Below, piece after piece: positions 1 to 64,000 of a DNA stretch of 64,000 nucleotides. Numbering within the stretch: the first letter of the stretch is position 1; each line of letters begins with the position of its first letter. The notes beneath the pieces were generated by a model, which searched no databases, had not been told where the DNA came from, and saw nothing but the letters and a program-made list of their open reading frames with translations. Made by a program: the position numbers and the translations under genes. The DNA comes from Vicinamibacteria bacterium (GTDB lineage: Bacteria > Acidobacteriota > Vicinamibacteria > Marinacidobacterales > Marinacidobacteraceae): contig OY729431.1 of assembly GCA_963422395.1 (NCBI GenBank), forward strand, positions 352,001 through 416,000, given 5' to 3'.

Positions 1-56
1 CGCTCCGGGTGCCGCTCGCCGCAGAAGTCGCCATCTCCGACTGCTGGGAACACTGA
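1..56 (+). CDS. polA: 3' end of a gene entering the window, probably DNA polymerase I
   Basis: Frame from nt 3 reads LRVPLAAEVAISDCWEH*, like the PolA C-terminus (LxVPLxxxxxxGxxWxxAH). Only 17 residues are visible. Confidence 0.5.
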   Translation, partial: LRVPLAAEVAISDCWEH

Positions 57-121
57 TCCCGCCGCGAAGCTCGGACCCGAGCCGGGGGTACGCTCCCGGA
101 ACCAGCCAAGACGGCGCCCCC

Positions 122-1387
122 ATGATTCGACGCATTCAGGCCCTGAACTACCGCTGCCTCCGGTATGTGGATTTGGAACTGGATCGGTTCCACCTCGCGG
201 TGGGCCCCAACGCGAGCGGCAAGAGCACGCTCTTCGATGGGGTCGCGTTCCTCGGGGACTTGGTGCGCGACGGAGTGGATGCCGCGGTCGAGAAGCGGAC
301 CCGGAACTTCCAGGACCTGGTGTGGGGCCGTCCCGACCACGATCTCCGCTTCGAACTGGCGGTCGAGTTCGAAATCCCGGACGAGATTCGGAAAACGCTG
401 CCCAGAGATCGCGGGTTTCGGCTCTTTCGGTACGAAGTCGCGGTCGAAGAACGCGACCGGGAAGTGCGGATCGACTCCGAACGGGGCCTCCTGATCAGCA
501 AATCGCGCGACCTCGAGCCGCAGCCGCGTTCGCTGTTCCCCTCGCCGCCGCCGCCGGCGGCGTCGATTCTCCTGGGTGGAGGAAAACACGGATCCCGAAC
601 CATCCTGAGCAAATCGCGCGGAGGGCGGGACAACTTCAACATCGAGGTTTCCCCGGAGTCCGGGAAGGGCTGGGCGGTCAGCGTGTCCTTCGGTCCCCAC
701 CGATCGGCTCTCGGAAACCTGCCGGAATCCCAGCAGAAGTTCCCCGCCGCGACTTATGCCAAGCGCATCTTGACGGAGGGAGTGAAGCCGCTGTTCCTGG
801 ATGCCGAGAGGATGCGGGCGGCGAGTCCTCCGGGTCAGCGGCTGGGCGGTTTCGCTCTCGACGGCTCGAATCTGCCGTGGGCCGTCCAGTCGCTCCGGGA
901 GGAGCATCCGAAGGACTACGAGGAGTGGATGGCCCATGTCCGGACGGCGCTCCAGGATCTGAAAGAGGTGTCGGTGATCGAACGCGAGGACGACCGGCAC
1001 GCCTATCTCACCCTCGCCTACCAGAGCGGGTTGACGGTCCCCTCATGGGCCGCGTCCGACGGCACGATGCGATTCCTGGCCCTCACCCTGCTCGGGTATC
1101 TGCCGTCTTCCGGCGTCTATCTCATCGAGGAGCCGGAAAATGGACTCCATCCCTTCGCTCTCGATGCGGTGTACGGCGCGCTTTCCTCGGTCCCGGATTC
1201 TCAGGTCCTGTCGGCGACCCACTCGCCGGCGTTCCTGAAGTTGGCCGCCCCCGAGGAGGCTCTGTGCTTCGCCAAGAACGCCGAGGGGGCCACCGACATC
1301 GTGCGGGGCGACCGGCATCCCCACCTGAGGGACTGGAAGGAAAAGGCCGACATGGATCTTCTCTTCGCCACCGGCGTGATCGGCTGA
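122..1387 (+). CDS. AAA/ABC-type ATPase, MADS defence MAD3-like
   Basis: N-terminus MIRRIQALNYRCLRYV, Walker A GPNASGKST, signature SDGTMRFLAL, Walker B/D-loop LIEEPENGLHP, H-switch ATHSP. Confidence 0.8.
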   Translation: MIRRIQALNYRCLRYVDLELDRFHLAVGPNASGKSTLFDGVAFLGDLVRDGVDAAVEKRTRNFQDLVWGRPDHDLRFELAVEFEIPDEIRKTLPRDRGFRLFRYEVAVEERDREVRIDSERGLLISKSRDLEPQPRSLFPSPPPPAASILLGGGKHGSRTILSKSRGGRDNFNIEVSPESGKGWAVSVSFGPHRSALGNLPESQQKFPAATYAKRILTEGVKPLFLDAERMRAASPPGQRLGGFALDGSNLPWAVQSLREEHPKDYEEWMAHVRTALQDLKEVSVIEREDDRHAYLTLAYQSGLTVPSWAASDGTMRFLALTLLGYLPSSGVYLIEEPENGLHPFALDAVYGALSSVPDSQVLSATHSPAFLKLAAPEEALCFAKNAEGATDIVRGDRHPHLRDWKEKADMDLLFATGVIG

Positions 1388-1406
1388 TCGGCCGGTGGAC
1401 CGGGCG

Positions 1407-1547
1407 ATGCGGTCCGAAACCCGGAATCTGATCGTGCTGGTTCCCGATGCGGACATCGAGCAGACGATTCGCGGCCTGCTTTCGAGAACGGACTTCGGAT
1501 TTCGTCCCATCCCCCATGAGGTGAGGCGCCATCCCGGCCGGTTCTGA
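1407..1547 (+). pseudogene. Truncated MAD4-like (TOPRIM/DUF4276-type) partner protein, 46 aa
   Basis: MRSETRNLIVLVPDADIEQTIRGLLSRTDFGFRPIPHEVRRHPGRF* directly follows the ATPase and stops 1 bp from the convergent gene's stop. Confidence 0.65.
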
Positions 1548-1548
1548 G

Positions 1549-2325
1549 TCAGCCGCTGCCCAGATAGATCCCCTGTGGGTCGAGGTCTTCGCGGAGCAGG
1601 CGGAGCGTCTCGGCATCGGGCGCATCGGTTTCGCCGAGCGGGGACGCGGTGCGCAGGTTCCAGCCGGTGTTCTCGCGCACCTGATCGAGGCTGATTCCCG
1701 GATGGAGGGATTCGAGGGTCATCTCGCGGCTCGAATCGTCGAATCCATACACTCCGAGGTCGGTGATGACGCGCGACGGGCCGCCTCCCGGAGCGCCCAT
1801 CGCTTCGCGGCTTCGCCCTCCTTCGGCCCAGCCGACGGTGGTGCGGAAGTCCAGCCGTTCGACGAACCTCCGCCGGTCCTGGCGGACGATGATCACCGTG
1901 CGCCTCGCATTCCAGGCGATGTCCGGCGCGCCCCCGGCGCCTGGCAGCCGCACTCGCGGGCGGTCGTACTCCGCCCCGACCACGGTGGTGTTCAGATTCC
2001 CGAAACGGTCGATCTGCGCCGCCCCGAGGAAGCCCAGATCGGTTCGGCCGCCCTGGAGGAAGTAGAGGAAGGTCTCGGTCATCGGGAGAATCTGAGCGGA
2101 CCCGGAGACGAGACAGGGATCACCGATGGAGATCGGGAGCCGGGCCGGACGCGCTCCGAACACTCCGGATTCGTAGATGAGATGCGCGCGGGGAGCGTGG
2201 GTCCGGCGCGCGAGCTGCACCGCGAGGTTCGGGAGTCCGATGCCGACGAACACGCAGGCTCGGTCGTGCACTTCGCGGGAAGCGGCGAAGACCATCCTCT
2301 CCGCCCGGGTGGGTCCCCGACTCAC
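1549..2325 (-). CDS. CoA-transferase subunit beta (glutaconate/3-oxoadipate family I)
   Basis: VFVGIGLP, LIYESG, GFLGAAQIDRFGNLN, RLPGAGGA, VITDLG. GTG start overlaps the alpha stop (GTGA at 2322-2325). Confidence 0.9.
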   Translation of the reverse strand: MSRGPTRAERMVFAASREVHDRACVFVGIGLPNLAVQLARRTHAPRAHLIYESGVFGARPARLPISIGDPCLVSGSAQILPMTETFLYFLQGGRTDLGFLGAAQIDRFGNLNTTVVGAEYDRPRVRLPGAGGAPDIAWNARRTVIIVRQDRRRFVERLDFRTTVGWAEGGRSREAMGAPGGGPSRVITDLGVYGFDDSSREMTLESLHPGISLDQVRENTGWNLRTASPLGETDAPDAETLRLLREDLDPQGIYLGSG

Positions 2326-3218
2326 CGGTAATCTCCGTAGTCCACCGGCCCCGCGAGTCGGCGGCCGGGACGAAGTCGTTTTCGGGTCTCGTTCGGAAGC
2401 CGCGCGAGATACGCGGCCCGGTCCGCGAGTCCGTGGACCCATTCCTCGAGGTAGCGGTCGAGTTCGGCGGGATCGCGGGTGATGCGGTCCCAGGCGAGAT
2501 AGGCGTCGTTGTCCCGGTCGTAGTACCCCTGCGCGAAGCTCGGATGGGCGCCGAACGGCTCCTCCACCACCGCATCCACGATCGTGCCGGGGATCTGGGT
2601 GCGGTTGGGATCGGCCCGCACCACGCTATCCGCCACGATTTCCTCGACCACCACGATCACCTTGCGGGCGGCGAAGGCGGCTTCCTTCTGCGCGCCCAGC
2701 AGCCCCCAGATCTGGGTGTTGCCTTCCCGGTCGGCCCGTTGCGCGTGCAGCAAGGCGACATCGGCAGGGAGTGCCGACACCGCGTCGAGCCGTTCGCCGG
2801 TGAAGGGGCAGGACACCTCACGGAGGTTCGGGTTCACCCGGGGCAGGTCGGTGCCTCGGTAGCCGCGGAGCGGGAAGAAAGGGAGCCCCGAGGCAGCCGC
2901 CTGGTAACGGCAGAGGAGGCCGAAGTGGGAGTACTCCTCGATTTCGAGCGGCGCCGGCGAGCCCCGCTCCACCGCGCGGCGGACTGCGTGGAGCGAGCCG
3001 ACTCCCGGGTTGCCGAGCCAGCCGAAAATCAGCTTCCGCGCAGTTCCGGCACTCACCATCTGGTCCATGAGGAGATCGGGCGTCAGCCGGACGAGAGTGA
3101 GGCCGCGGCGGCGCTGCCGGATGATCTCGTGCCCGGCAGCGAAGGGGATCAGGTGGGTGAATCCTTCCAGCACCACCGTGTCTCCGTCCCGGACGAAGCG
3201 ATCCACGGCCTCGCGCAT
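2322..3218 (-). CDS. CoA-transferase subunit alpha
   Basis: EGFTHLIPFAAGHEIIRQ, EEYSH, HAQRADREGN, GAHPSFAQGYYDRD. Confidence 0.9.
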   Translation of the reverse strand: MREAVDRFVRDGDTVVLEGFTHLIPFAAGHEIIRQRRRGLTLVRLTPDLLMDQMVSAGTARKLIFGWLGNPGVGSLHAVRRAVERGSPAPLEIEEYSHFGLLCRYQAAASGLPFFPLRGYRGTDLPRVNPNLREVSCPFTGERLDAVSALPADVALLHAQRADREGNTQIWGLLGAQKEAAFAARKVIVVVEEIVADSVVRADPNRTQIPGTIVDAVVEEPFGAHPSFAQGYYDRDNDAYLAWDRITRDPAELDRYLEEWVHGLADRAAYLARLPNETRKRLRPGRRLAGPVDYGDYR

Positions 3219-3346
3219 GGTGAGGATCTTGGAGTCGGACAGGATCGAGAGCCTCTTCGAGGTGAAGGATTATCGGCGAGCGCAGGGGAGCGGCATGTGC
3301 TTTGGCCCGCTCCATCGCATGAGCAGCGTCCAGATGGAGCAGACGG

Positions 3347-4684
3347 CTATGGAGCCGGAGCCAGCCCCTGCAGGGCGGCGAGGAATCGTCGGCCGATTTC
3401 GACGATCTCCCCTCGGGTGACGGTGAGGGGAGGGGCGAGGAGAACGAGGTCCCCCTGTTGTCTGCCGGAAACGCCGACCGGATAGACGAGGAGGCCTTCT
3501 TCCCATGCTGCCGCGGCGAGACCGCGGGCGCTGACGCCGCCGCTCTCCGGTGGGCGGAGCGCAACCCCCGCCAGCAGGCCGCGCCCCCAGACCCCTTCGA
3601 CCGGAGCGAGGCCGGCGAGCGGCCGCAGCGCGTTCTGCATGTCTTCTTCGAGCGCTGCTGCGCGGCCCACCAGTTTCTCTTCCTCGATCAGTCGGAGCAC
3701 TTCCCCGACGACTGCTGCCGCCACTGGATGGTGCGAGAAGGTGAATCCGTGCCGAAATACCGGCGCGGCGGCTTCCACGACTTCCGCCTTGGCGACCACG
3801 GCGCCGCCGGGCAGGAATCCGGAGGTGAGCCCCTTGCCCAGCACCACCAGGTCCGCCGCAACACCGGCGTACTCCGAGGCGAGAAAGCGTCCGGTCCGGC
3901 CGCAGCCGGTCAGCACCTCGTCGGCGATGAGCAGCAGACCCCGCTCGTCGGCAGTGCGGCGAAGACGCCGCAGGTATTCCTCGGGCGGAGCGAATCCGCC
4001 CGCCGAGGCGCCCAGAATCGGCTCCACGAGGATCGCGGCGACGGTTTCCCCGGATTCGTCGAGCAACCGCTGTACTTCGTCGGCGCATGCGACTTCGCAT
4101 CCCGGAAAGGTGCGCTGCAAGGGGCAGCGGGGACACCACGGCGCCGGCACCAGCGGCATTTCGGCGAGCAGCGGGGCGTACGGAGTCCGGAGCGCCGCCC
4201 GGCCGGAAACGGCGAGCGCGCCCAAGGTGTTGCCGTGGTATCCGGGAGTTTGCGAGATGACCCGAAACCGCTCCGGATGGTCCGTCGCCACTGCGTGCGC
4301 GCGAGCCAGCTTGATCGCGGTTTCGACTGCTTCCGTCCCCCCGGGCGTCAGATAGACCTTGGCGTCCCGATAGCCGGACGGAAGGGCGCGGACCAGCCGC
4401 GCTGCTGCGTCTTCCATGGCGAGGGTGGTGAACTGGGTTCCGTGGACATAGGCGGCCGCTTCGAGCTGGGCGGCCGCTGCCCGGGCCACCTCCCGCCGGC
4501 CGTGGCCGACGCTGATCGCGAGGGCGCCGCCGCAGGCGTCGAGCCAGCGGCTTCCATCCGGGGTCTCGATCCAGCTGCCTTCGGCGCGTGCTGCGACGCG
4601 GTAATCGCGCTCGAGATCACGATAGAAGACCGGGCTTTCGGGGTAGCGGAGGGGAGAGGAGCCGCCGGGTTCGTGCCCCGGCAT
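3347..4684 (-). CDS. Class III PLP-dependent aminotransferase
   Basis: WLDACGG, GTEAVETAIK, YHGNTLG, LIADEVLTGCGRTG, PLP lysine in LGKGLTSG, HGFTF. Confidence 0.9.
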   Translation of the reverse strand: MPGHEPGGSSPLRYPESPVFYRDLERDYRVAARAEGSWIETPDGSRWLDACGGALAISVGHGRREVARAAAAQLEAAAYVHGTQFTTLAMEDAAARLVRALPSGYRDAKVYLTPGGTEAVETAIKLARAHAVATDHPERFRVISQTPGYHGNTLGALAVSGRAALRTPYAPLLAEMPLVPAPWCPRCPLQRTFPGCEVACADEVQRLLDESGETVAAILVEPILGASAGGFAPPEEYLRRLRRTADERGLLLIADEVLTGCGRTGRFLASEYAGVAADLVVLGKGLTSGFLPGGAVVAKAEVVEAAAPVFRHGFTFSHHPVAAAVVGEVLRLIEEEKLVGRAAALEEDMQNALRPLAGLAPVEGVWGRGLLAGVALRPPESGGVSARGLAAAAWEEGLLVYPVGVSGRQQGDLVLLAPPLTVTRGEIVEIGRRFLAALQGLAPAP

Positions 4685-4690
4685 CTCCTG

Positions 4691-5365
4691 TCAGCAGCCT
4701 CTCCCGGTTTCGCTCGCGGCGGCCTTTCCCGCAAGCGCCCCGGGCAGTTCCCCGATGCCGCGGAGCAGGAAGTCCGGCTCTGCCGTGCGCAGCATCGCCT
4801 GGCCGCTGAAGCGGCTGACCACGGCAGCGGTCAGTGTCCCGGCCTGTTTCCCCATCGCCACATCCTCTGGCCGGTCGCCTGCATAGAGTGCCTCGGAAGA
4901 CTTCATCCCGAGGCGGCCGAGTGCGAGCAGCAGGGCTTCCGGGTGGGGTTTCTTGCGGCGGGCATCTTCGAAGGCCACTACGGCCCCGAATCTGCCGCTG
5001 AGCCCGCAGCGGTCGAGATCTTCGAGAAAGCGATCCCGGTCCGCGGTGGTCACCACGCCGAGCCGCGCGCCGGCCTCCGCAAGAGTCGTCAACACTGCGA
5101 GCGCTCCCGGAAAGAGGGCTACCTCCCGGCTTCGCTCGTCGTATTTCTTTCGCCACAACGCTCCCGCTTCCGTCCAGCGGTCTTCGGGAATACCGAGCTG
5201 ACGGTAGGTCTCGTGCCAGTCCGGGCGGTAGGTGCTGCGATAGAGCTCCTCGTCCATCGCGATGCCGAAGTGCCGGAACACCGCGAGCGAGGCGTGCTGG
5301 ATCACCGCGAAGCTGTCCGCGAGCGTCCCGTCCCAATCGAAGAGGAAGGCGGAAGGAGAAGGCAA
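4691..5365 (-). CDS. HAD-family hydrolase (phosphoglycolate phosphatase-like)
   Basis: Motif I FDWDGTL, motif II VVTT, KKPHP, GDRPED. TTG start inferred. Confidence 0.85.
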   Translation of the reverse strand: MPSPSAFLFDWDGTLADSFAVIQHASLAVFRHFGIAMDEELYRSTYRPDWHETYRQLGIPEDRWTEAGALWRKKYDERSREVALFPGALAVLTTLAEAGARLGVVTTADRDRFLEDLDRCGLSGRFGAVVAFEDARRKKPHPEALLLALGRLGMKSSEALYAGDRPEDVAMGKQAGTLTAAVVSRFSGQAMLRTAEPDFLLRGIGELPGALAGKAAASETGRGC

Positions 5366-5467
5366 AGGGACCGGGCAGCGCAGCGCGGCTTCACGCTGGA
5401 TCGAAGCGTACCGCCGGAAACCGCACTGCGAGCGGGAATTCGACTGCTGCCGACTAGAATGTGCCCG

Positions 5468-6034
5468 ATGATGGATTGCCGTGCTTCTTCGCTGGATACC
5501 GGGGTCCCCGCGATCGGGCGTCTCGAATTGCTGAGCACCAGTCACGGACTGGCCGCGGTCCTGTTCTGCGGCAGCCGGCGTTCGCCGGCCGCCGAGCGGT
5601 GGCTGGAACGCGAAGTTCGTTCGCTCGTTCCCGCGCCCCCGGGGGAACACGAACGCTTCAGTCGTCAGATTCTCGATTTCCTCGTTGGGGAGCGCCGCGA
5701 GTTCCAGTTCCCGATCCACCGGACCGGCACCCCGTTCCAGCGCGCCGTCCTCGACGCGGTGGCGCGGGTCCCCTACGGCAGCCGCGCCAGCTACGGGGAA
5801 ATCGCCCGCGCCGTCGGGAATCCGGCGGCGAGCCGCGCGGTGGGGGCGGCGAACGGCGCGAATCCGCTGCCGCTGGTCCTCCCCTGCCATCGGATCGTGG
5901 GTGCTTCGGCCGGTCCGATCGGGTCCGAATCGGTCGAATCCAAATCCAGATTGGTCGGGTACGGTGGGGGCCTCGACGCGAAGCGCTGGCTGCTGGCCAG
6001 GGAAGCGTCGGCGGCGCTGGCGCTCGCCTCGTGA
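5468..6034 (+). CDS. ogt: Methylated-DNA-protein-cysteine methyltransferase
   Basis: GTPFQRAV, VPYG..SYGEIA, RAVGAANGANP, active site PCHRIV, GYGGGL..KRWLL. This is the real C-terminal part of the 3458..6034 ORF. Confidence 0.9.
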   Translation: MMDCRASSLDTGVPAIGRLELLSTSHGLAAVLFCGSRRSPAAERWLEREVRSLVPAPPGEHERFSRQILDFLVGERREFQFPIHRTGTPFQRAVLDAVARVPYGSRASYGEIARAVGNPAASRAVGAANGANPLPLVLPCHRIVGASAGPIGSESVESKSRLVGYGGGLDAKRWLLAREASAALALAS

Positions 6035-6042
6035 GCGGAGAG

Positions 6043-6792
6043 ATGTCCGGGCGGCTCGTCAGCCGCGCAGAGAGGCCCTTCTCCGGATTCCAGGCCGCGA
6101 TTGCGGCGCTGCTGGCGTTCGGGCTGTGCGCTGGGTGCGGAGGAAGCGACTCTTCGGATACGACCGAAGTCGAATCTCCCGCCGAAGAAACCGGGGGAAG
6201 CCCCGGAGAAGAGGAAACGACTTCCAGCGAAATGACCGAAGCAACGAAAGACCCAACAGCAGACCCGGCAGACCTGGCGACACCCGGAGCGCCGGTCGTT
6301 CTGATGCGAACCACTCTCGGGGATCTCCGGATCGAGCTCTACCCGCAGGAGGCACCGGTGACGGTGGAGAACTTCCTGCGTTATGTGGAGGACGGACATT
6401 ACGACGGCACGATCTTCCACCGGGTCGTGCGCGGGTTCGTGATCCAGGGTGGGGGCTTCAGCGCGGAGATGGAAGAAAAGGAGACGCGCGATCCGGTCCT
6501 CAACGAGGCGCAGAACGGTCTTCGGAACCTCCGCGGCACCCTTTCCATGGCTCGCACTTCCGATCCGCACAGCGCGACCTCGCAGTTCTTCGTGAACACC
6601 ACGGACAACGCCATGCTCGACCACACCGGGACTTCGATGCGAGGTTGGGGCTATGCGGTCTTCGGCAAGGTGATCGCGGGGATGGAAGCTGTGGAGCGCA
6701 TCGAGGCGACTCCGGTGGTGAGCCGCGCGGGACACAACGATGTTCCCGAGACCCCGGTCGTCATCGAATCGGCTTCCGTCGTGTCGCGTTAG
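6043..6792 (+). CDS. Cyclophilin-type peptidyl-prolyl isomerase, predicted lipoprotein
   Basis: Lipobox LCAGC, acidic linker, APVTVENF, FHRVVRGFVIQGGG, SMART..PHSATSQFFVN, YAVFGKV. Confidence 0.92.
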   Translation: MSGRLVSRAERPFSGFQAAIAALLAFGLCAGCGGSDSSDTTEVESPAEETGGSPGEEETTSSEMTEATKDPTADPADLATPGAPVVLMRTTLGDLRIELYPQEAPVTVENFLRYVEDGHYDGTIFHRVVRGFVIQGGGFSAEMEEKETRDPVLNEAQNGLRNLRGTLSMARTSDPHSATSQFFVNTTDNAMLDHTGTSMRGWGYAVFGKVIAGMEAVERIEATPVVSRAGHNDVPETPVVIESASVVSR

Positions 6793-6803
6793 GCGGGATC
6801 GCG

Positions 6804-7532
6804 TCAGGCGGGGCCGCACACCGCGAGCAGTACTTCCGGCCAGCCTCGCGCCTCCGCGAGGGGGTAGGGCGCATGGCGTGCCTCGCGTTCGGCGGGAAGC
6901 CGGACGATGTTCCGCAGTCCGTGCAGTCCCCGCGCCGCCGCCGGAGAGAGCCGGGCGAGAGCGGTGAGACTTCGCTGGTGTCCTTCGGAACACGGCGTCT
7001 GGCCGTACCACTCGATGGCGGCGAACTGCGAACGCAGCAACGCATCGAACTCCCGGAGCGAGTATTCCCGCTCGTGATAGGGGTTGTCCGGCCGATCCGC
7101 GATGGTTCGTCCGGGGCTCGTGACTTCGCGCTCCGGAGTGGAGCAGAGGAACATGCCTCCGGGCGCGAGCACTCGCCGCGCTTCCCGCACCACCCCGTGG
7201 TCGTCCCGCACATGTTCGATCGTCTCGAACGACACATAGAGATCGAAGCTGGCGTCCCGGAACGGGAGCCGCGCCGCGTCCGCGAGGACGCCGCGAATTG
7301 CACCGGCGCCCGACCCGGGAATCGCCGCCTCCCGGAAGGCGTCTGCCGAGCGGTCGGCGGACACCACCGAGCGCGCGCCGCCGGCGCGCAGCATCGCCGA
7401 TCCGTAGCCAGCCCCCGAAGCGAGGTCGAGCACGCGCTTCCCCCCGGCGCGGCCCGCTGCAAAGCGGTAGCGCGCTACATGCTGATGGCGGAGCCATGGG
7501 GAGGCGAAACGGTGGAGGGCGAGGCGTTCCAG
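6804..7532 (-). CDS. Class I SAM-dependent methyltransferase
   Basis: VLDLASGAGYG, DAARLPF..SFD, SFETIEH, NPYHERE. The conserved HxxRYxFA motif lies upstream of the first canonical start, so a CTG start at about 7532 is inferred. Confidence 0.8.
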   Translation of the reverse strand: MERLALHRFASPWLRHQHVARYRFAAGRAGGKRVLDLASGAGYGSAMLRAGGARSVVSADRSADAFREAAIPGSGAGAIRGVLADAARLPFRDASFDLYVSFETIEHVRDDHGVVREARRVLAPGGMFLCSTPEREVTSPGRTIADRPDNPYHEREYSLREFDALLRSQFAAIEWYGQTPCSEGHQRSLTALARLSPAAARGLHGLRNIVRLPAEREARHAPYPLAEARGWPEVLLAVCGPA

Positions 7533-7591
7533 AAGCGAGGGGCCGGGGCCGCCGGACGGGGTATCTTCGCCGAGTCGCCCCTCGCTCCGTC

Positions 7592-8368
7592 GTGATTCCC
7601 GTGGATGCGATCCGTCCGGGGGCCGTCCGGAGGCCCGGCGGGCCCCCGGGGGTCAGCGCCTGCTTCCCGGCCTTCAACGACGCCGGCGCGATCGGCTGGG
7701 TCGTGCGGCGGGCGCTCGATGCGCTCCGCGGCACCGGCCTCGAATTCGAGATTCTCGTCCTCGACGACGGCAGCACCGACCGAACCGCCGAAGTCCTCGC
7801 CGCCCTGGCGGTCGAAATCTCCGCCCTGCGAGTGCTCCGCCACGAGACGAATCGGGGGTACGGCGCCGCCCTGCGCGATCTGTTCGCCGCCGCCCGCCTC
7901 CCGCTCGTCTTCTACACCGACGGGGACGGGCAGTTCGACCCCCAGGAGTTTCCCCGTCTGCTCGACGCCGCGGCGCCCGACATCGGGCTCGTGAACGGCT
8001 ACCGCCGCCGGCGGGCCGACGGTCCCCTGCGGCGGCTCCTCGGCCCCCGCTTCCACCGGCTGGTGGGCGCCACCTTCGGTTTCCCGAGTCTGAGCGACTG
8101 GGACTGCGACTTCCGGCTCTTTCGTCGGGAACTGCTTCGAGACGCTCCGCTGCGCTTCGACGACGGCACCGCGGTGGTCGAGTTCCTGGCGGCGCTCGGG
8201 GAGCGTGGAGTCCGCACCGCCGAAGTCGAAGTGAGCCACCGCGTCCGGCGCGCCGGCGGCAGCCAGTACTTCCGCCTCGGTCCGGTCCTCGCCGGCCACC
8301 GCAACCTGCTCCGCCTCTATCGGCAGTGCGGTTCGCCGCCCATCCGCTGGCGGGCGTGGTTTCAGTAG
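7592..8368 (+). CDS. Glycosyltransferase family 2
   Basis: FPAFND, VLDDGSTD, NRGYGAAL, DxD motif TDGDGQF, DCDFRLFRR. Confidence 0.88.
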   Translation: MIPVDAIRPGAVRRPGGPPGVSACFPAFNDAGAIGWVVRRALDALRGTGLEFEILVLDDGSTDRTAEVLAALAVEISALRVLRHETNRGYGAALRDLFAAARLPLVFYTDGDGQFDPQEFPRLLDAAAPDIGLVNGYRRRRADGPLRRLLGPRFHRLVGATFGFPSLSDWDCDFRLFRRELLRDAPLRFDDGTAVVEFLAALGERGVRTAEVEVSHRVRRAGGSQYFRLGPVLAGHRNLLRLYRQCGSPPIRWRAWFQ

Positions 8369-10014
8369 CGTCGGGACGCTACTACTCCGGCGCCTTCCCG
8401 GACCACGACGATTCCCCCGGCGGCAGGGAGCTCACCGAGGCTTTCGGCGGTTCCACCGGACCAGCGGACGATGACCTCCCGGACCGACCCGCTTCCCCCG
8501 GCGCCGAGGTGCACTCGCGGATCGCTCGAGGAGAGGAAGCTGCCGCTGCGGTGCGCCTGGCGCCGGCGCCTCGTTCCGTCAGCGGTCGAAAATTCCACTT
8601 GCGTTCCGCTTCCGTCTCGCGGGGCCCGGGTCCCGACGAGCCGCAGCGTCACCCCGCTTCCCGAACTCCGGTTGCGCAGCAGCGCGGCCTGGTCGTCCAC
8701 ATTCACCACCACCATGTCGGGGAGCGCGTCGCCGTCGAGGTCTCCGAAGCCGACGCCCCGGCTCGAGCGCAGCGGCGACTCCCACTCCACCTCTTCGTAG
8801 GCTCCGCCGCCGAGGTTGCGGAAGATCTGGTTCGCCATGCGGTACTTCGTGCCGCTGCCTGCCGATGCGGCTTCCGGATAGACATGGCCGTTCGCGACGA
8901 ACAGATCGAGCCAGCCGTCCGCGTCGAGATCGAGGAATCGGGTTCCCCAGCCGAGATAGAACCAGCCCGGCATCCGCAGCGCGTTTTCGGTGGTGCTGTC
9001 CTCGAAGAAGCCGTTTCCGGCGTTCCGGTAGGCGGTGTTCGTGTCGTGGGAGAAGTTCGTCACGAAGAGGTCGATCCGGCCGTCCTCGTCGAAATCGCCG
9101 GCGTCCACTCCCATGCCCGCCTGCGCGAGGCCGTCCATGTTGTAGGCGTTGCCGGCGAGCAGCGCCCGCTCGCTGAAATGTCCCGAGCCGTCGTTGATCC
9201 AGAGGTGGTTCGGTGAGGAGTCGTTCGCCACATAGAGATCGGTGTCGTCGTCGCCGTCCAGATCACCCGCCACCACTCCGAGGCCGTACCCCGGATCCAC
9301 CACGGAGAACCCCGCCGCCTCGCCCGCCGCCTCGAAGGTCCCGTCCCCCCGGTTCCGGAAGTACCCATCGGGCGCCGGAATCAGACCCGAGGGACCGCAG
9401 AAGACCGGCAGACCGAACCAGACACAGCTCCCCCCCGCTCCCGGAAGCGGCAACGACTCGATGGAATCGGCCGTGTAACCGAGCACGATGAGGTCGGAAT
9501 CGCCGTCGTTTTCGGCATCGAAGAAGGCAGCCGAAGTGGAAAACCCCGAGTGCGCCGCTCCGCCGGCTCCGGGCGACCGCACGAAGCTTCCGTCCCCCCG
9601 GTTCCGGTACAGGACATTCGGCCCGAGGTTCGTCACATAGAGATCCGGAAAGCCGTCGTTGTCCAGATCGGACACCGCGACTCCGAACGCCCAGCCGGTA
9701 TCCCCGACCCCGGCGGCGGAAGTCACCTCGGTGAACCGGAATCCGCCGTCGTTGCGGAAGAGCTGGTTCGGCCGCCCGGTGCCCGGCGTCCGTCCTTCGA
9801 GCGGCGCCCCGTTCATCAGGTACAGGTCGAGGTCGCCGTCCTGGTCGTAGTCGAGGAGTCCGACCCCGGCGCCGAGCGAAGAGACGATGAACCGCTTCTC
9901 CGGCTCTCCGCTCACATTGAGGTAGCGGACACCGCTCGTCCCGGTGACCTCCTCGATCCGGATTTCCTGCCCGCCCGGAGGGGTGAGCATCGCCAGCAGA
10001 ACTGCGGCGATCAC
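8362..10014 (-). CDS. CRTAC1-family protein (FG-GAP repeats + ASPIC/UnbV domain)
   Basis: Repeated DxDxDGxxDL motifs, AGMGVDAGD, GWGT.FLD.D.DGWLDLFVANGHVY, C-terminal GSFLSSSD.RVHLG. Confidence 0.9.
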   Translation of the reverse strand: MIAAVLLAMLTPPGGQEIRIEEVTGTSGVRYLNVSGEPEKRFIVSSLGAGVGLLDYDQDGDLDLYLMNGAPLEGRTPGTGRPNQLFRNDGGFRFTEVTSAAGVGDTGWAFGVAVSDLDNDGFPDLYVTNLGPNVLYRNRGDGSFVRSPGAGGAAHSGFSTSAAFFDAENDGDSDLIVLGYTADSIESLPLPGAGGSCVWFGLPVFCGPSGLIPAPDGYFRNRGDGTFEAAGEAAGFSVVDPGYGLGVVAGDLDGDDDTDLYVANDSSPNHLWINDGSGHFSERALLAGNAYNMDGLAQAGMGVDAGDFDEDGRIDLFVTNFSHDTNTAYRNAGNGFFEDSTTENALRMPGWFYLGWGTRFLDLDADGWLDLFVANGHVYPEAASAGSGTKYRMANQIFRNLGGGAYEEVEWESPLRSSRGVGFGDLDGDALPDMVVVNVDDQAALLRNRSSGSGVTLRLVGTRAPRDGSGTQVEFSTADGTRRRRQAHRSGSFLSSSDPRVHLGAGGSGSVREVIVRWSGGTAESLGELPAAGGIVVVREGAGVVASRRY

Positions 10015-11597
10015 GGCTCGCGGGCCAGGCGGGCGGCTGCGGAACGGAGTTCCGTGTTCTCCGGCCAGTCGGCGAGCGCAGCTTCGAGAATCGACTGCGC
10101 CTCCTGCGGCCGGCTGAGCGCGGCGAGCGATTCCGCGTAGAGGAGGTGGTGGAGCGGCTCGGCGGCCGCGAGGGTGAGGAGCCGATCCGACTCGCGAAGT
10201 GCGAGCTGCGCTGCGCCGCCCTGGATCAGGTGCGCCACCAGCGCCCTCTTGGGTTCCGGTGCCGCCGGATTGGCCCCCATTGCCACCTTCAGCTCGTTCG
10301 TCCGGTCCGAAAACCGCTTCAGCTCGCTGAATCGGGTCAGGTATTCCCGGCCCCGTTCCGCTTCCTCCGGATCCTCGCTGCGCGCCAGCAGATTCCCGAG
10401 GTGGAGGTGTGGTTCAGGCCGGGTCGGCGCCGCTCGGATCGCGGCTTCGAAGCGGAGGATCGCGGCCTCGGGATCTGCTGCCGCCGCGAGCGCCTGTCCC
10501 AGGGTGGTGAAGCCGCTGGCGAGCTGTTCCGGATCGGTGGCCGCCGCGGGCCCATCCACCGCTGGCGTCAGCACCGGGACCGCCTCGGTGCTTCTCCCGG
10601 TCTCGTGGAGCAGCAGCCCCAGCCGGAGATGGGCACTGACATGCCCCGGGTCGAGTCGGAGAGCCTCCCGGTAGGCTCGTTCGGCGGCTTCTTCTTCTTG
10701 AAGATAGTGGAGTACATCGCCGAGCCGGAATTGCGCCTCTGGGTTTTCCGGGGCGGCGGCGGCGGCGCGCTCACAGGCGTCCCGCGCCGCTTCGAGCCGG
10801 TCTTCGCGGGATTGCAACAGGCAGATCTCCAGGAGTGCTGCCGGATCTTCGGGGCGAAGCGCAAGAGCCGCTTCCAGCCGCCTCTCCGCGGGCTCGAACT
10901 GTCCGAGTTCGGACCAGAGCGCCCCGAGGTGGTACTGAGCCTCGAAGGAGGATGGCTCCCGCTGCGCCGCCTGCTGCAGCGCTGCCAGCCCCGCCGCTCC
11001 CCGTCCCTGTTGTACATACAGAACACCGAGCGGCACGAGTACCTCGGCCCGTCCGGGATATTCGGCGTGGAGTGCTTGGAGGATCGCTTGCGCCTCTTCG
11101 CGCTCGCCCCGCCGAGTGAGCAGGGTTGCGAGTTCCCGCCGCGCCTCGGGGTGCCCCGGGTCGCGGGCCAGCGCCTCACGGAAAGAGCCTTCGGCTTCCT
11201 CGATCCGGCCCAGGGCGGTGAGCGCTGTCGCTCGCAGCAGCAGCCCGTTGGGTTCGTCGGGGACCAGCGCGGCGAAAGCCGCCGCGAGTTCGGCGGTTTC
11301 CTCGTGCCGCCCGAGCCGGAGGTGGGCGACTGCCAGCATCCAGAGCGCATCGGGGTCCCCCGGATCGGCGAGTCGAGCCCGTTCGAGGAGAGGGATCGCC
11401 TCCCCGAAACGATCTTCGCCGAGCAGCCGCCGTGCGATCTCGATCGCATCCGGCTGCCGCGGTGCGGCGACCCCGCTCGTCATGAGGAGGGGCGTCGCGA
11501 CGAGGGTTGCCGCGAGGGCGGTCCACAGCAGCGCGGACGCGCCGCCCGGCGGGCCGGGAGACGGCGGGTGCGGTGCGGTTTCCAACGGGGATCTCAT
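10011..11597 (-). CDS. Exported tetratricopeptide-repeat protein
   Basis: Hydrophobic N-terminal segment followed by about 10 TPR-like units (e.g. AL.RDP.H.EA). Coupled to the CRTAC1 gene. Confidence 0.85.
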   Translation of the reverse strand: MRSPLETAPHPPSPGPPGGASALLWTALAATLVATPLLMTSGVAAPRQPDAIEIARRLLGEDRFGEAIPLLERARLADPGDPDALWMLAVAHLRLGRHEETAELAAAFAALVPDEPNGLLLRATALTALGRIEEAEGSFREALARDPGHPEARRELATLLTRRGEREEAQAILQALHAEYPGRAEVLVPLGVLYVQQGRGAAGLAALQQAAQREPSSFEAQYHLGALWSELGQFEPAERRLEAALALRPEDPAALLEICLLQSREDRLEAARDACERAAAAAPENPEAQFRLGDVLHYLQEEEAAERAYREALRLDPGHVSAHLRLGLLLHETGRSTEAVPVLTPAVDGPAAATDPEQLASGFTTLGQALAAAADPEAAILRFEAAIRAAPTRPEPHLHLGNLLARSEDPEEAERGREYLTRFSELKRFSDRTNELKVAMGANPAAPEPKRALVAHLIQGGAAQLALRESDRLLTLAAAEPLHHLLYAESLAALSRPQEAQSILEAALADWPENTELRSAAARLAREP

Positions 11598-11713
11598 GAC
11601 GCGGGGACTTGCCAGTATCGCCGGAGCACCGGCGAACGAGGGCGCCGGCCCACGAACCGGTGCCGCCGCTTTCTTTGCGCGCCGGTTTTGCGGGCACTAC
11701 CATCTTATGCGCG

Positions 11714-13930
11714 ATGTTCCTGCGATCCGGGCTGGCAGTGCTGACCTTTGCGGCGATCTGCTCCCCCGGAGCAGGTGCCGCGAATTCTGCCGGGAACCTG
11801 CGGGCGCCCCGGCAGGAACCGAACGAGAAGGAGCAGATCGAAGCCCTTCCCGAACATCACCGGGTCTGGCTCGTCGAAGAGGTCCCGTATCTCATCACCG
11901 ACCGCGAAAAGCGGGTCTTTCTGACCCTGACTTCCGAGCGCCAGCGCGACTCGTTCGTTTCCGCCTTCTGGCGCAAGCGGGATCTCAACCCCTCGACTCC
12001 GGAGAACGAGTTCCGAGACGAGCACTACGAACGGCTGGACTATGCGAACAACTGGCTCGGGCGCGACACCTTCCGGGAGGGCTGGGAAACGGACCGCGGC
12101 CGGTATTACATCCTGCTCGGCAAGCCGCGTTCGATCCAGAACTACGAAGCCCGCGACGAGATCTATCCGACGGAACTGTGGTTCTACAACAACTCCGAAC
12201 TGAAGCGTTTCGGCCTGCCGGCGTTCTTCTACCTGCTGTTCTGGCGCCGCCACGGGGTGGGGGAGCTGCAGCTCTACGACCCCATCTCGGACGGTCCGCC
12301 GGCGCTGCTGACCGGCTACCAGCCCGAGCGGCAGGACTTCCGCAACGAGGTGGAGCGAGCCTACGAGATCCTCTACGAGTTCGACCCCGAGGTCGCGAAC
12401 GCGGCGATGTCCTTCCGCACCGACGAGCAGGACATCACCCGCTTCCAGGCGGTGCCCTTCGGCACCCTTTCCCTGCTCCAGGACATCCATGAGGTGCCCT
12501 TCCGGGGTCTCGACGACAGCTACGCCGACCGGCTCGATTTCGAGAAGGGAGCGATCGAAGCCGACTACCTCTTCACCTATGTCCCCGGCCACGGAGCGAT
12601 GGCGGTCCTCCCCGGGCCCGAGGGGGCTTCGTTCCTCCACTGGGTCATCCAACTGGATGCCCAGCACACTGCCTTCGTGCGGAACGAGGATCGCGGCACC
12701 TTCGACACCGCTTTCATCGGGACCGTGGATATCGTCCTCCGCGACTCCCCGGAGCAGGTGGTCACCGAATTCCGCAAGGAATCCTTCGTCTCGCTGGACG
12801 ACGAGCAGCGCGCCGCGCTCCAGCGCCCGTTCTCCTGGGCCGGGGTGGTTCCGCTCATTCCGGGGGACCACACCGTCCGGATCGTGCTCCGGAACCGGGC
12901 CTGCGGTTCGCGCTCCGAAACGGACTGCTCCAAGAGTTACACCCTCGTCGAGGCGGAGGTGAGCGCTCCGCCGGCGGACGGCGCGCCGCGGCTCAGCGAC
13001 CTGGTGCTCGGGCGGCGCATCGAACCCCAGCGTCCGCAGTACCGCCCTTTCCGGCTCGGCTCCGCCGGCGTGGTCCCCAACCCGCAGGCGGTATATGCGA
13101 TAGGTGAGAATTTCGTTGCCGCCGCCGTGCCCGAGGGCGCCCCGGAAGGCGCGCGGGTCCGCTTCCGGATCGTGAGCCGCGAGCCGCTCACCGACGGCGA
13201 GCTGGCCTACGAGAGCGAGGCGCCGGCGGCGGCGGACGAGGCGAGCGGTTTCGTGGCGCTCGATTTTCCGCTGCTGGACATCGGGGCCGGCCGCTACGAG
13301 CTGGGTGCCGAGCTGCTCGACCGCGCGGGGGGTGTCCTGTCTTCGAGACGCGCCGGGTTCACGGTGTCCCCCCGAGGCAACCTCCTCGAGGCCGGTTTCC
13401 ACGGCACGATGCTTCCTTTTCCGCCGGAGAATTCGGGGTTCACGAGTCTCGCGATCGGCGAGCAGTGGATGGGTCTCGACCGCGGGGAGGAAGCCGGGCC
13501 GGTGCTCGAACGAGCGCTCGCCCTGGCCCCTCGGCTCGGGCGCGCCCGGGAACTGCTCGCCCGTCTCGAGATGGAGGCGGGGCGGGCCGACCGGGTGGTC
13601 GAGCTGCTCGAACCGGTGTACGCCGAGGTCCAGGATCGCTACGACCTGGTGCGGGTCCTCGGAGAGGCGTACTTTCAGCTGGCCCGCTACGAGGACGCCG
13701 AGGACCTGCTCGGCAAGGCCGTCCTTCTCGAAAATCCCGACCCCAGGAGCCTCAACCTGCTCGGCCTCGCCCGCTTCCAGGTCTCCGATTTCGCCGGCGC
13801 CCGCGAAGCGTTCCAACGCTCGCTCGCGCTCGATGGCGAACAGCCGGAAGTCGAAGAGGCCCTGGCCCGCGTCGGCGAAGCCGAACGAGCCCAGCCCTCC
13901 TCCCGCCCGCCGGGTGCAGGGGCACGATGA
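11714..13930 (+). CDS. GWxTD-domain protein with C-terminal TPRs
   Basis: WLVEEVPYLIT, FW.KRD..P.T.ENEF..EHY.R..YAN, GWETDRGRYYILLGKP, signal peptide. Confidence 0.9.
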   Translation: MFLRSGLAVLTFAAICSPGAGAANSAGNLRAPRQEPNEKEQIEALPEHHRVWLVEEVPYLITDREKRVFLTLTSERQRDSFVSAFWRKRDLNPSTPENEFRDEHYERLDYANNWLGRDTFREGWETDRGRYYILLGKPRSIQNYEARDEIYPTELWFYNNSELKRFGLPAFFYLLFWRRHGVGELQLYDPISDGPPALLTGYQPERQDFRNEVERAYEILYEFDPEVANAAMSFRTDEQDITRFQAVPFGTLSLLQDIHEVPFRGLDDSYADRLDFEKGAIEADYLFTYVPGHGAMAVLPGPEGASFLHWVIQLDAQHTAFVRNEDRGTFDTAFIGTVDIVLRDSPEQVVTEFRKESFVSLDDEQRAALQRPFSWAGVVPLIPGDHTVRIVLRNRACGSRSETDCSKSYTLVEAEVSAPPADGAPRLSDLVLGRRIEPQRPQYRPFRLGSAGVVPNPQAVYAIGENFVAAAVPEGAPEGARVRFRIVSREPLTDGELAYESEAPAAADEASGFVALDFPLLDIGAGRYELGAELLDRAGGVLSSRRAGFTVSPRGNLLEAGFHGTMLPFPPENSGFTSLAIGEQWMGLDRGEEAGPVLERALALAPRLGRARELLARLEMEAGRADRVVELLEPVYAEVQDRYDLVRVLGEAYFQLARYEDAEDLLGKAVLLENPDPRSLNLLGLARFQVSDFAGAREAFQRSLALDGEQPEVEEALARVGEAERAQPSSRPPGAGAR

Positions 13931-14124
13931 GGAACTGGCTGTCGAGCAGCGCGGTGGAGGCCGAGGCGAACCGTTTGGCTGCCGACACTCTCATGCCCCG
14001 GCATCTGGTCGTCGACGCGGAAATGGAGCAGGGAGCCGCTTCCGTCGAAGAGCTGGCGAGGCGCTTCCTGGTTTCTCCCTGCGCGATGTCCATCCGTCTG
14101 GGGTGGGGGTTCCCGGCGGGATGA
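13927..14124 (+). pseudogene. C-terminal fragment of an ImmA/IrrE metalloprotease
   Basis: EAEANRLAADTLMP...LARRFLVS..AMSIRLG is 35/49 identical (hand alignment) to the end of 57945..58448. There is no HExxH. Confidence 0.75.
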
Positions 14125-14279
14125 CCGAGACGGAAGAGTCCGCCCTGAGTCAGCAGCACCAGGGGCCGGTCACCAACGCCCCGCAGCGGTCGATGGGGAT
14201 CGGCCGGCCGAAGCGGCTTCGATTCCACAGTCGACGGGGTGGAATCCGAGGCTGGATCAGGCAGCCCGGCTGCTGATCG

Positions 14280-15848
14280 CTACTCCGAACCGAGAGCGAC
14301 GATCGGATCCAGCCGCGCCGCACGCCGCGCCGGTACCAGCCCGGCGACCACTCCGGTCGCGAGCGCTACCACGAAGGCGAGCCCCCCGGCTCCTGCCGAG
14401 ATTTCGACCCGCAGCCCGAAAGCGTCCTGGACCAGAAGCGCGGCTGCCGCTCCCAGTGCGACCCCGAAGAGCCCGCCGGCTGCGCCCAGCAGCACTGATT
14501 CCGTGAGGAACTGGCTCCCCACATCCCCGGTCCGCGCCCCCACTGCCATCCGCAACCCGATTTCCCGGATCCGTTCCCGGACGGAGAGCAGCATCACATT
14601 CGAGATCCCGATGGCGCCTACCAGCAGCGAAACCAGGGCGATGGAGAGGAGCAGCGCCGACATGGTCCGGCTCGACTGTTCCAGAGTGGCCGCCAGCTGG
14701 CGCAGCGTCGTTCGTTCGAGGTTCGGGATGTTTCCGGCGAGCGTCTGGGCCACTTTCGGATGGAGTCCCTTCCCGAGCACTTCGGATGCCTGGGTCGAGA
14801 CGGTGAAATCGTCGGCCTGCGCTTCGCCGATCCCATGCCGTTCACGCAGCAGCTCGGTGATCTCCCGAGCGACCTCGGTGACTCGGCCCGAGGAAGCGGC
14901 GGTCACCGTGATGGTGTTCAGGTTCGTCAGATTCAACAGCCGGTGGACGGTGGTGAAGGGGGTGTACACCGCGTCGAATTCATCGTCCCCCGGCACCCCC
15001 GGGTTCAGCCAGTTCGAGCTCGCCACCACCCCGACGACTTCGAAGGTCTGGTTCCAGATGGTGACCTCGCGGCCCACCGGGTCTTCTTCCTGGCCGAACA
15101 GCTGGTCGCGGGCCACGCTCCCGAGCACCGCCACCTGCTCCGCTCGGCGCAGCTCGCGGGCGCTGAAGAACCGCCCGTGCTGGATCGCGAACGAGCGGCG
15201 GATCTGCACCAGATCCACCGCGGTACCGTGCAGCCGGGTGAACCATCGGCGCTCGCCGCGAAAGACCCGCACGCTTTCGTGGACTCCGGGGGCTGCCTGG
15301 GCCACCCCGGCGAGCGCGCCGAGCGCGTCGGCGTCGTCCCGGGTCAGGGTGGCTGCGGCGCCGAGTCCGGCGGCCGAATCCCCGAGGCGTTCGGCAGCGG
15401 TCGGATGGTCGTGCTTCTCCATCGGATCGTTTTCGGGATGGGCGCGCGCCACCGGCTCGAGGCGCCGCCACAGTTTCCGCAGCATCTCCGACGGGAGCAG
15501 CCGGCCGTGCCGGATGGGAGCATCGATGCCGCCGATCGGCCGTTCCCCGCGGGCGCGGTAGTTGCCGGCCGTCACCTGGATCACATTCAGCCCCGCCGCC
15601 TGCACCTGCTCGCTGATCGCTGCCTGCGCTCCCCGCCCGAGCGCGATCGTCGCCATCAGCGCTGCCACTCCGAAGGCGAGGCCGATCAGGGTCAGTGCGG
15701 TGCGCAGGGGATAGCGCCGCAGGCTCTGGAGAGCCGTTTCCCCGGCGGTCCGCCGCTCGATGACGAGTTCCGGACGGGAGAGCCGCCGGAGCAATCTCGA
15801 AAAACGCCCGGCAGGCGGCTTTCGGTTGGGCATCTTTCGGTTGGGCAT
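14280..15848 (-). CDS. MacB/FtsX-type ABC permease
   Basis: LRTALTLIG.FGVA, VGAIGISNVMLLSVRERIREIGLRMAVGA, QFLTES, PARRAARLDPIVAL. Confidence 0.9.
   Translation of the reverse strand: MPNRKMPNRKPPAGRFSRLLRRLSRPELVIERRTAGETALQSLRRYPLRTALTLIGLAFGVAALMATIALGRGAQAAISEQVQAAGLNVIQVTAGNYRARGERPIGGIDAPIRHGRLLPSEMLRKLWRRLEPVARAHPENDPMEKHDHPTAAERLGDSAAGLGAAATLTRDDADALGALAGVAQAAPGVHESVRVFRGERRWFTRLHGTAVDLVQIRRSFAIQHGRFFSARELRRAEQVAVLGSVARDQLFGQEEDPVGREVTIWNQTFEVVGVVASSNWLNPGVPGDDEFDAVYTPFTTVHRLLNLTNLNTITVTAASSGRVTEVAREITELLRERHGIGEAQADDFTVSTQASEVLGKGLHPKVAQTLAGNIPNLERTTLRQLAATLEQSSRTMSALLLSIALVSLLVGAIGISNVMLLSVRERIREIGLRMAVGARTGDVGSQFLTESVLLGAAGGLFGVALGAAAALLVQDAFGLRVEISAGAGGLAFVVALATGVVAGLVPARRAARLDPIVALGSE
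15819..15848. repeat. Perfect 15-bp tandem duplication including the start codon (MPNRK x2)
   Basis: CTTTCGGTTGGGCAT at 15819-15833 and 15834-15848. Confidence 0.9.
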
Positions 15849-15855
15849 CTTCCGC

Positions 15856-16563
15856 TCAGCAGCCGGAGCTCTCTCCTGCGTTCTCCTCGAGGATCCGCCC
15901 GTCCCGCAATTCGACGCTCCGAGAGGCGTACTGCGCCACCTGCCGGTCGTGGGTGATCATCACCACAGTGAGCCCCCGTTCGGAGTTGAGGCGTGCGAAG
16001 GTGTCGAGGATCTCGCCCCCGGTCTGGGTATCCAGGTTGCCGGTGGGTTCGTCGGCGAGGAGAAGGCGCGGCCGGTTGGCGAGCGCCCTGGCGATGGCGA
16101 CCCGCTGCTGCTGTCCGCCCGAGAGCTGGCTCGGTGCGTGGGCCGCGCGGTCGGACAGCCGGACCGCGGCGAGCGCTTCTGCGGCCTGCTGACGCCGTTC
16201 GACCCGCCCTGGCCGGCGGGTTCCGTAGAGCATCGGAAGCTCCACGTTCTCGAGGGCGCTCGCCCGGGCGAGCAGGTGGAAGCTCTGGAAGACGAAGCCG
16301 ATCTCCTCGTTACGGATGCGCGCCCGTTCGTCGTTGTCCAGCCGGGACACATCGCGTCCCATGAGTCGGTATTCCCCGGAAGTGGGCTGATCGAGACAGC
16401 CGAGGATATGCATCAGGGTGCTCTTTCCCGATCCCGAAGGGCCGAGAACGGAAAGGAAGTCCCCCTCCTCCACCGAGAGGGAGAGCCCTCGCAGCGCCTC
16501 CACCCGGTGGTCTTCGCCGAGGACATAGGTCTTCACCAGATCCCGGACTTCGATCGCGTCCAT
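15856..16563 (-). CDS. ABC ATP-binding protein (MacB/LolD type)
   Basis: GPSGSGKST, IGFVFQSF, LSGGQQQRVAIARAL, LLADEPTGNLD. GGAGG RBS precedes the ATG at 16563. Confidence 0.95.
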   Translation of the reverse strand: MDAIEVRDLVKTYVLGEDHRVEALRGLSLSVEEGDFLSVLGPSGSGKSTLMHILGCLDQPTSGEYRLMGRDVSRLDNDERARIRNEEIGFVFQSFHLLARASALENVELPMLYGTRRPGRVERRQQAAEALAAVRLSDRAAHAPSQLSGGQQQRVAIARALANRPRLLLADEPTGNLDTQTGGEILDTFARLNSERGLTVVMITHDRQVAQYASRSVELRDGRILEENAGESSGC

Positions 16564-16656
16564 CGACAATCCTCCGCGCGGCTTCGTTCCGGAACCCGAT
16601 GAGCCAGAAACCATCGGGTCAGGAGGCCGGGTCGGAAAATCGGAAAGGGAGTCTGG

Positions 16657-18357
16657 TCAAGGAGCGGGTTCGGAAACCTCTTCTTGCTCTTCCTCCGCAG
16701 GGGCGTCGGGCAGCAGTCCCGCGTAGGCGTAGAGGAAGGTCGCCACCGTCTTCTCGCCGCCGGCCATCCCGTACACCTCACCCGCTCCCTCGATCACCCA
16801 GAACTCGTTCGCCGCGTGGGCGCCCCCGCCGTGTCCCCCGGCTCCGCCCACGATCGGCATGGCGAGATCCGTCCCGTCCGGGAGCGAGCCGTCTCTCCCG
16901 CTGAACAGATATGCCGGCCAGTAGCCCCCGAGGATGGATTCGCCCTCGATCGGCTGCCGGTAACGGATGTCGAAGATGTCGTAGGTACGCAAGAGCGACT
17001 CCGCCGCACGGTTGTCGTAGTTGGATTTCGACCACGGGACATCGCCGACGATCGTCATCTCCACATCCTCGTATCCCTGCTCGTCGAGGTAGTCGCGGAC
17101 CTTCTGCACCATGGCCAGCCCGTCCTGGCCCGGCACATAGCGGATGTTGTGCTTGGAGGTGATCCGGTTCGGCAGGATCGCGCCGGCCCCGCCGGGGTAC
17201 ATGTTCCCGGCCCAGACCCCGTCCATGTTGAAGGAGATCCCGTAGCGCGCGTTCTTCAGATGCTGCAGCGGATCGTCGGTCATGAAGCGGGCCACCCCGA
17301 TGTTCTCGGCGGCGACCGTGAGGTCCAGGTTTTCCGCCGCGCTTCGGAACATCGCCTCCTCGGCGGGGGTCAGCGGGGCGGCGCCGTCGTAGAAGCCGGG
17401 CACCAGCACCCGGTTTCCGTCGTCGGAGATCAGGGTGGACAGCATCTTGATGTGCCGCAGCGCGGGAGCGTCGGTGGAGCGCTTGTGGGCGCCGTGGATG
17501 TTCGAGGCCAGCGGACCCCGGCCCCAGCTCGCCCCGCTCGTCGTCAACTCGATGTACACGCACCCCTCCGAACCGCCGCCGATCCCGGCGGCCCCGGAGC
17601 GCGACTGCGACCCGAAGCGGTACATGGCCTCGGCCTCTCGGAAGAGCTCGGGGTTCTCCCGCACGAACTGGCGCAGGCCGATGGACATCCGCTCCTCGTC
17701 CCCCTCGGCGACGAAGATCAGGTTCACCGGCATCGAGCCCGTCACCTCGTAGATCGAGTGGAAGGCGTTCCACTGGGTCATCTGCGGCCCCTTCGAGTTC
17801 GTGGCACCCCGCCCAACCATCACTTTCTGGAACGGACCGAACTCGGTCAGCTCGCCGTCGAACGGCGGCAGCACCCAGGCCTCGGGCTGGGTGATCGGCA
17901 TCGTGTCGTACATCCAGTAGATGAGCAGCGTCCGCTCCTGTCCGTAGTCGCAGTTGGCATAGACGACCGGGTTGCCCGGCTGCCCCCACTCGGTCATGGG
18001 AATGTCGTACACCTGCGACTGCTGGCAGCCGAGCTGGTCGAAGAAGCCCTTGACCATCTGGGCGGACTCGGGGATGCCCTCGCCGGAGTTGGAAATGCTG
18101 GGCTGCTGGATCCAGCGGCGGAGGTTCGTCACATGGCGGTCCACGTTCTCGTCGATGTGGGCGAACACCTGCCGCAGTTCCTCGGGGAGCTGTTCGAGGT
18201 CGGGGGCGATCTCGGTGTCGCCCTGCGCCCGGATCCCGAGAGTCTCCCCGGCGGCTGAGCCCGCCTCGTCCTCCGCCTCCGGCGCCCCGCAGCCGTAAAT
18301 GGCCAACCCGGAAAGGGCCAGCGCCAACACACCGCATCGAAACGCTTCGGGCATCAT
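16657..18357 (-). CDS. M20/M25/M40-family metallo-hydrolase, predicted lipoprotein
   Basis: Lipobox LAIYGC, IQQPSIS, GNPVVYA, MYDTMP, GRGATNSKG, EGDEE, AHAANE. Confidence 0.85.
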   Translation of the reverse strand: MMPEAFRCGVLALALSGLAIYGCGAPEAEDEAGSAAGETLGIRAQGDTEIAPDLEQLPEELRQVFAHIDENVDRHVTNLRRWIQQPSISNSGEGIPESAQMVKGFFDQLGCQQSQVYDIPMTEWGQPGNPVVYANCDYGQERTLLIYWMYDTMPITQPEAWVLPPFDGELTEFGPFQKVMVGRGATNSKGPQMTQWNAFHSIYEVTGSMPVNLIFVAEGDEERMSIGLRQFVRENPELFREAEAMYRFGSQSRSGAAGIGGGSEGCVYIELTTSGASWGRGPLASNIHGAHKRSTDAPALRHIKMLSTLISDDGNRVLVPGFYDGAAPLTPAEEAMFRSAAENLDLTVAAENIGVARFMTDDPLQHLKNARYGISFNMDGVWAGNMYPGGAGAILPNRITSKHNIRYVPGQDGLAMVQKVRDYLDEQGYEDVEMTIVGDVPWSKSNYDNRAAESLLRTYDIFDIRYRQPIEGESILGGYWPAYLFSGRDGSLPDGTDLAMPIVGGAGGHGGGAHAANEFWVIEGAGEVYGMAGGEKTVATFLYAYAGLLPDAPAEEEQEEVSEPAP

Positions 18358-18463
18358 CGGAAATCTCCTCAGAAAATCGAGACCGGAGTGCGGCCGTTCG
18401 TAACTTCCAGCACCATCGGCGCCAGCAGACCAGACGACACGCCGGACGACAGAGGGAGAAGAT

Positions 18464-19738
18464 ATGCGGGCGTCCTCCGCCGTGTCAAAGATACGAGCCG
18501 TCTTCTGGTGCTGGGCCTTCGCTGCGGCGTTCGCCTGCGGTCCGCCTGCCCGGGCTCCCGCGGACGCCTCTCCCCGGACCGCCGACGCCCTCGCGGAACG
18601 CTACGTCCGGTTGGCGTTCGCGCTCGACGCCCTCGATCCTCTGTTCCTCGATCTGGTCTTCGTTTCCGCACCAGCCGGCCTGCGAGGTAGCGACGGAAGC
18701 CCGGCGCTCTCGCTCGCCGAAATCGCGGAACGCGCCGGTCGCCTCGCCGAGGCTGCGGGAGGCATCGCGCGCACCGAGGACGAATTCCGCGTGCGCCGGA
18801 TCACCGCTTCGATTCGGGCGTTGGGCTTTCGCGCCCGCGCGCTGCTCGGCGAACGCCGAACGGTTCGGGAGGAGTTGCGCGAGGTGTTCGGCCTCGACTG
18901 GACCGAGCCGGCCATCGCCCTCGAACGCCTCCACTTCCGGGTGGACCGCGCCCTTCCCGGAGTGGGGCCGCTCCGGGTGCGGGTCCGCCGGCACTACGAA
19001 CGGGCCGGCGTTTCCAGCGAGAGCGCTTCTTCCTCCCTCGCCGAGGCCCTCGCCCGGTGCCGCGCGCGGATGCTCCCGGAGCCGGCGCCGCTCGCGCTCG
19101 AACCGCTGCGCCTCGCGTGGGTCCCTCCTGCCGCTGCGTCGCGGCTGCCGACCGGACCGGCACCCTTCTACCGCTATGAGGGGGCGGGGCGCGGGGTGCT
19201 CCGGTTGCCTGCCGGCCTCGCTTTCCGGCCTGGGGAATTCGACCGGCTCGCCTGCCACGAGGGGGTCCCCGGCCACCATTTGCAGGCAGTGGTCGCCGAT
19301 CGGCACTTCCGCGCCACCGGCTGGCCGGAACTGGGGATCGTCCCACTCTACGGGCCGCGCACTGCGGTGTTCGAGGGCCTCGCCGCGACCTTCGAGCGGT
19401 TGGCGCCCGCCGATGCTGCGGACGAAGCTCTCCGGGATCTCGAACCGGTCGTCACCGGGGTGCTCGCCCGCTACCTCGACGGCGAACTCGGCCGTCTCGA
19501 GGCGCTGCGGGCTCTCGATTTCGAAGCGCTCGTTCCCGATCCGCATGCTCTCCTCGACCACGCCGACCGCTTCGGGGGGTACGCTTTGGTTCGGCCCCCG
19601 GCCGATCCCGTGTTCCGCGCCGCTCTCGAAACCCTGCTCGACCCCGGCCTCAGTCGGGATGACCGCTTCCGAACCACCGTGCGGGTTATCCGGGAGGCGA
19701 TGAGCCCGCGGGAACTCGTGGAGGTGCTGGGGCGATGA
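18464..19738 (+). CDS. DUF885-like zincin lipoprotein
   Basis: Lipobox-like AFAC, LACHEGVPGHHLQ, downstream EGLA. Confidence 0.6.
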   Translation: MRASSAVSKIRAVFWCWAFAAAFACGPPARAPADASPRTADALAERYVRLAFALDALDPLFLDLVFVSAPAGLRGSDGSPALSLAEIAERAGRLAEAAGGIARTEDEFRVRRITASIRALGFRARALLGERRTVREELREVFGLDWTEPAIALERLHFRVDRALPGVGPLRVRVRRHYERAGVSSESASSSLAEALARCRARMLPEPAPLALEPLRLAWVPPAAASRLPTGPAPFYRYEGAGRGVLRLPAGLAFRPGEFDRLACHEGVPGHHLQAVVADRHFRATGWPELGIVPLYGPRTAVFEGLAATFERLAPADAADEALRDLEPVVTGVLARYLDGELGRLEALRALDFEALVPDPHALLDHADRFGGYALVRPPADPVFRAALETLLDPGLSRDDRFRTTVRVIREAMSPRELVEVLGR

Positions 19739-20283
19739 GACGCCTCGCTGCCCTCCCTGCGATTTGCCTGTTCTCCTGTTGTCTGTTCGCCTGCGGAGTG
19801 CCGGGTGAAGATCCAGACGCCGCCGGTGGCATGGATGGGACGGCTGGGATGGGCGGTATGGCGATGGCACACGGCGACCATTCTCCCCGCTATGGCGGCC
19901 ATGTGTTCATGCACGGCGATCTCCACTTCGAGGTCGTGCTCGGCGATAGCGGCGAACACCGCATCTACTTTTCGGACGCGATGCGGAGTGAGTTGCCGGC
20001 GGCAGTCGCCGAAGATGTACGGATCACCTTGCGGCGTGGTGGAGAAGGCGGGGAACTCGAACCACTCCGTCCCGAGATCGACGAGTTCGGCGAAGCCTGG
20101 GTGGCGCGCAGCCGCCCCATCGAGAGTGAAGACACTGCGGCCATCGTGTACTTCCGCTTCGAAGGCTCTCCTTACGAAATCGAAGTCCCCTACCTCATGG
20201 CGCCGCCCACGGTGGACCCGCATACCGGCAGGCTGCTTCCGGCGGCGCCCCCTCCGGATCCCCGCGGCGGTTCGGCGCCCTGA
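19735..20283 (+). CDS. His/Met-rich hypothetical lipoprotein
   Basis: Lipobox LFAC, GMDGTAGMGGMAMAHGDHSPRYGGHVFMHGDLHFEVV. ATGA overlap with the upstream gene. Confidence 0.7.
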   Translation: MRRLAALPAICLFSCCLFACGVPGEDPDAAGGMDGTAGMGGMAMAHGDHSPRYGGHVFMHGDLHFEVVLGDSGEHRIYFSDAMRSELPAAVAEDVRITLRRGGEGGELEPLRPEIDEFGEAWVARSRPIESEDTAAIVYFRFEGSPYEIEVPYLMAPPTVDPHTGRLLPAAPPPDPRGGSAP

Positions 20284-20418
20284 TCGCCGGCAAATCCGGA
20301 CGGTGGACTCGATGAAGTGATTCGCCGGCGGATCCTGGCTCGTGACCGGCGGAACCCGCTTGTCCCGATGGAGCCGAGCGCCGCGGAGTAGGGCCGAAAA
20401 CTCCGCCCCGAAGCGGGC

Positions 20419-21765
20419 CTACTCGGAGCGCAGCGCCACGATCGGATCGAGTCTCGACGCTCGCCGGGCGGGGTACCAGCCGAAAAAGACTCCGACCCCC
20501 GCTGCCAGCGTTGCGGCTCCCGCGACCGCGAGCGCCGGGATCAGCGTGCGCCAGCCGAGCAGCGCCTCGACCACCGAGGAGGAAAGCCCGCCGATCGCGA
20601 CCCCGAAGATTCCGCCCAGTACCGAAAGCCCCACCGCCTCGGCGAGGAACTGCCACATGACATCGCGCCGCCGCGCCCCCACCGCGAGCCGCAGTCCGAT
20701 CTCGCGGGTCCGCTCGGTGACTGCGAGCAGCATCACATTCATGATTCCGACGCCGCCCACGATCAGCGAGACGCCGGCGAGCGCTCCGAGCAGGAGCGTC
20801 ATCGTCGAGGTCGCCCGGTTCAGTGTGCCCACCATCTCTTCCGAGGTCACTTCGTCCAGTTTCGGCATCGAGGCGAGTACGAAGGCCGCCGCAGTGGTGT
20901 AGAGCCCCTGGGTCAGCGCCGAAGTGGCTTCGGTTCGTACCACGAAGTCGTCCGGCAGCCGCGCCCCGCGCCGGAAGGCGTGCGGTGCGTCGGACTCCGG
21001 AGGCGGTGCGGAGCGAGTCAGTTCGTGCCGTTCGCGCAACAGGTTCGACACGGCCCGCGCTACCCGAGAAGCGTCGCCGGCGCGCTCGGTTGCGATCGCC
21101 ACCGCCTGCAGATAGTCCCTGCCCACGAGTTCGAGCAACACCGGATAGGGGACCATGACCGCCTCGGCGAGCCGCCGGTCCGCCGACTGATAGACCCCGG
21201 CCACCTCGAATTCCCTCCCCCGGATCACCACCGTGCGCCCCACTGCAGATCCGCCGGGAAACAGTTCGGTCTCCACCGGGCCGGAGAGGAGCGCCGCCGG
21301 GCGCGCCTGCCGGACCGCTGCCGCGCCGAAGCTCCCCCCGTCGAGGAACCGCACCTGGTGGATCGAGGCGGCCTCGGCCGAGACTCCGAGGATCTGCGCG
21401 AACGATTCCCCGCTTTCCGACAGCAGCGCGGTTCGCTCCTCGACCACCGGGCTCACCATCGCCACTTCGGCGACCCCGCGGATCGCCTCGGCGTCTTCCA
21501 CGGTCAGAGTGTCGGCCCGTCCGAACCCCGAGGGGATGTTGACCGCGTCGCCGCCGCGGATGTAGTTGCCGGCGCGGACCACGATGATGTTCGTGCCGGC
21601 GGACCGGACTTCGTCCGCCACCGCCGCTCGCGCTCCCGAACCGAGAGCTGCCATCGTGATCACCGAGGCGACCCCGATGACCAGCCCGGTCAGCGCCAGC
21701 GCAGTCCGCAGCGGGTTCGCGGCGAGAGCCGCTCCTGCGGTTCGCAGCGGGAGGGGCGCTTCCAT
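20419..21765 (-). CDS. MacB/FtsX-type ABC permease
   Basis: NPLRTALALTG.IGV, VGGVGIMNVMLLAVTERTREIGLRLAVGA, YPARRASRLDPIVALRSE. Confidence 0.92.
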   Translation of the reverse strand: MEAPLPLRTAGAALAANPLRTALALTGLVIGVASVITMAALGSGARAAVADEVRSAGTNIIVVRAGNYIRGGDAVNIPSGFGRADTLTVEDAEAIRGVAEVAMVSPVVEERTALLSESGESFAQILGVSAEAASIHQVRFLDGGSFGAAAVRQARPAALLSGPVETELFPGGSAVGRTVVIRGREFEVAGVYQSADRRLAEAVMVPYPVLLELVGRDYLQAVAIATERAGDASRVARAVSNLLRERHELTRSAPPPESDAPHAFRRGARLPDDFVVRTEATSALTQGLYTTAAAFVLASMPKLDEVTSEEMVGTLNRATSTMTLLLGALAGVSLIVGGVGIMNVMLLAVTERTREIGLRLAVGARRRDVMWQFLAEAVGLSVLGGIFGVAIGGLSSSVVEALLGWRTLIPALAVAGAATLAAGVGVFFGWYPARRASRLDPIVALRSE

Positions 21766-21862
21766 GGGGATGTGGAGTCTATGGATCTCTTCCGCCGCCC
21801 GAAAAGCCGCGGGCGCCTGCGGCGAGAGCTGCCGACGGCCGAATCCACGGCGGTGCGGCTCA

Positions 21863-22041
21863 TTGACAAGGGCCGACCCGATTCAAGATACTCGCCGATT
21901 CGGTTTCAAAAAACCGAATTCTCTCCTCTGTCCTTGATCCGACGGCGGGCGAGAACTCCGCGATGGACACCGTAACCCCATGATTTTTAGTCTTCGCGGA
22001 GTGAATCGGGCATGTTTTGCAGAGCGCGGCCCACTTGTTGC
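21863..22041 (+). promoter_or_regulatory. Upstream regulatory region of the TonB-dependent receptor (palindrome, IHF-like site, sigma54-like box; alternative sigma70 promoter)
   Basis: TTGACA 21863-21868 with GATACT 21887-21892. Perfect inverted repeat ATTCGGTTT-N4-AAACCGAAT 21898-21919. AATCATGGGGTTA on the minus strand at 21973-21985. GG-N10-GC box CGGCCCACTTGTTGC 22027-22041. Confidence 0.45.
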
Positions 22042-22101
22042 GGTTCTGCTCACATCTTTCCCCAGTTCCATGCTTCCGACCCCACAGGAGGACCAAACAG
22101 C

Positions 22102-25005
22102 ATGAGAAAATCGATTCTCTTCAGCCTGCTGTTGGCTTGGCCGGCCTCGGCCTTCAGCCAGCAGATCTACGGGCGCCTCGAAGGCGCTGCCAACGACGCG
22201 CAGGGCCTCGTTCTCCCCGGAGTGACGGTCACCCTCGAATCCGAGGAACTCGTTGCCCCGCGGACGGCCACCACCGATGTGGACGGCTCCTACCGGTTCG
22301 CCCAGCTCGTCGCTGGCAGCTACGACCTGACCTTCGAGCTCGGCGGTTTCCAGACGGTCGTCTTCGAAGACGTCATCGTGGTCGGCGGTTCGACCTTCGA
22401 GATCAACGCCTCGATGGACATCGCTACGGTCGCCGAGACAGTGACCGTGACCGGCGAGTCGCCGGTGGTGGATGTGAAGACCACCGGGGTGTCGGCGACT
22501 TTCGACACCACCCAGCTCGAGGATGTCCCATCGGCTACCGACATGTGGGCGGTTCTTCAGCAGAGCCCCGGCGTCCGGATGCGCGGCTACGATGTGGGGG
22601 GATCCCACAAGAGCCAGCAGTCCGGCTACGAGACCTTCGGCGTCCGCGGCCAGAACCGGATCATCAACGATGGGGTGAACACCACCGAGGGCACTGGCGG
22701 CGCCGGCGGCTACTACGACTTCTACGCCATCGGCGAGTTCCAGGTGTCGGCACAAGGTGCCGATGTGGAGATGTCGACCCCAGGCGCGCAGGTGAACGCA
22801 GTGTGGAAGAGCGGCGGCAACGACTTCTCCGGCACTCAGCACGGGGCTTGGGAGCCTGCCGATTGGATCGCCGACAACATCACCTCTGACCTTTCTTCCC
22901 GCGGCGGGACATCGGCTCCGGTCGTCGAGTTCTACGAATATCACCTCGATCTGGGCGGTCCGATCGTGCGGGACAAGGCGTGGTTCTACGCGGCGTACAA
23001 CCGCTTCGTCATCGACCGGATCATCTCCGGACAGGATCCGAGTGTTGCCACCGATCTCGGTGACTTCGACATGTTCACCGTCAAGGCCAACGTGCAGCTG
23101 ACCGAGCGGGATCAATTCATAACCTTCCATCATTGGTCCTTGAAACAAAAGCCGTTCCGTGGGTTGTCTGCCAATGTTCCGGCCGAATCCATCCGCGCCC
23201 AGGATTCCTGGACTTGGTTGCACAAGGCCGAGTGGCAGCGCGTGTGGAGCGATCGGCTCTACTCGAACATCCAGGTGAACCATTTCGGCTTCGGCTGGCC
23301 GATGGTCCCTGCGGTGGACCCGGCCTCTGCTCCCCCTCGTATCGATCTCGGGACGGACAAGTTGACCGGTGCCGGTTGGGGAGTCTTCACCTGGTATCGC
23401 TGGAAACCGCATTCCACCGGCCAGTTCAACTACTACCTGCCCACGGATGCAGGTAGCCACGACTTGAAGTTCGGATGGGATTGGCAGATCGACGAATCGC
23501 AGTTCGGTTGGAATTCGAATTCCGGTGCTATTCGATACCGCGATGACAGCAACCAGGATCCAGCGAGGCCTCACAATGTGAGGGAAGTGGATTTCTGGAG
23601 TGTTCCCAACCTGAATTACGACCGGAACACCCATCTGGATTTCTTTCTCCAGGATGTGTGGACCATCAACGATCGACTGACACTGAATGCAGGTGTCCGA
23701 GTCGGAAGCCAGTTCATGGCGTACCTCGATTCCGACAATGTTCCTGGCGGACCTTGCGTCGATGGTCTCGGGTGTGTTCGTGAGATCGCCGATATCGATC
23801 CGAATGTGGCAGCTGCGCTTCCGCAGTTGTTCGGGCCTGGTGCTCCGGTGTCGGGAGACTCCGTCATCAACTGGTGGAATATCGCTCCGCGAGTGGGCTT
23901 CACCTACGATCTCACCGGCGAAGGGCGGTCCGTTCTCAAGGGTTACTGGGGCCGTTACTACAGCAACATGGGAACAGGGATCGACGATGCCAATCCAGGA
24001 AGCAACAAAAATGTTCGGTACGAATTCCTCGACCACAATGAGAACGGTTTGTTCGACGGCGTCGGAGAGCTCGGAGCGCGGCTCTCGGGCAGTACGGGGG
24101 CAGGTTTGGGCGTGGAGCGTCCCGAACCTGTGGGGGATCCTGTCGACTCCGGTCTCTGGGTGCCTCATGTGGATGAACTGAGCCTTTCTGGTGAGCACCA
24201 GCTCGGTGCCGATCTCGGATTGCGTGCCTCTTTCGTGCACAAGCGCCAGACGGGTGGCTGGGACAACCTGAATATCGCCAGGATAGGAACGCTCACGAAC
24301 ACGCAGAATGTTCCGTGCCCGGCAGCCTGCGACACGGCCGGATTCGGCGGCACCACTCTTGCTGTGAATGGCTTGCCCGACGGCGCCCCGACCAGCGAGA
24401 ATCTGTATACGAACACTCCGGACGGAGAGTCCGATTTCCGATGGAGTACGGTATCCCTCGGGGTCAATCGCCGCTTCCGGAACAACTTCTTCTGGAATGC
24501 CTACTTCGACTATCAGTGGCGGCATGAAGGCCGGACTCCGGGCCAATCCACCAGCCCCCTGACTACCGACCCGGTGGGCGTCGGTTGGAGCTATCCGTAC
24601 GGTCCGATCTCCCTGATTCAGGATGTAACGAACTGGCAGTTCAAATCCGCCGGACGGTATGTCATGCCATACGACATCGGTACAGCAGGTACTCTTCGTT
24701 TCGTCAGCGGCTTTCCGTGGGCACCCTTGCTCTCGATCGGCGTTCCGAATGTCGGCAATCAGACGATTTTCCTCGACGATATCGGTAACCGCAGGTCCGA
24801 TAATGTGATGATTCTGGACTTCCGTCTCGACAAGACTTTCCCCATCGGAAACACGGCGGAGATTCAGCTGATCGCAGACGTTTTCAACGCACTGAACAAC
24901 GCTTCCGAAACGAACTTCAACATGAGTGCCGGCAGTGCGTTCCGGGAGCCCATCGAATGGATCCAGGGGCGCACGATCGGATTCAGCGCGAGGTTGACTT
25001 TCTAA
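22102..25005 (+). CDS. TonB-dependent receptor-like outer-membrane protein with carboxypeptidase-regulatory N-domain
   Basis: AGGAGG RBS, signal peptide, G.VLPGVTVT, ETVTVTGESPVVD, LGGPIVRDKAWF, APRVGFTYDL, terminal ARLTF. Confidence 0.9.
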   Translation: MRKSILFSLLLAWPASAFSQQIYGRLEGAANDAQGLVLPGVTVTLESEELVAPRTATTDVDGSYRFAQLVAGSYDLTFELGGFQTVVFEDVIVVGGSTFEINASMDIATVAETVTVTGESPVVDVKTTGVSATFDTTQLEDVPSATDMWAVLQQSPGVRMRGYDVGGSHKSQQSGYETFGVRGQNRIINDGVNTTEGTGGAGGYYDFYAIGEFQVSAQGADVEMSTPGAQVNAVWKSGGNDFSGTQHGAWEPADWIADNITSDLSSRGGTSAPVVEFYEYHLDLGGPIVRDKAWFYAAYNRFVIDRIISGQDPSVATDLGDFDMFTVKANVQLTERDQFITFHHWSLKQKPFRGLSANVPAESIRAQDSWTWLHKAEWQRVWSDRLYSNIQVNHFGFGWPMVPAVDPASAPPRIDLGTDKLTGAGWGVFTWYRWKPHSTGQFNYYLPTDAGSHDLKFGWDWQIDESQFGWNSNSGAIRYRDDSNQDPARPHNVREVDFWSVPNLNYDRNTHLDFFLQDVWTINDRLTLNAGVRVGSQFMAYLDSDNVPGGPCVDGLGCVREIADIDPNVAAALPQLFGPGAPVSGDSVINWWNIAPRVGFTYDLTGEGRSVLKGYWGRYYSNMGTGIDDANPGSNKNVRYEFLDHNENGLFDGVGELGARLSGSTGAGLGVERPEPVGDPVDSGLWVPHVDELSLSGEHQLGADLGLRASFVHKRQTGGWDNLNIARIGTLTNTQNVPCPAACDTAGFGGTTLAVNGLPDGAPTSENLYTNTPDGESDFRWSTVSLGVNRRFRNNFFWNAYFDYQWRHEGRTPGQSTSPLTTDPVGVGWSYPYGPISLIQDVTNWQFKSAGRYVMPYDIGTAGTLRFVSGFPWAPLLSIGVPNVGNQTIFLDDIGNRRSDNVMILDFRLDKTFPIGNTAEIQLIADVFNALNNASETNFNMSAGSAFREPIEWIQGRTIGFSARLTF

Positions 25006-25038
25006 GCCGCCTTTCTAAAAAACCAAACGCGATACCCG

Positions 25039-25074
25039 AAGCCCGTCGCCTCCTGGAGAGGCGGCGGGCTTTCT
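25039..25074 (+). terminator. Intrinsic terminator hairpin
   Basis: AAGCCCGTCGCCTC-CTGGA-GAGGCGGCGGGCTT (14-bp stem, one G-U pair) followed by TCT, 33 nt after the receptor stop. Confidence 0.7.
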
Positions 25075-25409
25075 CGATGTTGCCCGTGAACCTCGAGACG
25101 TCGCGGGTTCGACAGATGCTTGCCCGATCGGATCTGAGCGCGACCGAGGAAGATGGCGGGGTGCACTGGATCGTCGAGACGAAAGGCCGAAACGCAACGA
25201 TTAGCCCCGTGAAACGGGGCGGTTCAGCCGGGGCCCCACCGGGAGAACTGGGCCGCGTGACTTCATCCACAGGCTGCTAGCTGTGACCTTGCGGTAGGTT
25301 GTTCACGCGAGCCCGATGCCCGGAACTCATGGGTATCCACGATCTCTCAGCAGGAGGAGGCCGAGCGGGTCGGGCATCCTCGCGGGAGCGGGTCTCGTAC
25401 CCTTGCCGA

Positions 25410-26846
25410 ATGGGGCCTTCCGATCCGGGCTCTTCGCCTGCGAAACCTGCGAAACATCGGGAGGAGGGCAGCCGGGGACTCGACATCTATGCCGTCCTCG
25501 CTGGGCTGATCGCCGCTGCGGCACTTGCGACCTGGATCCTTCCGGCGGGGCGCTACGAGCGCACGGTGCTTCCCGACGGGCGGCAAACCGTGGTGCCCGG
25601 GTCCTACCGGGTGGTCGAGTCCTCCCCCGCCGGGTTCTGGGAGGTCGTGACCGCCATTCCCGACGGCCTGGCCGACGCCGCGAGCGTAGTCTTCCTGGTC
25701 TTCCTGGTCGCCGGTTCCGTGGGGGTGATGCGCCGGGCCGGGATCCTCGATCTCGGGGTGGACCGGCTCATCGCGGCGACCGGTCGGCGCGTGGAGCTGC
25801 TGATTCCAGCGCTCATGTTCGCCTTCGCCGCGGTCTCTGGAGTCGTGGGGATGCCCGAGCTCTCCATCGCCTATCTGCCGATCGTGCTGCCGCTCTTGCT
25901 GCGGTTGGGATGCGGAAGGGCGACGGGAACGGCGGTGGCCCTGCTCCCGACGACGCTGGGTGCGGCCTTCGGAGTGACGGTGCCGGCGACGGTCGGGATC
26001 GGTCACCTGCTGGCGGAGCTACCGCTGTTCTCCGGCGCCTCCTACCGATTCCTGTTCTTCCTCATCGTGCAGACGGCGGCGGCGGTCTTCGTGGTCCGGC
26101 GGGCGCGCCGCGAGATCGCCGGTTCGCACCGAACCGGACTGCCCCCCGGCCCGATGCGGGCGCGGGAGGAGGGGGAAGCGGCGGCGCCGGCGGGTTTCAG
26201 CCGCCGGCAGCAGGCGGCGGGCTTCCTCGCGCTCGGATCGTTCTCTGCTCTGGTGGTTTCGGTCCTCACTCTCGGCTTCGGGTTCGCGGAGATCTCCGGG
26301 GCCTTCGTCGCCATGGCGGTCGTCGTTTCGCTGGTGGCCGGCCGCGGGGTGAACCGGATCTGCTCCGACTTCAACGAGTCCTTTCGGGAAATCCTCGTCG
26401 GGGCGCTGGTCTGCGGGGTAGCTCGGGGCGTCTCGGTAGTGATGACCGAGGGGGCGGTCATGGACACGATCGTCCACGGCGCCGCGCTGCTGGTTTCCTC
26501 GCTGCCGCCCGCGCTCACCGCGGTCGGCATCCTCCTGGGGCAGACGCTCTTCAACTTCCTCGTGCCTTCGGGAAGCGGGCAGGCACTCATCACCCTGCCG
26601 ATCCTGGTGCCGGTCGGCGACCTCGCCGGAGTGACCCGGCAGGTCGTGGTGCTCGCCACCCAGTGGGGCGACGGGATCACGAATATCGTCTTCCCGACTT
26701 CCGGCTATTTCATGGCCACCCTGGTGATGGCGCGGGTGGGGCTCGGGGAGTGGCTGCGGTATTACCTTCCGCTCTTCGCCGTCGTCCTCGCCGTTGCGGC
26801 CGCCGGGCTCGCGCTGGCGCAGGCGGTGGCGCTCGGGCCGTTCTGA
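25410..26846 (+). CDS. YfcC/DcuC-family membrane transporter
   Basis: ATWILPAGRYER, TVGIG..LAELPLFSG..YR, NFLVPSGSGQA.IT.PIL.P, Q.GDG.TN..FPTSG. Confidence 0.85.
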   Translation: MGPSDPGSSPAKPAKHREEGSRGLDIYAVLAGLIAAAALATWILPAGRYERTVLPDGRQTVVPGSYRVVESSPAGFWEVVTAIPDGLADAASVVFLVFLVAGSVGVMRRAGILDLGVDRLIAATGRRVELLIPALMFAFAAVSGVVGMPELSIAYLPIVLPLLLRLGCGRATGTAVALLPTTLGAAFGVTVPATVGIGHLLAELPLFSGASYRFLFFLIVQTAAAVFVVRRARREIAGSHRTGLPPGPMRAREEGEAAAPAGFSRRQQAAGFLALGSFSALVVSVLTLGFGFAEISGAFVAMAVVVSLVAGRGVNRICSDFNESFREILVGALVCGVARGVSVVMTEGAVMDTIVHGAALLVSSLPPALTAVGILLGQTLFNFLVPSGSGQALITLPILVPVGDLAGVTRQVVVLATQWGDGITNIVFPTSGYFMATLVMARVGLGEWLRYYLPLFAVVLAVAAAGLALAQAVALGPF

Positions 26847-26876
26847 GAACGGCACCTCGTCTTACGGAGACCAGAC

Positions 26877-27401
26877 ATGAAAACTCTCAGACTGCCGATC
26901 GAACCGATGACCGCGGAATCCTTCGCCCCCTACGGGGAGCTGATGGAACCGCAGGAGCGTCCCGCCGAGGGGAGGCGCTTCTTCCCGATCGACTTCCGGA
27001 TCCAGGGCCGCCTGACGGTGGATGTCATCTGGCAGCCCCTCGCGGGAAAGCGTTTTCGTCTGCTGGAACGGCATTTCGCGGTAACGCAGGCGTTCGTTCC
27101 CCTCGAGGGAGCGCCGGCGGTGGTGGCGGTAGCGCCGCCGACCGACCCGGACGACCCGGAAGCCGTCCCGAAGCCGGAAGCGGTGCGCGCGTTCCGGATC
27201 GACCCCGGGAAGGGATACGCCTACCGGATCGGCACCTGGCATTCGCTCGACCGCTACCTCCTCGAAGCGCCCGGAGCCAGTTTCTTGATCCTGAATGTGG
27301 ATCCGAATCCGACGCAGGTGGTGGACTACGCCGAGCGCTTCGGCGTCGAGTTCGAGATCGGGCCAGCGCTCAGCCGTCCGGAAGCGGCTTCCGGCGGGTG
27401 A
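26877..27401 (+). CDS. allA: Ureidoglycolate lyase family protein
   Basis: EPMTAESFAPYG, LERH..TQAFVPL, VRAF, G..Y..GTWH. Confidence 0.75.
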   Translation: MKTLRLPIEPMTAESFAPYGELMEPQERPAEGRRFFPIDFRIQGRLTVDVIWQPLAGKRFRLLERHFAVTQAFVPLEGAPAVVAVAPPTDPDDPEAVPKPEAVRAFRIDPGKGYAYRIGTWHSLDRYLLEAPGASFLILNVDPNPTQVVDYAERFGVEFEIGPALSRPEAASGG

Positions 27402-28077
27402 GCGCGTCGAGTTCGCGCCCGATCTCCTCCCGTTCGGTGCGGAGGCGGGCGGCGTCGAGGGCGCTCTCGAACCGGTTCGGATGGCGCGGCGCCACCGGAA
27501 GGCCGCTCGCGCCGATCGCCGCGAGCGAGGCTTCGATGTCCAGGAGTCGTTCCCGCAGCTCGGCGGCCCGTTCTGCCTGCTCCGTCGGGCCGGCTGCCGG
27601 CGGTTCGGGATCGAAAGTGCTGTCTGCTTCCTCTTCTCCCACTTCGTCTTCCAGGTCCACTTCGCCTCTCCCCGAGTCGTCTTCTCCCGTATCCGCTTCC
27701 CAGCCTGCCCCCTCTTCCGGCGGCCAGAGATCGCGGCTCGGGAGAACGGCTGCCCCGAAGGGGTCCGGGGAGGGCCCCCGAGAGCGGTCCGGGCGATGGA
27801 ATCCGGCGAGGTCGGTATCGGTGAAGAGCGGCGCCGGGCCGCGCTCCCGGCGGCTCGCCGCCACCCGGGCGCGGTTTCGCTGCGCGGCCTCGACGAGGAT
27901 GGTCTGAAGACGGCCTTCTCGTTCTTCGGCCGGTAGCAGGGCCCTTTCCTCGGGGTCCCAGACAGCGGTCTCACCGAGACCGCCGGCAGCGAGAAACGCC
28001 GTGAAGGCGGTGACGGCGAGAACCGCAGGGCGCGGTTCAGCCGATGGCCGGATCGCCGAAACGGTTCCGGAGGACAT
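27370..28077 (-). CDS. Hypothetical exported acidic/coiled-coil protein
   Basis: Hydrophobic N-segment, EAA..NR.R...FTDTDL motif, acidic linker, C-terminal coiled coil. Start is uncertain. Confidence 0.55.
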   Translation of the reverse strand: MSSGTVSAIRPSAEPRPAVLAVTAFTAFLAAGGLGETAVWDPEERALLPAEEREGRLQTILVEAAQRNRARVAASRRERGPAPLFTDTDLAGFHRPDRSRGPSPDPFGAAVLPSRDLWPPEEGAGWEADTGEDDSGRGEVDLEDEVGEEEADSTFDPEPPAAGPTEQAERAAELRERLLDIEASLAAIGASGLPVAPRHPNRFESALDAARLRTEREEIGRELDALTRRKPLPDG

Positions 28078-29275
28078 ACGGTGGCAGCCGGTACTCCTCG
28101 CGGAACATCTGGGTGCGGACGGAGCCTGTGACATGGTGCGCGATGTCCCTCCCGGTGAGCAGATAGACGACGGTGGGGCAAAGGTCGCGCCGCATCACCT
28201 TTTCCGGGAACACCGCGCCGCGGCGGAAGTCGGGGCCGACCCCGAGCGTCCAGACATGGTGGGCGTAGTAGTTCCCCTGCGAATGATGGAGCTGTCCGTA
28301 CACATTGACCTCGTCGTCGCGCCCGCACTCGGGCCGGAGCAGGATCGAAGTCGTGTCGCGGAGGTACGGGTCGTTCTGGATGAAATCGTGGAGGTTGCCG
28401 ATCAGCTCGTCGGTCGCCGCGATGTGCCGCCGGTACTGCTCGTAGTCGGTGTCGTAATCCCAGAACCCGGCGTCGGCGTGGGCATCGTCGAGTGCCAGCA
28501 TCTGGATGGTGATGAGCCGGGGACGGAAGTCCCGGAGCAGGTGTTTCGCGATCTCGAAACACTGACCGTCGCCGAGCGGGACTTCGCGGTCCACGAGCGA
28601 AGTCCGGGTCGAGGCGGGGAGGTCGATGCGCCTCGATACGGCGTCGGCGAGCCAGTCTTCGACTTCGCGGAGCGTCCTCCGGGTGTGGCCGAGGCCGGGT
28701 TCGAGGTTCGCGGCGACGAGCTGTTTCGCCGAGCGCTGCTGGCCGTCGTGGAACAGCTTGTTCATCGTCAGTGAATTCGCGCCGAACTGCAGTCCGCCGT
28801 CGGGATGGACGCTCCAGTGCTTGCGGTCGTACACCCAGGACCGGTAGTAGCTCACTCCCTGCAGCATCCAGTAGTCGTTCGGCGAGCCACCGAGTTCCCG
28901 CCGGACCACTTCGGTCCAGGTGGGGTACCGCGGATGCTCCGAGACGGTCTCCCGGCCGGTGAGCATCTCGGTGTACATGTAGCCGTGGAGGTTCGCGGTC
29001 TCGCCGAAGTCCTCGGTGCAGACGGCGCCGGTCCGCATCATCCGCGCCATCCGAGGGGAGAGCGCCGGATCTTCCACGGTGTCCTTCTTGCGGCAGCCGT
29101 TGCCGTAGAGGATGACCACCAGGTGCCTCGTCTTGAGGCTCCGGTCGGGAACGAGTCCGGCCCGCCCCGGAACGGACGACGGCGAGTCGGCGAGCAGGCG
29201 GCCTGCCCCAACTCCGCCGAAGTGGAGAGCGGCGGCGCCGGCTGCGCCCAGAAAGCGGCGGCGGTTCACGGTCAT
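28037..29275 (-). CDS. Tat-exported alkaline-phosphatase-superfamily protein
   Basis: Tat signal NRRRFL, HLVVILYGNG, LDDAH, TDELIG, ECGRD, HH motifs. Confidence 0.65.
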   Translation of the reverse strand: MTVNRRRFLGAAGAAALHFGGVGAGRLLADSPSSVPGRAGLVPDRSLKTRHLVVILYGNGCRKKDTVEDPALSPRMARMMRTGAVCTEDFGETANLHGYMYTEMLTGRETVSEHPRYPTWTEVVRRELGGSPNDYWMLQGVSYYRSWVYDRKHWSVHPDGGLQFGANSLTMNKLFHDGQQRSAKQLVAANLEPGLGHTRRTLREVEDWLADAVSRRIDLPASTRTSLVDREVPLGDGQCFEIAKHLLRDFRPRLITIQMLALDDAHADAGFWDYDTDYEQYRRHIAATDELIGNLHDFIQNDPYLRDTTSILLRPECGRDDEVNVYGQLHHSQGNYYAHHVWTLGVGPDFRRGAVFPEKVMRRDLCPTVVYLLTGRDIAHHVTGSVRTQMFREEYRLPPYVLRNRFGDPAIG

Positions 29276-30792
29276 GCCGGGTTCCGCGATGCCGGCCGCT
29301 CCGACGATCCCGGAGCCCCGTCGAGGAACACGACATCGAGCCCCCGGACCTCTTCGTCCCGCACCGGGTTCAGGTTGCGGTAGTTCTGCGCCCGGTCAGA
29401 AAGATTCACCCGCGAAACCCGGTAGCGCCCCCGTTCCCGCCACTTCTCGATCTTCAGTGCTCCGCGAAAGACATTCGGCTGGGGAACGAGCGAAGGGCGA
29501 TGCAGCGGAGGATTCCGGCTTTCGAGCTCGACTCGCACCAGATCGGCTCCGCTCGGGCTCTGGAAGGACACGAAGACCTCGTCCACCCCGCTCAGGTCGT
29601 CGGTAACCAGCGCGGCGACCGGGATGGATTCGCCGGCCGGCGCCTCCCGCAGGGGCAGCTCGAGGGCGAGCAGTACCGGAGCCTCGTCGTCACGCCGTTT
29701 CGGGTCTGCCTCCACCAGGACCTCCACTCCGGCGAGCACCGGCTCGGTGGCGGCGAACAGCAGCGCGGCGTTCCGGGCGGAGTCGTAGAGCTCCACTTTC
29801 AGCACCCTCCAGGCGCCGCCTTCGTACCACTCCGGAATTGAGAATGCTCCGAGGAAGCGCCCCGGCCGGCGGGAGTCCCCGATCAGGTCGGCGCGCACCC
29901 GGCGCACCCCCGACGGGCTCTCGAACACCGCCCGCGCCTGCGTCGGGCCGGCGAGGTCGTCGTCGGCGAACGCCTCCACCCGGATCGTCTCCCCGATGCC
30001 GACCTCGGGGGTCAGCACCTCGATCGAGCGCAGCGTCGGCGGCATGACATCCGCTTCCGGATTGTCCGAGACCACGAAATGGGCGGGGGTGCCGTCTTCG
30101 GCTCGCAGCAACGGGTTGAACTCGGAGGAGTACGCCTTCTTGTGACCGTGCTCGTCGGTGATCATGGTCGAGCCGATGTCGTAGCGGCCGCCGGGGTGGT
30201 GGCGGTCCACCTTGCCGCGGCCCAGGTAGAGCTTCTCGTTCTTCGCGTGCGGCTCGAAGTTCACATAGACCACCGCGGCGCGTCCGTAGTCCCGGCTCCA
30301 GAACTCGGCGACGAAGCGCCGGCCCTTCTCGAACGCCGGTTCGACGCGGGCGATCGCGCGCACCGTTTCGCCGGGATCCACCTGCCGATCGATCACCCGG
30401 AACTCGGTCAGTGCGGTCGAACGGTGCTCCCCGCTCAACTCCGCCTGGGTCCGCTGGGTGCCGCGGCGGCGGTACTGGAAGACCTCGGGAATGTAGTCGT
30501 CGTCGGAGACGCCGAGCTGGCCGGTACCGTCGGCGCTCGCGGGCTCGGTCCCGAGCGTCAGGTCCCCGGGGATCTCGAACGGGTACGCCGCCGCTGCGGA
30601 GGAACCGGGGGACTCGGCTGGCTCGGAGGAACCGGCTGATTCAGGCGGCGGCAGTTCCGGGGGAGGGTGGTCAGGCGGAGGCTGGCCGGACGCCGAGCCG
30701 AGGCCGGCGAAACCGAAAAGCGCCGCCGCCGCCGCCTGTCCGATTCGGTCGGCGGTCGGCCCGGAGAGGAGGCAGCGCGCGACCGATCCCAT
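29272..30792 (-). CDS. Hypothetical exported protein with three Ig-like repeats
   Basis: Repeats D..PP.L......E...GE.I.V.A...DDL.G......F.SPSG twice, plus a degenerate third copy. Pro-rich linker after the signal segment. Confidence 0.65.
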   Translation of the reverse strand: MGSVARCLLSGPTADRIGQAAAAALFGFAGLGSASGQPPPDHPPPELPPPESAGSSEPAESPGSSAAAAYPFEIPGDLTLGTEPASADGTGQLGVSDDDYIPEVFQYRRRGTQRTQAELSGEHRSTALTEFRVIDRQVDPGETVRAIARVEPAFEKGRRFVAEFWSRDYGRAAVVYVNFEPHAKNEKLYLGRGKVDRHHPGGRYDIGSTMITDEHGHKKAYSSEFNPLLRAEDGTPAHFVVSDNPEADVMPPTLRSIEVLTPEVGIGETIRVEAFADDDLAGPTQARAVFESPSGVRRVRADLIGDSRRPGRFLGAFSIPEWYEGGAWRVLKVELYDSARNAALLFAATEPVLAGVEVLVEADPKRRDDEAPVLLALELPLREAPAGESIPVAALVTDDLSGVDEVFVSFQSPSGADLVRVELESRNPPLHRPSLVPQPNVFRGALKIEKWRERGRYRVSRVNLSDRAQNYRNLNPVRDEEVRGLDVVFLDGAPGSSERPASRNPA

Positions 30793-30918
30793 GAACCCAG
30801 CGAGCATCGACCAGCCCGCTTCCAACAGGTCCGCCAATATATCATCCGCCGCCAGTTCGCCGCTCCCGAGCAGACCGCAAGCGGCCGGCGATTTCGAACT
30901 GCGGCCCCCGAATCTCGA

Positions 30919-32226
30919 ATGCCCCTCTTTTCCCAGCGTTTCGGCCAGATGGGAACCGAGAACGCCTTCAAGATCGGGGAGGACATGGCCCGCGCCCGCG
31001 CCCGGGGCGTGCATGTCATCCCCTTCACCATCGGCGAGCCGGATTTCGACAGCGCTCCCCACATCAACGAAGCGGGGATCGCGGCCATCCGCCGAGGCGA
31101 CACCCACTACACCGATCCAGCGGGAGTCGCGCCGCTCCGCGAAGCGCTCGCCGCGCATGTGACCCGGACCCGGGGGATCGAGACGACCGCCGACCGGATC
31201 ATCGTGCTTCCAGGGGCGAAGCCCGCCATCGGCTACACCATGATGGCCTATGTGGATCCCGGCGACGAGGTGATCTACCCGAGCCCCGGGTTCCCGATCT
31301 ACGAATCGTGGGTCACCTATCTGGGCGGAGTGCCGAAACCGCTGGTGCTGCGCGAAGAGCGCGGATTTTCCTTCACCGCCGAGGATCTCGACCGGCTGCT
31401 CAGCGAAAAGACCAAGGTCCTCATGCTCTGCTCGCCCTCGAATCCCACCGGCGGCGTGCTGCCGAAGAGCCTCCTCGCCGAGGTGGCCTCGATGGTCCGG
31501 GAGCGGGCTCGGCCGGACCTCCGCATCTATTCGGATGAGATCTACGAACACATCACCTTCGACGGATTCGAGCACACCTCGATGGCCTCGCTCCCCGGAA
31601 TGGCGGAGCGCACGATCATCGCGAGCGGACATTCCAAGGGGTTCGCGATGACCGGCTGGCGCCTCGGCTGGTGCGTGCTGCCGACCACCGAGGAAGCGCT
31701 CCGTTTCAAGCAGATCAACATCAACACGGTGAGCTGCGTTCCGCCCTTCATCCAGGAGGCGGCGCGGGAAGCGCTGGAGAGCCCGAAAACGGCAGGAGTC
31801 GTCGCCAGCATGGTCGAGGAATTCCGCCGGCGGCGGGACTATGTGGTGCCCGCACTCGACGCCATCCCCGGGATCCGCTGCGCGAACCCGCTCGGGGCCT
31901 TCTACGTGTTTCCGAATGTCTCCGGTGCCTGCGAGTCGGTGGGCGCCGCCGCCGCCTTCGAGGCGATGTCCGCGGCGCAGCGGGCGAAAACCAGCCCTGC
32001 GACTCTCTTCTCCCGCTTCTTGCTCTACTACCACGGCGTCGCGCTGGTGGACCGCCGCAGTTTCGGAGTGATCGGCAGCGAAGGACAGGACTTCCTCCGG
32101 CTCTCCTACGCAGCGGGCATGGATGCGCTGCGCGAGGGGATCCGCCGGATCGCCGCCGGCGCGTCGGACCGCGTTGGATTTCGCCGTTTCCTCTCCGACC
32201 AGACCGCCTTGGGACTTGCCGCATGA
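30919..32226 (+). CDS. Class I/II PLP aminotransferase (aspartate aminotransferase-like)
   Basis: IGEPDF, THYT, PSNPTG, SDEIYE, SKGFAMTGWRLG, GAFYVFP. Confidence 0.92.
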   Translation: MPLFSQRFGQMGTENAFKIGEDMARARARGVHVIPFTIGEPDFDSAPHINEAGIAAIRRGDTHYTDPAGVAPLREALAAHVTRTRGIETTADRIIVLPGAKPAIGYTMMAYVDPGDEVIYPSPGFPIYESWVTYLGGVPKPLVLREERGFSFTAEDLDRLLSEKTKVLMLCSPSNPTGGVLPKSLLAEVASMVRERARPDLRIYSDEIYEHITFDGFEHTSMASLPGMAERTIIASGHSKGFAMTGWRLGWCVLPTTEEALRFKQININTVSCVPPFIQEAAREALESPKTAGVVASMVEEFRRRRDYVVPALDAIPGIRCANPLGAFYVFPNVSGACESVGAAAAFEAMSAAQRAKTSPATLFSRFLLYYHGVALVDRRSFGVIGSEGQDFLRLSYAAGMDALREGIRRIAAGASDRVGFRRFLSDQTALGLAA

Positions 32227-33245
32227 GCCGTATCTTCGTCACCCGCCCCATCCCCGAAGCCGGTCTCGCCATGCTGCGCGCCGCTGCCGAGGTTTCGGTG
32301 GCACCGACCCGCGACGGCGATTCCACCCCCCGCGCCGAGGTGCTCGACGGCGCGAGGAGCGCCGATGTCCATGTTTCGCTGCTCACCGAAGCAGTGGACC
32401 GCGAGCTCATGGAAGCGGCACCCGGCCTGCTCGGAGTGGCCAACTACGCCGTCGGTTTCAACAATGTGGATGTGCCGGCGGCGACCGAACTCGGGCTTCC
32501 GGTCTCGAACACCCCCGGGGTGCTCACCGACACCACCGCGGATCTCGCCTGGGCGCTGCTGATGGCGGCCGCCCGCCGAGTGGTCCCCGCCGACCGCTTC
32601 ATGCGGGGGGGCAACTACCGGATCTGGGGTCCGTCGCTGATGTTGGGCGCGGATGTGAGTCCGGGCGGGGACGGGCGGCGCAAGGTGCTGGGAATCGTCG
32701 GTTTCGGACGGATCGGCCAGGGGATGCACCGGCGCGCCCAAGGATTCGACATGCAGGTGCTGGCTTACGACCCCCCGCTGCGGGAAGTCGTCGAAGCCAG
32801 ATCCGATGTGGAGTACGCGGAGTTCGACGAGCTGCTGCAGCGCAGCGACTTCGTGACCATCCACACCGACCTGAACTCCGGGACCCACCACCTCTTCGAC
32901 GCCGGCGCGTTCGCCCGGATGAAGGAGACCGCCTTCCTCGTCAACACCGCCCGCGGCCCGGTGGTGGACGAGGCAGCTCTGGTGGATGCGCTCCGCTCCG
33001 GGGAGATCGCCGGTGCCGGGCTCGATGTGTTCGAGAAGGAACCGGCGTTCCATCCGGGCCTCGCAGAATGCGATCAGGTGGTCATGCTGCCGCACATCGC
33101 GAGCGCGAGCGGGGCGACCCGCGACCGGATGGCCACCATGTGCGCCGAGAACGCCATCGCGCACCTGGATCGGCAGCGCGCCCCGAACTGCGTGAATCCG
33201 GAGGTTTACGACACCCAGGCATACCGGCGGCGTACCGCGCGCTGA
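32223..33245 (+). CDS. D-glycerate dehydrogenase / glyoxylate reductase
   Basis: NYAVGFNNVD, NTPGVLTDTTADL, GIVGFGRIG, NTARG, GLDVFEKEP, PHIASAS. Confidence 0.92.
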   Translation: MSRIFVTRPIPEAGLAMLRAAAEVSVAPTRDGDSTPRAEVLDGARSADVHVSLLTEAVDRELMEAAPGLLGVANYAVGFNNVDVPAATELGLPVSNTPGVLTDTTADLAWALLMAAARRVVPADRFMRGGNYRIWGPSLMLGADVSPGGDGRRKVLGIVGFGRIGQGMHRRAQGFDMQVLAYDPPLREVVEARSDVEYAEFDELLQRSDFVTIHTDLNSGTHHLFDAGAFARMKETAFLVNTARGPVVDEAALVDALRSGEIAGAGLDVFEKEPAFHPGLAECDQVVMLPHIASASGATRDRMATMCAENAIAHLDRQRAPNCVNPEVYDTQAYRRRTAR

Positions 33246-33269
33246 CCGGCGGGCGCCCTGGACCCGGCG

Positions 33270-34748
33270 TTGCTCTCTCAGAGCTTCGTCATCGCCGCGG
33301 TGGCGGTGTACCTGTTGGGGCTGCTCCTGTTGGGAGCGTTCGCGTCCACCCGGATCCGGAATGCGACCGATTTCGTGGTGGCCGGACGCCGGCTCGGCAT
33401 CGGTCTTTGCACCTTCACCCTCTTTGCGACCTGGTTCGGCGGCGGGACTCTCATCGGGGCGGCGGGGGCCGCCTACTCCGGCGGGCTGGGCGCGGTGGCG
33501 GCGGATCCCTTCGGGGCCGCCCTCTGCCTGCTGCTCGCCGGAGCTTTCTATGTGCGGGTGCTGCGCCGCCTCCGACTGCTCACGGTCCCCGACTTCTTCC
33601 GGCGCCGTTTCGGAAGGCGGGCGGAGATCCTGGCGGCGCTCTCGATCCTGCCGGCCTACATCGGCTGGGTGGGCTCGCAGCTGCTCGCGGTGGGCACCGT
33701 GCTGTCGGCGATGGCCGGACTGCCGTTCACTGCGAGTGTGGTGATCGCCGCTGCTCTCGTCCTCATCTACACCGTGCTCGGCGGCATGTGGGGGGTGACG
33801 CTCACCGACTTCTTCCAGGCGCTGGTGCTCATCGCGGCGGTTTCCGTCCTGCTCCCGATGGTGCTCACCGCCGCCGGCGGCACCGGGGCGGTGCTTTCGC
33901 AGCTGCCGGCAGCGCGCACCCGCTTCCTGCCCACCGGCGGCCTGCTGGAGTGGCTCTTCTTCTTGCAGGCCTGGCTGCTGATCGGGCTCGGCAACCTTCC
34001 CGGTCAAGATCTGATGCAGCGCGCGCTCAGCTCCCGGAGCGAGCGGGTCGCGCAGTGGTCCGCCTACTTCGGCGGCTCGCTCTACCTCATCGTCGGTTTG
34101 ATCCCGGTGGCGCTCGGCCTGGTGGGCTCGGTGATCTTGCCCGGGCTCGAAAACCCCGAGGAGATCATCCCCCGCCTCGCCATGGAATACCTGCCGCCGG
34201 CGGGTCTGGCGCTGTTCCTCGGAGCGCTCTTCTCGGCGCTCATGAGCTCCGCGGACAGCGGCCTGCTGGCGCCGGCGAGCGTCTTCGGTCAGAACATCGT
34301 GAGGAACCTGGCGAGGGAGCTGCGCCCGAAGCAGATCCTGGCCGCGGTGCGGGCCGGGGTCGTGGTGTTCTGCGGGCTGGCGCTCGCGGTCGCCCTCTGG
34401 TTCGAGAGTGTCTATACCCTCATGGTCGAATCGTGGACGGTGATGATGGTCGGTCTCTTCGGGCCCCTCACCCTCGGGCTCTACTGGCGGCGGACGAACG
34501 GCCCCGGCGCCCTCGCCGGCATGATCTCGGGACTCGGGGTTTGGCTCGGTCTGGTGGTCCTTTCGCCAGAGACCGAACTGCCGAACGCGCTGATCGCCAC
34601 TCCGGTGTCCGTGCTGATGACCGTTTTCGTCTCCATCGGGACGGCCGGGAAGCACCCGCCAAAAGCGCTCACCGATGCCTCCGGCCGCGCGATCGCCGAG
34701 ACCGGCCGCCTGGGCATCCTCCCGCTGCGGGCGGGCAGAACGCAGTAG
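33270..34748 (+). CDS. Sodium:solute symporter
   Basis: DFVVAGRRL, ATWFGGG, YTVLGGMWGV..TDF.Q, QDLMQR, SALMSSADS. Confidence 0.92.
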   Translation: MLSQSFVIAAVAVYLLGLLLLGAFASTRIRNATDFVVAGRRLGIGLCTFTLFATWFGGGTLIGAAGAAYSGGLGAVAADPFGAALCLLLAGAFYVRVLRRLRLLTVPDFFRRRFGRRAEILAALSILPAYIGWVGSQLLAVGTVLSAMAGLPFTASVVIAAALVLIYTVLGGMWGVTLTDFFQALVLIAAVSVLLPMVLTAAGGTGAVLSQLPAARTRFLPTGGLLEWLFFLQAWLLIGLGNLPGQDLMQRALSSRSERVAQWSAYFGGSLYLIVGLIPVALGLVGSVILPGLENPEEIIPRLAMEYLPPAGLALFLGALFSALMSSADSGLLAPASVFGQNIVRNLARELRPKQILAAVRAGVVVFCGLALAVALWFESVYTLMVESWTVMMVGLFGPLTLGLYWRRTNGPGALAGMISGLGVWLGLVVLSPETELPNALIATPVSVLMTVFVSIGTAGKHPPKALTDASGRAIAETGRLGILPLRAGRTQ

Positions 34749-34769
34749 GCCCGCTGCTGCTCTGCTGCT

Positions 34770-35510
34770 GTGAGTTCCGGTCGCGGCTTTCGGATCGTGC
34801 CCACGGCATCGGAGCACGCCGGTGCGCTGGCCGAACTCCAGCGGATGATCTTTCCGACGCTCGACCCCGCGGAACGATTCGAGGCCGCCCACTACCTGCG
34901 CCACCTCGAGGTCTTCCCCGAGGGCCAATTCACCGCGCTGGCGGCAGGGCCTCTGGAGACGCCGGTAGCGGCCACCACGACGCTCCGCCTCGACTTCGAT
35001 TTCGAAAACCCTCGACACCGCTTCCCGGAGATCACGGGGGGCCTGGGGCTCGCCCGCCACGACCCCGCGGGCGGTTGGCTCTACGGTGCGGACCTCGGCG
35101 TCCACCCCGCTTGGCGGCGGCGGGGGCTGGCCCGCTCCCTCTACGCTGCGCGCCAGGCCGTCGTGGTTCGGCTGGGACTCCGGGGACAGCTCACCGTCGG
35201 GATGCTGAACGGCTACGGCGAGGTCGCCGGAAGGCTGCCGGCCGAGGACTACTACGCCGGACTGGTGTCGGGCGAGCTCGAAGATCCCACGGTCTCCGTC
35301 CAGCTGCGGATCGGGTTTCGCCCCGCCGGGTTGATCCCGGAGTATGTCCGCGACCCCCGCTGCCGCGGCTACGGTGTTCTGCTCGTCCTCCCGCACGAAA
35401 CTCGCTTCGGAGTGCCGCGGCCGGAATCCACCGGCTCGGCGCTCCCGGCGGCTCTCTCCGGAGCGCCGCCGGCCGAGAGGCGGACGGCGCGGCGGCAGGA
35501 GGCTCGGTAA
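34770..35510 (+). CDS. GNAT-family acetyltransferase
   Basis: HL.VFPEGQF, LYGADLGVHPAWRRRGLARSLY, DPTVSVQL..GF. Confidence 0.85.
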   Translation: MSSGRGFRIVPTASEHAGALAELQRMIFPTLDPAERFEAAHYLRHLEVFPEGQFTALAAGPLETPVAATTTLRLDFDFENPRHRFPEITGGLGLARHDPAGGWLYGADLGVHPAWRRRGLARSLYAARQAVVVRLGLRGQLTVGMLNGYGEVAGRLPAEDYYAGLVSGELEDPTVSVQLRIGFRPAGLIPEYVRDPRCRGYGVLLVLPHETRFGVPRPESTGSALPAALSGAPPAERRTARRQEAR

Positions 35511-35640
35511 GATTCGCTCTCCTCGGCAGGCAGCCGGAGAAAGGCGATCCGGGGATACGGAGTCGAAGCGGCGGTCGGTCTCGGCCGCCATCCCGGGAAC
35601 ATTCCCGGCGGGCCGCCGTAGGGACGAGGTATTGACTAGG

Positions 35641-36951
35641 ATGGATCCGCCGAGAGCTGCCGACCGGCTCGCGGAGCTTGCGATCGGAGAGGAACAGCGG
35701 GGTTCGCGGCCGATCGCGCTCGTCACCGCGGTGATCGGCGGCTTGGTGATTCTCGGCGGCGTGCTCTCCGCTGTCTTTCTGCTCGGGTCGGAGCCGGAGG
35801 TGGCCGCAGTGCGAACCGCACGGGTGCGCTCGATCTCCGTTTCCGCCGGAACGACGGTGCTGAATGCGAGCGGATATGTCACCGCTCGCCGCCAGGCGAC
35901 CGTGTCCTCCAAGATGGCGGGCCAGATCACCGAAATATCGATCGAGGAAGGGATGGAAGTCGAAGCCGGCCAGGTGCTCGCGCGGCTCGATTCGGCAAAT
36001 CTGGACCGCAGTCTGCGGCTGGCCGAAGCGCAGGCGGCCGCCGCCGGGAAGGCGGTGCTGGAGGTCGAGGCGCAGCTCGTGGAGGCGCGCCTGCGTCAGG
36101 CGCGGACCCGCCAGCTCGCGGAGCAGGAGATCGTCGGCCAGGCTGATCTCGACCGAGTGGACAGCGAAGCGGCCACCCTCGAAGCGCGGGTCGATCGCCA
36201 GCGGGAGGAGATCTCCGTCGCGGAGCGCCAGGCGGATGTGATCCGCCAGCAGCTCGAGGACACCGTGATCCGCGCCCCCTTCGACGGGGTGATCACCGCC
36301 AAGAACGCCCAACCCGGCGAAATGATGTCCCCGATCGCCGGGGGGGCCGGCTTCACCCGCACCGGGATCGGAACAGTGGTGGACATGGCCTCCCGCGAGA
36401 TCGAAGTGGATGTCAACGAGGCGTACATCAATCGGGTCTCGCCGGGGCAGCCGGTGGACGCGGTGCTCGATTCCTACGACGATTGGCAGATTCCGGCGCG
36501 GGTGATCGCCATCATCCCGACCGCCGACCGGGACCGGGCCACCGTGCGGGTCCGCATCGGGTTCGAGGAACTCGATCCGCGGATCCTTCCCGACATGGGG
36601 GTCAAGGTGAGTTTCCGTTCCGCGGAGCCGGAACCGGGAGAAGCGCCCGAGGGGCTGCTCATCCCGGCGGCGGCGGTCTTCCGGGACACCGGTCGGGATC
36701 TGGTGCTGCTGTTGCGCGAGGGACGGGTCCAGCGCCGGGCGGTGCGGCTCGGCGACCGGACGGGGAGCGATGTATTCGTCCTCTCGGGACTCGCCGAGGG
36801 CGATCGGGTGGTCGTCGAGGGAATGGAGGGGCTCGCCGACGGCGACGAGGTGGTGGAGGCCGGCCGCGCTGCCCTGACAGGACTGCCCGAAGGGGGCTGC
36901 CGGGCTACCGCGATGCCGTCCGATTCGGGGGCAGGAGAACGAACATCATGA
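35641..36951 (+). CDS. Efflux periplasmic adaptor (MFP) subunit
   Basis: N-terminal TM, LNASGYVTARRQATVSSK, IRAPFDG, EVDVNEAYI, ILPDMGVKV. Confidence 0.9.
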   Translation: MDPPRAADRLAELAIGEEQRGSRPIALVTAVIGGLVILGGVLSAVFLLGSEPEVAAVRTARVRSISVSAGTTVLNASGYVTARRQATVSSKMAGQITEISIEEGMEVEAGQVLARLDSANLDRSLRLAEAQAAAAGKAVLEVEAQLVEARLRQARTRQLAEQEIVGQADLDRVDSEAATLEARVDRQREEISVAERQADVIRQQLEDTVIRAPFDGVITAKNAQPGEMMSPIAGGAGFTRTGIGTVVDMASREIEVDVNEAYINRVSPGQPVDAVLDSYDDWQIPARVIAIIPTADRDRATVRVRIGFEELDPRILPDMGVKVSFRSAEPEPGEAPEGLLIPAAAVFRDTGRDLVLLLREGRVQRRAVRLGDRTGSDVFVLSGLAEGDRVVVEGMEGLADGDEVVEAGRAALTGLPEGGCRATAMPSDSGAGERTS

Positions 36952-37715
36952 AGGAAACATCGAATTCGCCAGCTTCGGGCCCGAGCCGCCCCATGGTGGA
37001 TGTGCGCGAAGTCCACCGCACTTTCCGCCGGGGCCGCGCCGCGGTGCCGGTGCTCGCCGGGCTCACGCTGCAGCTGGAACGGGGCGAATTCCTGGCGCTC
37101 ATGGGGCCTTCGGGTTCGGGCAAGTCCACCCTCCTGAACCTGATCGCCGGCCTCGACCGGCCGACGAAGGGCGAGGTGTTCGTGGGCGGCGACCCGATCC
37201 ACCGCCTCTCCGAGCGGCGCCTGGCCGCCTGGCGCGCCCGCAACATCGGCTTCGTCTTCCAGTTCTCGAACCTGCTCGGCGCGCTGAACGCCGAACGGAA
37301 TGTGGCGCTGCCGTTGCTGCTGACTTCGCTCTCGGCGCGGGAGCGGCAGCGCCGGGTCCGCATCGCGCTCGACATCGTGGGGCTTTCCGAGCGGCGCCGG
37401 CACCGCCCGCGGGAACTCTCCGGCGGGGAACAGCAGCGCGTCGGGATCGCCCGCGCGCTGGTGAACGATCCGGCGCTCCTCGTCTGCGACGAGCCCACCG
37501 GCGATCTCGACCGGGTCACCAGCCGCGAGATCCTCGATCTGCTGGGCGCCCTCAACCGGGAACACGGCAAGACGATCCTCATGGTGACCCACGACCCGAT
37601 GGCCGCCGAAAGGGCGTCCCGGCTGCTCCAGATGGAGGACGGCCGGCTGGCGGAGCACGAACCCGGCGAACCCGGCGCGACGGCCGTTCCAGACTTCGCG
37701 GGAGCGGTGCGGTGA
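36948..37715 (+). CDS. ABC ATP-binding protein
   Basis: GPSGSGKST, LSGGEQQRV, DEPTGDLD. ATGA coupling to the upstream gene. Confidence 0.93.
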   Translation: MKETSNSPASGPSRPMVDVREVHRTFRRGRAAVPVLAGLTLQLERGEFLALMGPSGSGKSTLLNLIAGLDRPTKGEVFVGGDPIHRLSERRLAAWRARNIGFVFQFSNLLGALNAERNVALPLLLTSLSARERQRRVRIALDIVGLSERRRHRPRELSGGEQQRVGIARALVNDPALLVCDEPTGDLDRVTSREILDLLGALNREHGKTILMVTHDPMAAERASRLLQMEDGRLAEHEPGEPGATAVPDFAGAVR

Positions 37716-38872
37716 GCACCTTCACGCTGATCAGCGCGGCGCTCCGCCGCAAGAAGACCCGGACTTTCCTCACTTTCTCCTCGGTGTTTTTCGCCTTCCT
37801 GATCTTCGGGGTCCTCTCGATGCTGCGCACCGCCTTTTCGATGGGAGTCGAGATGGCGAGCGAGGACCGACTCGTCGTCCGCCACCGGGTTTCGCTCTTC
37901 CAGCTTCTCCCCCAGTCCTACGAGGCGGAGATGGAGGAAATGCCCGGCGTGGTGGACGCCGTCCACATGACCTGGTTCGGCGGGGTCTATCAGGATCCTT
38001 CCAACTTCTTCATGCAGTCGCCGGTGGAGCCTGCCGAATACCTCGACATGTACCCCGAAGTCGAGCTCTCGGAGGAGGAGAAGACGCGCTGGATCGGGAC
38101 GCGGAACGGAGCGGTCGCCGGACGCGCGCTCGTCGAGCGCCACGGATGGGAGATCGGGGACCGCATCCCCATCCAGCCGACGATCTGGCAGCAGCAAGGC
38201 CGCGGGGACGATGCCTGGGAGTTCGAACTGGTGGGGATCTACGAGAGCGCGGTCGAAGGGTTCGACGAGACCCAGTTCCTCTTCCGCTACGACTTCTTCG
38301 ATGAGGCGCGCTCCTTCGGCCGCGGTCAGATCGGTTGGTTCATGGTGCGGGTCCAGGATCCGGCCCGGGCGCCGCAGGTCGCCGCCGCGATCGACGCCGC
38401 CTTCCAGAACTCTCCCGCCGAGACCAAGAGTGAGTCCGAGGGCGCCTTCGCCGCCGGCTTCGCCAACCAGGTGGGGAATCTGGGGCTGATCGTGACCTCG
38501 ATTCTCGGCGCGGTCTTCTTCACCATTCTGCTGGTGGCGGGGAACACCATGGCGCAGTCGGTGCGTGAGCGGATCGGCGAGATCGGGCTGCTGAAGGCGC
38601 TCGGCTTCACTGCGGGGCGGGTGCAGCGGCTGGTGCTCTTCGAGTCGGTGACGCTGGTGGCCACCGCCGGTTTCCTGGGGATGGTGATGTCCGCCGTTCT
38701 CGAGCGAGGGCTTCGGAGCCAGCTCGCAGCCTATTTTCCCGGCCTCGCGCTGCGGCCGCAGGATCTGCTGCTCGGGCTCGGCCTCGCACTGCTCACCGGC
38801 CTGGTGGTCGGAGTGTTTCCCGCGCGCCGGGCGATGCGTCTAGAGACGGCATTCGCCCTCCGCCGGCTCTGA
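37712..38872 (+). CDS. ABC permease (FtsX/MacB-like)
   Basis: RKKTRTFLT, WFGGVYQD, VFFTILLVAGNTMAQSVRER..EIG.LKALGF. Confidence 0.9.
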   Translation: MSTFTLISAALRRKKTRTFLTFSSVFFAFLIFGVLSMLRTAFSMGVEMASEDRLVVRHRVSLFQLLPQSYEAEMEEMPGVVDAVHMTWFGGVYQDPSNFFMQSPVEPAEYLDMYPEVELSEEEKTRWIGTRNGAVAGRALVERHGWEIGDRIPIQPTIWQQQGRGDDAWEFELVGIYESAVEGFDETQFLFRYDFFDEARSFGRGQIGWFMVRVQDPARAPQVAAAIDAAFQNSPAETKSESEGAFAAGFANQVGNLGLIVTSILGAVFFTILLVAGNTMAQSVRERIGEIGLLKALGFTAGRVQRLVLFESVTLVATAGFLGMVMSAVLERGLRSQLAAYFPGLALRPQDLLLGLGLALLTGLVVGVFPARRAMRLETAFALRRL

Positions 38873-38887
38873 TCGGAGGGGAGCACG

Positions 38888-40084
38888 ATGGGCCTCGTAT
38901 CGTTCCTTCGGCAGTGCCAGGCGGTCACCCGCTACAACATCGAGACCATCTGGCAGCGCCGGGGGGTCTCGGCGGTGGCGATTTTCGGAATCGCCGGCGT
39001 CGTGGGGGTGCTCGTCGCGGTGCTTTCGATGGCCGCTGGGTTCCGCGCGGTGGTGACCGGCCAGTCCCGCGACGACGTGGCCGTCGTGCTCCGCAGCGGC
39101 GCGACCAGTGAGACGGCGAGCATCCTCTCCCGCCAGGACATCCAGGTGCTCGAAGAGGCGCCCGGGGTCGCGCGCGGCTCGGCGGGCGCCCTCGTCTCCC
39201 CCGAACTCTTCGTCATCATCGATCGGCGGAAGATCGGCGCCGGTACCGATGCGAATGTTCCGCTGCGCGGTGTCGAGGCGGCGGCCTTCGAGGTTCGCAG
39301 CGAGATCGAGATCGTCGAGGGCCGCCGCTTCGAGCCGGGCAGGAACGAGGTCATCGTGGGCGACGGCGCGTCCCTCTCCTTCGAAGGACTGCTGGTGGGC
39401 GACACCATCGATGTGGGGCAGTCGTCCTGGGAGGTGGTGGGCCGGTTCACCGCCGGAGGCGGGCTGTCGGAATCCGAGATCTGGACCGATACCCGCGTCC
39501 TCCAGCAGGCGTACCGGCGGGGCAACTCCTACAACGCGGCCTTCGTGCGCCTCACCGACGAGACCGGCTTCGACGGATTCCAGGAAGCCATCGAGGAGGA
39601 CCCTCGCGTCAGCCTCGGCGCTCGGACCCAGACCGAGTTTCTCGCGGCGCAGTCGGCGCCGATCGAGGTCTTCATCTCGGTGGTCGGCTGGATCATCGTC
39701 GCGCTGATGTCGGCGGGCGCGGTGTTCGCCGCGCTCAACACCATGTATGCGGCGGTGTCTTCCCGCTCGCGGGAGATCGCCACGCTGCGCGCCCTCGGTT
39801 TCTCCCGGTTGCCGGTCGTGTTTTCCGTGGTGGTCGAGTCGGTCGTCTTCGCGCTCGTCGGGGCCGCGGTCGGCGGGGCGGCTTCCTGGTTCCTCTTCGA
39901 CGGGTTCCGGGCGGCGACCATCAACTGGGCTTCGTTCAGCCAGGTGTCGTTCGCCTTCGAGGTGACCTCGGAACTGCTGATGCAGGGGGTGATGCTCGCT
40001 CTCGTGATCGGGACGATCGGCGGCTTTCTCCCCGCGGTCGCGGCGGCCCGCCGCAGCGTGGTGGGCGCCCTCCGGGAACAGTAG
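38888..40084 (+). CDS. ABC permease (FtsX/MacB-like)
   Basis: GIAGVVGVLV.VLSMA.GF, ALNTMYAAV..R.REIATLRALGF. Confidence 0.9.
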   Translation: MGLVSFLRQCQAVTRYNIETIWQRRGVSAVAIFGIAGVVGVLVAVLSMAAGFRAVVTGQSRDDVAVVLRSGATSETASILSRQDIQVLEEAPGVARGSAGALVSPELFVIIDRRKIGAGTDANVPLRGVEAAAFEVRSEIEIVEGRRFEPGRNEVIVGDGASLSFEGLLVGDTIDVGQSSWEVVGRFTAGGGLSESEIWTDTRVLQQAYRRGNSYNAAFVRLTDETGFDGFQEAIEEDPRVSLGARTQTEFLAAQSAPIEVFISVVGWIIVALMSAGAVFAALNTMYAAVSSRSREIATLRALGFSRLPVVFSVVVESVVFALVGAAVGGAASWFLFDGFRAATINWASFSQVSFAFEVTSELLMQGVMLALVIGTIGGFLPAVAAARRSVVGALREQ

Positions 40085-40114
40085 GCGCGCTTTCGGAATC
40101 CTCCGCCGTCGAGC

Positions 40115-40200
40115 TTCGCGCGGGCGAAGCGGCACGCCCGCGAGAATGGCCGGCCTCTGCGGAGACTGATCGAGGAGGGGCTTCGCCGGGCACTCGAGGA
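40115..40200 (+). pseudogene. Relic of a ribbon-helix-helix antitoxin (DUF2191/VapB-like)
   Basis: FARAKRHARENGRPLRRLIEEGLRRALE, with no start codon and no N-terminal beta-strand. Confidence 0.55.
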
Positions 40201-40225
40201 CTCGGAGCCGGCGAGAGCGGCTCGG

Positions 40226-42382
40226 TCAGTTCAGGCCGCGGCGGCGCAGCAGCGGCTCCACTTCGGCGTCCCGCCCGCGGAAGGCGCGGTAGAGATCCAT
40301 CGCCTCGACGCTCCCTCCCTTCGACAGCAGGGCAGTGCGGAAATGGTCGCCGTTCTCGCGCCGGAGTCCTCCGTTCTCGCGGAACCACTCCACCGAATCG
40401 GCGTCGAGGACCTCGCTCCAGATGTACGAGTAGTAGCCCGCCGAGTAGCCGCTCCCCCAGATGTGGGAGAAATAGGTGCTCCGGTACCGTGGCGGCACCG
40501 GGGCGAACGCGATCCCCGCCGCTTCCAGCGCCGCGGCTTCGAACGCCAGGACACCGTCCGCCTCGGGCGTTTCGGATACGCCGAGACGGTGCCAGGCGAG
40601 GTCGAGCAGGGTCGCCGCCAGATACTCGGTGGTCTGGAAGCCCTGGTTGAAGCTCCGCGCCGAGAGTACCCGGTCGAGCAGGTCGCCGGGAATCGGTTCG
40701 CCGGTTTCGTGGTGTACGGCGTAGTGCTGCAGCACCTCGGGCCAGGTCGCCCACATTTCGTTCACCTGCGACGGATACTCGACGAAATCCCGCGGCACCG
40801 AGGTGCCCGCGAAGTAGGGATAGCGGACCTCCGAGAACAGTCCGTGGAGGGCGTGCCCGAACTCGTGGAACATCGTGATGACTTCGTCGAAGGTCAGCAG
40901 CGACGGCTCGCCGGCGGGGGGCTTGGGGATGTTCAAGTGGTTGGCGACCACCGGTTTCGTCCCGAGGAGATGGGACTGGGAGACATAGGCGTTCATCCAC
41001 GCGCCGCCGCGCTTCGCAGGCCTCGCGTAGAAATCGGCGAGGAACAGGCCGAGCGGAGTCCCGTCCTCTTCGAAGACCTCGAACACCCGGACATCGGGGT
41101 GATAGACCGGGAGCTCGGGACGCTCTTCGAAACGGAGCCCGTAGAGGCGGCCTGCGGCGTGGAACACGCCGTTTGTCAGGACACTGTTCATCTCGAAATA
41201 CGGACGAAGCTGCGATTCGTCGAAGGAGAAGCGCTGCGCCCGTAGTTTCTCGGTGTAGTAGGACCAGTCCCAGGCCTCGATCTCGAGGGCAGCCCCCTCC
41301 GCGCGGGCCACCGCTTCGAGGTCCTCCGCCTCGCGCCGGGCGTTCCCGACAGCTCGGGGCACCAAACTGGCGAGTCGTTCGTCCACCGCAGAGACCGATT
41401 GCGCCGTCTGCTCCTCGAGCACATAGGCTGCGTGATGGGGGTAGCCGAGGAGAGCGGCGCGTTCGGCGCGGAGCGCTGCGATCCGGACGATCACCCCGCG
41501 GTTGTCGTGATCCCCACCCTGGCTGCCGCGGGCGAGCGAGGCACGCAGGATCCGCTCGCGCAGCGCCCGATCCTCGAGTGAGGCGAGCGCTGGCTGGCCG
41601 CTGGTGTTGAGGAGCGCGATCACATACCTGCCGTCGAGACCGCGGGTATTCGCCGTCTCGGCAGCCGCGGCGATCTCACCCTCGGAGAGGCCGGCGAGTT
41701 CGTCTTCGGTGTCCACCACCACCGCCGAGGCGTTCGCCTCGTCGAGGGTGTTTTCGGTGAACTCGGCAGAGAGCGACGCGAGCTCGGCGTTGATCTCCCG
41801 CATCCGCTCCTTCTCCGGTTCGGTCAGCTGAGCGCCGGCGCGGGTGAAGTCCCGGTGGTAGCGTTCCACGAGGCGTGTTTCTTCCGTCGAGAGGCCGGCC
41901 TCGGCGCGTGCTTCGTAGAGCGTCTCCACGCGGTCGAACAGGTCCGGGTCCAGGAGGATGCGGTCGGCGTGCGCGGCGAGCTTCGGCGCCATCTCGGCTC
42001 GGATCGCATTCCTCTCGTCGTTCGTGTCGGCGGCGGCGAGGCTGAAGAAGACGCGAGACACCCGGTCGAGCAGCCGCCCCGACCGCTCCAGTGCAACGAG
42101 GGTGTTCTCGAAATCCGGCGGTTCGGGAGCGGCAGCGATGGCCTCTGCTTCCTGGAGCTGTTCCGCCATCCCGCGCTCGAAGGCGGGGCGGTAGTGGCTG
42201 TCTTCGATCCGGTCGAAGGGCGGCAGCCCGTACGGCAAGGTGTTCTCCTCGAAGAACGGATTGTCAGCCATCTCATCTCCTTTCTCTTCCGGCGCGCACC
42301 CGGGGATGAGCCCCAGCGCGAGCCCGACTCCGAGCCCGGCGGTCACTCCGAGCGGCAGCGCGGGGAAACGAAGAAAACGCAT
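40226..42382 (-). CDS. dcp: M3-family metallopeptidase (peptidyl-dipeptidase Dcp)
   Basis: NPFF..TLPYGLPPFDRI, KRGGAWM, FHEFGHALHG, PRDFVEYPSQVNE, YSAGYYSYIW. Lipobox-like IPGC. Confidence 0.93.
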   Translation of the reverse strand: MRFLRFPALPLGVTAGLGVGLALGLIPGCAPEEKGDEMADNPFFEENTLPYGLPPFDRIEDSHYRPAFERGMAEQLQEAEAIAAAPEPPDFENTLVALERSGRLLDRVSRVFFSLAAADTNDERNAIRAEMAPKLAAHADRILLDPDLFDRVETLYEARAEAGLSTEETRLVERYHRDFTRAGAQLTEPEKERMREINAELASLSAEFTENTLDEANASAVVVDTEDELAGLSEGEIAAAAETANTRGLDGRYVIALLNTSGQPALASLEDRALRERILRASLARGSQGGDHDNRGVIVRIAALRAERAALLGYPHHAAYVLEEQTAQSVSAVDERLASLVPRAVGNARREAEDLEAVARAEGAALEIEAWDWSYYTEKLRAQRFSFDESQLRPYFEMNSVLTNGVFHAAGRLYGLRFEERPELPVYHPDVRVFEVFEEDGTPLGLFLADFYARPAKRGGAWMNAYVSQSHLLGTKPVVANHLNIPKPPAGEPSLLTFDEVITMFHEFGHALHGLFSEVRYPYFAGTSVPRDFVEYPSQVNEMWATWPEVLQHYAVHHETGEPIPGDLLDRVLSARSFNQGFQTTEYLAATLLDLAWHRLGVSETPEADGVLAFEAAALEAAGIAFAPVPPRYRSTYFSHIWGSGYSAGYYSYIWSEVLDADSVEWFRENGGLRRENGDHFRTALLSKGGSVEAMDLYRAFRGRDAEVEPLLRRRGLN

Positions 42383-42470
42383 CGTCAGATCCTCCTGATC
42401 CTGCAGGCGGCGAATCTCGGGGAGACCCCGGGCGAGGCGCCGCGCAGCCCGCTCGGGCCGGGCTCCTGGC

Positions 42471-43628
42471 TCACGCGGCCAACGGAATCCTGAATCCCTG
42501 CACGATCCCGATACGAGCGCGGTAGCCGCCTCTCGTCCGCTGCACGAAGCCGGCCTGGATCAGCCAGTTCAGATCGCGGGTCAGGGTCTTGGCGGTCTTG
42601 CGGGCGAAGAGTCGAGCGAGCGCCGGGCTGAGGTCGGGGACGGCTCTCCGGCGGACCGGCGCGCTTTGCCGCGCCAGGCTCAGCGCGATCTCCCGCCGCC
42701 GGTCGTAAGCCGCGGACGGGTGTGTCCCCCGGATCTCCTGGTGGACCAATTGCTTCCAGGCGAGGCCAGCCTGGACCCGCGCGATTTCGCGGCAGTGTTC
42801 GGCGAGACCGGCAACGAACCCTTCGAGGGCGTAGGCGATGAACCCCCAGGGGTCGCCGGCGCCGGCGCCCGCATGGCTGCCCCGTTTCCTTTGGACGTGG
42901 TACGCGGGGTGCGTTCGGTGGTAGTGATCACTCAGCAGATGCGCGGCGGGCGGCGGCACTCCGGCGGCGGTGAGCAGCAGGTACTCGACCAGGCGGGCGG
43001 TGCGGCCGTTCCCGTTTCGGAAAGGATGGATCCAGGCCAGGTAGAGGTGCGCGAGGATGGCGCGCAGAATGCCGTTCGCCAGCCGATTTTCATCGTCGCT
43101 GCCGATCCGGAGGGTCGGTCCGGAGGAGAGCCACCGGCAGAGCCGGTCCAGGAGGACCACGACGCGGTTGTCGCGGATTTGCCCCAGGGCGACTTCCGGC
43201 TCGGGTTGGGAGTCGAGCCCCTCGAGTGCCAGACGGTTGCTCAGGGTGATCCACTCGGTGCTCAGCGTCGGAGGCGGCCCGGTCCGGACCGTCGCGACGA
43301 TCTGCTGGTATGCCGCGACCATGTTCCGCACTTCGCGGCCGAGATGTTCCCGGGATGCAGGAAGATCGAGACGCCCCTCGATCTGCGCGTTGACTTCAGC
43401 CTCGGTCAGGGTGTTCCCATCGATGGCGGTGGTGGCGCGCGCTCCGCGGCTCAGGTAGAGGGTGTGGAGCTCCTGCGCCGCACCCGGCGGAAGGACGGCC
43501 GCCGCTGCCTGTTGGCAGCGCGCCGCTGCCGTTCCCAGCATCGCCCAGCAGAGCGGCTCGGCGCGATCCGAAGGGAGGCGGAAACTGATCCAGGTGTGGG
43601 TGCGCTCATACTCGCGGAAGGCCGCCAT
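42471..43628 (-). CDS. Fic-domain protein with C-terminal winged HTH
   Basis: IHPFRNGNGRTAR, N-terminal ATTAIDGN, C-terminal KTLTRDLN.L. Confidence 0.88.
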   Translation of the reverse strand: MAAFREYERTHTWISFRLPSDRAEPLCWAMLGTAAARCQQAAAAVLPPGAAQELHTLYLSRGARATTAIDGNTLTEAEVNAQIEGRLDLPASREHLGREVRNMVAAYQQIVATVRTGPPPTLSTEWITLSNRLALEGLDSQPEPEVALGQIRDNRVVVLLDRLCRWLSSGPTLRIGSDDENRLANGILRAILAHLYLAWIHPFRNGNGRTARLVEYLLLTAAGVPPPAAHLLSDHYHRTHPAYHVQRKRGSHAGAGAGDPWGFIAYALEGFVAGLAEHCREIARVQAGLAWKQLVHQEIRGTHPSAAYDRRREIALSLARQSAPVRRRAVPDLSPALARLFARKTAKTLTRDLNWLIQAGFVQRTRGGYRARIGIVQGFRIPLAA

Positions 43629-43855
43629 CAGGGTCCGATCTGGAGGAAATCCACCGGGGGTTCGCCATTTTATGCCTTATCGCGAAGCCCGGAGGAATGT
43701 CCCATTGGAAAATGGAGCCGGGAGAATCGAAATGGTCGTTTCGTCAAGGCTTTGCTGTGCCCTTCGAAACGAAAGCCAGAACTTTTCGGACGCGGCATCG
43801 TTTCCGCATGACCCCCCTGGATGTCCCCCCGTGTCTTCCTTCGTCGTGGAGCACG

Positions 43856-46144
43856 CTACCGGGGGAGCGCCCGGGCTTTGCGGAACTCGCGTTCGGCTTC
43901 GGCGATTCGGCCCTGACGGTTGTAGATGTCCGCGAGCACGAAGTGTCCGAGCGGTGCCATCTCCGTTTCGGGCCCGAGATCGAGGCCCCGAAGCGCCGTC
44001 GCTTCGGCCTCTTCGAGCTCTCCCCGATCGAGGAGCGCTTTCGCCAGGTACAGGTGGCCCACCGCGAACCGTTCGTTGTGCCCGATTGCGTCGCGGAAAG
44101 ATGCCTCCATGCGCGCCGGGTCGCCCATGGCCCCGTAGAGCTTCGCCAGGTTGAAGTGAGACCGGAAGTCCTTCGGGGCCATTCCGAGACGAGTCTCGTA
44201 GGCATCGATGGCGCGAGCCGGGTCGCCGCGCTCCTCGAACAGCAGCGCGAGGTTGTACCAGGCGTCCGAAAGGCGATCGTCCATCGAGAGCGCGAGCCGC
44301 AGCTCCGCTTCGGCTTCGTCCAGCCGGCCGAGGCTCAGCAGGCACTGGCCTTTCAGGTTCCGTGCCGGCGCGCGCTCTTCGCCGGTGGCTTCGAGCCGGG
44401 CGAGTACCGCGAGGGCCGCTTCGTATTCCTCCCGCGCGGCGTGGATCCCGGCGAGGTGGTAGAAGGCGTTGTTGTCGTTCGGGTCCAGTGCGAGGAGCCG
44501 CCGATAGCCCGCTTCGGCCTCGTCGAGCCGGTCCGCCAGCCGATAGGCGTCGGCGAGGCCGAGGACGGCGGACTTGTACTCGGGGTCGAGAACGAGTGCG
44601 TCCCGATAGGCCGCGATCGCGCCCTCCCAGTCATCGCGCTTCACGAACAGGTTGCCGAGGACGAAGTGCGCCTCGAGGATTCCGGAGTCTTCGACCAGCA
44701 CTCGCCGCACCTTCTCCATCGCCTCCTCCACCCGGTCTTCGGTGGAATCGGCGCCGGCGGCTTTCAGCAGGTTGTAGAGGTCGATCTTGTCCTTCGGATC
44801 GGCGAGCGGAGCTGTTGGGTCCACCCGGACGCGAGAGGTGCCGCCGAGATAGCCGAGAGCTGCGAGCTGGGCACGGGTCTCCTCGTCGAGCGTCTCGGGC
44901 GCCTTCGCTTCGGCCGCTTCGCTCCCGAGTGCGGCGACCAGTCGGTCGAGCCGCGCCTGGAGCTGGCGGACCTGCCCGGGGCGCTCTGCGGCCAGGTTTT
45001 GCTGCTCCCCGGGGTCTTCCCGCACCTCGAAGAGTTCGGGCCGGGGCGCGGAGATGAAGTGGAGGAGCCCGTTCCGCAGCGAGCGGAGCGGCGACCAGCC
45101 GTAGTGATTGCGCGGATAGAAGCTCTCCGAATAGGCCCAGAGCCCGAGGTCTTCTGCCGATCCGTCGGCGAGCGGTACCAGGCTCACCCCCTGCACCGCC
45201 GCCGGGATTTCGACCCCCACGAGCTCCAGCACGGTGGGCATCAAGTCCATGCCCCGCACCTGCGCCGCAATCCGCCGCCCCTTCGGGATCTGTCGGTAGG
45301 GCGCCCGCAGCAGGAACGGGACCTGCATCGTGGCGTCGTAGATGAAGAACCCGTGCGCCCCCTCCCGGTGGCGGCCGAGGCTCTCGCCGTGGTCGCCGAT
45401 CAGGACGAGGAGGGTATCTTCGGCGAGGCCGTTCTCGTCCAGCCAGTCGAGCAGACGCCCTACCAGCGAGTCGGTGAAGAGGACTTCGCCGTCGTAGGCC
45501 GCGTCCGGATAGCCGCTGACCAGAGAAGCCCAAGGCTCGGGTGCTTCGTAGGGCCAGTGGGGGTCGTAGAGGTGGATCCAGGCGAAGAAGCGTTCCTCCT
45601 TCACCTCGTCCATCCAGGCGAGGGCGGCCTCGAGAACTTCGTCGCCCCGCCGCTGCACGCTGTCGAGGCTGATGCGCTCGAAGTCCCTGAAGTCGAACTC
45701 GTCGTGGTAGCGCTCGAAACCCTGATCGAGGCCCCAGCGTGAGTCCAAGACGAACGCAGCGGGGAACCCTCCGGTGCGCCAGCCGGCGGCGCGGAGCGTT
45801 TCGGCGAGGGTTTCAGAGTCGTCGTCGAGGTAGTAGCCGCCGTTGTCGCGGACGCCGTGGAACATCGGATAGGTCCCGGTGAACATCGAGGAGTGCGACG
45901 GCAGAGTGAGCGGTACCTGGGCAGTGGCCTGTTCGAAGAGCACTCCCTCGGCGGCGGCCCGGCCGAAGGCAGGGGTTTCGATGCGCCGGTTCCCGTACTG
46001 GCCGAGATGGCGCGCCGAGAGGGTGTCGAGCGTGACGACCACCACGTGGAGCGGACGCATCGGATCCTGGATTTCGCTGCGGCCGCCGCCGAGCCCGGGG
46101 CAACCGGCGGAAAACAGCAAGGCGGCGCAGCCGCTGGCGAGCAT
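43856..46144 (-). CDS. Sulfatase-like hydrolase fused to TPR repeats
   Basis: VTLDTL, PLTLPSHSSMFTG, WIHLYDPH.PY, GDHGESLG.H, LAALGY, TPR C-terminus. Start is uncertain. Confidence 0.9.
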   Translation of the reverse strand: MLASGCAALLFSAGCPGLGGGRSEIQDPMRPLHVVVVTLDTLSARHLGQYGNRRIETPAFGRAAAEGVLFEQATAQVPLTLPSHSSMFTGTYPMFHGVRDNGGYYLDDDSETLAETLRAAGWRTGGFPAAFVLDSRWGLDQGFERYHDEFDFRDFERISLDSVQRRGDEVLEAALAWMDEVKEERFFAWIHLYDPHWPYEAPEPWASLVSGYPDAAYDGEVLFTDSLVGRLLDWLDENGLAEDTLLVLIGDHGESLGRHREGAHGFFIYDATMQVPFLLRAPYRQIPKGRRIAAQVRGMDLMPTVLELVGVEIPAAVQGVSLVPLADGSAEDLGLWAYSESFYPRNHYGWSPLRSLRNGLLHFISAPRPELFEVREDPGEQQNLAAERPGQVRQLQARLDRLVAALGSEAAEAKAPETLDEETRAQLAALGYLGGTSRVRVDPTAPLADPKDKIDLYNLLKAAGADSTEDRVEEAMEKVRRVLVEDSGILEAHFVLGNLFVKRDDWEGAIAAYRDALVLDPEYKSAVLGLADAYRLADRLDEAEAGYRRLLALDPNDNNAFYHLAGIHAAREEYEAALAVLARLEATGEERAPARNLKGQCLLSLGRLDEAEAELRLALSMDDRLSDAWYNLALLFEERGDPARAIDAYETRLGMAPKDFRSHFNLAKLYGAMGDPARMEASFRDAIGHNERFAVGHLYLAKALLDRGELEEAEATALRGLDLGPETEMAPLGHFVLADIYNRQGRIAEAEREFRKARALPR

Positions 46145-46247
46145 CTTCCATCGGGAGCAACGAAGCGTTTTCGACAGAGCATCCGGGCGGCAGCATGGGG
46201 CCGGGACACACATAGGTACCCTCATGATTCTATGGTATTATGCCTTG

Positions 46248-46484
46248 ATGAAGGCTGTACAGATCAACTTCACTCCGGATCTCCTGAATCGTCTGGACGC
46301 CGACGAAGTCGTGAGCCGGCTGGGTCGTTCGGAAGCGGTCCGCCGCATCGTCGAGGCGTATCTCCGCCGTCGGGAGGCGCGCCGGATCGACGAGGCGTAC
46401 GCCCGCGGTTACGGCCCCGACTTCCCTCCCGTCAGCAAGGACCTCGAGGGCTGGGCGGAGGCGGCGGCTCCGTGGCCCGAATAG
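46248..46484 (+). CDS. CopG/RHH antitoxin (MazE/EndoAI-like)
   Basis: MKAVQINFTPDLLNRLD...GRSEAVRR..EAYL.....IDEAYARGY. Overlaps the toxin start. Confidence 0.85.
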   Translation: MKAVQINFTPDLLNRLDADEVVSRLGRSEAVRRIVEAYLRRREARRIDEAYARGYGPDFPPVSKDLEGWAEAAAPWPE

Positions 46485-46831
46485 TCAGGCGCGGCGATCT
46501 CTGGCTGCACGAATTCGGCCCCCCGAATCGTCGGCGCCCCGTCGTGGTGCTTACTCGCGACGCAGTAGCGAACCGACTCCACACCGTTACCGTGGCGCCG
46601 GTCACCTCCACGATCCGGGGAATTCCGAGCGAGGTTCCGGTCGGGGAGGTGGAGGGCCTGAAACACGAATCGGTGATGAATCTCGATCATGTCCAGACCG
46701 TACCCCGGGCGAGTCTCGGCCGCTGGATCGGCCGCCTCCGCCCGGATCGGATGTTCGAGGTCTGCGTGGCGATGCAAGCCGCTTTCGGATGTGAAGCGCA
46801 TCTGGCGCGCGAGGGAGAGTGGATGATCTGA
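46472..46831 (+). CDS. mazF: PemK/MazF-family endoribonuclease toxin
   Basis: RRGDLW......RRPVVVLTR, VTVAPVTSTIRG.PSEV, NLDHVQTV. Confidence 0.9.
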   Translation: MARIVRRGDLWLHEFGPPNRRRPVVVLTRDAVANRLHTVTVAPVTSTIRGIPSEVPVGEVEGLKHESVMNLDHVQTVPRASLGRWIGRLRPDRMFEVCVAMQAAFGCEAHLAREGEWMI

Positions 46832-46953
46832 GTGCGGCGGCGTGCTACCGAAGCCGGTTCTTCGCTCTTCGATCTGCCATCGTCTGCTTCCTTGCCTGCC
46901 GGCCCTCCCGCTTGCCCATTCTCCGCCCCGTGGGTTGCGCTGTGGGGTTGCGA

Positions 46954-46983
46954 TTGACAGGCAGCGGGGAAGGCAAATACCTT
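46954..46983 (+). promoter_or_regulatory. Candidate sigma70 promoter of the second TonB-dependent receptor
   Basis: TTGACA-N18-TACCTT, followed by a GC hairpin at about 47007-47030 before the ATG. Confidence 0.4.
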
Positions 46984-47061
46984 AACTGAACGGAAACTCG
47001 GGTCCATCCGGCCTCCGCGGGAGGCCCGGAGATTCGCCTGCTTCCTGACGGGGGCGCCAAT

Positions 47062-49908
47062 ATGGCCAAAATGATCGAAACACAGAAGGCAATCGGAAGG
47101 CTGCTGCTGCTCGGGCTCACTCTGACCGCCGGCGCTGCGTTCGGCCAGGTGACCGGAACCATCCTGGGGACGGTGGCCGACGATCAGGGGCTCGTTCTTC
47201 CAGGGGGCACAGTCACCGTGACCTCGGATCAGCTCCCCGGCGGCCCGCGGTCGGTAGTGACGAATGCCTCGGGGCAATATCGGTTCCCGAACCTGCCGCC
47301 CGGCGACTACACACTCAACGTGGAGCTCTCCGGCTTCGGCACCTACCTCGAGGAGGGGATGGTCGTCCTGGTGGGAGGCACTACGGAGCGGGCGGTAGTA
47401 CTAGGGCTCGCCACAGTCTCCGAGACCGTGACGGTAACTGGCGAGAGTCCGGTCGTGGACACCAGAAAATCCGGCGTCTCGACGAACTTCTCCAACGAAT
47501 ACATGGAGAACACTCCGCTCCGCCGGTTCAGTTTCTTCGACTTCACGAAGAGCGCGCCGGGAATGTCCGCCACGAACCCGACGAGCGGCTCGAGCAGCCG
47601 GGTCTCGGCGTTCGGCTCGGGGGTGGACGAGAACAAATACCTGATGGACGGAGTGGACTTCACGGCGCCTGTGTCCGGAGCCGCGTGGCCGTGGCCGGAC
47701 ACCGATGTCATCGAGGAAATGGAGGTCGTCTCGCTCGGCGCGTCCGCAGAGTACGGCAACAGCCCGGGCGCCGTCTTCAATGTGGTGACCAAGCAGGGCA
47801 CCAATGAACTCCGCGGGGACGCCGCCTACTTCGGCATGTTCGACAGCCTGACTTCCAAGCCGATCAAGGTGAATGCGGATGGGGACATCGATCCCGACGG
47901 TTGGGGATTCACTCGCAACAAGTATCAGGATTTCACCGCACACCTCGGCGGTCCGATTCTCCGGGACCGCGTTTGGCTCTATGGCGGATACCAGTACCTC
48001 CAGGATTGGGACAACCAGCCAGGAACGAATCCAGCGAATCCGCGTGAGTTCGGAGCGCACCGGGTCTTCTGGAAACTGACCGCGGACATCACTCCGGACA
48101 TCAAGTTCATGCACACCTATCACGACGACTACTGGGTCATCCCCTCGACGCCTTCGATCAGTCGTCCGTTCGAAACAGCCTGGACATACAGCGGCCGCAA
48201 TCCTTCGGTGACTTTCGGTCGGATCACCCACATTCTGTCTGCCAGCACTTTCTACGAAGTAGGCCTTTCCGGTTTCTATTCACCGCGTGACCTCAGCGAG
48301 CCCAACAATCCGGGAGTTCCGCGCCGTAACGACATCGACAACGGCACTGCCTCGGGCGGAGCGTCCAGCTACGACATCTTCAAGCAAGGGCGCACCGAAA
48401 TGAAAGCCAAGGTCAGTCACTACACGAGTGGCTGGTTGGGGGCCGATCACGATTTCAAGTTCGGGGTCCAGTATGTGATCGGAAACCACAGCAGCCACGG
48501 CGGCTATACCCCGGGTCCGAATTACCCGGGCGGCGTCGTCTACTACGACAACGGCGATGGAAGTCCGAACTACATCCTGCTCGGAACGAACTACAACACC
48601 GGCGGGGAATTCCGGGAGACCGGTGTCTTCGCGGAAGATGTCATCAACATCGGCAACCGGGTAACGCTGTCCGCAGGGATCCGGTTCGACCGGGTCCGGG
48701 GAATCAGTCAGGATCTGGACAACCTCGTCGTGACCGACATCGCAGCACTGGAGTTCGACCCACAGGGAACCGTTACCGGTCGAGGCGAGCTCTACGAGTG
48801 GAGGAACTGGGGCCCGCGCGTGGGCTTCAATGTCAAACTCGATGATGCCGGCACGACGATCCTGCGGGGTAACTGGGGCCGTTTCTACCGTACCGCGATC
48901 ACGGGCGAGCTCTCCAGTATCCATCCCGGACAGGCATCCTCTCAGGAGTGGTACTGGAACGCCGACACCCGGTTGTACGACGATCCCGGGCCCAAATACG
49001 AAGCGGCTACCAATTTCGGTTTCGATCCTGATGCTTCTTCGCCGCGCACCGATCAATTTTCTGTCGGTTTCGACCGGGAGCTGGCGACCAATCTCGCGTT
49101 CGGCTTCACCTATGTTCGGAAGGACCAGAGCGATCTGCTCGGCTGGAATGTGGACAACGCTACCTACACTACGGTTCCCTGGATTGCGGAGAACGGGCAG
49201 ACGATCGATGTCTATCCGATCGCCTCAGATCCGGACGATCGATACTTTCGATTGAGCAATGTCACTTGCACGGGTGTCTCCTACCGATGCGATCCGATGT
49301 TCATGGATTACAACGGATTGGTCTTCACCGTGAACAAGCGTATGTCGAACAACTGGCAGGCACAGGTTTCCTATGTCTGGTCAGAGACATACGGCCTTTT
49401 GCCATCGAGCGGTTTCGGGGTGTCGTCCAGCCAGACGACGCGCGTCTACGGCAGCTCGCTCGCCCGAGATCCGAACCAGTTCATCAACGCTACCGGAAAC
49501 CTGCTGAACGACCGGACACATACTTTCAGGCTCACCGGGGCGATCATCGCTCCGGGCGACATCCTGCTCGGCTTCAACTACGCGTTCTTCAACGGCAAGC
49601 CCTGGGGTGCGAAGACCAATGTGCCGGCGGATGTGCTCCCGCAAGGAAGGCAGTCGATATTTCTCGAGCCGCCGGGCACGAGCCGTCTCGAAAGTCAGAA
49701 CCTCTTGGATTTCCGCATATCCCGGGCTTTCTACTTCGGGGCGGATGCCACGGCGAAGATCGAACCATTCATCGATGTTCTCAACACCTTCGATTCCACG
49801 GCTACGGAGGCCCTGGGGTCTCAGAACTTCGGCTCCGGTATCTTCGGGATCGGCGAACGCTGGATCGATCCGCGCCGTGCCTTCGTCGGCGTGAAGTTCG
49901 CGTTCTGA
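47062..49908 (+). CDS. TonB-dependent receptor-like outer-membrane protein (paralogue of 22102..25005)
   Basis: GTVADDQGLVLPG.TVT, ETVTVTGESPVVD, HLGGPILRDRVW, WGPRVGF, terminal VKFAF. Confidence 0.9.
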   Translation: MAKMIETQKAIGRLLLLGLTLTAGAAFGQVTGTILGTVADDQGLVLPGGTVTVTSDQLPGGPRSVVTNASGQYRFPNLPPGDYTLNVELSGFGTYLEEGMVVLVGGTTERAVVLGLATVSETVTVTGESPVVDTRKSGVSTNFSNEYMENTPLRRFSFFDFTKSAPGMSATNPTSGSSSRVSAFGSGVDENKYLMDGVDFTAPVSGAAWPWPDTDVIEEMEVVSLGASAEYGNSPGAVFNVVTKQGTNELRGDAAYFGMFDSLTSKPIKVNADGDIDPDGWGFTRNKYQDFTAHLGGPILRDRVWLYGGYQYLQDWDNQPGTNPANPREFGAHRVFWKLTADITPDIKFMHTYHDDYWVIPSTPSISRPFETAWTYSGRNPSVTFGRITHILSASTFYEVGLSGFYSPRDLSEPNNPGVPRRNDIDNGTASGGASSYDIFKQGRTEMKAKVSHYTSGWLGADHDFKFGVQYVIGNHSSHGGYTPGPNYPGGVVYYDNGDGSPNYILLGTNYNTGGEFRETGVFAEDVINIGNRVTLSAGIRFDRVRGISQDLDNLVVTDIAALEFDPQGTVTGRGELYEWRNWGPRVGFNVKLDDAGTTILRGNWGRFYRTAITGELSSIHPGQASSQEWYWNADTRLYDDPGPKYEAATNFGFDPDASSPRTDQFSVGFDRELATNLAFGFTYVRKDQSDLLGWNVDNATYTTVPWIAENGQTIDVYPIASDPDDRYFRLSNVTCTGVSYRCDPMFMDYNGLVFTVNKRMSNNWQAQVSYVWSETYGLLPSSGFGVSSSQTTRVYGSSLARDPNQFINATGNLLNDRTHTFRLTGAIIAPGDILLGFNYAFFNGKPWGAKTNVPADVLPQGRQSIFLEPPGTSRLESQNLLDFRISRAFYFGADATAKIEPFIDVLNTFDSTATEALGSQNFGSGIFGIGERWIDPRRAFVGVKFAF

Positions 49909-50041
49909 TTTCGGGTCGGCACTTCTGCCAGCAGTCCGTGGGTGAGGTGGCGCGAGCCCCAAGAGCGGTCCGGTTCTCCCGGTGGGGCGCACGTGGCAGG
50001 CGGAATGCGATTCGGGAGGTATACCGGTAGGATTCGGGACG

Positions 50042-51583
50042 ATGCGCCGCGTTCTGGATCGCTTGGGGCTCGCTGACGGAGTTCCCGGGGTGTGCTCCGG
50101 CCCGGAGTCCTGGATTCTCACCGGCGAGTCGGCACTCGTTTCCCGGAACCCATCGACCGGAGAGGCGATCGCCGGGGTGATTCCGGCGGACTCTCATGCC
50201 CTGGAAGCGGTCGTCGGGGCAGCGGGGCGGGCGTTCTGCTCCTTCCGGGAAATTCCGGCGCCGAAGCGCGGCGAGCTGGTGCGGGACCTGGGGAATGCGC
50301 TGCGCGAGGACCAGGAGCCCCTCGGCGAGCTGATCTCGCTCGAGGCGGGGAAGATCCGGGCGGAGGGCTTGGGCGAAGTCCAGGAGATGATCGACATCTG
50401 CGACTTCGCAGTGGGGCTCTCCCGCCAGCTCTATGGGCTGACGATGGCTTCGGAACGCCCCGGTCACCGCATGTTCGAGCAGTGGCATCCGCTCGGGCCG
50501 GTGGCGGTCATCACCGCATTCAACTTTCCGATGGCCGTCTGGTCCTGGAACGCCGCGATCGCTGCCGTCTGCGGTGACCCGGTGATCTGGAAACCGTCGG
50601 AGCACACTCCGCTCTGTGCGGTCGCGGTCCAGAACATCGCGAACCGGGTGATGGACGACCACGGAGTTTCCGGCGTCTTCGATCTGGTGGTGGGCGGCGG
50701 AGACCTCGGGGCCCGGCTCGCCGCCGATCGGCGCCTGCCGCTCGTTTCCTTCACCGGTTCGACCCGGGTGGGGCGCCGGGTGGCCAGTGAGGTCGCCGGG
50801 CGGCTCGGGCGCTGCCTCCTCGAGCTCGGCGGGAACAATGCGGCGGTGGTCAGCCGAAACGCCGATCTCGATCTCGCGGTGCGAGCCATCGTCTTCGGCT
50901 CGGTGGGCACGACCGGGCAGCGGTGTACCACCACGCGCCGGGTGTTCGCCGACCGGGCGGTCTCCGGACCGCTCGTCGAACGGCTCGCGGACGCCTACCG
51001 GCAGGTGCCCCTGGGCGATCCGCTCGATCCGGGGACGCTCATGGGGCCGCTCATCTCGCAGGATGCGGTCCGGCAGATGGAGCAGGCGCTGTCCCGGGCG
51101 GCCGAAGAAGGCGGAACCGTCGTCTGCGGCGGCCGTCGCCGGCCCGACCTGGGCCCGAATCAAGTGGAGCCGGCAATCGTCAAGATGCCTGCGCAGACCG
51201 CTCTGGTCGCCGAGGAGACCTTCGCTCCCATCCTCTATGTGCTGGAGACCGACTCACTGGAACAGGCGATCGCGCTGCACAACGAGGTGCCGCAGGGCCT
51301 TTCGTCGGCGATCTTCACCGACAGTCTGCGCGAAGCGGAGACCTTCCTGTCGGTGCGGGGCTCCGACTGCGGCATCGCCAATGTGAACATCGGCACTTCC
51401 GGCGCGGAGATCGGCGGCGCTTTCGGCGGCGAGAAGGACACCGGCGGCGGCCGGGAATCCGGTTCCGATGCCTGGAAGGCGTACATGCGCCGTCAGACGA
51501 ACACGATCAACGGGTCGAAGGATCTGCCGCTCGCGCAGGGAATCGAGTTCGGAGGACCGCAGGCTGGAGAAGGAGACGCCTGA
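50042..51583 (+). CDS. Aldehyde dehydrogenase family 7 (piperideine-6-carboxylate dehydrogenase-like)
   Basis: EVQEMIDICDFAVGLSRQLYG, ITAFNFP, LELGGNN, GQRCT, GAFGGEKDTGGGRESGSDAWK. Confidence 0.93.
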   Translation: MRRVLDRLGLADGVPGVCSGPESWILTGESALVSRNPSTGEAIAGVIPADSHALEAVVGAAGRAFCSFREIPAPKRGELVRDLGNALREDQEPLGELISLEAGKIRAEGLGEVQEMIDICDFAVGLSRQLYGLTMASERPGHRMFEQWHPLGPVAVITAFNFPMAVWSWNAAIAAVCGDPVIWKPSEHTPLCAVAVQNIANRVMDDHGVSGVFDLVVGGGDLGARLAADRRLPLVSFTGSTRVGRRVASEVAGRLGRCLLELGGNNAAVVSRNADLDLAVRAIVFGSVGTTGQRCTTTRRVFADRAVSGPLVERLADAYRQVPLGDPLDPGTLMGPLISQDAVRQMEQALSRAAEEGGTVVCGGRRRPDLGPNQVEPAIVKMPAQTALVAEETFAPILYVLETDSLEQAIALHNEVPQGLSSAIFTDSLREAETFLSVRGSDCGIANVNIGTSGAEIGGAFGGEKDTGGGRESGSDAWKAYMRRQTNTINGSKDLPLAQGIEFGGPQAGEGDA

Positions 51584-51777
51584 TGCGGCGAAACGGATCG
51601 AGGCCGATCGTGCCTGCGGCTCGGGCAGGTGTTTTCTCGCTTTCCCGAGGATCCGGCGTTCGAAATCGGCCGAGCGCGGTTGCTGCTCGCGGAAGGGGAT
51701 CCCGCTCCTGACGAGAGCCGGGGCCGCTTCCGGCTCAACAGCCCTTTGGACGAAGACTGCTAGGAAGAGCGCCCGGC

Positions 51778-53349
51778 TCAGGGTTCGGGCGGAGCTGGTA
51801 ACTCGGGCGGAGCCGGTAACTCGGGCGGAGCCGGTAACTCAGGCGGAGCCGGGGGCAGAACCGGCTCTCGCGCGGCGATGAACCGGCGGGCGATCTCCTC
51901 CCACCCTGCGGCGGTCAGGAGCAGCGTCCGCTCGTCGTCGGTTCGGAGGGCCTGCGCTTCACCGTTCGCCAAGACGGTGAAGCGTACCGATTCCGGCCCG
52001 GTTTCCGCCGGCTCCTCGAAGCCTTCGCTTTCTTCTTCGCGAACGGTGATGGTCCAGCGGGCGCCTTCCGCCGGGAGGTCTGCCCCGCCGAGGCTCTCTG
52101 CGTCCGTCGAGTTCAGTTCGTAGAGCAGGTCCTCGACGGCACCCGCATCCGTGGCGGTCGGGTCGGCTCCGTCCAGCGCGAGGGTCCACTCTCGGCCCTC
52201 TTCCCCCTCGCGGCGCCGGAACACCGCCTCACCTTCCGGGGCGAGGACCCGCAACTCGACGGCGCGGAAAGCGGCGAACCGGAAGAGGCGAAGCGACCGG
52301 ACGCCCGCCAGACCGTCCGCCGCACTCCCGAGCAGCTCTTCGAAGAGAGATGCCGGGAGGACGAAGATCTGGGGATCCGATTCCAGCCGGGCGAAGACGC
52401 CCGGGGGCGTCCGGCTCTCGCTCCCGAAATGGAGGGTACGCGAAACGGCGGTCTCTTCAGGTCCGGCGAGATCGAATTCGGCAGTGAGGCGGGGTGCGGT
52501 GAGCCCGAATCGGTCGAGCGTCTCGCCTTCCCCGGGGGGCTCCCCCGGCCCCGGAACGAGGCTCGTCATCGCCGCGTCGAGGAGGCGGCCCGCGAGTCGA
52601 GACGCCTCGTAAGGATCGGCCGCGAACCGGAAGGGGCGGAGGATCCGCCAGACGCCGGCCTCGCGCACGAGTTCCACCGTTTCTTCCTCGGCGGTCAGGC
52701 GGAGCCGGCGGGACGACGCCGACTCGATCCGGAAGACCCGTTTGTCCCGCAGCTCCCAGGCGCTCTTGTCGAAGTTGTCCCGCGCGAAGGCGGGAACGAC
52801 GAGCACCGAGTCTCCGAACTGGAGGTAACGGTTGCCCGGCGCCGGAGTCTCGCTGCCGAAGCCGACCGTTTCAGCGCCGCTCGGAGTGACGATGCGCAGG
52901 GAGAGGCCGGGCGGCGCGAGGCCGAAAGCGGGGAGGTCGGCTTCGGGCACATCGGGGATTTCACGCTCGAAGCGAAGCGAAGTCAGGTTCTGGAGGAGCA
53001 GGTCCACCTCGGCGGAGTCCGCGGGGACGCTGTCGCTTGCCTGCCTCCGGGTTTCCGACAGCGGGGATCGGCCGATCGGGAGTTCGTCGTCGGGGGTTTC
53101 TTCCAAGGCGAGTTCTCCCGAGAGGAGTTCGCTGACGAGGAAGCCGCCCTCGGCTTTGCGGGCGAGGCGCACCCCGGCTTCGCCCGAAGGTCCTTCGGGC
53201 CGTCCGATCTCGATGACGAGAACTTCCGCCAGGTCCACCTCGAAGACCGCTTCGTCTCCGGCGGATTCCGGCTCGCCCCTTTCGAAGAGAGCGATCCAGC
53301 CGGCGACCGCCAGCGCGGTGAGGAGCGCGAGGATCGTGGTCCGCCGCAT
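51778..53349 (-). CDS. DUF4340-domain protein
   Basis: N-terminal TM, repeated FGL..P motifs, WELRDKRVF. Last gene of the Gld-like ABC operon. Confidence 0.8.
   Translation of the reverse strand: MRRTTILALLTALAVAGWIALFERGEPESAGDEAVFEVDLAEVLVIEIGRPEGPSGEAGVRLARKAEGGFLVSELLSGELALEETPDDELPIGRSPLSETRRQASDSVPADSAEVDLLLQNLTSLRFEREIPDVPEADLPAFGLAPPGLSLRIVTPSGAETVGFGSETPAPGNRYLQFGDSVLVVPAFARDNFDKSAWELRDKRVFRIESASSRRLRLTAEEETVELVREAGVWRILRPFRFAADPYEASRLAGRLLDAAMTSLVPGPGEPPGEGETLDRFGLTAPRLTAEFDLAGPEETAVSRTLHFGSESRTPPGVFARLESDPQIFVLPASLFEELLGSAADGLAGVRSLRLFRFAAFRAVELRVLAPEGEAVFRRREGEEGREWTLALDGADPTATDAGAVEDLLYELNSTDAESLGGADLPAEGARWTITVREEESEGFEEPAETGPESVRFTVLANGEAQALRTDDERTLLLTAAGWEEIARRFIAAREPVLPPAPPELPAPPELPAPPELPAPPEP
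51785..51852. repeat. 18-bp tandem repeat, about 3.8 copies, encoding (APPELP)n
   Basis: TCGGGCGGAGCYGGTAAC at 51785, 51803 and 51821, with a partial copy at 51839. Confidence 0.9.
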
Positions 53350-53380
53350 CTTGCGCGCTTCCCTCGCTCTTCCGGCCGTC

Positions 53381-54865
53381 TCAGCGGCGCGACCACCACA
53401 CCGCGATCCCCCAAACGAGGAAGAATCCCGGCAGAAAGACCAGACTGAACAGCACGGTGTTCCGTACTTGCGCCGCAGTCATCGTGATCCTCCGGTCCTC
53501 GGCGCGGCGGGGGCGGATCGCGATCAGATCCTCGTCCTCGGTGAGCCAGTGCACCATGTTGAGAAACAGGTCGGCGTTACCGAGCGGCGCGAGCGCCAGG
53601 TCGTTGCCGATGAAGTCGGAATCCCCGACGATCACCAGGCGGCCTTCGGGCGGGGCGGGCGCTTCCTCGTCGGCAGTGGATCCTTCGCTGCCGCTTCCGC
53701 TCTCGACCTGCACTGCGGCGGCGAGGGTGAGCGGGCCCGCGCGGTCTTCGTCCCCAGGGCTCAGCTCCCCGCTCTCGAGCTCCTCCGCGCTCCGCTCTCC
53801 CCAGCTCGCGTCGGAGGTCATCACCAGCTCGGAGATGCGCACCCCTTCCGGCCGGTCGTCTGGTTCGGCGGGGACGAGGCTCTGGGCCAGCGAAAAGACC
53901 GACCCCGTGTTCTGGAAGCCGCGGGTGATCGGATGGAACCCGTAGGCGGAGGCGAGCGGAGTCGCCACTCCATAGCCGAAGAGCTGGCCGACGCCGCTCG
54001 CGTCGATGACCACATCCCCGGCGGGGGGCACCCCGAACTCTCCGGCGAGATCGAGAAGCCGCGTCCTCGGGTCCGGTGAACCCAGCGGCTGCGGTGGGTC
54101 GAAGAGCAGCATCAACTCGCCTCCGCTGCGGACATGCGCCCGGAGCGCCTCTGCCTCAGCTTCGAGCAGGTCGAGCCGGGGGTTCGCCAGGACCACCGCG
54201 GCGGCGTCCTCCGGGACCGCTACCGCACCGTCCGCCACGGTTTCCAGCAGCCCGAGCTCGGCGACCTCGTAGTTCGATTCCTCGAGGCGCGACCGGATCG
54301 CCGAGAGCCCGCCGGCGCCGGTTTCGTCGAGCGAGAGTTCCTGGTGACCTGTCGTGAAATAGACCTTCTTCGTCTCGCCCTTCAGCAAGGTCACGATGGC
54401 GTTCGTGATGTCCTGTTCCTGCGGTGCAGCGACCCGTTCCTGCCGGTCTCCGGACTGGACGACCACCGTCCCGAAGGGGATTCGGGCCTCGGTGGCGGTC
54501 TGGTAGGCGCTCGCCCGGGCGGGCTCCGCCTCTTGGTCGATGACCTCCCAGGCGATGCGAGCGGAGTGGTCGGCGTAACGCTCGAAGAGCTCGATGGTAC
54601 GCCCCGCGGCCCGCGGCTGGTCGAGCACCACGAGCCGCACTTCCCGGTCGAGGTCTTCGAGGATGCGGATCGTCTGCGGGGCGAGGCTGAAGAGGCCGCC
54701 GCTCGTCAGGTCCCAAGAGAGGTTCCGCCGGTTCGCCACATGGTTGACTCCGGCGGCGGCGGCGAGCAGCAGCAGTGCGGTGAGCCCCACCTGGGCACCC
54801 TCCCGCGCGCTCCTTCGGGAGAGCCCGGCGCGGAGCCGGTGGAGCTGTGCTCTCAACCGCGCCAC
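53381..54865 (-). CDS. GldG-family ABC auxiliary protein
   Basis: WDLT....FSLAPQT, KKVYFTTGH.E, IVGDSDF, GNADLFLN.V.WL, C-terminal TM WW.RR. Confidence 0.88.
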   Translation of the reverse strand: MARLRAQLHRLRAGLSRRSAREGAQVGLTALLLLAAAAGVNHVANRRNLSWDLTSGGLFSLAPQTIRILEDLDREVRLVVLDQPRAAGRTIELFERYADHSARIAWEVIDQEAEPARASAYQTATEARIPFGTVVVQSGDRQERVAAPQEQDITNAIVTLLKGETKKVYFTTGHQELSLDETGAGGLSAIRSRLEESNYEVAELGLLETVADGAVAVPEDAAAVVLANPRLDLLEAEAEALRAHVRSGGELMLLFDPPQPLGSPDPRTRLLDLAGEFGVPPAGDVVIDASGVGQLFGYGVATPLASAYGFHPITRGFQNTGSVFSLAQSLVPAEPDDRPEGVRISELVMTSDASWGERSAEELESGELSPGDEDRAGPLTLAAAVQVESGSGSEGSTADEEAPAPPEGRLVIVGDSDFIGNDLALAPLGNADLFLNMVHWLTEDEDLIAIRPRRAEDRRITMTAAQVRNTVLFSLVFLPGFFLVWGIAVWWSRR

Positions 54866-55623
54866 CGGCGCGAGCGCAGCGACTCGCGGGTCAGGAACAG
54901 CCAGAACCCGGCGAAGGACAGATAGAACACCAGATCACGGATGGTGATGACCCCGCGGGCGAAGTCCTCGAGGTGGCCGGTGACCGAGAGGTAAGCGAGC
55001 AGCCGGCCGCCAGCCCCGCCGCGCTGCCCGGCGAACTCGAGCAGCCAGAGCACGAGCAGCGCTCCGAAGGTGAGGAGTCCAGCCACGATCTGGTTGCGGG
55101 TCAGGCTGGAGAAGAAGAGGCCGAGGGCGAGGAGGGCGGCGCCGAGGAGGGCGAGGCCGAGATAGGCGGCGAGGATCGGGGCGACCTCCGGCTGCGAGTA
55201 CCAGAAGAGCACCGCGAGGTGGAGGAGGGTCATGGCGAGCATCACGCCGTAGAGCGCGAACGCGGCGAGGAACTTTCCGAACACGATCTGACCGTCGGTC
55301 ACCGGGGCGGTGAGCAGCAGTTCGATGGTCCCCGAGCGGATCTCCTCGGACACCGTGCGCATCGAGAGCAGCGGCATCAGGAACAGCACCAGGATCGCGG
55401 CGCTCGCCATCAGCCAGCGGATCAGATCGCTGTTCACATCGAGGGTGCCGCCGCTGCCTCCCCCCATCCGGCTCATCCGCATCCCGGCCTCGACGAAGCT
55501 TTGGAGATAGTCGGCGAAGAAGTAGCCGAAAAGGAACGCGAAGGCGCCGAAGAGCACATAGGCGACCGGGGAGGCGAGGGCCGCCGCGATTTCCCGGCGG
55601 GCGATGGTGAGTGCGTTCCTCAC
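54853..55623 (-). CDS. ABC-2 permease (GldF-like)
   Basis: IARRE....SP.AY, PLLSMR..SEE.RSGTIELLLTAP, SSLT.NQIVA. Confidence 0.9.
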   Translation of the reverse strand: MRNALTIARREIAAALASPVAYVLFGAFAFLFGYFFADYLQSFVEAGMRMSRMGGGSGGTLDVNSDLIRWLMASAAILVLFLMPLLSMRTVSEEIRSGTIELLLTAPVTDGQIVFGKFLAAFALYGVMLAMTLLHLAVLFWYSQPEVAPILAAYLGLALLGAALLALGLFFSSLTRNQIVAGLLTFGALLVLWLLEFAGQRGGAGGRLLAYLSVTGHLEDFARGVITIRDLVFYLSFAGFWLFLTRESLRSRRWRG

Positions 55624-56720
55624 GAGGCCGTCTCCGCCGGTTCCCGCGCTTTGCCGGTTTCTTCGCCGTTCCCGATCCTGGCTTCGCCGCCGTCTGCGGC
55701 GCGGGTCTCCCCGTCGCTGGTCTCGCCGGCCTCGTCGGTCGTCAGCGCCAGGTACACCTCTTCGAGGCTCGCCCCGCCGCGGCGGAGCCCGTAGAGCGGG
55801 CAGCCGGCGTCGAGCAGCGCCCTCGCCAGCTCGGTCCGCCGGTCCCCCCGGAGGCCGGTTCGCAGATCGGGGGCCTCGATCTCGACCTGCAGGATGCGGG
55901 CCCCCTCAGCCGCCTCCGGACCGACGACCTCCACGGAGGCCACCCCCGGCAGCGCCCGAAGCGCCGCCCGGGCCCGGTCCGGAGAGCCTGCCGGAGTGCC
56001 CTCGGTCTCGATCTCGATGAATTCACGGCTGCGCCCCGCTGCGCCCAGCCGAGCGACCAACCGTTCCGGGGTGTCCTCGGCGCGGAGGCGTCCCTCGCTG
56101 ATGATGACCACCCGGTCGCAGGTGACCGAGACCTCGGGGAGGATGTGGGTCGAAAGCACCACCGTCCGCTCCCCGGCGAGTTCGCGGATCAGACAGCGCG
56201 TCTCGTGGATCTGCTTCGGGTCGAGTCCTGCTGTCGGCTCGTCGAGGACCAGCACTTCGGGATCGTGGACGAGCGCCTGCGCGAGCCCCACCCGTTGGCG
56301 GTACCCCCGGCTCAACTTCCCGATGATCGTTCTCCGGACATCTCCGAGCGCGCAGCGGGCGACGGCACGGTCCACAGCTCCCGGAACCCGGCTTCCGGGG
56401 ACGCCCCGGAGCCGCGCGGCGAACCCGAGGAAGCCGGAGACCTCCATCTCCGGGTAGAGCGGCGGGGTCTCGGGCAGGTACCCGATCTTGCGCCGGGCGG
56501 CGAGCGGCGCTTCGGAGATGTCCAGACCGGTGATCAGCACCCGGCCCTCGCTCGGCGGCATGAAGCCGGTGATGATCCGCATGGTGGTCGTCTTGCCGGC
56601 GCCGTTCGGACCGAGGAAACCCAGGACCTCGCCCTTCTCGACCGCGAAATGCAGCCCGCTGACCGCGAGCGCCGGCCCGTACCGCTTGGAAACGCGGTCC
56701 ACCAGGATGACGGGTTCCAC
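55620..56720 (-). CDS. ABC ATP-binding protein (GldA-like)
   Basis: GPNGAGKTT, IGYLPE.PPLY, LSRGYRQRVGLAQA, LDEPTAGLDP, STHILPEV. Confidence 0.92.
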   Translation of the reverse strand: MEPVILVDRVSKRYGPALAVSGLHFAVEKGEVLGFLGPNGAGKTTTMRIITGFMPPSEGRVLITGLDISEAPLAARRKIGYLPETPPLYPEMEVSGFLGFAARLRGVPGSRVPGAVDRAVARCALGDVRRTIIGKLSRGYRQRVGLAQALVHDPEVLVLDEPTAGLDPKQIHETRCLIRELAGERTVVLSTHILPEVSVTCDRVVIISEGRLRAEDTPERLVARLGAAGRSREFIEIETEGTPAGSPDRARAALRALPGVASVEVVGPEAAEGARILQVEIEAPDLRTGLRGDRRTELARALLDAGCPLYGLRRGGASLEEVYLALTTDEAGETSDGETRAADGGEARIGNGEETGKAREPAETAS

Positions 56721-56857
56721 GGGTGCTTTCAGGCGGTGGTATCGGTGTCGAGTGCGAATCCGGTGGAGAGTTCGGCTGGAATCCTGCAGGCGGCCAGAAG
56801 GAGGCGGAGGGCCGGGCAGTCTATACTGGCGCGAAGGCTGTTCGACCCGAGGCTCCC

Positions 56858-57508
56858 ATGCGTTTTCGCCGTTCGATGCTCTTTCCTTCCTGGCGCTCCG
56901 CCGCGCCTTTCGCCGGGCTCGGATTGGCATTCGCCGGTCTGGCGGCCGGGGTCGGCCTTTCCGCCTGTACCGACGCTGGTGCGGGCGAGATCGCGCGGGG
57001 CATGGAAATGACCGATCTCGTCGCCTACTGGGGGGTTCGGGGCCAGGATGCCGAGGGCAACAACTACATCCGCCCCGCGGTCCGCTTTCGGCTGACGAAC
57101 CGAAATTCCGAACCGGTCCAGTATGTCCAGGTGATGTCGGTCTTCCGGCGGGAATCGGCGCCCGAGGAAGCGTGGGGTACTGGGTACCTCCACTCGGTCT
57201 CCGAAGCGGCGCTCGCGCCCGGCGAGGCGACCGCCGAGCACACGCTGCGGGCCGATTCCAACTACCTCTCGAAGGGCTCGCCGCAGCGGATGTTCGACAA
57301 CGCGCTCTGGGAGGATGTAGAGGTGGAGATGTTCGTGCGGGTTGGCGCTTCGACCTGGGTGTCCCAGGGCAAGACGGTCGCCCTGCGCCGGCTCGGCCCC
57401 CCGGGCGTCGAGAAGTACCTGGAACCGATCGACGAAGAACCCATCTACGGGCACCGCCCCTCGAAGGCAGACCCGGAAGGCTCCCCGGAGTCAGATTCTC
57501 GAAAGTGA
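56858..57508 (+). CDS. Hypothetical lipoprotein
   Basis: Lipobox LSAC, beta-rich mature domain, host-like codon usage. Confidence 0.65.
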   Translation: MRFRRSMLFPSWRSAAPFAGLGLAFAGLAAGVGLSACTDAGAGEIARGMEMTDLVAYWGVRGQDAEGNNYIRPAVRFRLTNRNSEPVQYVQVMSVFRRESAPEEAWGTGYLHSVSEAALAPGEATAEHTLRADSNYLSKGSPQRMFDNALWEDVEVEMFVRVGASTWVSQGKTVALRRLGPPGVEKYLEPIDEEPIYGHRPSKADPEGSPESDSRK

Positions 57509-57520
57509 CATATTTTGTCA
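57506..57520. promoter_or_regulatory. Operator-like palindrome upstream of the 2TM-ImmA/IrrE pair
   Basis: TGACA-TATTT-TGTCA within an AT-rich patch. Confidence 0.4.
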
Positions 57521-57579
57521 TGTTTTGCAGGCATACTTCCCCCGCCATGAGCAGGAACTAGGGATCCGGTTCGAGTCGG

Positions 57580-57948
57580 ATGTCGAAGTGGTTGGTGCCC
57601 CTCTTGGCGTGGCTCGGCGCCGTGGTGGTGGCTGGCGCCGTGGTGCTCGTGTGGACCCATGTGGTCTTTTCCTCGGCATCGAGAATCGGAGGCGAACAGG
57701 CGACCGTCATCAGCGCGGTGTCGCTTCAGGTTGCGCTGTTGGCGGTGTTCTTCCTGGTCGTGACCTTCGGCCTCGCTACGCTTGGTTTCCTGGGTTATCG
57801 GCAGATCGAAGGTCGCGCCGTCGAAGAAGCGAAGAGGGAGGCAAAGCTTGTTGCGGAAAAAGTGGTGTTTAGCGAGCGCCTGCCGATCGAGGGGCAGCCC
57901 CAAAAGGAGAAGGAGACGGAGAATCGCGAAGAGGAGGGCGAAGCATGA
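57580..57948 (+). CDS. Small two-TM membrane protein with charged C-terminal tail
   Basis: Two hydrophobic helices, GFLGY..I, then a Glu/Lys-rich tail. ATGA overlap with the next gene. Confidence 0.7.
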   Translation: MSKWLVPLLAWLGAVVVAGAVVLVWTHVVFSSASRIGGEQATVISAVSLQVALLAVFFLVVTFGLATLGFLGYRQIEGRAVEEAKREAKLVAEKVVFSERLPIEGQPQKEKETENREEEGEA

Positions 57949-58448
57949 CGAAAAGCCAATGCCATGAGGTCATTCGCGGGCATCAGAATGATCCTCCGGT
58001 ACAAATGATTCCGATCGCCGAAGAGTTGGGGATCAGTGTCTTCCGGGTCAAGGGCTGGCCGGACGAAGTATCCGGTCAGATCATCCGGGATCCGAAGGAC
58101 GGCGGGTCCAGAGGGTATGCGATCAATACGAATGCCGGCCACGCTGTGACTCGGCGCCGTTTCACCATCGCCCACGAAATCGCTCACTTCGTCCTCCATC
58201 GTCACCTCATCGGCGACGGGATCCAGGACGATGCTCTCTATCGCAGCGGCATCGGGAGTCCGCTCGAAGCGGAAGCGAACCGGCTCGCCGCGGACATCCT
58301 CATGCCGTGGCATCTCGTTCGCGGTGCAATCCGGGGCGGCTCCGAATCGGTGGAGACGCTCGCCCGCCGGTTCCATGTCTCCCGCAGCGCCATGTCCATC
58401 CGCCTCGGCGTTCCCTGGGAGGGGATCGAGACTCGAGTGGACGAGTGA
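57945..58448 (+). CDS. ImmA/IrrE-family metallo-endopeptidase
   Basis: RRRFTIAHEIAHFVLH, EAEANRLAADILMP, LARRF.VS..AM.IRL. Confidence 0.9.
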   Translation: MTKSQCHEVIRGHQNDPPVQMIPIAEELGISVFRVKGWPDEVSGQIIRDPKDGGSRGYAINTNAGHAVTRRRFTIAHEIAHFVLHRHLIGDGIQDDALYRSGIGSPLEAEANRLAADILMPWHLVRGAIRGGSESVETLARRFHVSRSAMSIRLGVPWEGIETRVDE

Positions 58449-58557
58449 TCCTGTCGGAAGGGGCGATTCGAAGGGATTGCCGTCCGTGGACAGTGCCGAC
58501 CGAAACTGCGAGAATTTCGTGTGCGCCCCGGCAAGCTGCCCGCCGGCTGGCAGCGGA

Positions 58558-59763
58558 TCAACGGAGCGCCGATCCTCCGATCTGCTGACGCCGCCCAGTC
58601 TTCTCCCCGAACCGGTGGCGGTGGTCCTCCTGGGCGAACCGGTCGGTCATCCCGGCGATGTAGTCGCAGACCACCCGCTCCGCTGAAGACGCCTCCGGAG
58701 AGGTGCCGATCCGGCACCGGAAGTGCTCCGGCAGATCGCCGCGGGTTTCGAGGTAGTGGCGGAAGAGATCGGGGAGCAGGCAGGTTCCGGCCCGGGTCGC
58801 CTGGACGACGCGGGGGTGCCGGTAGAGCCGTTTCCCCAGAACATCCTTCAACTCGATGAGCTCGCGTTCGCCGGTGGAGGGCAGTGCCACGAGCGGGTCC
58901 GCCCGCCGAAGCGGCGCCTCGGGCCCGCCCGCTCCCGGCGCCTCGACTCCCGAACTCCGGATCCGGAGTTCGGTTTCGCCGATGAGCTGGACCACCAGGT
59001 CGGAGATCACCCCGCGCAGGAGCTGGCGCACCCGAACCCGCCGATCGGTCTGCGGAAGGCTGCCGGCAGCTGGCCAGTGCCGACGGAAGAGCGCGGCTTC
59101 TTCGAGGTCGGCAACCGCGATCAGACCCGACGCGAGCCCGTCTTCCAGGTCGTGGGCGCTGTAGGCGATCTCGTCGGCGAGGTCGGCCAGCTGCGCTTCG
59201 AGGGGCGGCGAAGCGAGTCCGGCGAGATCCTCCGGGACGAAGCCGGCCCGGCTCGAGTGCGCGAACACGCCGTGGCGGGTCTCCCGGGTCAGGTTCAGCC
59301 CCGGGAAGTCCGGATAGGCGCGTTCGAGGCGGTCCACGATCCGGTAGGACTGGATGTTGTGTTCGAAACCGCCGTGGTCCTGCATCAGGTCGTCGAGGAC
59401 CTTCTCGCCGGCGTGCCCGAAAGGGGTGTGTCCGAGGTCGTGCGCCAGCGCGACGGCTTCCGTCAGGTCCTCGTTCAGCCGCAGCGCCCGTGCGGCAGTG
59501 CGGGCGATCTGGGCGACTTCGAGGGTGTGGGTGAGCCGGGTCCGGTAATGGTCCCCCTCGTGGTTGATGAAGACCTGGGTCTTGTACTGGAGCCGCCGGA
59601 AGGCGCTCGAATGGATGATCCGGTCCCGGTCCCGCTGGTAGGCGGTGCGCTGCGGCTGCGCCGGCTCGGGGCAGAGCCGTCCTGCAGAACAGGCGCTCCG
59701 CTGTGCGGCAGGTCGAAGCCGCGCCGCTTCCTCGGCCTCGAAGAACTCCCGTGCCCGAGGCAT
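58558..59763 (-). CDS. dgt: Deoxyguanosinetriphosphate triphosphohydrolase
   Basis: QRDRDRIIHSSAFRRLQYKTQVF, RTRLTHTLEV, AHDLGHTPFGHAGE, DYIAGMTD. Confidence 0.95.
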   Translation of the reverse strand: MPRAREFFEAEEAARLRPAAQRSACSAGRLCPEPAQPQRTAYQRDRDRIIHSSAFRRLQYKTQVFINHEGDHYRTRLTHTLEVAQIARTAARALRLNEDLTEAVALAHDLGHTPFGHAGEKVLDDLMQDHGGFEHNIQSYRIVDRLERAYPDFPGLNLTRETRHGVFAHSSRAGFVPEDLAGLASPPLEAQLADLADEIAYSAHDLEDGLASGLIAVADLEEAALFRRHWPAAGSLPQTDRRVRVRQLLRGVISDLVVQLIGETELRIRSSGVEAPGAGGPEAPLRRADPLVALPSTGERELIELKDVLGKRLYRHPRVVQATRAGTCLLPDLFRHYLETRGDLPEHFRCRIGTSPEASSAERVVCDYIAGMTDRFAQEDHRHRFGEKTGRRQQIGGSALR

Positions 59764-59820
59764 GTCGTCAGAGCTCCGCCGTTCGTTCGGAACTCACGGA
59801 GAGGCGTGCGAAAGGAAGAG

Positions 59821-60732
59821 TTAGCCGGGCGCGTAGTAGCCCAGCTTGGTGCGGACCCGGAGGTCCGGACGGTTCGTCTGCACCACGATGCGCCGCCAGG
59901 CGCCGTCCTGTCTCGGGTTGTTCGAGATGTAGCCGATGTTGTACTGGCTCTTCAGTTCCTCGGCGATCCGGTCGTACACCGATTCCAGTTCGGCGAGTTC
60001 CGTCGGAAAGAACCACTGCCCGCCGGTCTCTTCGGCGAGGTTCTTGAGCACATGCTCTGCTTCGGAGAAGCGCCGGCCGCGGCGGCGGGTAGTGTTCTGG
60101 AGCGAGATGGAATAGACCACCACATCGGTGTCCTTGGTGAGATCGAGTACCTGTTCGAAGGTCACGAGCGAGCTGGTATCCCGGCCGTCGGACAGCAGGA
60201 TGATCGCCTGCCGCCGCGCCTCCATCCGTTGCCGCTCGAGGGAGCGCAGCGAGATGTACATCGCGTTGTGGAGCTTCGTGGTGCCGCCCGCCTGGGTCCT
60301 CCGGATCGCCCGTTCGAGCTCCGAAGGGTCGTTCGTGAACTGCTGGAGGATGTTCGCGTGGCTGCCGAACTCGACCACCTGCGCCACATCCTCCACCCGC
60401 AGGGTCTTCGTGAAGCGGACCGCCGCCTCCTGGGCGAAGTGCATCTTGTCCACCATGCTGGCCGAGGTGTCGAGCAGCAGCACCATGCGGATGGGCAGGT
60501 CCTCTCGCGAGAAGGCCTCGATCTGCTGGAGGATGCCGTCTTCGTATACCGAGAAGTCCGGTTCGAGCAGATCGGTGACGAAGCGGTCGCGCCCATCGGT
60601 GACCGTGACATTCAGCGAGATCAGGTCCACGGTGACCCGAAACTGATAGGCCTGCTGGAGCAGCGAGCCTGCCGCTGCGGTGAGTCCGCCGGCGGCGAGG
60701 CCGGCGAAGAGAAACACTGCACCGGTCCGCAT
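59821..60732 (-). CDS. Acidobacterial-type VWA-domain protein
   Basis: FRV.VDL....VTVTD, YEDG..Q.I, MIDAS DTSAS, LSDG.D, LAEETGG, QY.IGY. Confidence 0.88.
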   Translation of the reverse strand: MRTGAVFLFAGLAAGGLTAAAGSLLQQAYQFRVTVDLISLNVTVTDGRDRFVTDLLEPDFSVYEDGILQQIEAFSREDLPIRMVLLLDTSASMVDKMHFAQEAAVRFTKTLRVEDVAQVVEFGSHANILQQFTNDPSELERAIRRTQAGGTTKLHNAMYISLRSLERQRMEARRQAIILLSDGRDTSSLVTFEQVLDLTKDTDVVVYSISLQNTTRRRGRRFSEAEHVLKNLAEETGGQWFFPTELAELESVYDRIAEELKSQYNIGYISNNPRQDGAWRRIVVQTNRPDLRVRTKLGYYAPG

Positions 60733-60805
60733 CACCCGCCGCGAGCCCCCGGGGACTCGACCGGAGGGGCGGGATTCCATAGGCGACTCGCTATTCTGAC
60801 GCATA

Positions 60806-61357
60806 TTGTCCGGCCCTGAATCCGCTGCTTCCGAGCCATCCGCCGAACCGAACACTGCCGCAGTGCTGACCGCGAGCGATGGCTGCGCTGCAGGCGTCGT
60901 CCCTGACCGCTCGGGCGCCCTCGCCCGCGAAATCCTCGAGGAGATGGGTTTCCGGGTGGTGGATTCGGAGATCGTGCCGGATGAAGTGGAGGCTGTTCGG
61001 GAGCGGGTCCGGGATTGGTCCCGGCGCGGAATTCGGTTGGTGGTGACCACCGGAGGGACCGGCCTCGGCCCCCGCGACCGGACTCCGGAGGCGGTGCGGC
61101 CGCTGCTGGATCGGGAGATTCCGGGCTACGGGGAGCTGCTCCGCAGCGAAGGGCTCCGGGAGACCCGGATGGCAGTGCTCGCCCGGAGCCTCGCTGGCTC
61201 CATCGGGAGCACGCTGGTGATCGTGCTGCCGGGCAGTCCGCGGGCTGTCGAGAGCGGCCTTCGGACCCTCGCCCCCACGATCCCGCACGCACTGGCACTT
61301 CTCGCCGGGGACACCGCACACGGTGGTCGGTCCGAGCGGTCCGGGAGCGGGGCGTGA
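60806..61357 (+). CDS. MogA/MoaB molybdenum cofactor biosynthesis protein
   Basis: LT.SD......DRSG, IVPDE, TTGGTGLGPRD.TPEA, LPGSP.AV. Confidence 0.9.
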   Translation: MSGPESAASEPSAEPNTAAVLTASDGCAAGVVPDRSGALAREILEEMGFRVVDSEIVPDEVEAVRERVRDWSRRGIRLVVTTGGTGLGPRDRTPEAVRPLLDREIPGYGELLRSEGLRETRMAVLARSLAGSIGSTLVIVLPGSPRAVESGLRTLAPTIPHALALLAGDTAHGGRSERSGSGA

Positions 61358-61361
61358 GGTC

Positions 61362-61521
61362 GGGGTTGTGTTTTGCACCCTCGTGGGATGAACGGGGACG
61401 CCCCGCTTCCGGACCGCCCGGCGCTCCGCGCCGGGAATCCGAATTGCTGCCGGCGGCAGCGAGTTCGGATTCTGAGTCACGAGTTCGTTAAGGGGGGTGG
61501 GCCCCCTTTCACACATACCCC
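61362..61521. ncRNA. Candidate structured non-coding element of unknown class
   Basis: Terminal stem 61362-61371/61511-61521 encloses CTCGTG/CACGAG and three further hairpins. No credible ORF. Confidence 0.4.
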
Positions 61522-61661
61522 CGCTGCGCCGCGCCCGAGCTGGAGGCTCGGTCGCAACGGGTGTTTTTGGGCCGCGGCCGGGAATCGCGTGGGGTCTCCC
61601 CTTGGGCTGATAGGATGACCCGTTCCCTGCAGCGCGTCCGGCGCTGCACTGCAACCCCGCG

Positions 61662-61994
61662 ATGACACCCGAGGAACTTCGCCTCCATGAGCAGAACCTG
61701 CTCGCCAAGAAGGCGGACATCGAGAAGCTCGTCCATACCCGAGCCTTTTCCAGAACTCCTCCCCACGGGGACGACGGGGACCGTTCTCTGGCGGCGACCG
61801 ACGACGAGATCGTGATCCAGCTCCAGCAGAACGACGCCAAGTTGCTGCGGGCGATCGAGAAGGCCCTCGCCCGGATCGAAACCGGAGAATTCGGAATCTG
61901 CTCCGATTGCGAGGAGGAGATCCCGCGCGCGCGCCTAGAGGCGGTGCCCTGGACCCGGGTCTGCGTCGCCTGCAAGGAACGCCAGTACTCCTGA
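61662..61994 (+). CDS. TraR/DksA C4 zinc-finger protein
   Basis: DxxD tip (DDGD), I.KAL.RI..G.FGICSDC.EEI...RLEAVPW...CVAC. Confidence 0.92.
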   Translation: MTPEELRLHEQNLLAKKADIEKLVHTRAFSRTPPHGDDGDRSLAATDDEIVIQLQQNDAKLLRAIEKALARIETGEFGICSDCEEEIPRARLEAVPWTRVCVACKERQYS

Positions 61995-62022
61995 CCGGCG
62001 CGCCGAGGGCCGCCTGAATCCT

Positions 62023-62814
62023 GTGGATCTGGGAATCGCGGGGAGGGTCGCCGTAGTCGCCGCCGCAAGCCGGGGGCTCGGACGCGCAGTCGCCGAGGCG
62101 CTCGGGGCCGAGGGAGTCCGTCTGGCGATCGGAGCGCGCGGCGAGGAGACGCTCGAACGGACCGCGGCAGCCATTCGTAAACGCCACGGCGTGGAGGTCC
62201 TCGCCCATCGGGTGGATGTGGGCGATCCTGACGCTACTGCCGGATTCGTGCGTGCCGCGGAGGATCGTTTCGGCCAGGTGGACATCCTGGTCACGAACGC
62301 CGGCGGTCCGCCGCCGACCCGGCTTCGGGACACCACCCCCGAGCAGTGGCGGAGTGCGATCGAGGAGAACCTGCTCTCCTGCGTCCACCTCGTCCGCGCC
62401 GCGCTCCCGGGAATGACCCGGCGCCGCTGGGGCCGCATCCTCGCCATCGCTTCGGTTTCGGTGAAGCAGCCGGTTCCGGACATCATCCTCTCGAACACCG
62501 CCCGTTCCGGGATCGCCGGATTCATGAAGTCGGTTGCGAACGAAGCGGCGCCCCACGGGGTGCTCGCCAATGTGCTGTGCCCGGGATACACTCGGACCGA
62601 CCGGCTCGTGGAGCTCGCCGATCAGCTGGCGAAGGCGCGGAGAGTTCCCGCCGCCGCGGTGTACGCCGAATGGGCGGCGGACATTCCGCTCGGAAGAGTG
62701 GGCGAACCCGAGGAGTTCGGCGCCGCGGCCGCCTTCCTCGCCTCCGAACGCGCTAGTTACATCACCGGAACCGTCCTGGCGGTGGACGGCGGCCACATCC
62801 GGAGCGTTACCTGA
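62023..62814 (+). CDS. SDR-family oxidoreductase
   Basis: AASRGLG, DILVTNAGGPP, LSN.AR, PG.T.TDR, YITG....VDGG. Confidence 0.92.
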   Translation: MDLGIAGRVAVVAAASRGLGRAVAEALGAEGVRLAIGARGEETLERTAAAIRKRHGVEVLAHRVDVGDPDATAGFVRAAEDRFGQVDILVTNAGGPPPTRLRDTTPEQWRSAIEENLLSCVHLVRAALPGMTRRRWGRILAIASVSVKQPVPDIILSNTARSGIAGFMKSVANEAAPHGVLANVLCPGYTRTDRLVELADQLAKARRVPAAAVYAEWAADIPLGRVGEPEEFGAAAAFLASERASYITGTVLAVDGGHIRSVT

Positions 62815-63010
62815 ACGAAGGCTCAGGGGCCGAGAGACAGGCGTGTGAACAGCTCTGCCGATGGGTGTTCGACCGGTTCTCCTGCCGAAGTCTTGCCGGG
62901 AGTGTCCGATCATCGAGGCGGGCGTCCGTGATCCGCCATGCCCTTCCGACTGAGTGCGAGGTTTCCCATGACGCGATGAAGATCGCGGGTGCTCAGCGGA
63001 CCGTGCTGCC

Positions 63011-63622
63011 TTAGAGCGTAGGAAATTGCTCGGGCGAGGATCGTCGGAGCGCCGCGATCGTTCGTGCGAGACTGGGGGAGCGGCAGGAGGCGCGCTCGGG
63101 GTCCCAGCGGGTGGCGGCGAATGCGATGACCCGGCTCGTGTACTCGGGGCCGACCTCTCGCCCGCTGCCCGGACGGGGAGTCATCGCCCGGCGAATATCC
63201 TGTCGCCGAGAACGGCCGCAGGCGGCCACCAGGTCGCGTTTCGGGTCTTCCCGGCTGTCTGGATGGTCGGGGAGATGTTTCCTGGCTACGGAGAATTCGT
63301 CGGCGAAACCCGCATCATCCGCGAGTAGCCAACTCTCCGAGGCTCGAACGACGATCCGGAGATGCAGTCCCGGTGCGATCTCTTCCCCGGCCAGCAGATG
63401 GCGGACCAGCGCCGAGGCGCAAGGAGCATCGTGATCGAGGTCGCGGAGGATCAGCCAGCTCATTCTGACAGCCGATCGGTTCAGCCCCGGAATCTTCGGG
63501 TCCAGCTTCGTCTTGCCTCCGGCTTCGATGGGCTCGAACGGTTCTCGTCCGACGAGCCGAAGAATCCGTTCGGCGATGGGGACATCGGTCTGCCCTTCCA
63601 CCGCGACCCGGACCGCGGTCAT
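63011..63622 (-). CDS. DUF4276-family TOPRIM-like protein
   Basis: VAVEGQTD, GGK, LRDLD.D..C, VR..ESWLLAD, DPK, SPSL. ATGA coupling to the ATPase. Confidence 0.8.
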   Translation of the reverse strand: MTAVRVAVEGQTDVPIAERILRLVGREPFEPIEAGGKTKLDPKIPGLNRSAVRMSWLILRDLDHDAPCASALVRHLLAGEEIAPGLHLRIVVRASESWLLADDAGFADEFSVARKHLPDHPDSREDPKRDLVAACGRSRRQDIRRAMTPRPGSGREVGPEYTSRVIAFAATRWDPERASCRSPSLARTIAALRRSSPEQFPTL

Positions 63623-64000
63623 GTTTCGGTGAGTCGGAACGGAAGCTTCCGGATCCCTTTCGGGGCCGTCTTCGGCGCCGCGATGTCCGCGAGGCTCAGG
63701 CCGGCGTCGAGTAGCTGCTGGACATCGGACATCGAGTCGAGTGTCTTGGCCTCGGTCCCTTCGGCGCCCGGAATCAGCAGCACCACCTCGTCCTTGCCCA
63801 GCCCCTCGTCGTGCAGCATCTCCTTCGAATGGGTCGTCAGCAGGACCTGCGGCCCGCCGGCGGCACGGACCCGGCTGAGGATTCCCGGCAGCTCGCGGAC
63901 CACCGCCGCGTGGAGCGATAGTTCGGGCTCTTCGAGCAGCAGCGGGCTGCCCCCTCCTCTCTTCTTCGACGCGGCCAGCACCGACCACAACAATCCGATC
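63619..64000 (-). CDS. AAA/ABC-type ATPase (AAA_21-like), C-terminal part; 5' end outside window
   Basis: LLLEEPELSLH, QVLLTTHS. Confidence 0.8.
   Translation of the reverse strand, partial: IGLLWSVLAASKKRGGGSPLLLEEPELSLHAAVVRELPGILSRVRAAGGPQVLLTTHSKEMLHDEGLGKDEVVLLIPGAEGTEAKTLDSMSDVQQLLDAGLSLADIAAPKTAPKGIRKLPFRLTET

Follow-up and report, generated by a model that had tools for sequence, protein, structure and literature searches.

What do two MacB-type permeases do when they are served by a single ATPase, have no adaptor beside them and are encoded together with three lipoproteins? This question is raised by a locus in the 64,000-nucleotide stretch of Vicinamibacteria (Acidobacteriota) DNA analysed here, hereafter the window. 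A sequence-only reading had named and placed the genes and quoted peptide strings from both permeases; the genes lie where it put them, and the strings are found in the translations. The features are as follows.

14280..15848, minus strand: Perm1, a MacB-type permease of 522 aa, with TM1, a periplasmic core domain and the FtsX 3-TM domain
14703..14789, minus strand: the insert of Perm1, preceding the TM2 stalk; residues 354-382 of the translation
15375..15440, minus strand: Perm1-specific His/Asp/Met-rich loop (HPENDPMEKHDHP...ERLGDS), early in the periplasmic domain
15856..16614, minus strand: the single ABC ATPase, a MacB/LolD-type NBD, 7 nt upstream of Perm1
16657..18357, minus strand: M20-family lipoprotein with a remodelled metal site, heading the ABC operon
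18358..18463, no strand: divergent intergenic region of 106 nt between the M20 operon and the DUF885-like-HisMet unit
18464..19738, plus strand: DUF885-like zincin-motif lipoprotein of 424 aa, holding HEGVPGHH
19735..20283, plus strand: HisMet, a small His/Met-rich lipoprotein that carries an HGDH motif and folds as an Ig-like beta-sandwich
20419..21765, minus strand: Perm2, a MacB-type permease of 448 aa, monocistronic here
20842..20928, minus strand: the insert of Perm2, preceding the TM2 stalk; residues 280-308 of the translation
22102..25005, plus strand: TonB-dependent-receptor-like outer-membrane protein, divergent from Perm2

The locus is not one operon but three transcription units spread over both strands: M20, ATPase and Perm1, in that order, on the minus strand; the DUF885-like gene and HisMet, with ORFs overlapping by 4 nt, on the plus strand; and Perm2 by itself on the minus strand. 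No motif was found in the 106-nt intergenic region. The receptor gene does start at 22102 (+), opposite to Perm2, as the earlier reading had it, and its product matches OMP_b-brl_4 (E 5.5e-31) and CarboxypepD_reg (E 2.4e-14), with Plug at 19.7 bits, under the cut-off.

The six-gene cluster is conserved in several families within one class of Acidobacteriota, the Vicinamibacteria. In 49 well-flanked loci (at least 8 kb on either side), which are kin and were located through HisMet, itself among the genes counted, the partners present are Perm1 in 47, Perm2 in 47, the ATPase in 45, M20 in 46 and the DUF885-like gene in 45; all five accompany HisMet in 42 of the 49, a strong co-occurrence that bears out the predicted gene neighbourhood. 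The arrangement varies. Perm1 adjoins Perm2 on the same strand in 32 of the 59 loci holding both, in other orders both permeases belong to a single operon, five loci (L057, L070, L074, L090 and L099) have the whole set of six on the same strand, and in some genomes the lipoprotein genes are inside the ABC operon, with M20 as its first gene. Gene order is retained even though identity falls to 27-30% for the DUF885-like protein and 52% for Perm2.

Orthologues of Perm2 were found in 24/24 genomes of the same family and in 6/8 genomes of a second. In the four genomes where the cluster is scattered, both permeases, M20 (4/4), the DUF885-like gene (4/4) and HisMet (4/4) are all present, and the ATPase is still beside Perm1 (4/4). 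In a sister family, five genomes without Perm1 and Perm2 orthologues yielded no HisMet orthologue and only M20 paralogues of 32-35% identity. The gene set is thus gained, lost and retained as a unit, and HisMet is its most faithful marker. No conserved neighbour family besides the six genes and the receptor was seen in the fetched loci; the receptor, with a relative within the fetched DNA in 26 of the 49 well-flanked loci, is a frequent but not constant companion.

Perm1 (MacB_PCD E 1.2e-34, FtsX E 2.3e-19) and Perm2 (MacB_PCD E 6.5e-29, FtsX E 1.3e-18) are old paralogues with 40% identity, each a group of its own: in a quick tree, 29 Perm1 rows fall on one side of a branch and 29 Perm2 rows likewise (SH-aLRT 95 and 99), and the two together separate from 24 insert-less relatives (SH-aLRT 99). 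There is only one ATPase gene; its product matches ABC_tran (Pfam, E 1.8e-34), with MacB NBD (248 bits) and LolD (237.7 bits) as top NCBIfam matches. Shared operons, the tree, the single ATPase and co-retention make the earlier proposal of a heteromeric, adaptor-less type VII ABC with two permeases and one ATPase well supported. The His/Asp/Met loop of Perm1 (consensus HPEDDPMEKHDHPTA.QRLGD in alignment A5, with H137 and P142 conserved at 90% or more) is missing from Perm2 in alignment A2. This conserved loop was counted toward the metal theme discussed below.

The best relative in both sequence and structure is MacB of MacAB-TolC (5gko, E 1.8e-51; NCBIfam MacB model, 183-203 bits), which has the same periplasmic core and FtsX domains. 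MacB, however, is a homodimer and works with a MacA-type adaptor, whereas the permeases here would form a heterodimer, their ATPase is a separate gene and the cluster encodes no such adaptor. The claim of one ATPase and no adaptor holds within the locus itself, where there is no periplasmic adaptor gene, but not for its surroundings: an HlyD-family adaptor lies at 35344-36951 in the window, 13.6 kb off. That proximity, and the finding that MacB-like efflux permeases are the nearest relatives in sequence, would suit an ordinary pump of the MacB type, serving efflux of or resistance to a small molecule or peptide, with its adaptor encoded elsewhere and the lipoprotein genes adjacent through shared regulation. 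Yet the HlyD adaptor heads a complete operon of its own, a self-contained pump that also comprises an ATPase and a pair of MacB-type permeases lacking the insert, while the lipoprotein genes remain linked to the ABC genes from family to family even where the cluster is rearranged, sometimes in a shared operon, and the parts are lost together. We therefore regard an ordinary pump as very improbable.

Both permeases were said to share an extra segment of about 30 residues. It is 29 residues long in each, follows the last periplasmic strand, precedes the TM2 stalk, and is absent from solved MacBs. Perm2 aligns with solved MacB in two pieces (13-248 and 307-447) that are separated by 7 residues in the structure; opposite this 7-residue link stand residues 249-306 of Perm2 (about 58), 29 of which are the conserved insert. 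Insert-less MacB-like permeases show a 31-column gap at the site in alignment A2, and the segment is rare among MacB-like permeases, which speaks for the earlier reading: of 104,827 relatives, the best 150 include only about 17-20 that have it. It has conserved positions across 61 Perm1 orthologues, and GLYT, LA.MP.LD and adjoining positions are conserved in 64 Perm2 orthologues. In the Perm2 structure model this segment forms two short helices, but pLDDT is <50 for residues 286-306, so that the structural role of the insert is a guess. Its place is the hinge that joins the periplasmic domain to the TM2 stalk, through which transporters of this class transmit ATP-driven movement to the periplasm.

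A heteromeric ABC with two paralogous type VII permeases, one ATPase, no adaptor and lipoproteins as obvious partners matches the parts list of LolCDE. Perm1, Perm2 and the ATPase might accordingly be a dedicated sorter that extracts these lipoproteins from the inner membrane for the outer membrane or cell surface, where they would work with the receptor; the lipobox Cys conserved in all three companions (HisMet, M20 and DUF885-like) and the position of the hydrophobic insert, adjoining the membrane-proximal stalk, are consistent with this. However, the LolCE model scores Perm1 at 19.2 and Perm2 at 28.1 bits against a cut-off of 362.45, no LolA/LolB-like carrier is among the conserved neighbours of the fetched loci, and the lipoprotein alignments show no evident common sorting signal behind the Cys. 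With a separate, far better LolCE-like gene elsewhere in the genome (313 bits), we consider such a sorter decidedly unlikely. Neither the insert nor the His-rich loop is known from Lol proteins. By the same comparison of scores, Perm1 and Perm2 were rejected as the genome's general Lol system. FtsEX, with its activators EnvC, PcsB and RipC, is likewise an adaptor-less type VII ABC, thought to act mechanically on periplasmic partners; FtsX, though, acts as a homodimer, FtsX models reach at most 22.6 bits here against cut-offs of 225-255, and the partners here are not coiled-coil activators.

The companions had been described as three metal-site lipoproteins. All three genes are present, as is the HEGVPGHH motif, but the M20 metal site is non-canonical. 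The M20 protein (Peptidase_M20, 32.3 bits; cut-off 24.6) has an invariant lipobox Cys, and its catalytic EGDEE and C-terminal HAANE are conserved. Compared with 4mmo and 2zof, its first His ligand is replaced by Met (66 of 70 orthologues; Gln in the other 4) and the bridging Asp by Asn (70/70), so two of the five canonical M20 zinc ligands are substituted in every orthologue, which makes its earlier designation as a hydrolase doubtful. The Met/Asn pattern also occurs in four M20 paralogues of 30-33% identity from genomes without the cluster; it is therefore not specific to the cluster and cannot be taken for an adaptation to it. For the DUF885-like protein, about 40 residues surrounding a single motif carry the assignment to DUF885, a family with no known function: the DUF885 match is sub-threshold (E 3.4e-4, 20.8 bits against 32.4), 18 of 34 orthologues match at E<=0.01, and the nearest named Atlas cluster is DUF885 (0.87). 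H265, E266, P269, G270, H271, H272, E289 and E304 are invariant in the 34 sequences; the protein is a putative hydrolase.

These enzyme-like proteins could be taken as the heart of a peptide-scavenging island, in which the receptor imports peptides, the M20 and DUF885-like lipoproteins trim them as periplasmic peptidases, metal is a mere cofactor, and the ABC and HisMet serve the pathway, for example in product export or in tethering or activating the peptidases. The closest folds of the M20 protein are indeed di- and carboxypeptidases (Sso-CP2, E 8.3e-29; also CNDP2, carnosinase and DUG1), its EGDEE and HAANE and the invariant HExxPGHH zincin motif of the DUF885-like protein fit such a role, as does the receptor when nearby, and the window also holds a DcuC/AbgT-like carrier (25299-26846) and an M3 peptidase (40226-42382). 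The uniformly altered M20 ligands argue against it, however, and HisMet would be left without a role. The DcuC-like carrier is not among the conserved neighbour families of the fetched loci, and no MacB-type ABC is known to be an importer. On balance this explanation appears unlikely.

HisMet has no Pfam or NCBIfam match, nor any sequence match to a metal-binding family, and all of its 201 homologues are named merely "hypothetical protein". Its invariant residues include C20, H46, D48, H49, M59, H64, E66, H75, D81 and W122. The structure model (pLDDT 81.6) gives middling fold matches, headed by DUF4426, a protein of unknown function (Z 10.5), and including CrdA (Z 9.6), HftA/FtrA-P19/Tp34 (Z 8.2-8.9) and CopC (Z 7.4), as well as carbohydrate-binding modules (Z 8.4-9.2); a Foldseek search with the model found nothing at E<=0.001. 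In its own genome a paralogous HisMet domain is fused to the heavy-metal-binding domain HMBD (Pfam, E 5.4e-12), and in two other acidobacterial proteins the domain follows a His-rich run or CPMH/CPxC motifs. HisMet is thus a putative metal-related protein, and for it the metal theme is supported.

The closest architectural parallel is with FetBCD of the P19 iron-uptake system (FetMP-FetABCDEF), which likewise combines two paralogous MacB_PCD+FtsX permeases with one ATPase, lacks an adaptor, and is encoded beside a periplasmic beta-sandwich metal-binding protein. An acidobacterial P19 locus has the order FTR1, P19, FtrD-like membrane protein, two MacB_PCD+FtsX permeases, ATPase, Fur, again with no adaptor, and its ATPase is 46% identical to that of this cluster. 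When iron is limiting, Campylobacter jejuni depends on the ATPase and on both Fet permeases (PMC10783030); neither permease is dispensable, and no substrate is known for them (PMC10783030, PMC6083913). Unlike the Fet system, this cluster encodes neither an FTR1 permease nor P19 (PF10634), and neither an FtrD-like membrane protein nor thioredoxins, and because a PF10634 search of this genome gave no match anywhere, the parallel is one of architecture, not whole-system homology. Furthermore, the Fet permeases lack the insert (PCD-FtsX gap of about 30 residues versus 88 in Perm2 and 70 in Perm1), M20 and DUF885-like partners are missing from the Fet system, and HisMet resembles P19 in fold only (Z 8.9, 6-9% identity).

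As a gene set the module is well supported, and it is apparently undescribed. The set itself and its conservation, the insert, the changed M20 ligands and the HisMet fold are shown. We give a probability of about 0.4 to our preferred reading, a heteromeric, adaptor-less type VII ABC that works with metal-handling lipoproteins in envelope metal handling. One Perm1 and one Perm2 would be paired in it and driven by the single ATPase in two copies, and the machine would most likely not pump a solute across the inner membrane. A precedent in concept is copper insertion by NosDFY-NosL, where an ABC without solute transport takes a lipoprotein metallochaperone and a client metalloenzyme through a periplasmic cycle; the likeness is by analogy, NosFY being a different ABC type and no proteins being homologous as far as our searches show. 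The ABC described here may act in the periplasm with three dedicated lipoproteins, namely HisMet as a small beta-sandwich metal binder, the M20-fold protein with its remodelled di-zinc site, and the DUF885-like protein; we infer the heterodimer, its contact with them, the metal and the direction of its action. Its most likely job would be the handling of copper, zinc or iron in the envelope, with metal either passed between HisMet and the two enzyme-like lipoproteins or freed from an imported chelate, much as the FetBCD ABC accompanies the metal-binding protein P19.

The gene families of the locus, which lies in a region of about 69% G+C, were confirmed with Pfam and NCBIfam.

Genes of the locus (positions in the window)
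14280-15848, minus strand: Perm1, a MacB-type permease matching PF12704 and PF02687
15856-16614, minus strand: ABC ATPase with a MacB/LolD-type NBD match
16657-18357, minus strand: M20-family lipoprotein matching PF01546
18464-19738, plus strand: DUF885-like lipoprotein with an HExxPGHH motif and a sub-threshold PF05960 match
19735-20283, plus strand: HisMet, a small His/Met-rich lipoprotein without a Pfam match
20419-21765, minus strand: Perm2, a second MacB-type permease matching PF12704 and PF02687
from 22102, plus strand: TonB-dependent-receptor-like protein with a PF25183 barrel match

The sequence-only reading had placed these genes correctly; they are divided among three transcription units on both strands and do not form a single operon. 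One unit runs from the M20 gene through the ATPase to Perm1, with intergenic gaps of 42 and 7 nt. The second, divergent from the M20 operon, consists of the DUF885-like gene and HisMet, which overlap by 4 nt, while Perm2 is a single-gene unit that faces HisMet tail to tail and the receptor gene head to head.

Of 40 relatives, all 24 from the same family have orthologues of Perm1 and Perm2, as do six of eight from a second family. In a third family, which belongs to the same order, no orthologue was found in any of eight genomes, one of them unpublished (G033). Five genomes of the permease-less family lack a HisMet orthologue, giving domain-level matches only (E 1e-6 to 1e-7), and their M20 relatives are paralogues at 32-35% only. 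A synteny sample of 20 stretches, drawn from 17 genomes, shows the full set of six genes (the two permeases, the ATPase and the three lipoproteins) clustered in 6/6 second-family loci and in 8/8 linked loci of the window's own family, six of the latter with a tandem M20 duplicate. In four genomes where the cluster is scattered, M20, the DUF885-like gene, HisMet and an ATPase beside Perm1 are each retained in all four. Identities to the window proteins in the second family are lowest for the DUF885-like protein (27-31%), followed by HisMet (47-56%), Perm2 (51-53%), Perm1 (61-63%), the ATPase (62-65%) and M20 (68-73%).

Scanning species-representative genomes with a HisMet alignment gave 263 loci, of which the best 80 were used; by title these are mostly Vicinamibacteria, Vicinamibacterales, "Candidatus Marinacidobacterium/-ales" and unclassified Acidobacteriota MAGs. 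The counts that follow are of loci that are kin and were located through one member of the gene set, in MAGs of uneven quality.

Partners found near HisMet (best 80 loci; 49 loci with at least 8 kb on each side)
Perm1: 61/80; 47/49
Perm2: 69/80; 47/49
ATPase: 56/80; 45/49
M20: 65/80; 46/49
DUF885-like: 65/80; 45/49
receptor relative: 35/80; 26/49
all five partners of HisMet: 51/80; 42/49

The neighbourhood conservation that had been proposed as a check on the cluster is thus found at 42 of the 49 well-flanked loci. No further neighbour family approaches core-gene frequencies at the 80 loci, the next commonest being formamidase-like proteins (17), MFS transporters (12) and HupE/UreJ_2 (9). The HupE/UreJ_2-domain proteins, of a nickel/cobalt-transporter-like family, lie near the cluster at 9/80 loci (for example L065:18407-19576). 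Of 401 genomes sampled evenly across the phylum, 13 gave a HisMet match, and strong matches (E<1e-35) were confined to the same class.

Gene order is variable. The usual Vicinamibacterales order is M20-ATPase-Perm1-Perm2 on one strand; Perm1 adjoins Perm2 on the same strand in 32 of the 59 loci holding both, and at five loci the six genes are all on one strand. Some loci have a third permease and a receptor inside the operon, and in some Vicinamibacterales loci the third permease is Perm1-like. The M20 gene, single in the window, has a tandem duplicate in most of the genomes that belong to the window's family (L007, L008, L010, L011, L013, L014 and many of the loci L021-L041). An apparent Perm1-Perm2 fusion at L074:6853-9822 (+) was rejected: the C-terminus of Perm1 is read in a different frame there, which makes an assembly frameshift likelier than a natural fusion. 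Taken as a set, the six genes very probably constitute one functional module.

Both permeases had been reported to share an extra segment of about 30 residues before TM2, and this is confirmed, with 29 residues in each window protein that are missing in solved MacB. Perm2 aligns with solved MacB structures in two pieces, 13-248 and 307-447, between which the structure has 7 residues. In an alignment of 18 sequences, the segment common to Perm1-like and Perm2-like proteins corresponds to a 31-column gap in insert-less MacB-like permeases, located between the DDF strand and the TM2 stalk helix. The conserved residues of the insert are GLYT and LA.MP.LD in Perm2 (n=64 orthologues), and G..P..A...L...TL in Perm1 (n=61). 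The AlphaFold model of Perm2 (mean pLDDT 82.1) places two short helices in the insert, but residues 286-306 have pLDDT <50. A conserved loop rich in His, Asp and Met, near the start of the periplasmic domain, is a further feature of Perm1-type proteins.

At E<=0.001, an exhaustive representative search returned 104,827 relatives. Permeases of the usual length, about 405 residues, are matched as two separate stretches, of which the second begins near residue 306-317, whereas about 17 of the best 150 relatives span the insert in one HMMER stretch, as read off the match table. By BLAST coverage 20 of the best 150 span it, at least one of which (the representative permease P0196) is without the insert in the 18-sequence alignment. 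The insert is therefore not a common feature of unrelated MacB permeases, as only about 17-20 of the best 150 relatives carry it.

A quick IQ-TREE tree (quick search only, midpoint root) was built from 29 Perm1 and 29 Perm2 rows, each the window protein plus 28 orthologues drawn at random from the extracted set, and 24 insert-less representatives. Each of the two permease types lies wholly to one side of a branch (SH-aLRT of 95 and 99), and together they are set apart from the insert-less group (SH-aLRT 99). Where loci have a third permease, it branches from deep within the Perm1 side. To judge from these sequences, the pattern fits a history in which the insert arose once and an old duplication followed, its products then being retained as a pair. 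Because there is one ATPase gene and the operons are shared, a Perm1/Perm2 heteromer is the economical reading, and we consider it probable that the ABC is assembled in this way.

The permeases match PF12704 and PF02687 well over the cut-offs, which is the type VII ABC (MacB-FtsX) architecture, and in the Perm2 model the helices are as expected and the periplasmic domain is alpha/beta. The best matches of the ATPase are the MacB NBD (248 bits), LolD (237.7 bits) and FtsE (197 bits). Against the model of MacB proper, NF007826, the permeases score 183.5 and 203.4 bits, in pieces, under an equivalog cut-off of 966 bits, and the ATPase is encoded apart from them, in contrast to the fused NBD-permease of MacB proper. 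A classical MacAB pump was rejected on the lack of an adaptor, the separate ATPase and a family score far under the cut-off. An FtsEX identity was likewise rejected (best FtsX-model score 22.6 bits, cut-offs 225-255). The layout of two paralogous permeases and one ATPase without an adaptor is LolCDE-like. Identity with Lol was rejected, since the LolC/LolE model TIGR02212 gives 19.2 and 28.1 bits under a cut-off of 362.45, and another gene of the same genome scores 313 bits on the LolCE model. These low scores, and the better LolCE-like gene elsewhere, make it improbable that the cluster is a dedicated lipoprotein sorter.

The absence of a periplasmic adaptor, which the sequence-only reading had also noted, holds up: no gene for an HlyD/MacA adaptor lies in the stretch from 10 to 27 kb of the window, and no adaptor family is among the conserved neighbours at the 80 loci. 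The window does contain an HlyD-family gene, which is the first gene of another operon that also includes an ATPase of its own and two MacB-type permeases lacking the insert.

Second MacB-type system in the window
35344-40084, plus strand: the complete system
35344-36951, plus strand: HlyD-family adaptor
within 36483-37715, plus strand: ATPase
37712-38872 and 38888-40084, plus strand: two different insert-less MacB_PCD+FtsX permeases

The genome therefore also has the two-permease/one-ATPase layout in an adaptor-bearing pump. That the cluster is itself an ordinary pump, its neighbours mere bystanders, is very unlikely, given that this HlyD adaptor belongs to another complete pump.

The assignment of the first lipoprotein to the M20 family stands (PF01546, 32.3 bits against a gathering score of 24.6; PDB relatives 4mmo, E 8.3e-29, and 2zof, E 7.9e-23), but the metal site attributed to it is not the canonical dinuclear one, two ligands being replaced. 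By comparison with Sso-CP2 and CNDP2, the first metal His (HxD) is Met149 and the bridging Asp is Asn187, while a Glu-Glu pair (EGDEE) and a C-terminal His (HAANE) are retained. Across 70 distinct orthologues, the metal His site is Met in 66 and Gln in four, and the bridging Asp site is Asn in all 70. None of six PDB relatives has the Met/Asn pattern. It recurs in four M20 paralogues of 30-33% identity (L105-L108) from sister-family genomes without the cluster, and thus marks a wider M20 subfamily rather than the cluster alone. These proteins may represent an as yet uncharacterised M20 subfamily whose metal site is non-canonical.

The DUF885-like lipoprotein matches PF05960 under threshold and only in the surroundings of its motif (20.8 bits, residues 241-281 only; gathering score 32.4), and 18 of 34 orthologues match DUF885 at E<=0.01 (best 4.7e-7). 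Its zincin-like HExxPGHH motif, invariant in 34 sequences, is one that we take to be that of DUF885, an assumption that also draws on the span of the Pfam alignment. The nearest named Atlas cluster is DUF885 (0.87), and a profile search of the PDB gave no match better than E 0.13.

HisMet has 201 homologues at E<=0.001, and among the best 120 of these there is no Pfam domain and no name beyond "hypothetical protein". In 25 members no relevant Pfam match was found even at E<=10, which includes the P19/FetP family PF10634. Invariant residues include the lipobox Cys and the HGDH motif, along with other His, Asp, Glu, Met and Trp positions; HGDH is preceded by a stretch rich in Met in the window's family. 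The model (pLDDT 81.6) shows an Ig-like sandwich over residues 52-156. Foldseek found nothing in the PDB at E<=0.001, and VIA-align gave the matches below, where the scores against CrdA, P19-type proteins and CopC (Z 7.4-9.6) are similar to those of unrelated sandwiches.

VIA-align matches of the HisMet model
DUF4426 protein PA0388: Z 10.5
Helicobacter pylori copper-resistance protein CrdA: Z 9.6, rmsd 3.1, 98 aligned
carbohydrate-binding modules: Z 8.4-9.2
HftA / FtrA-P19 / Tp34 (iron/copper proteins): Z 8.2-8.9
CopC: Z 7.4

The nearest named Atlas clusters, CzcB_N (0.82) and YtkA (0.81), are both <0.9 and serve as leads only. Outside the window, the same genome encodes a 405-residue paralogue (L101:6132-7349, minus strand) in which a Pfam heavy-metal-binding domain (HMBD, E 5.4e-12) is joined to a HisMet-like domain and a helical C-terminal region; two genes away is a Cas6-like gene. 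In other acidobacterial proteins the HisMet-like domain follows either a His-rich run or CPMH...CPxC motifs. Searching with the window sequence found no longer fused forms, a result of little weight, as the genome search did find fused relatives. The Met-rich HisMet tail and the likeness to CrdA and CopC weakly point to copper as the metal.

The fold likeness of HisMet to P19 prompted a comparison with the Fet system, the nearest known parallel. An acidobacterial P19 locus has the order FTR1, P19, FtrD-like membrane protein, two MacB_PCD+FtsX permeases, one ATPase and Fur, and its ATPase is 46% identical to that of the cluster. According to the available passages on Campylobacter jejuni, none of fetB, fetC and fetD is dispensable under iron limitation, FetB and FetC are 28% identical to each other, and a FetB-FetC heteromer of unknown substrate has been proposed (PMC10783030; PMC6083913; PMC7285068). 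The MacB_PCD+FtsX type of the Fet permeases is established here from the acidobacterial locus and not from the passages of PMC10783030, PMC6083913 and PMC7285068. What the two systems have in common is the architecture of the ABC and a sandwich-fold partner, putatively metal-binding in the cluster, but the cluster is without all other Fet parts, and P19 is absent from its genome.

The surroundings of the cluster include the following features.

Features flanking the cluster (positions in the window)
11609-13930, plus strand: GWxTD-domain and TPR protein adjoining Perm1, its position conserved in same-family relatives
21898-21919: perfect 9-4-9 palindrome, ATTCGGTTT-caaa-AAACCGAAT, upstream of the receptor gene
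25299-26846, plus strand: DcuC/AbgT-like carrier, directly after the receptor gene
40226-42382, minus strand: M3 oligopeptidase, further along the window

Upstream of the GWxTD/TPR gene, a TPR protein is encoded along with an FG-GAP/ASPIC protein. The receptor-like protein matches the PF25183 barrel at E 5.5e-31, with a Plug match of 19.7 bits, under the cut-off of 23.9, and a sequence search of the PDB found no relative. Its gene has a G+C of 0.57-0.64 (window 22000-25000) against 0.67-0.71 in the flanks. The palindrome lies directly downstream of a promoter-like TTGACA...GATACT pair and is unique in the genome, and no other copy was seen between the M20 and DUF885-like genes; same-family relatives have a related sequence upstream of the receptor in which arm complementarity is lost. 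Its role may be that of an operator or of an element in the 5' UTR. The carrier and the oligopeptidase would fit a theme of peptide use. A peptide-scavenging pathway is, in our estimate, an unlikely role for the cluster.

We favour, tentatively and with a probability of about 0.4, an ABC that acts on or with the periplasmic lipoproteins in metal handling rather than in solute pumping. A bolder version, which we think unlikely as it stands, would make the type VII ABC the core of a machine that uses ATP to transfer metal in the periplasm. Here the periplasmic domains of Perm1 and Perm2 would cycle in conformation, loading or unloading metal between lipoproteins; the exchange would run between the CopC/P19-like lipoprotein chaperone and the two enzyme-like lipoproteins with their rebuilt metal sites, and the hinge insert and His-rich loop would mediate the cycling. 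If true, such a machine would be a functional counterpart of NosDFY-NosL and the first tractable clue to the role of FetBCD in P19 iron uptake.

As judged from search listings, no description of the cluster was found in the literature. The type VII ABC is itself a known kind; what appears new is its partner set and the lineage-specific hinge insert. Adaptor-less MacB-type ABCs such as LolCDE and FtsEX are textbook transporters that do mechanical work outside the membrane instead of moving solutes, and to our knowledge few distinct kinds exist. The cluster adds a sharply defined one, with three fixed lipoprotein partners, a lineage-specific hinge insert and a putative metal signature. FetBCD is needed by pathogens for P19-dependent iron uptake, and the different, simpler partner set of the cluster could make the question of its role testable. 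Finally, Vicinamibacteria are abundant in soils and marine hosts and little studied, and a conserved envelope module is therefore a useful functional marker for them.
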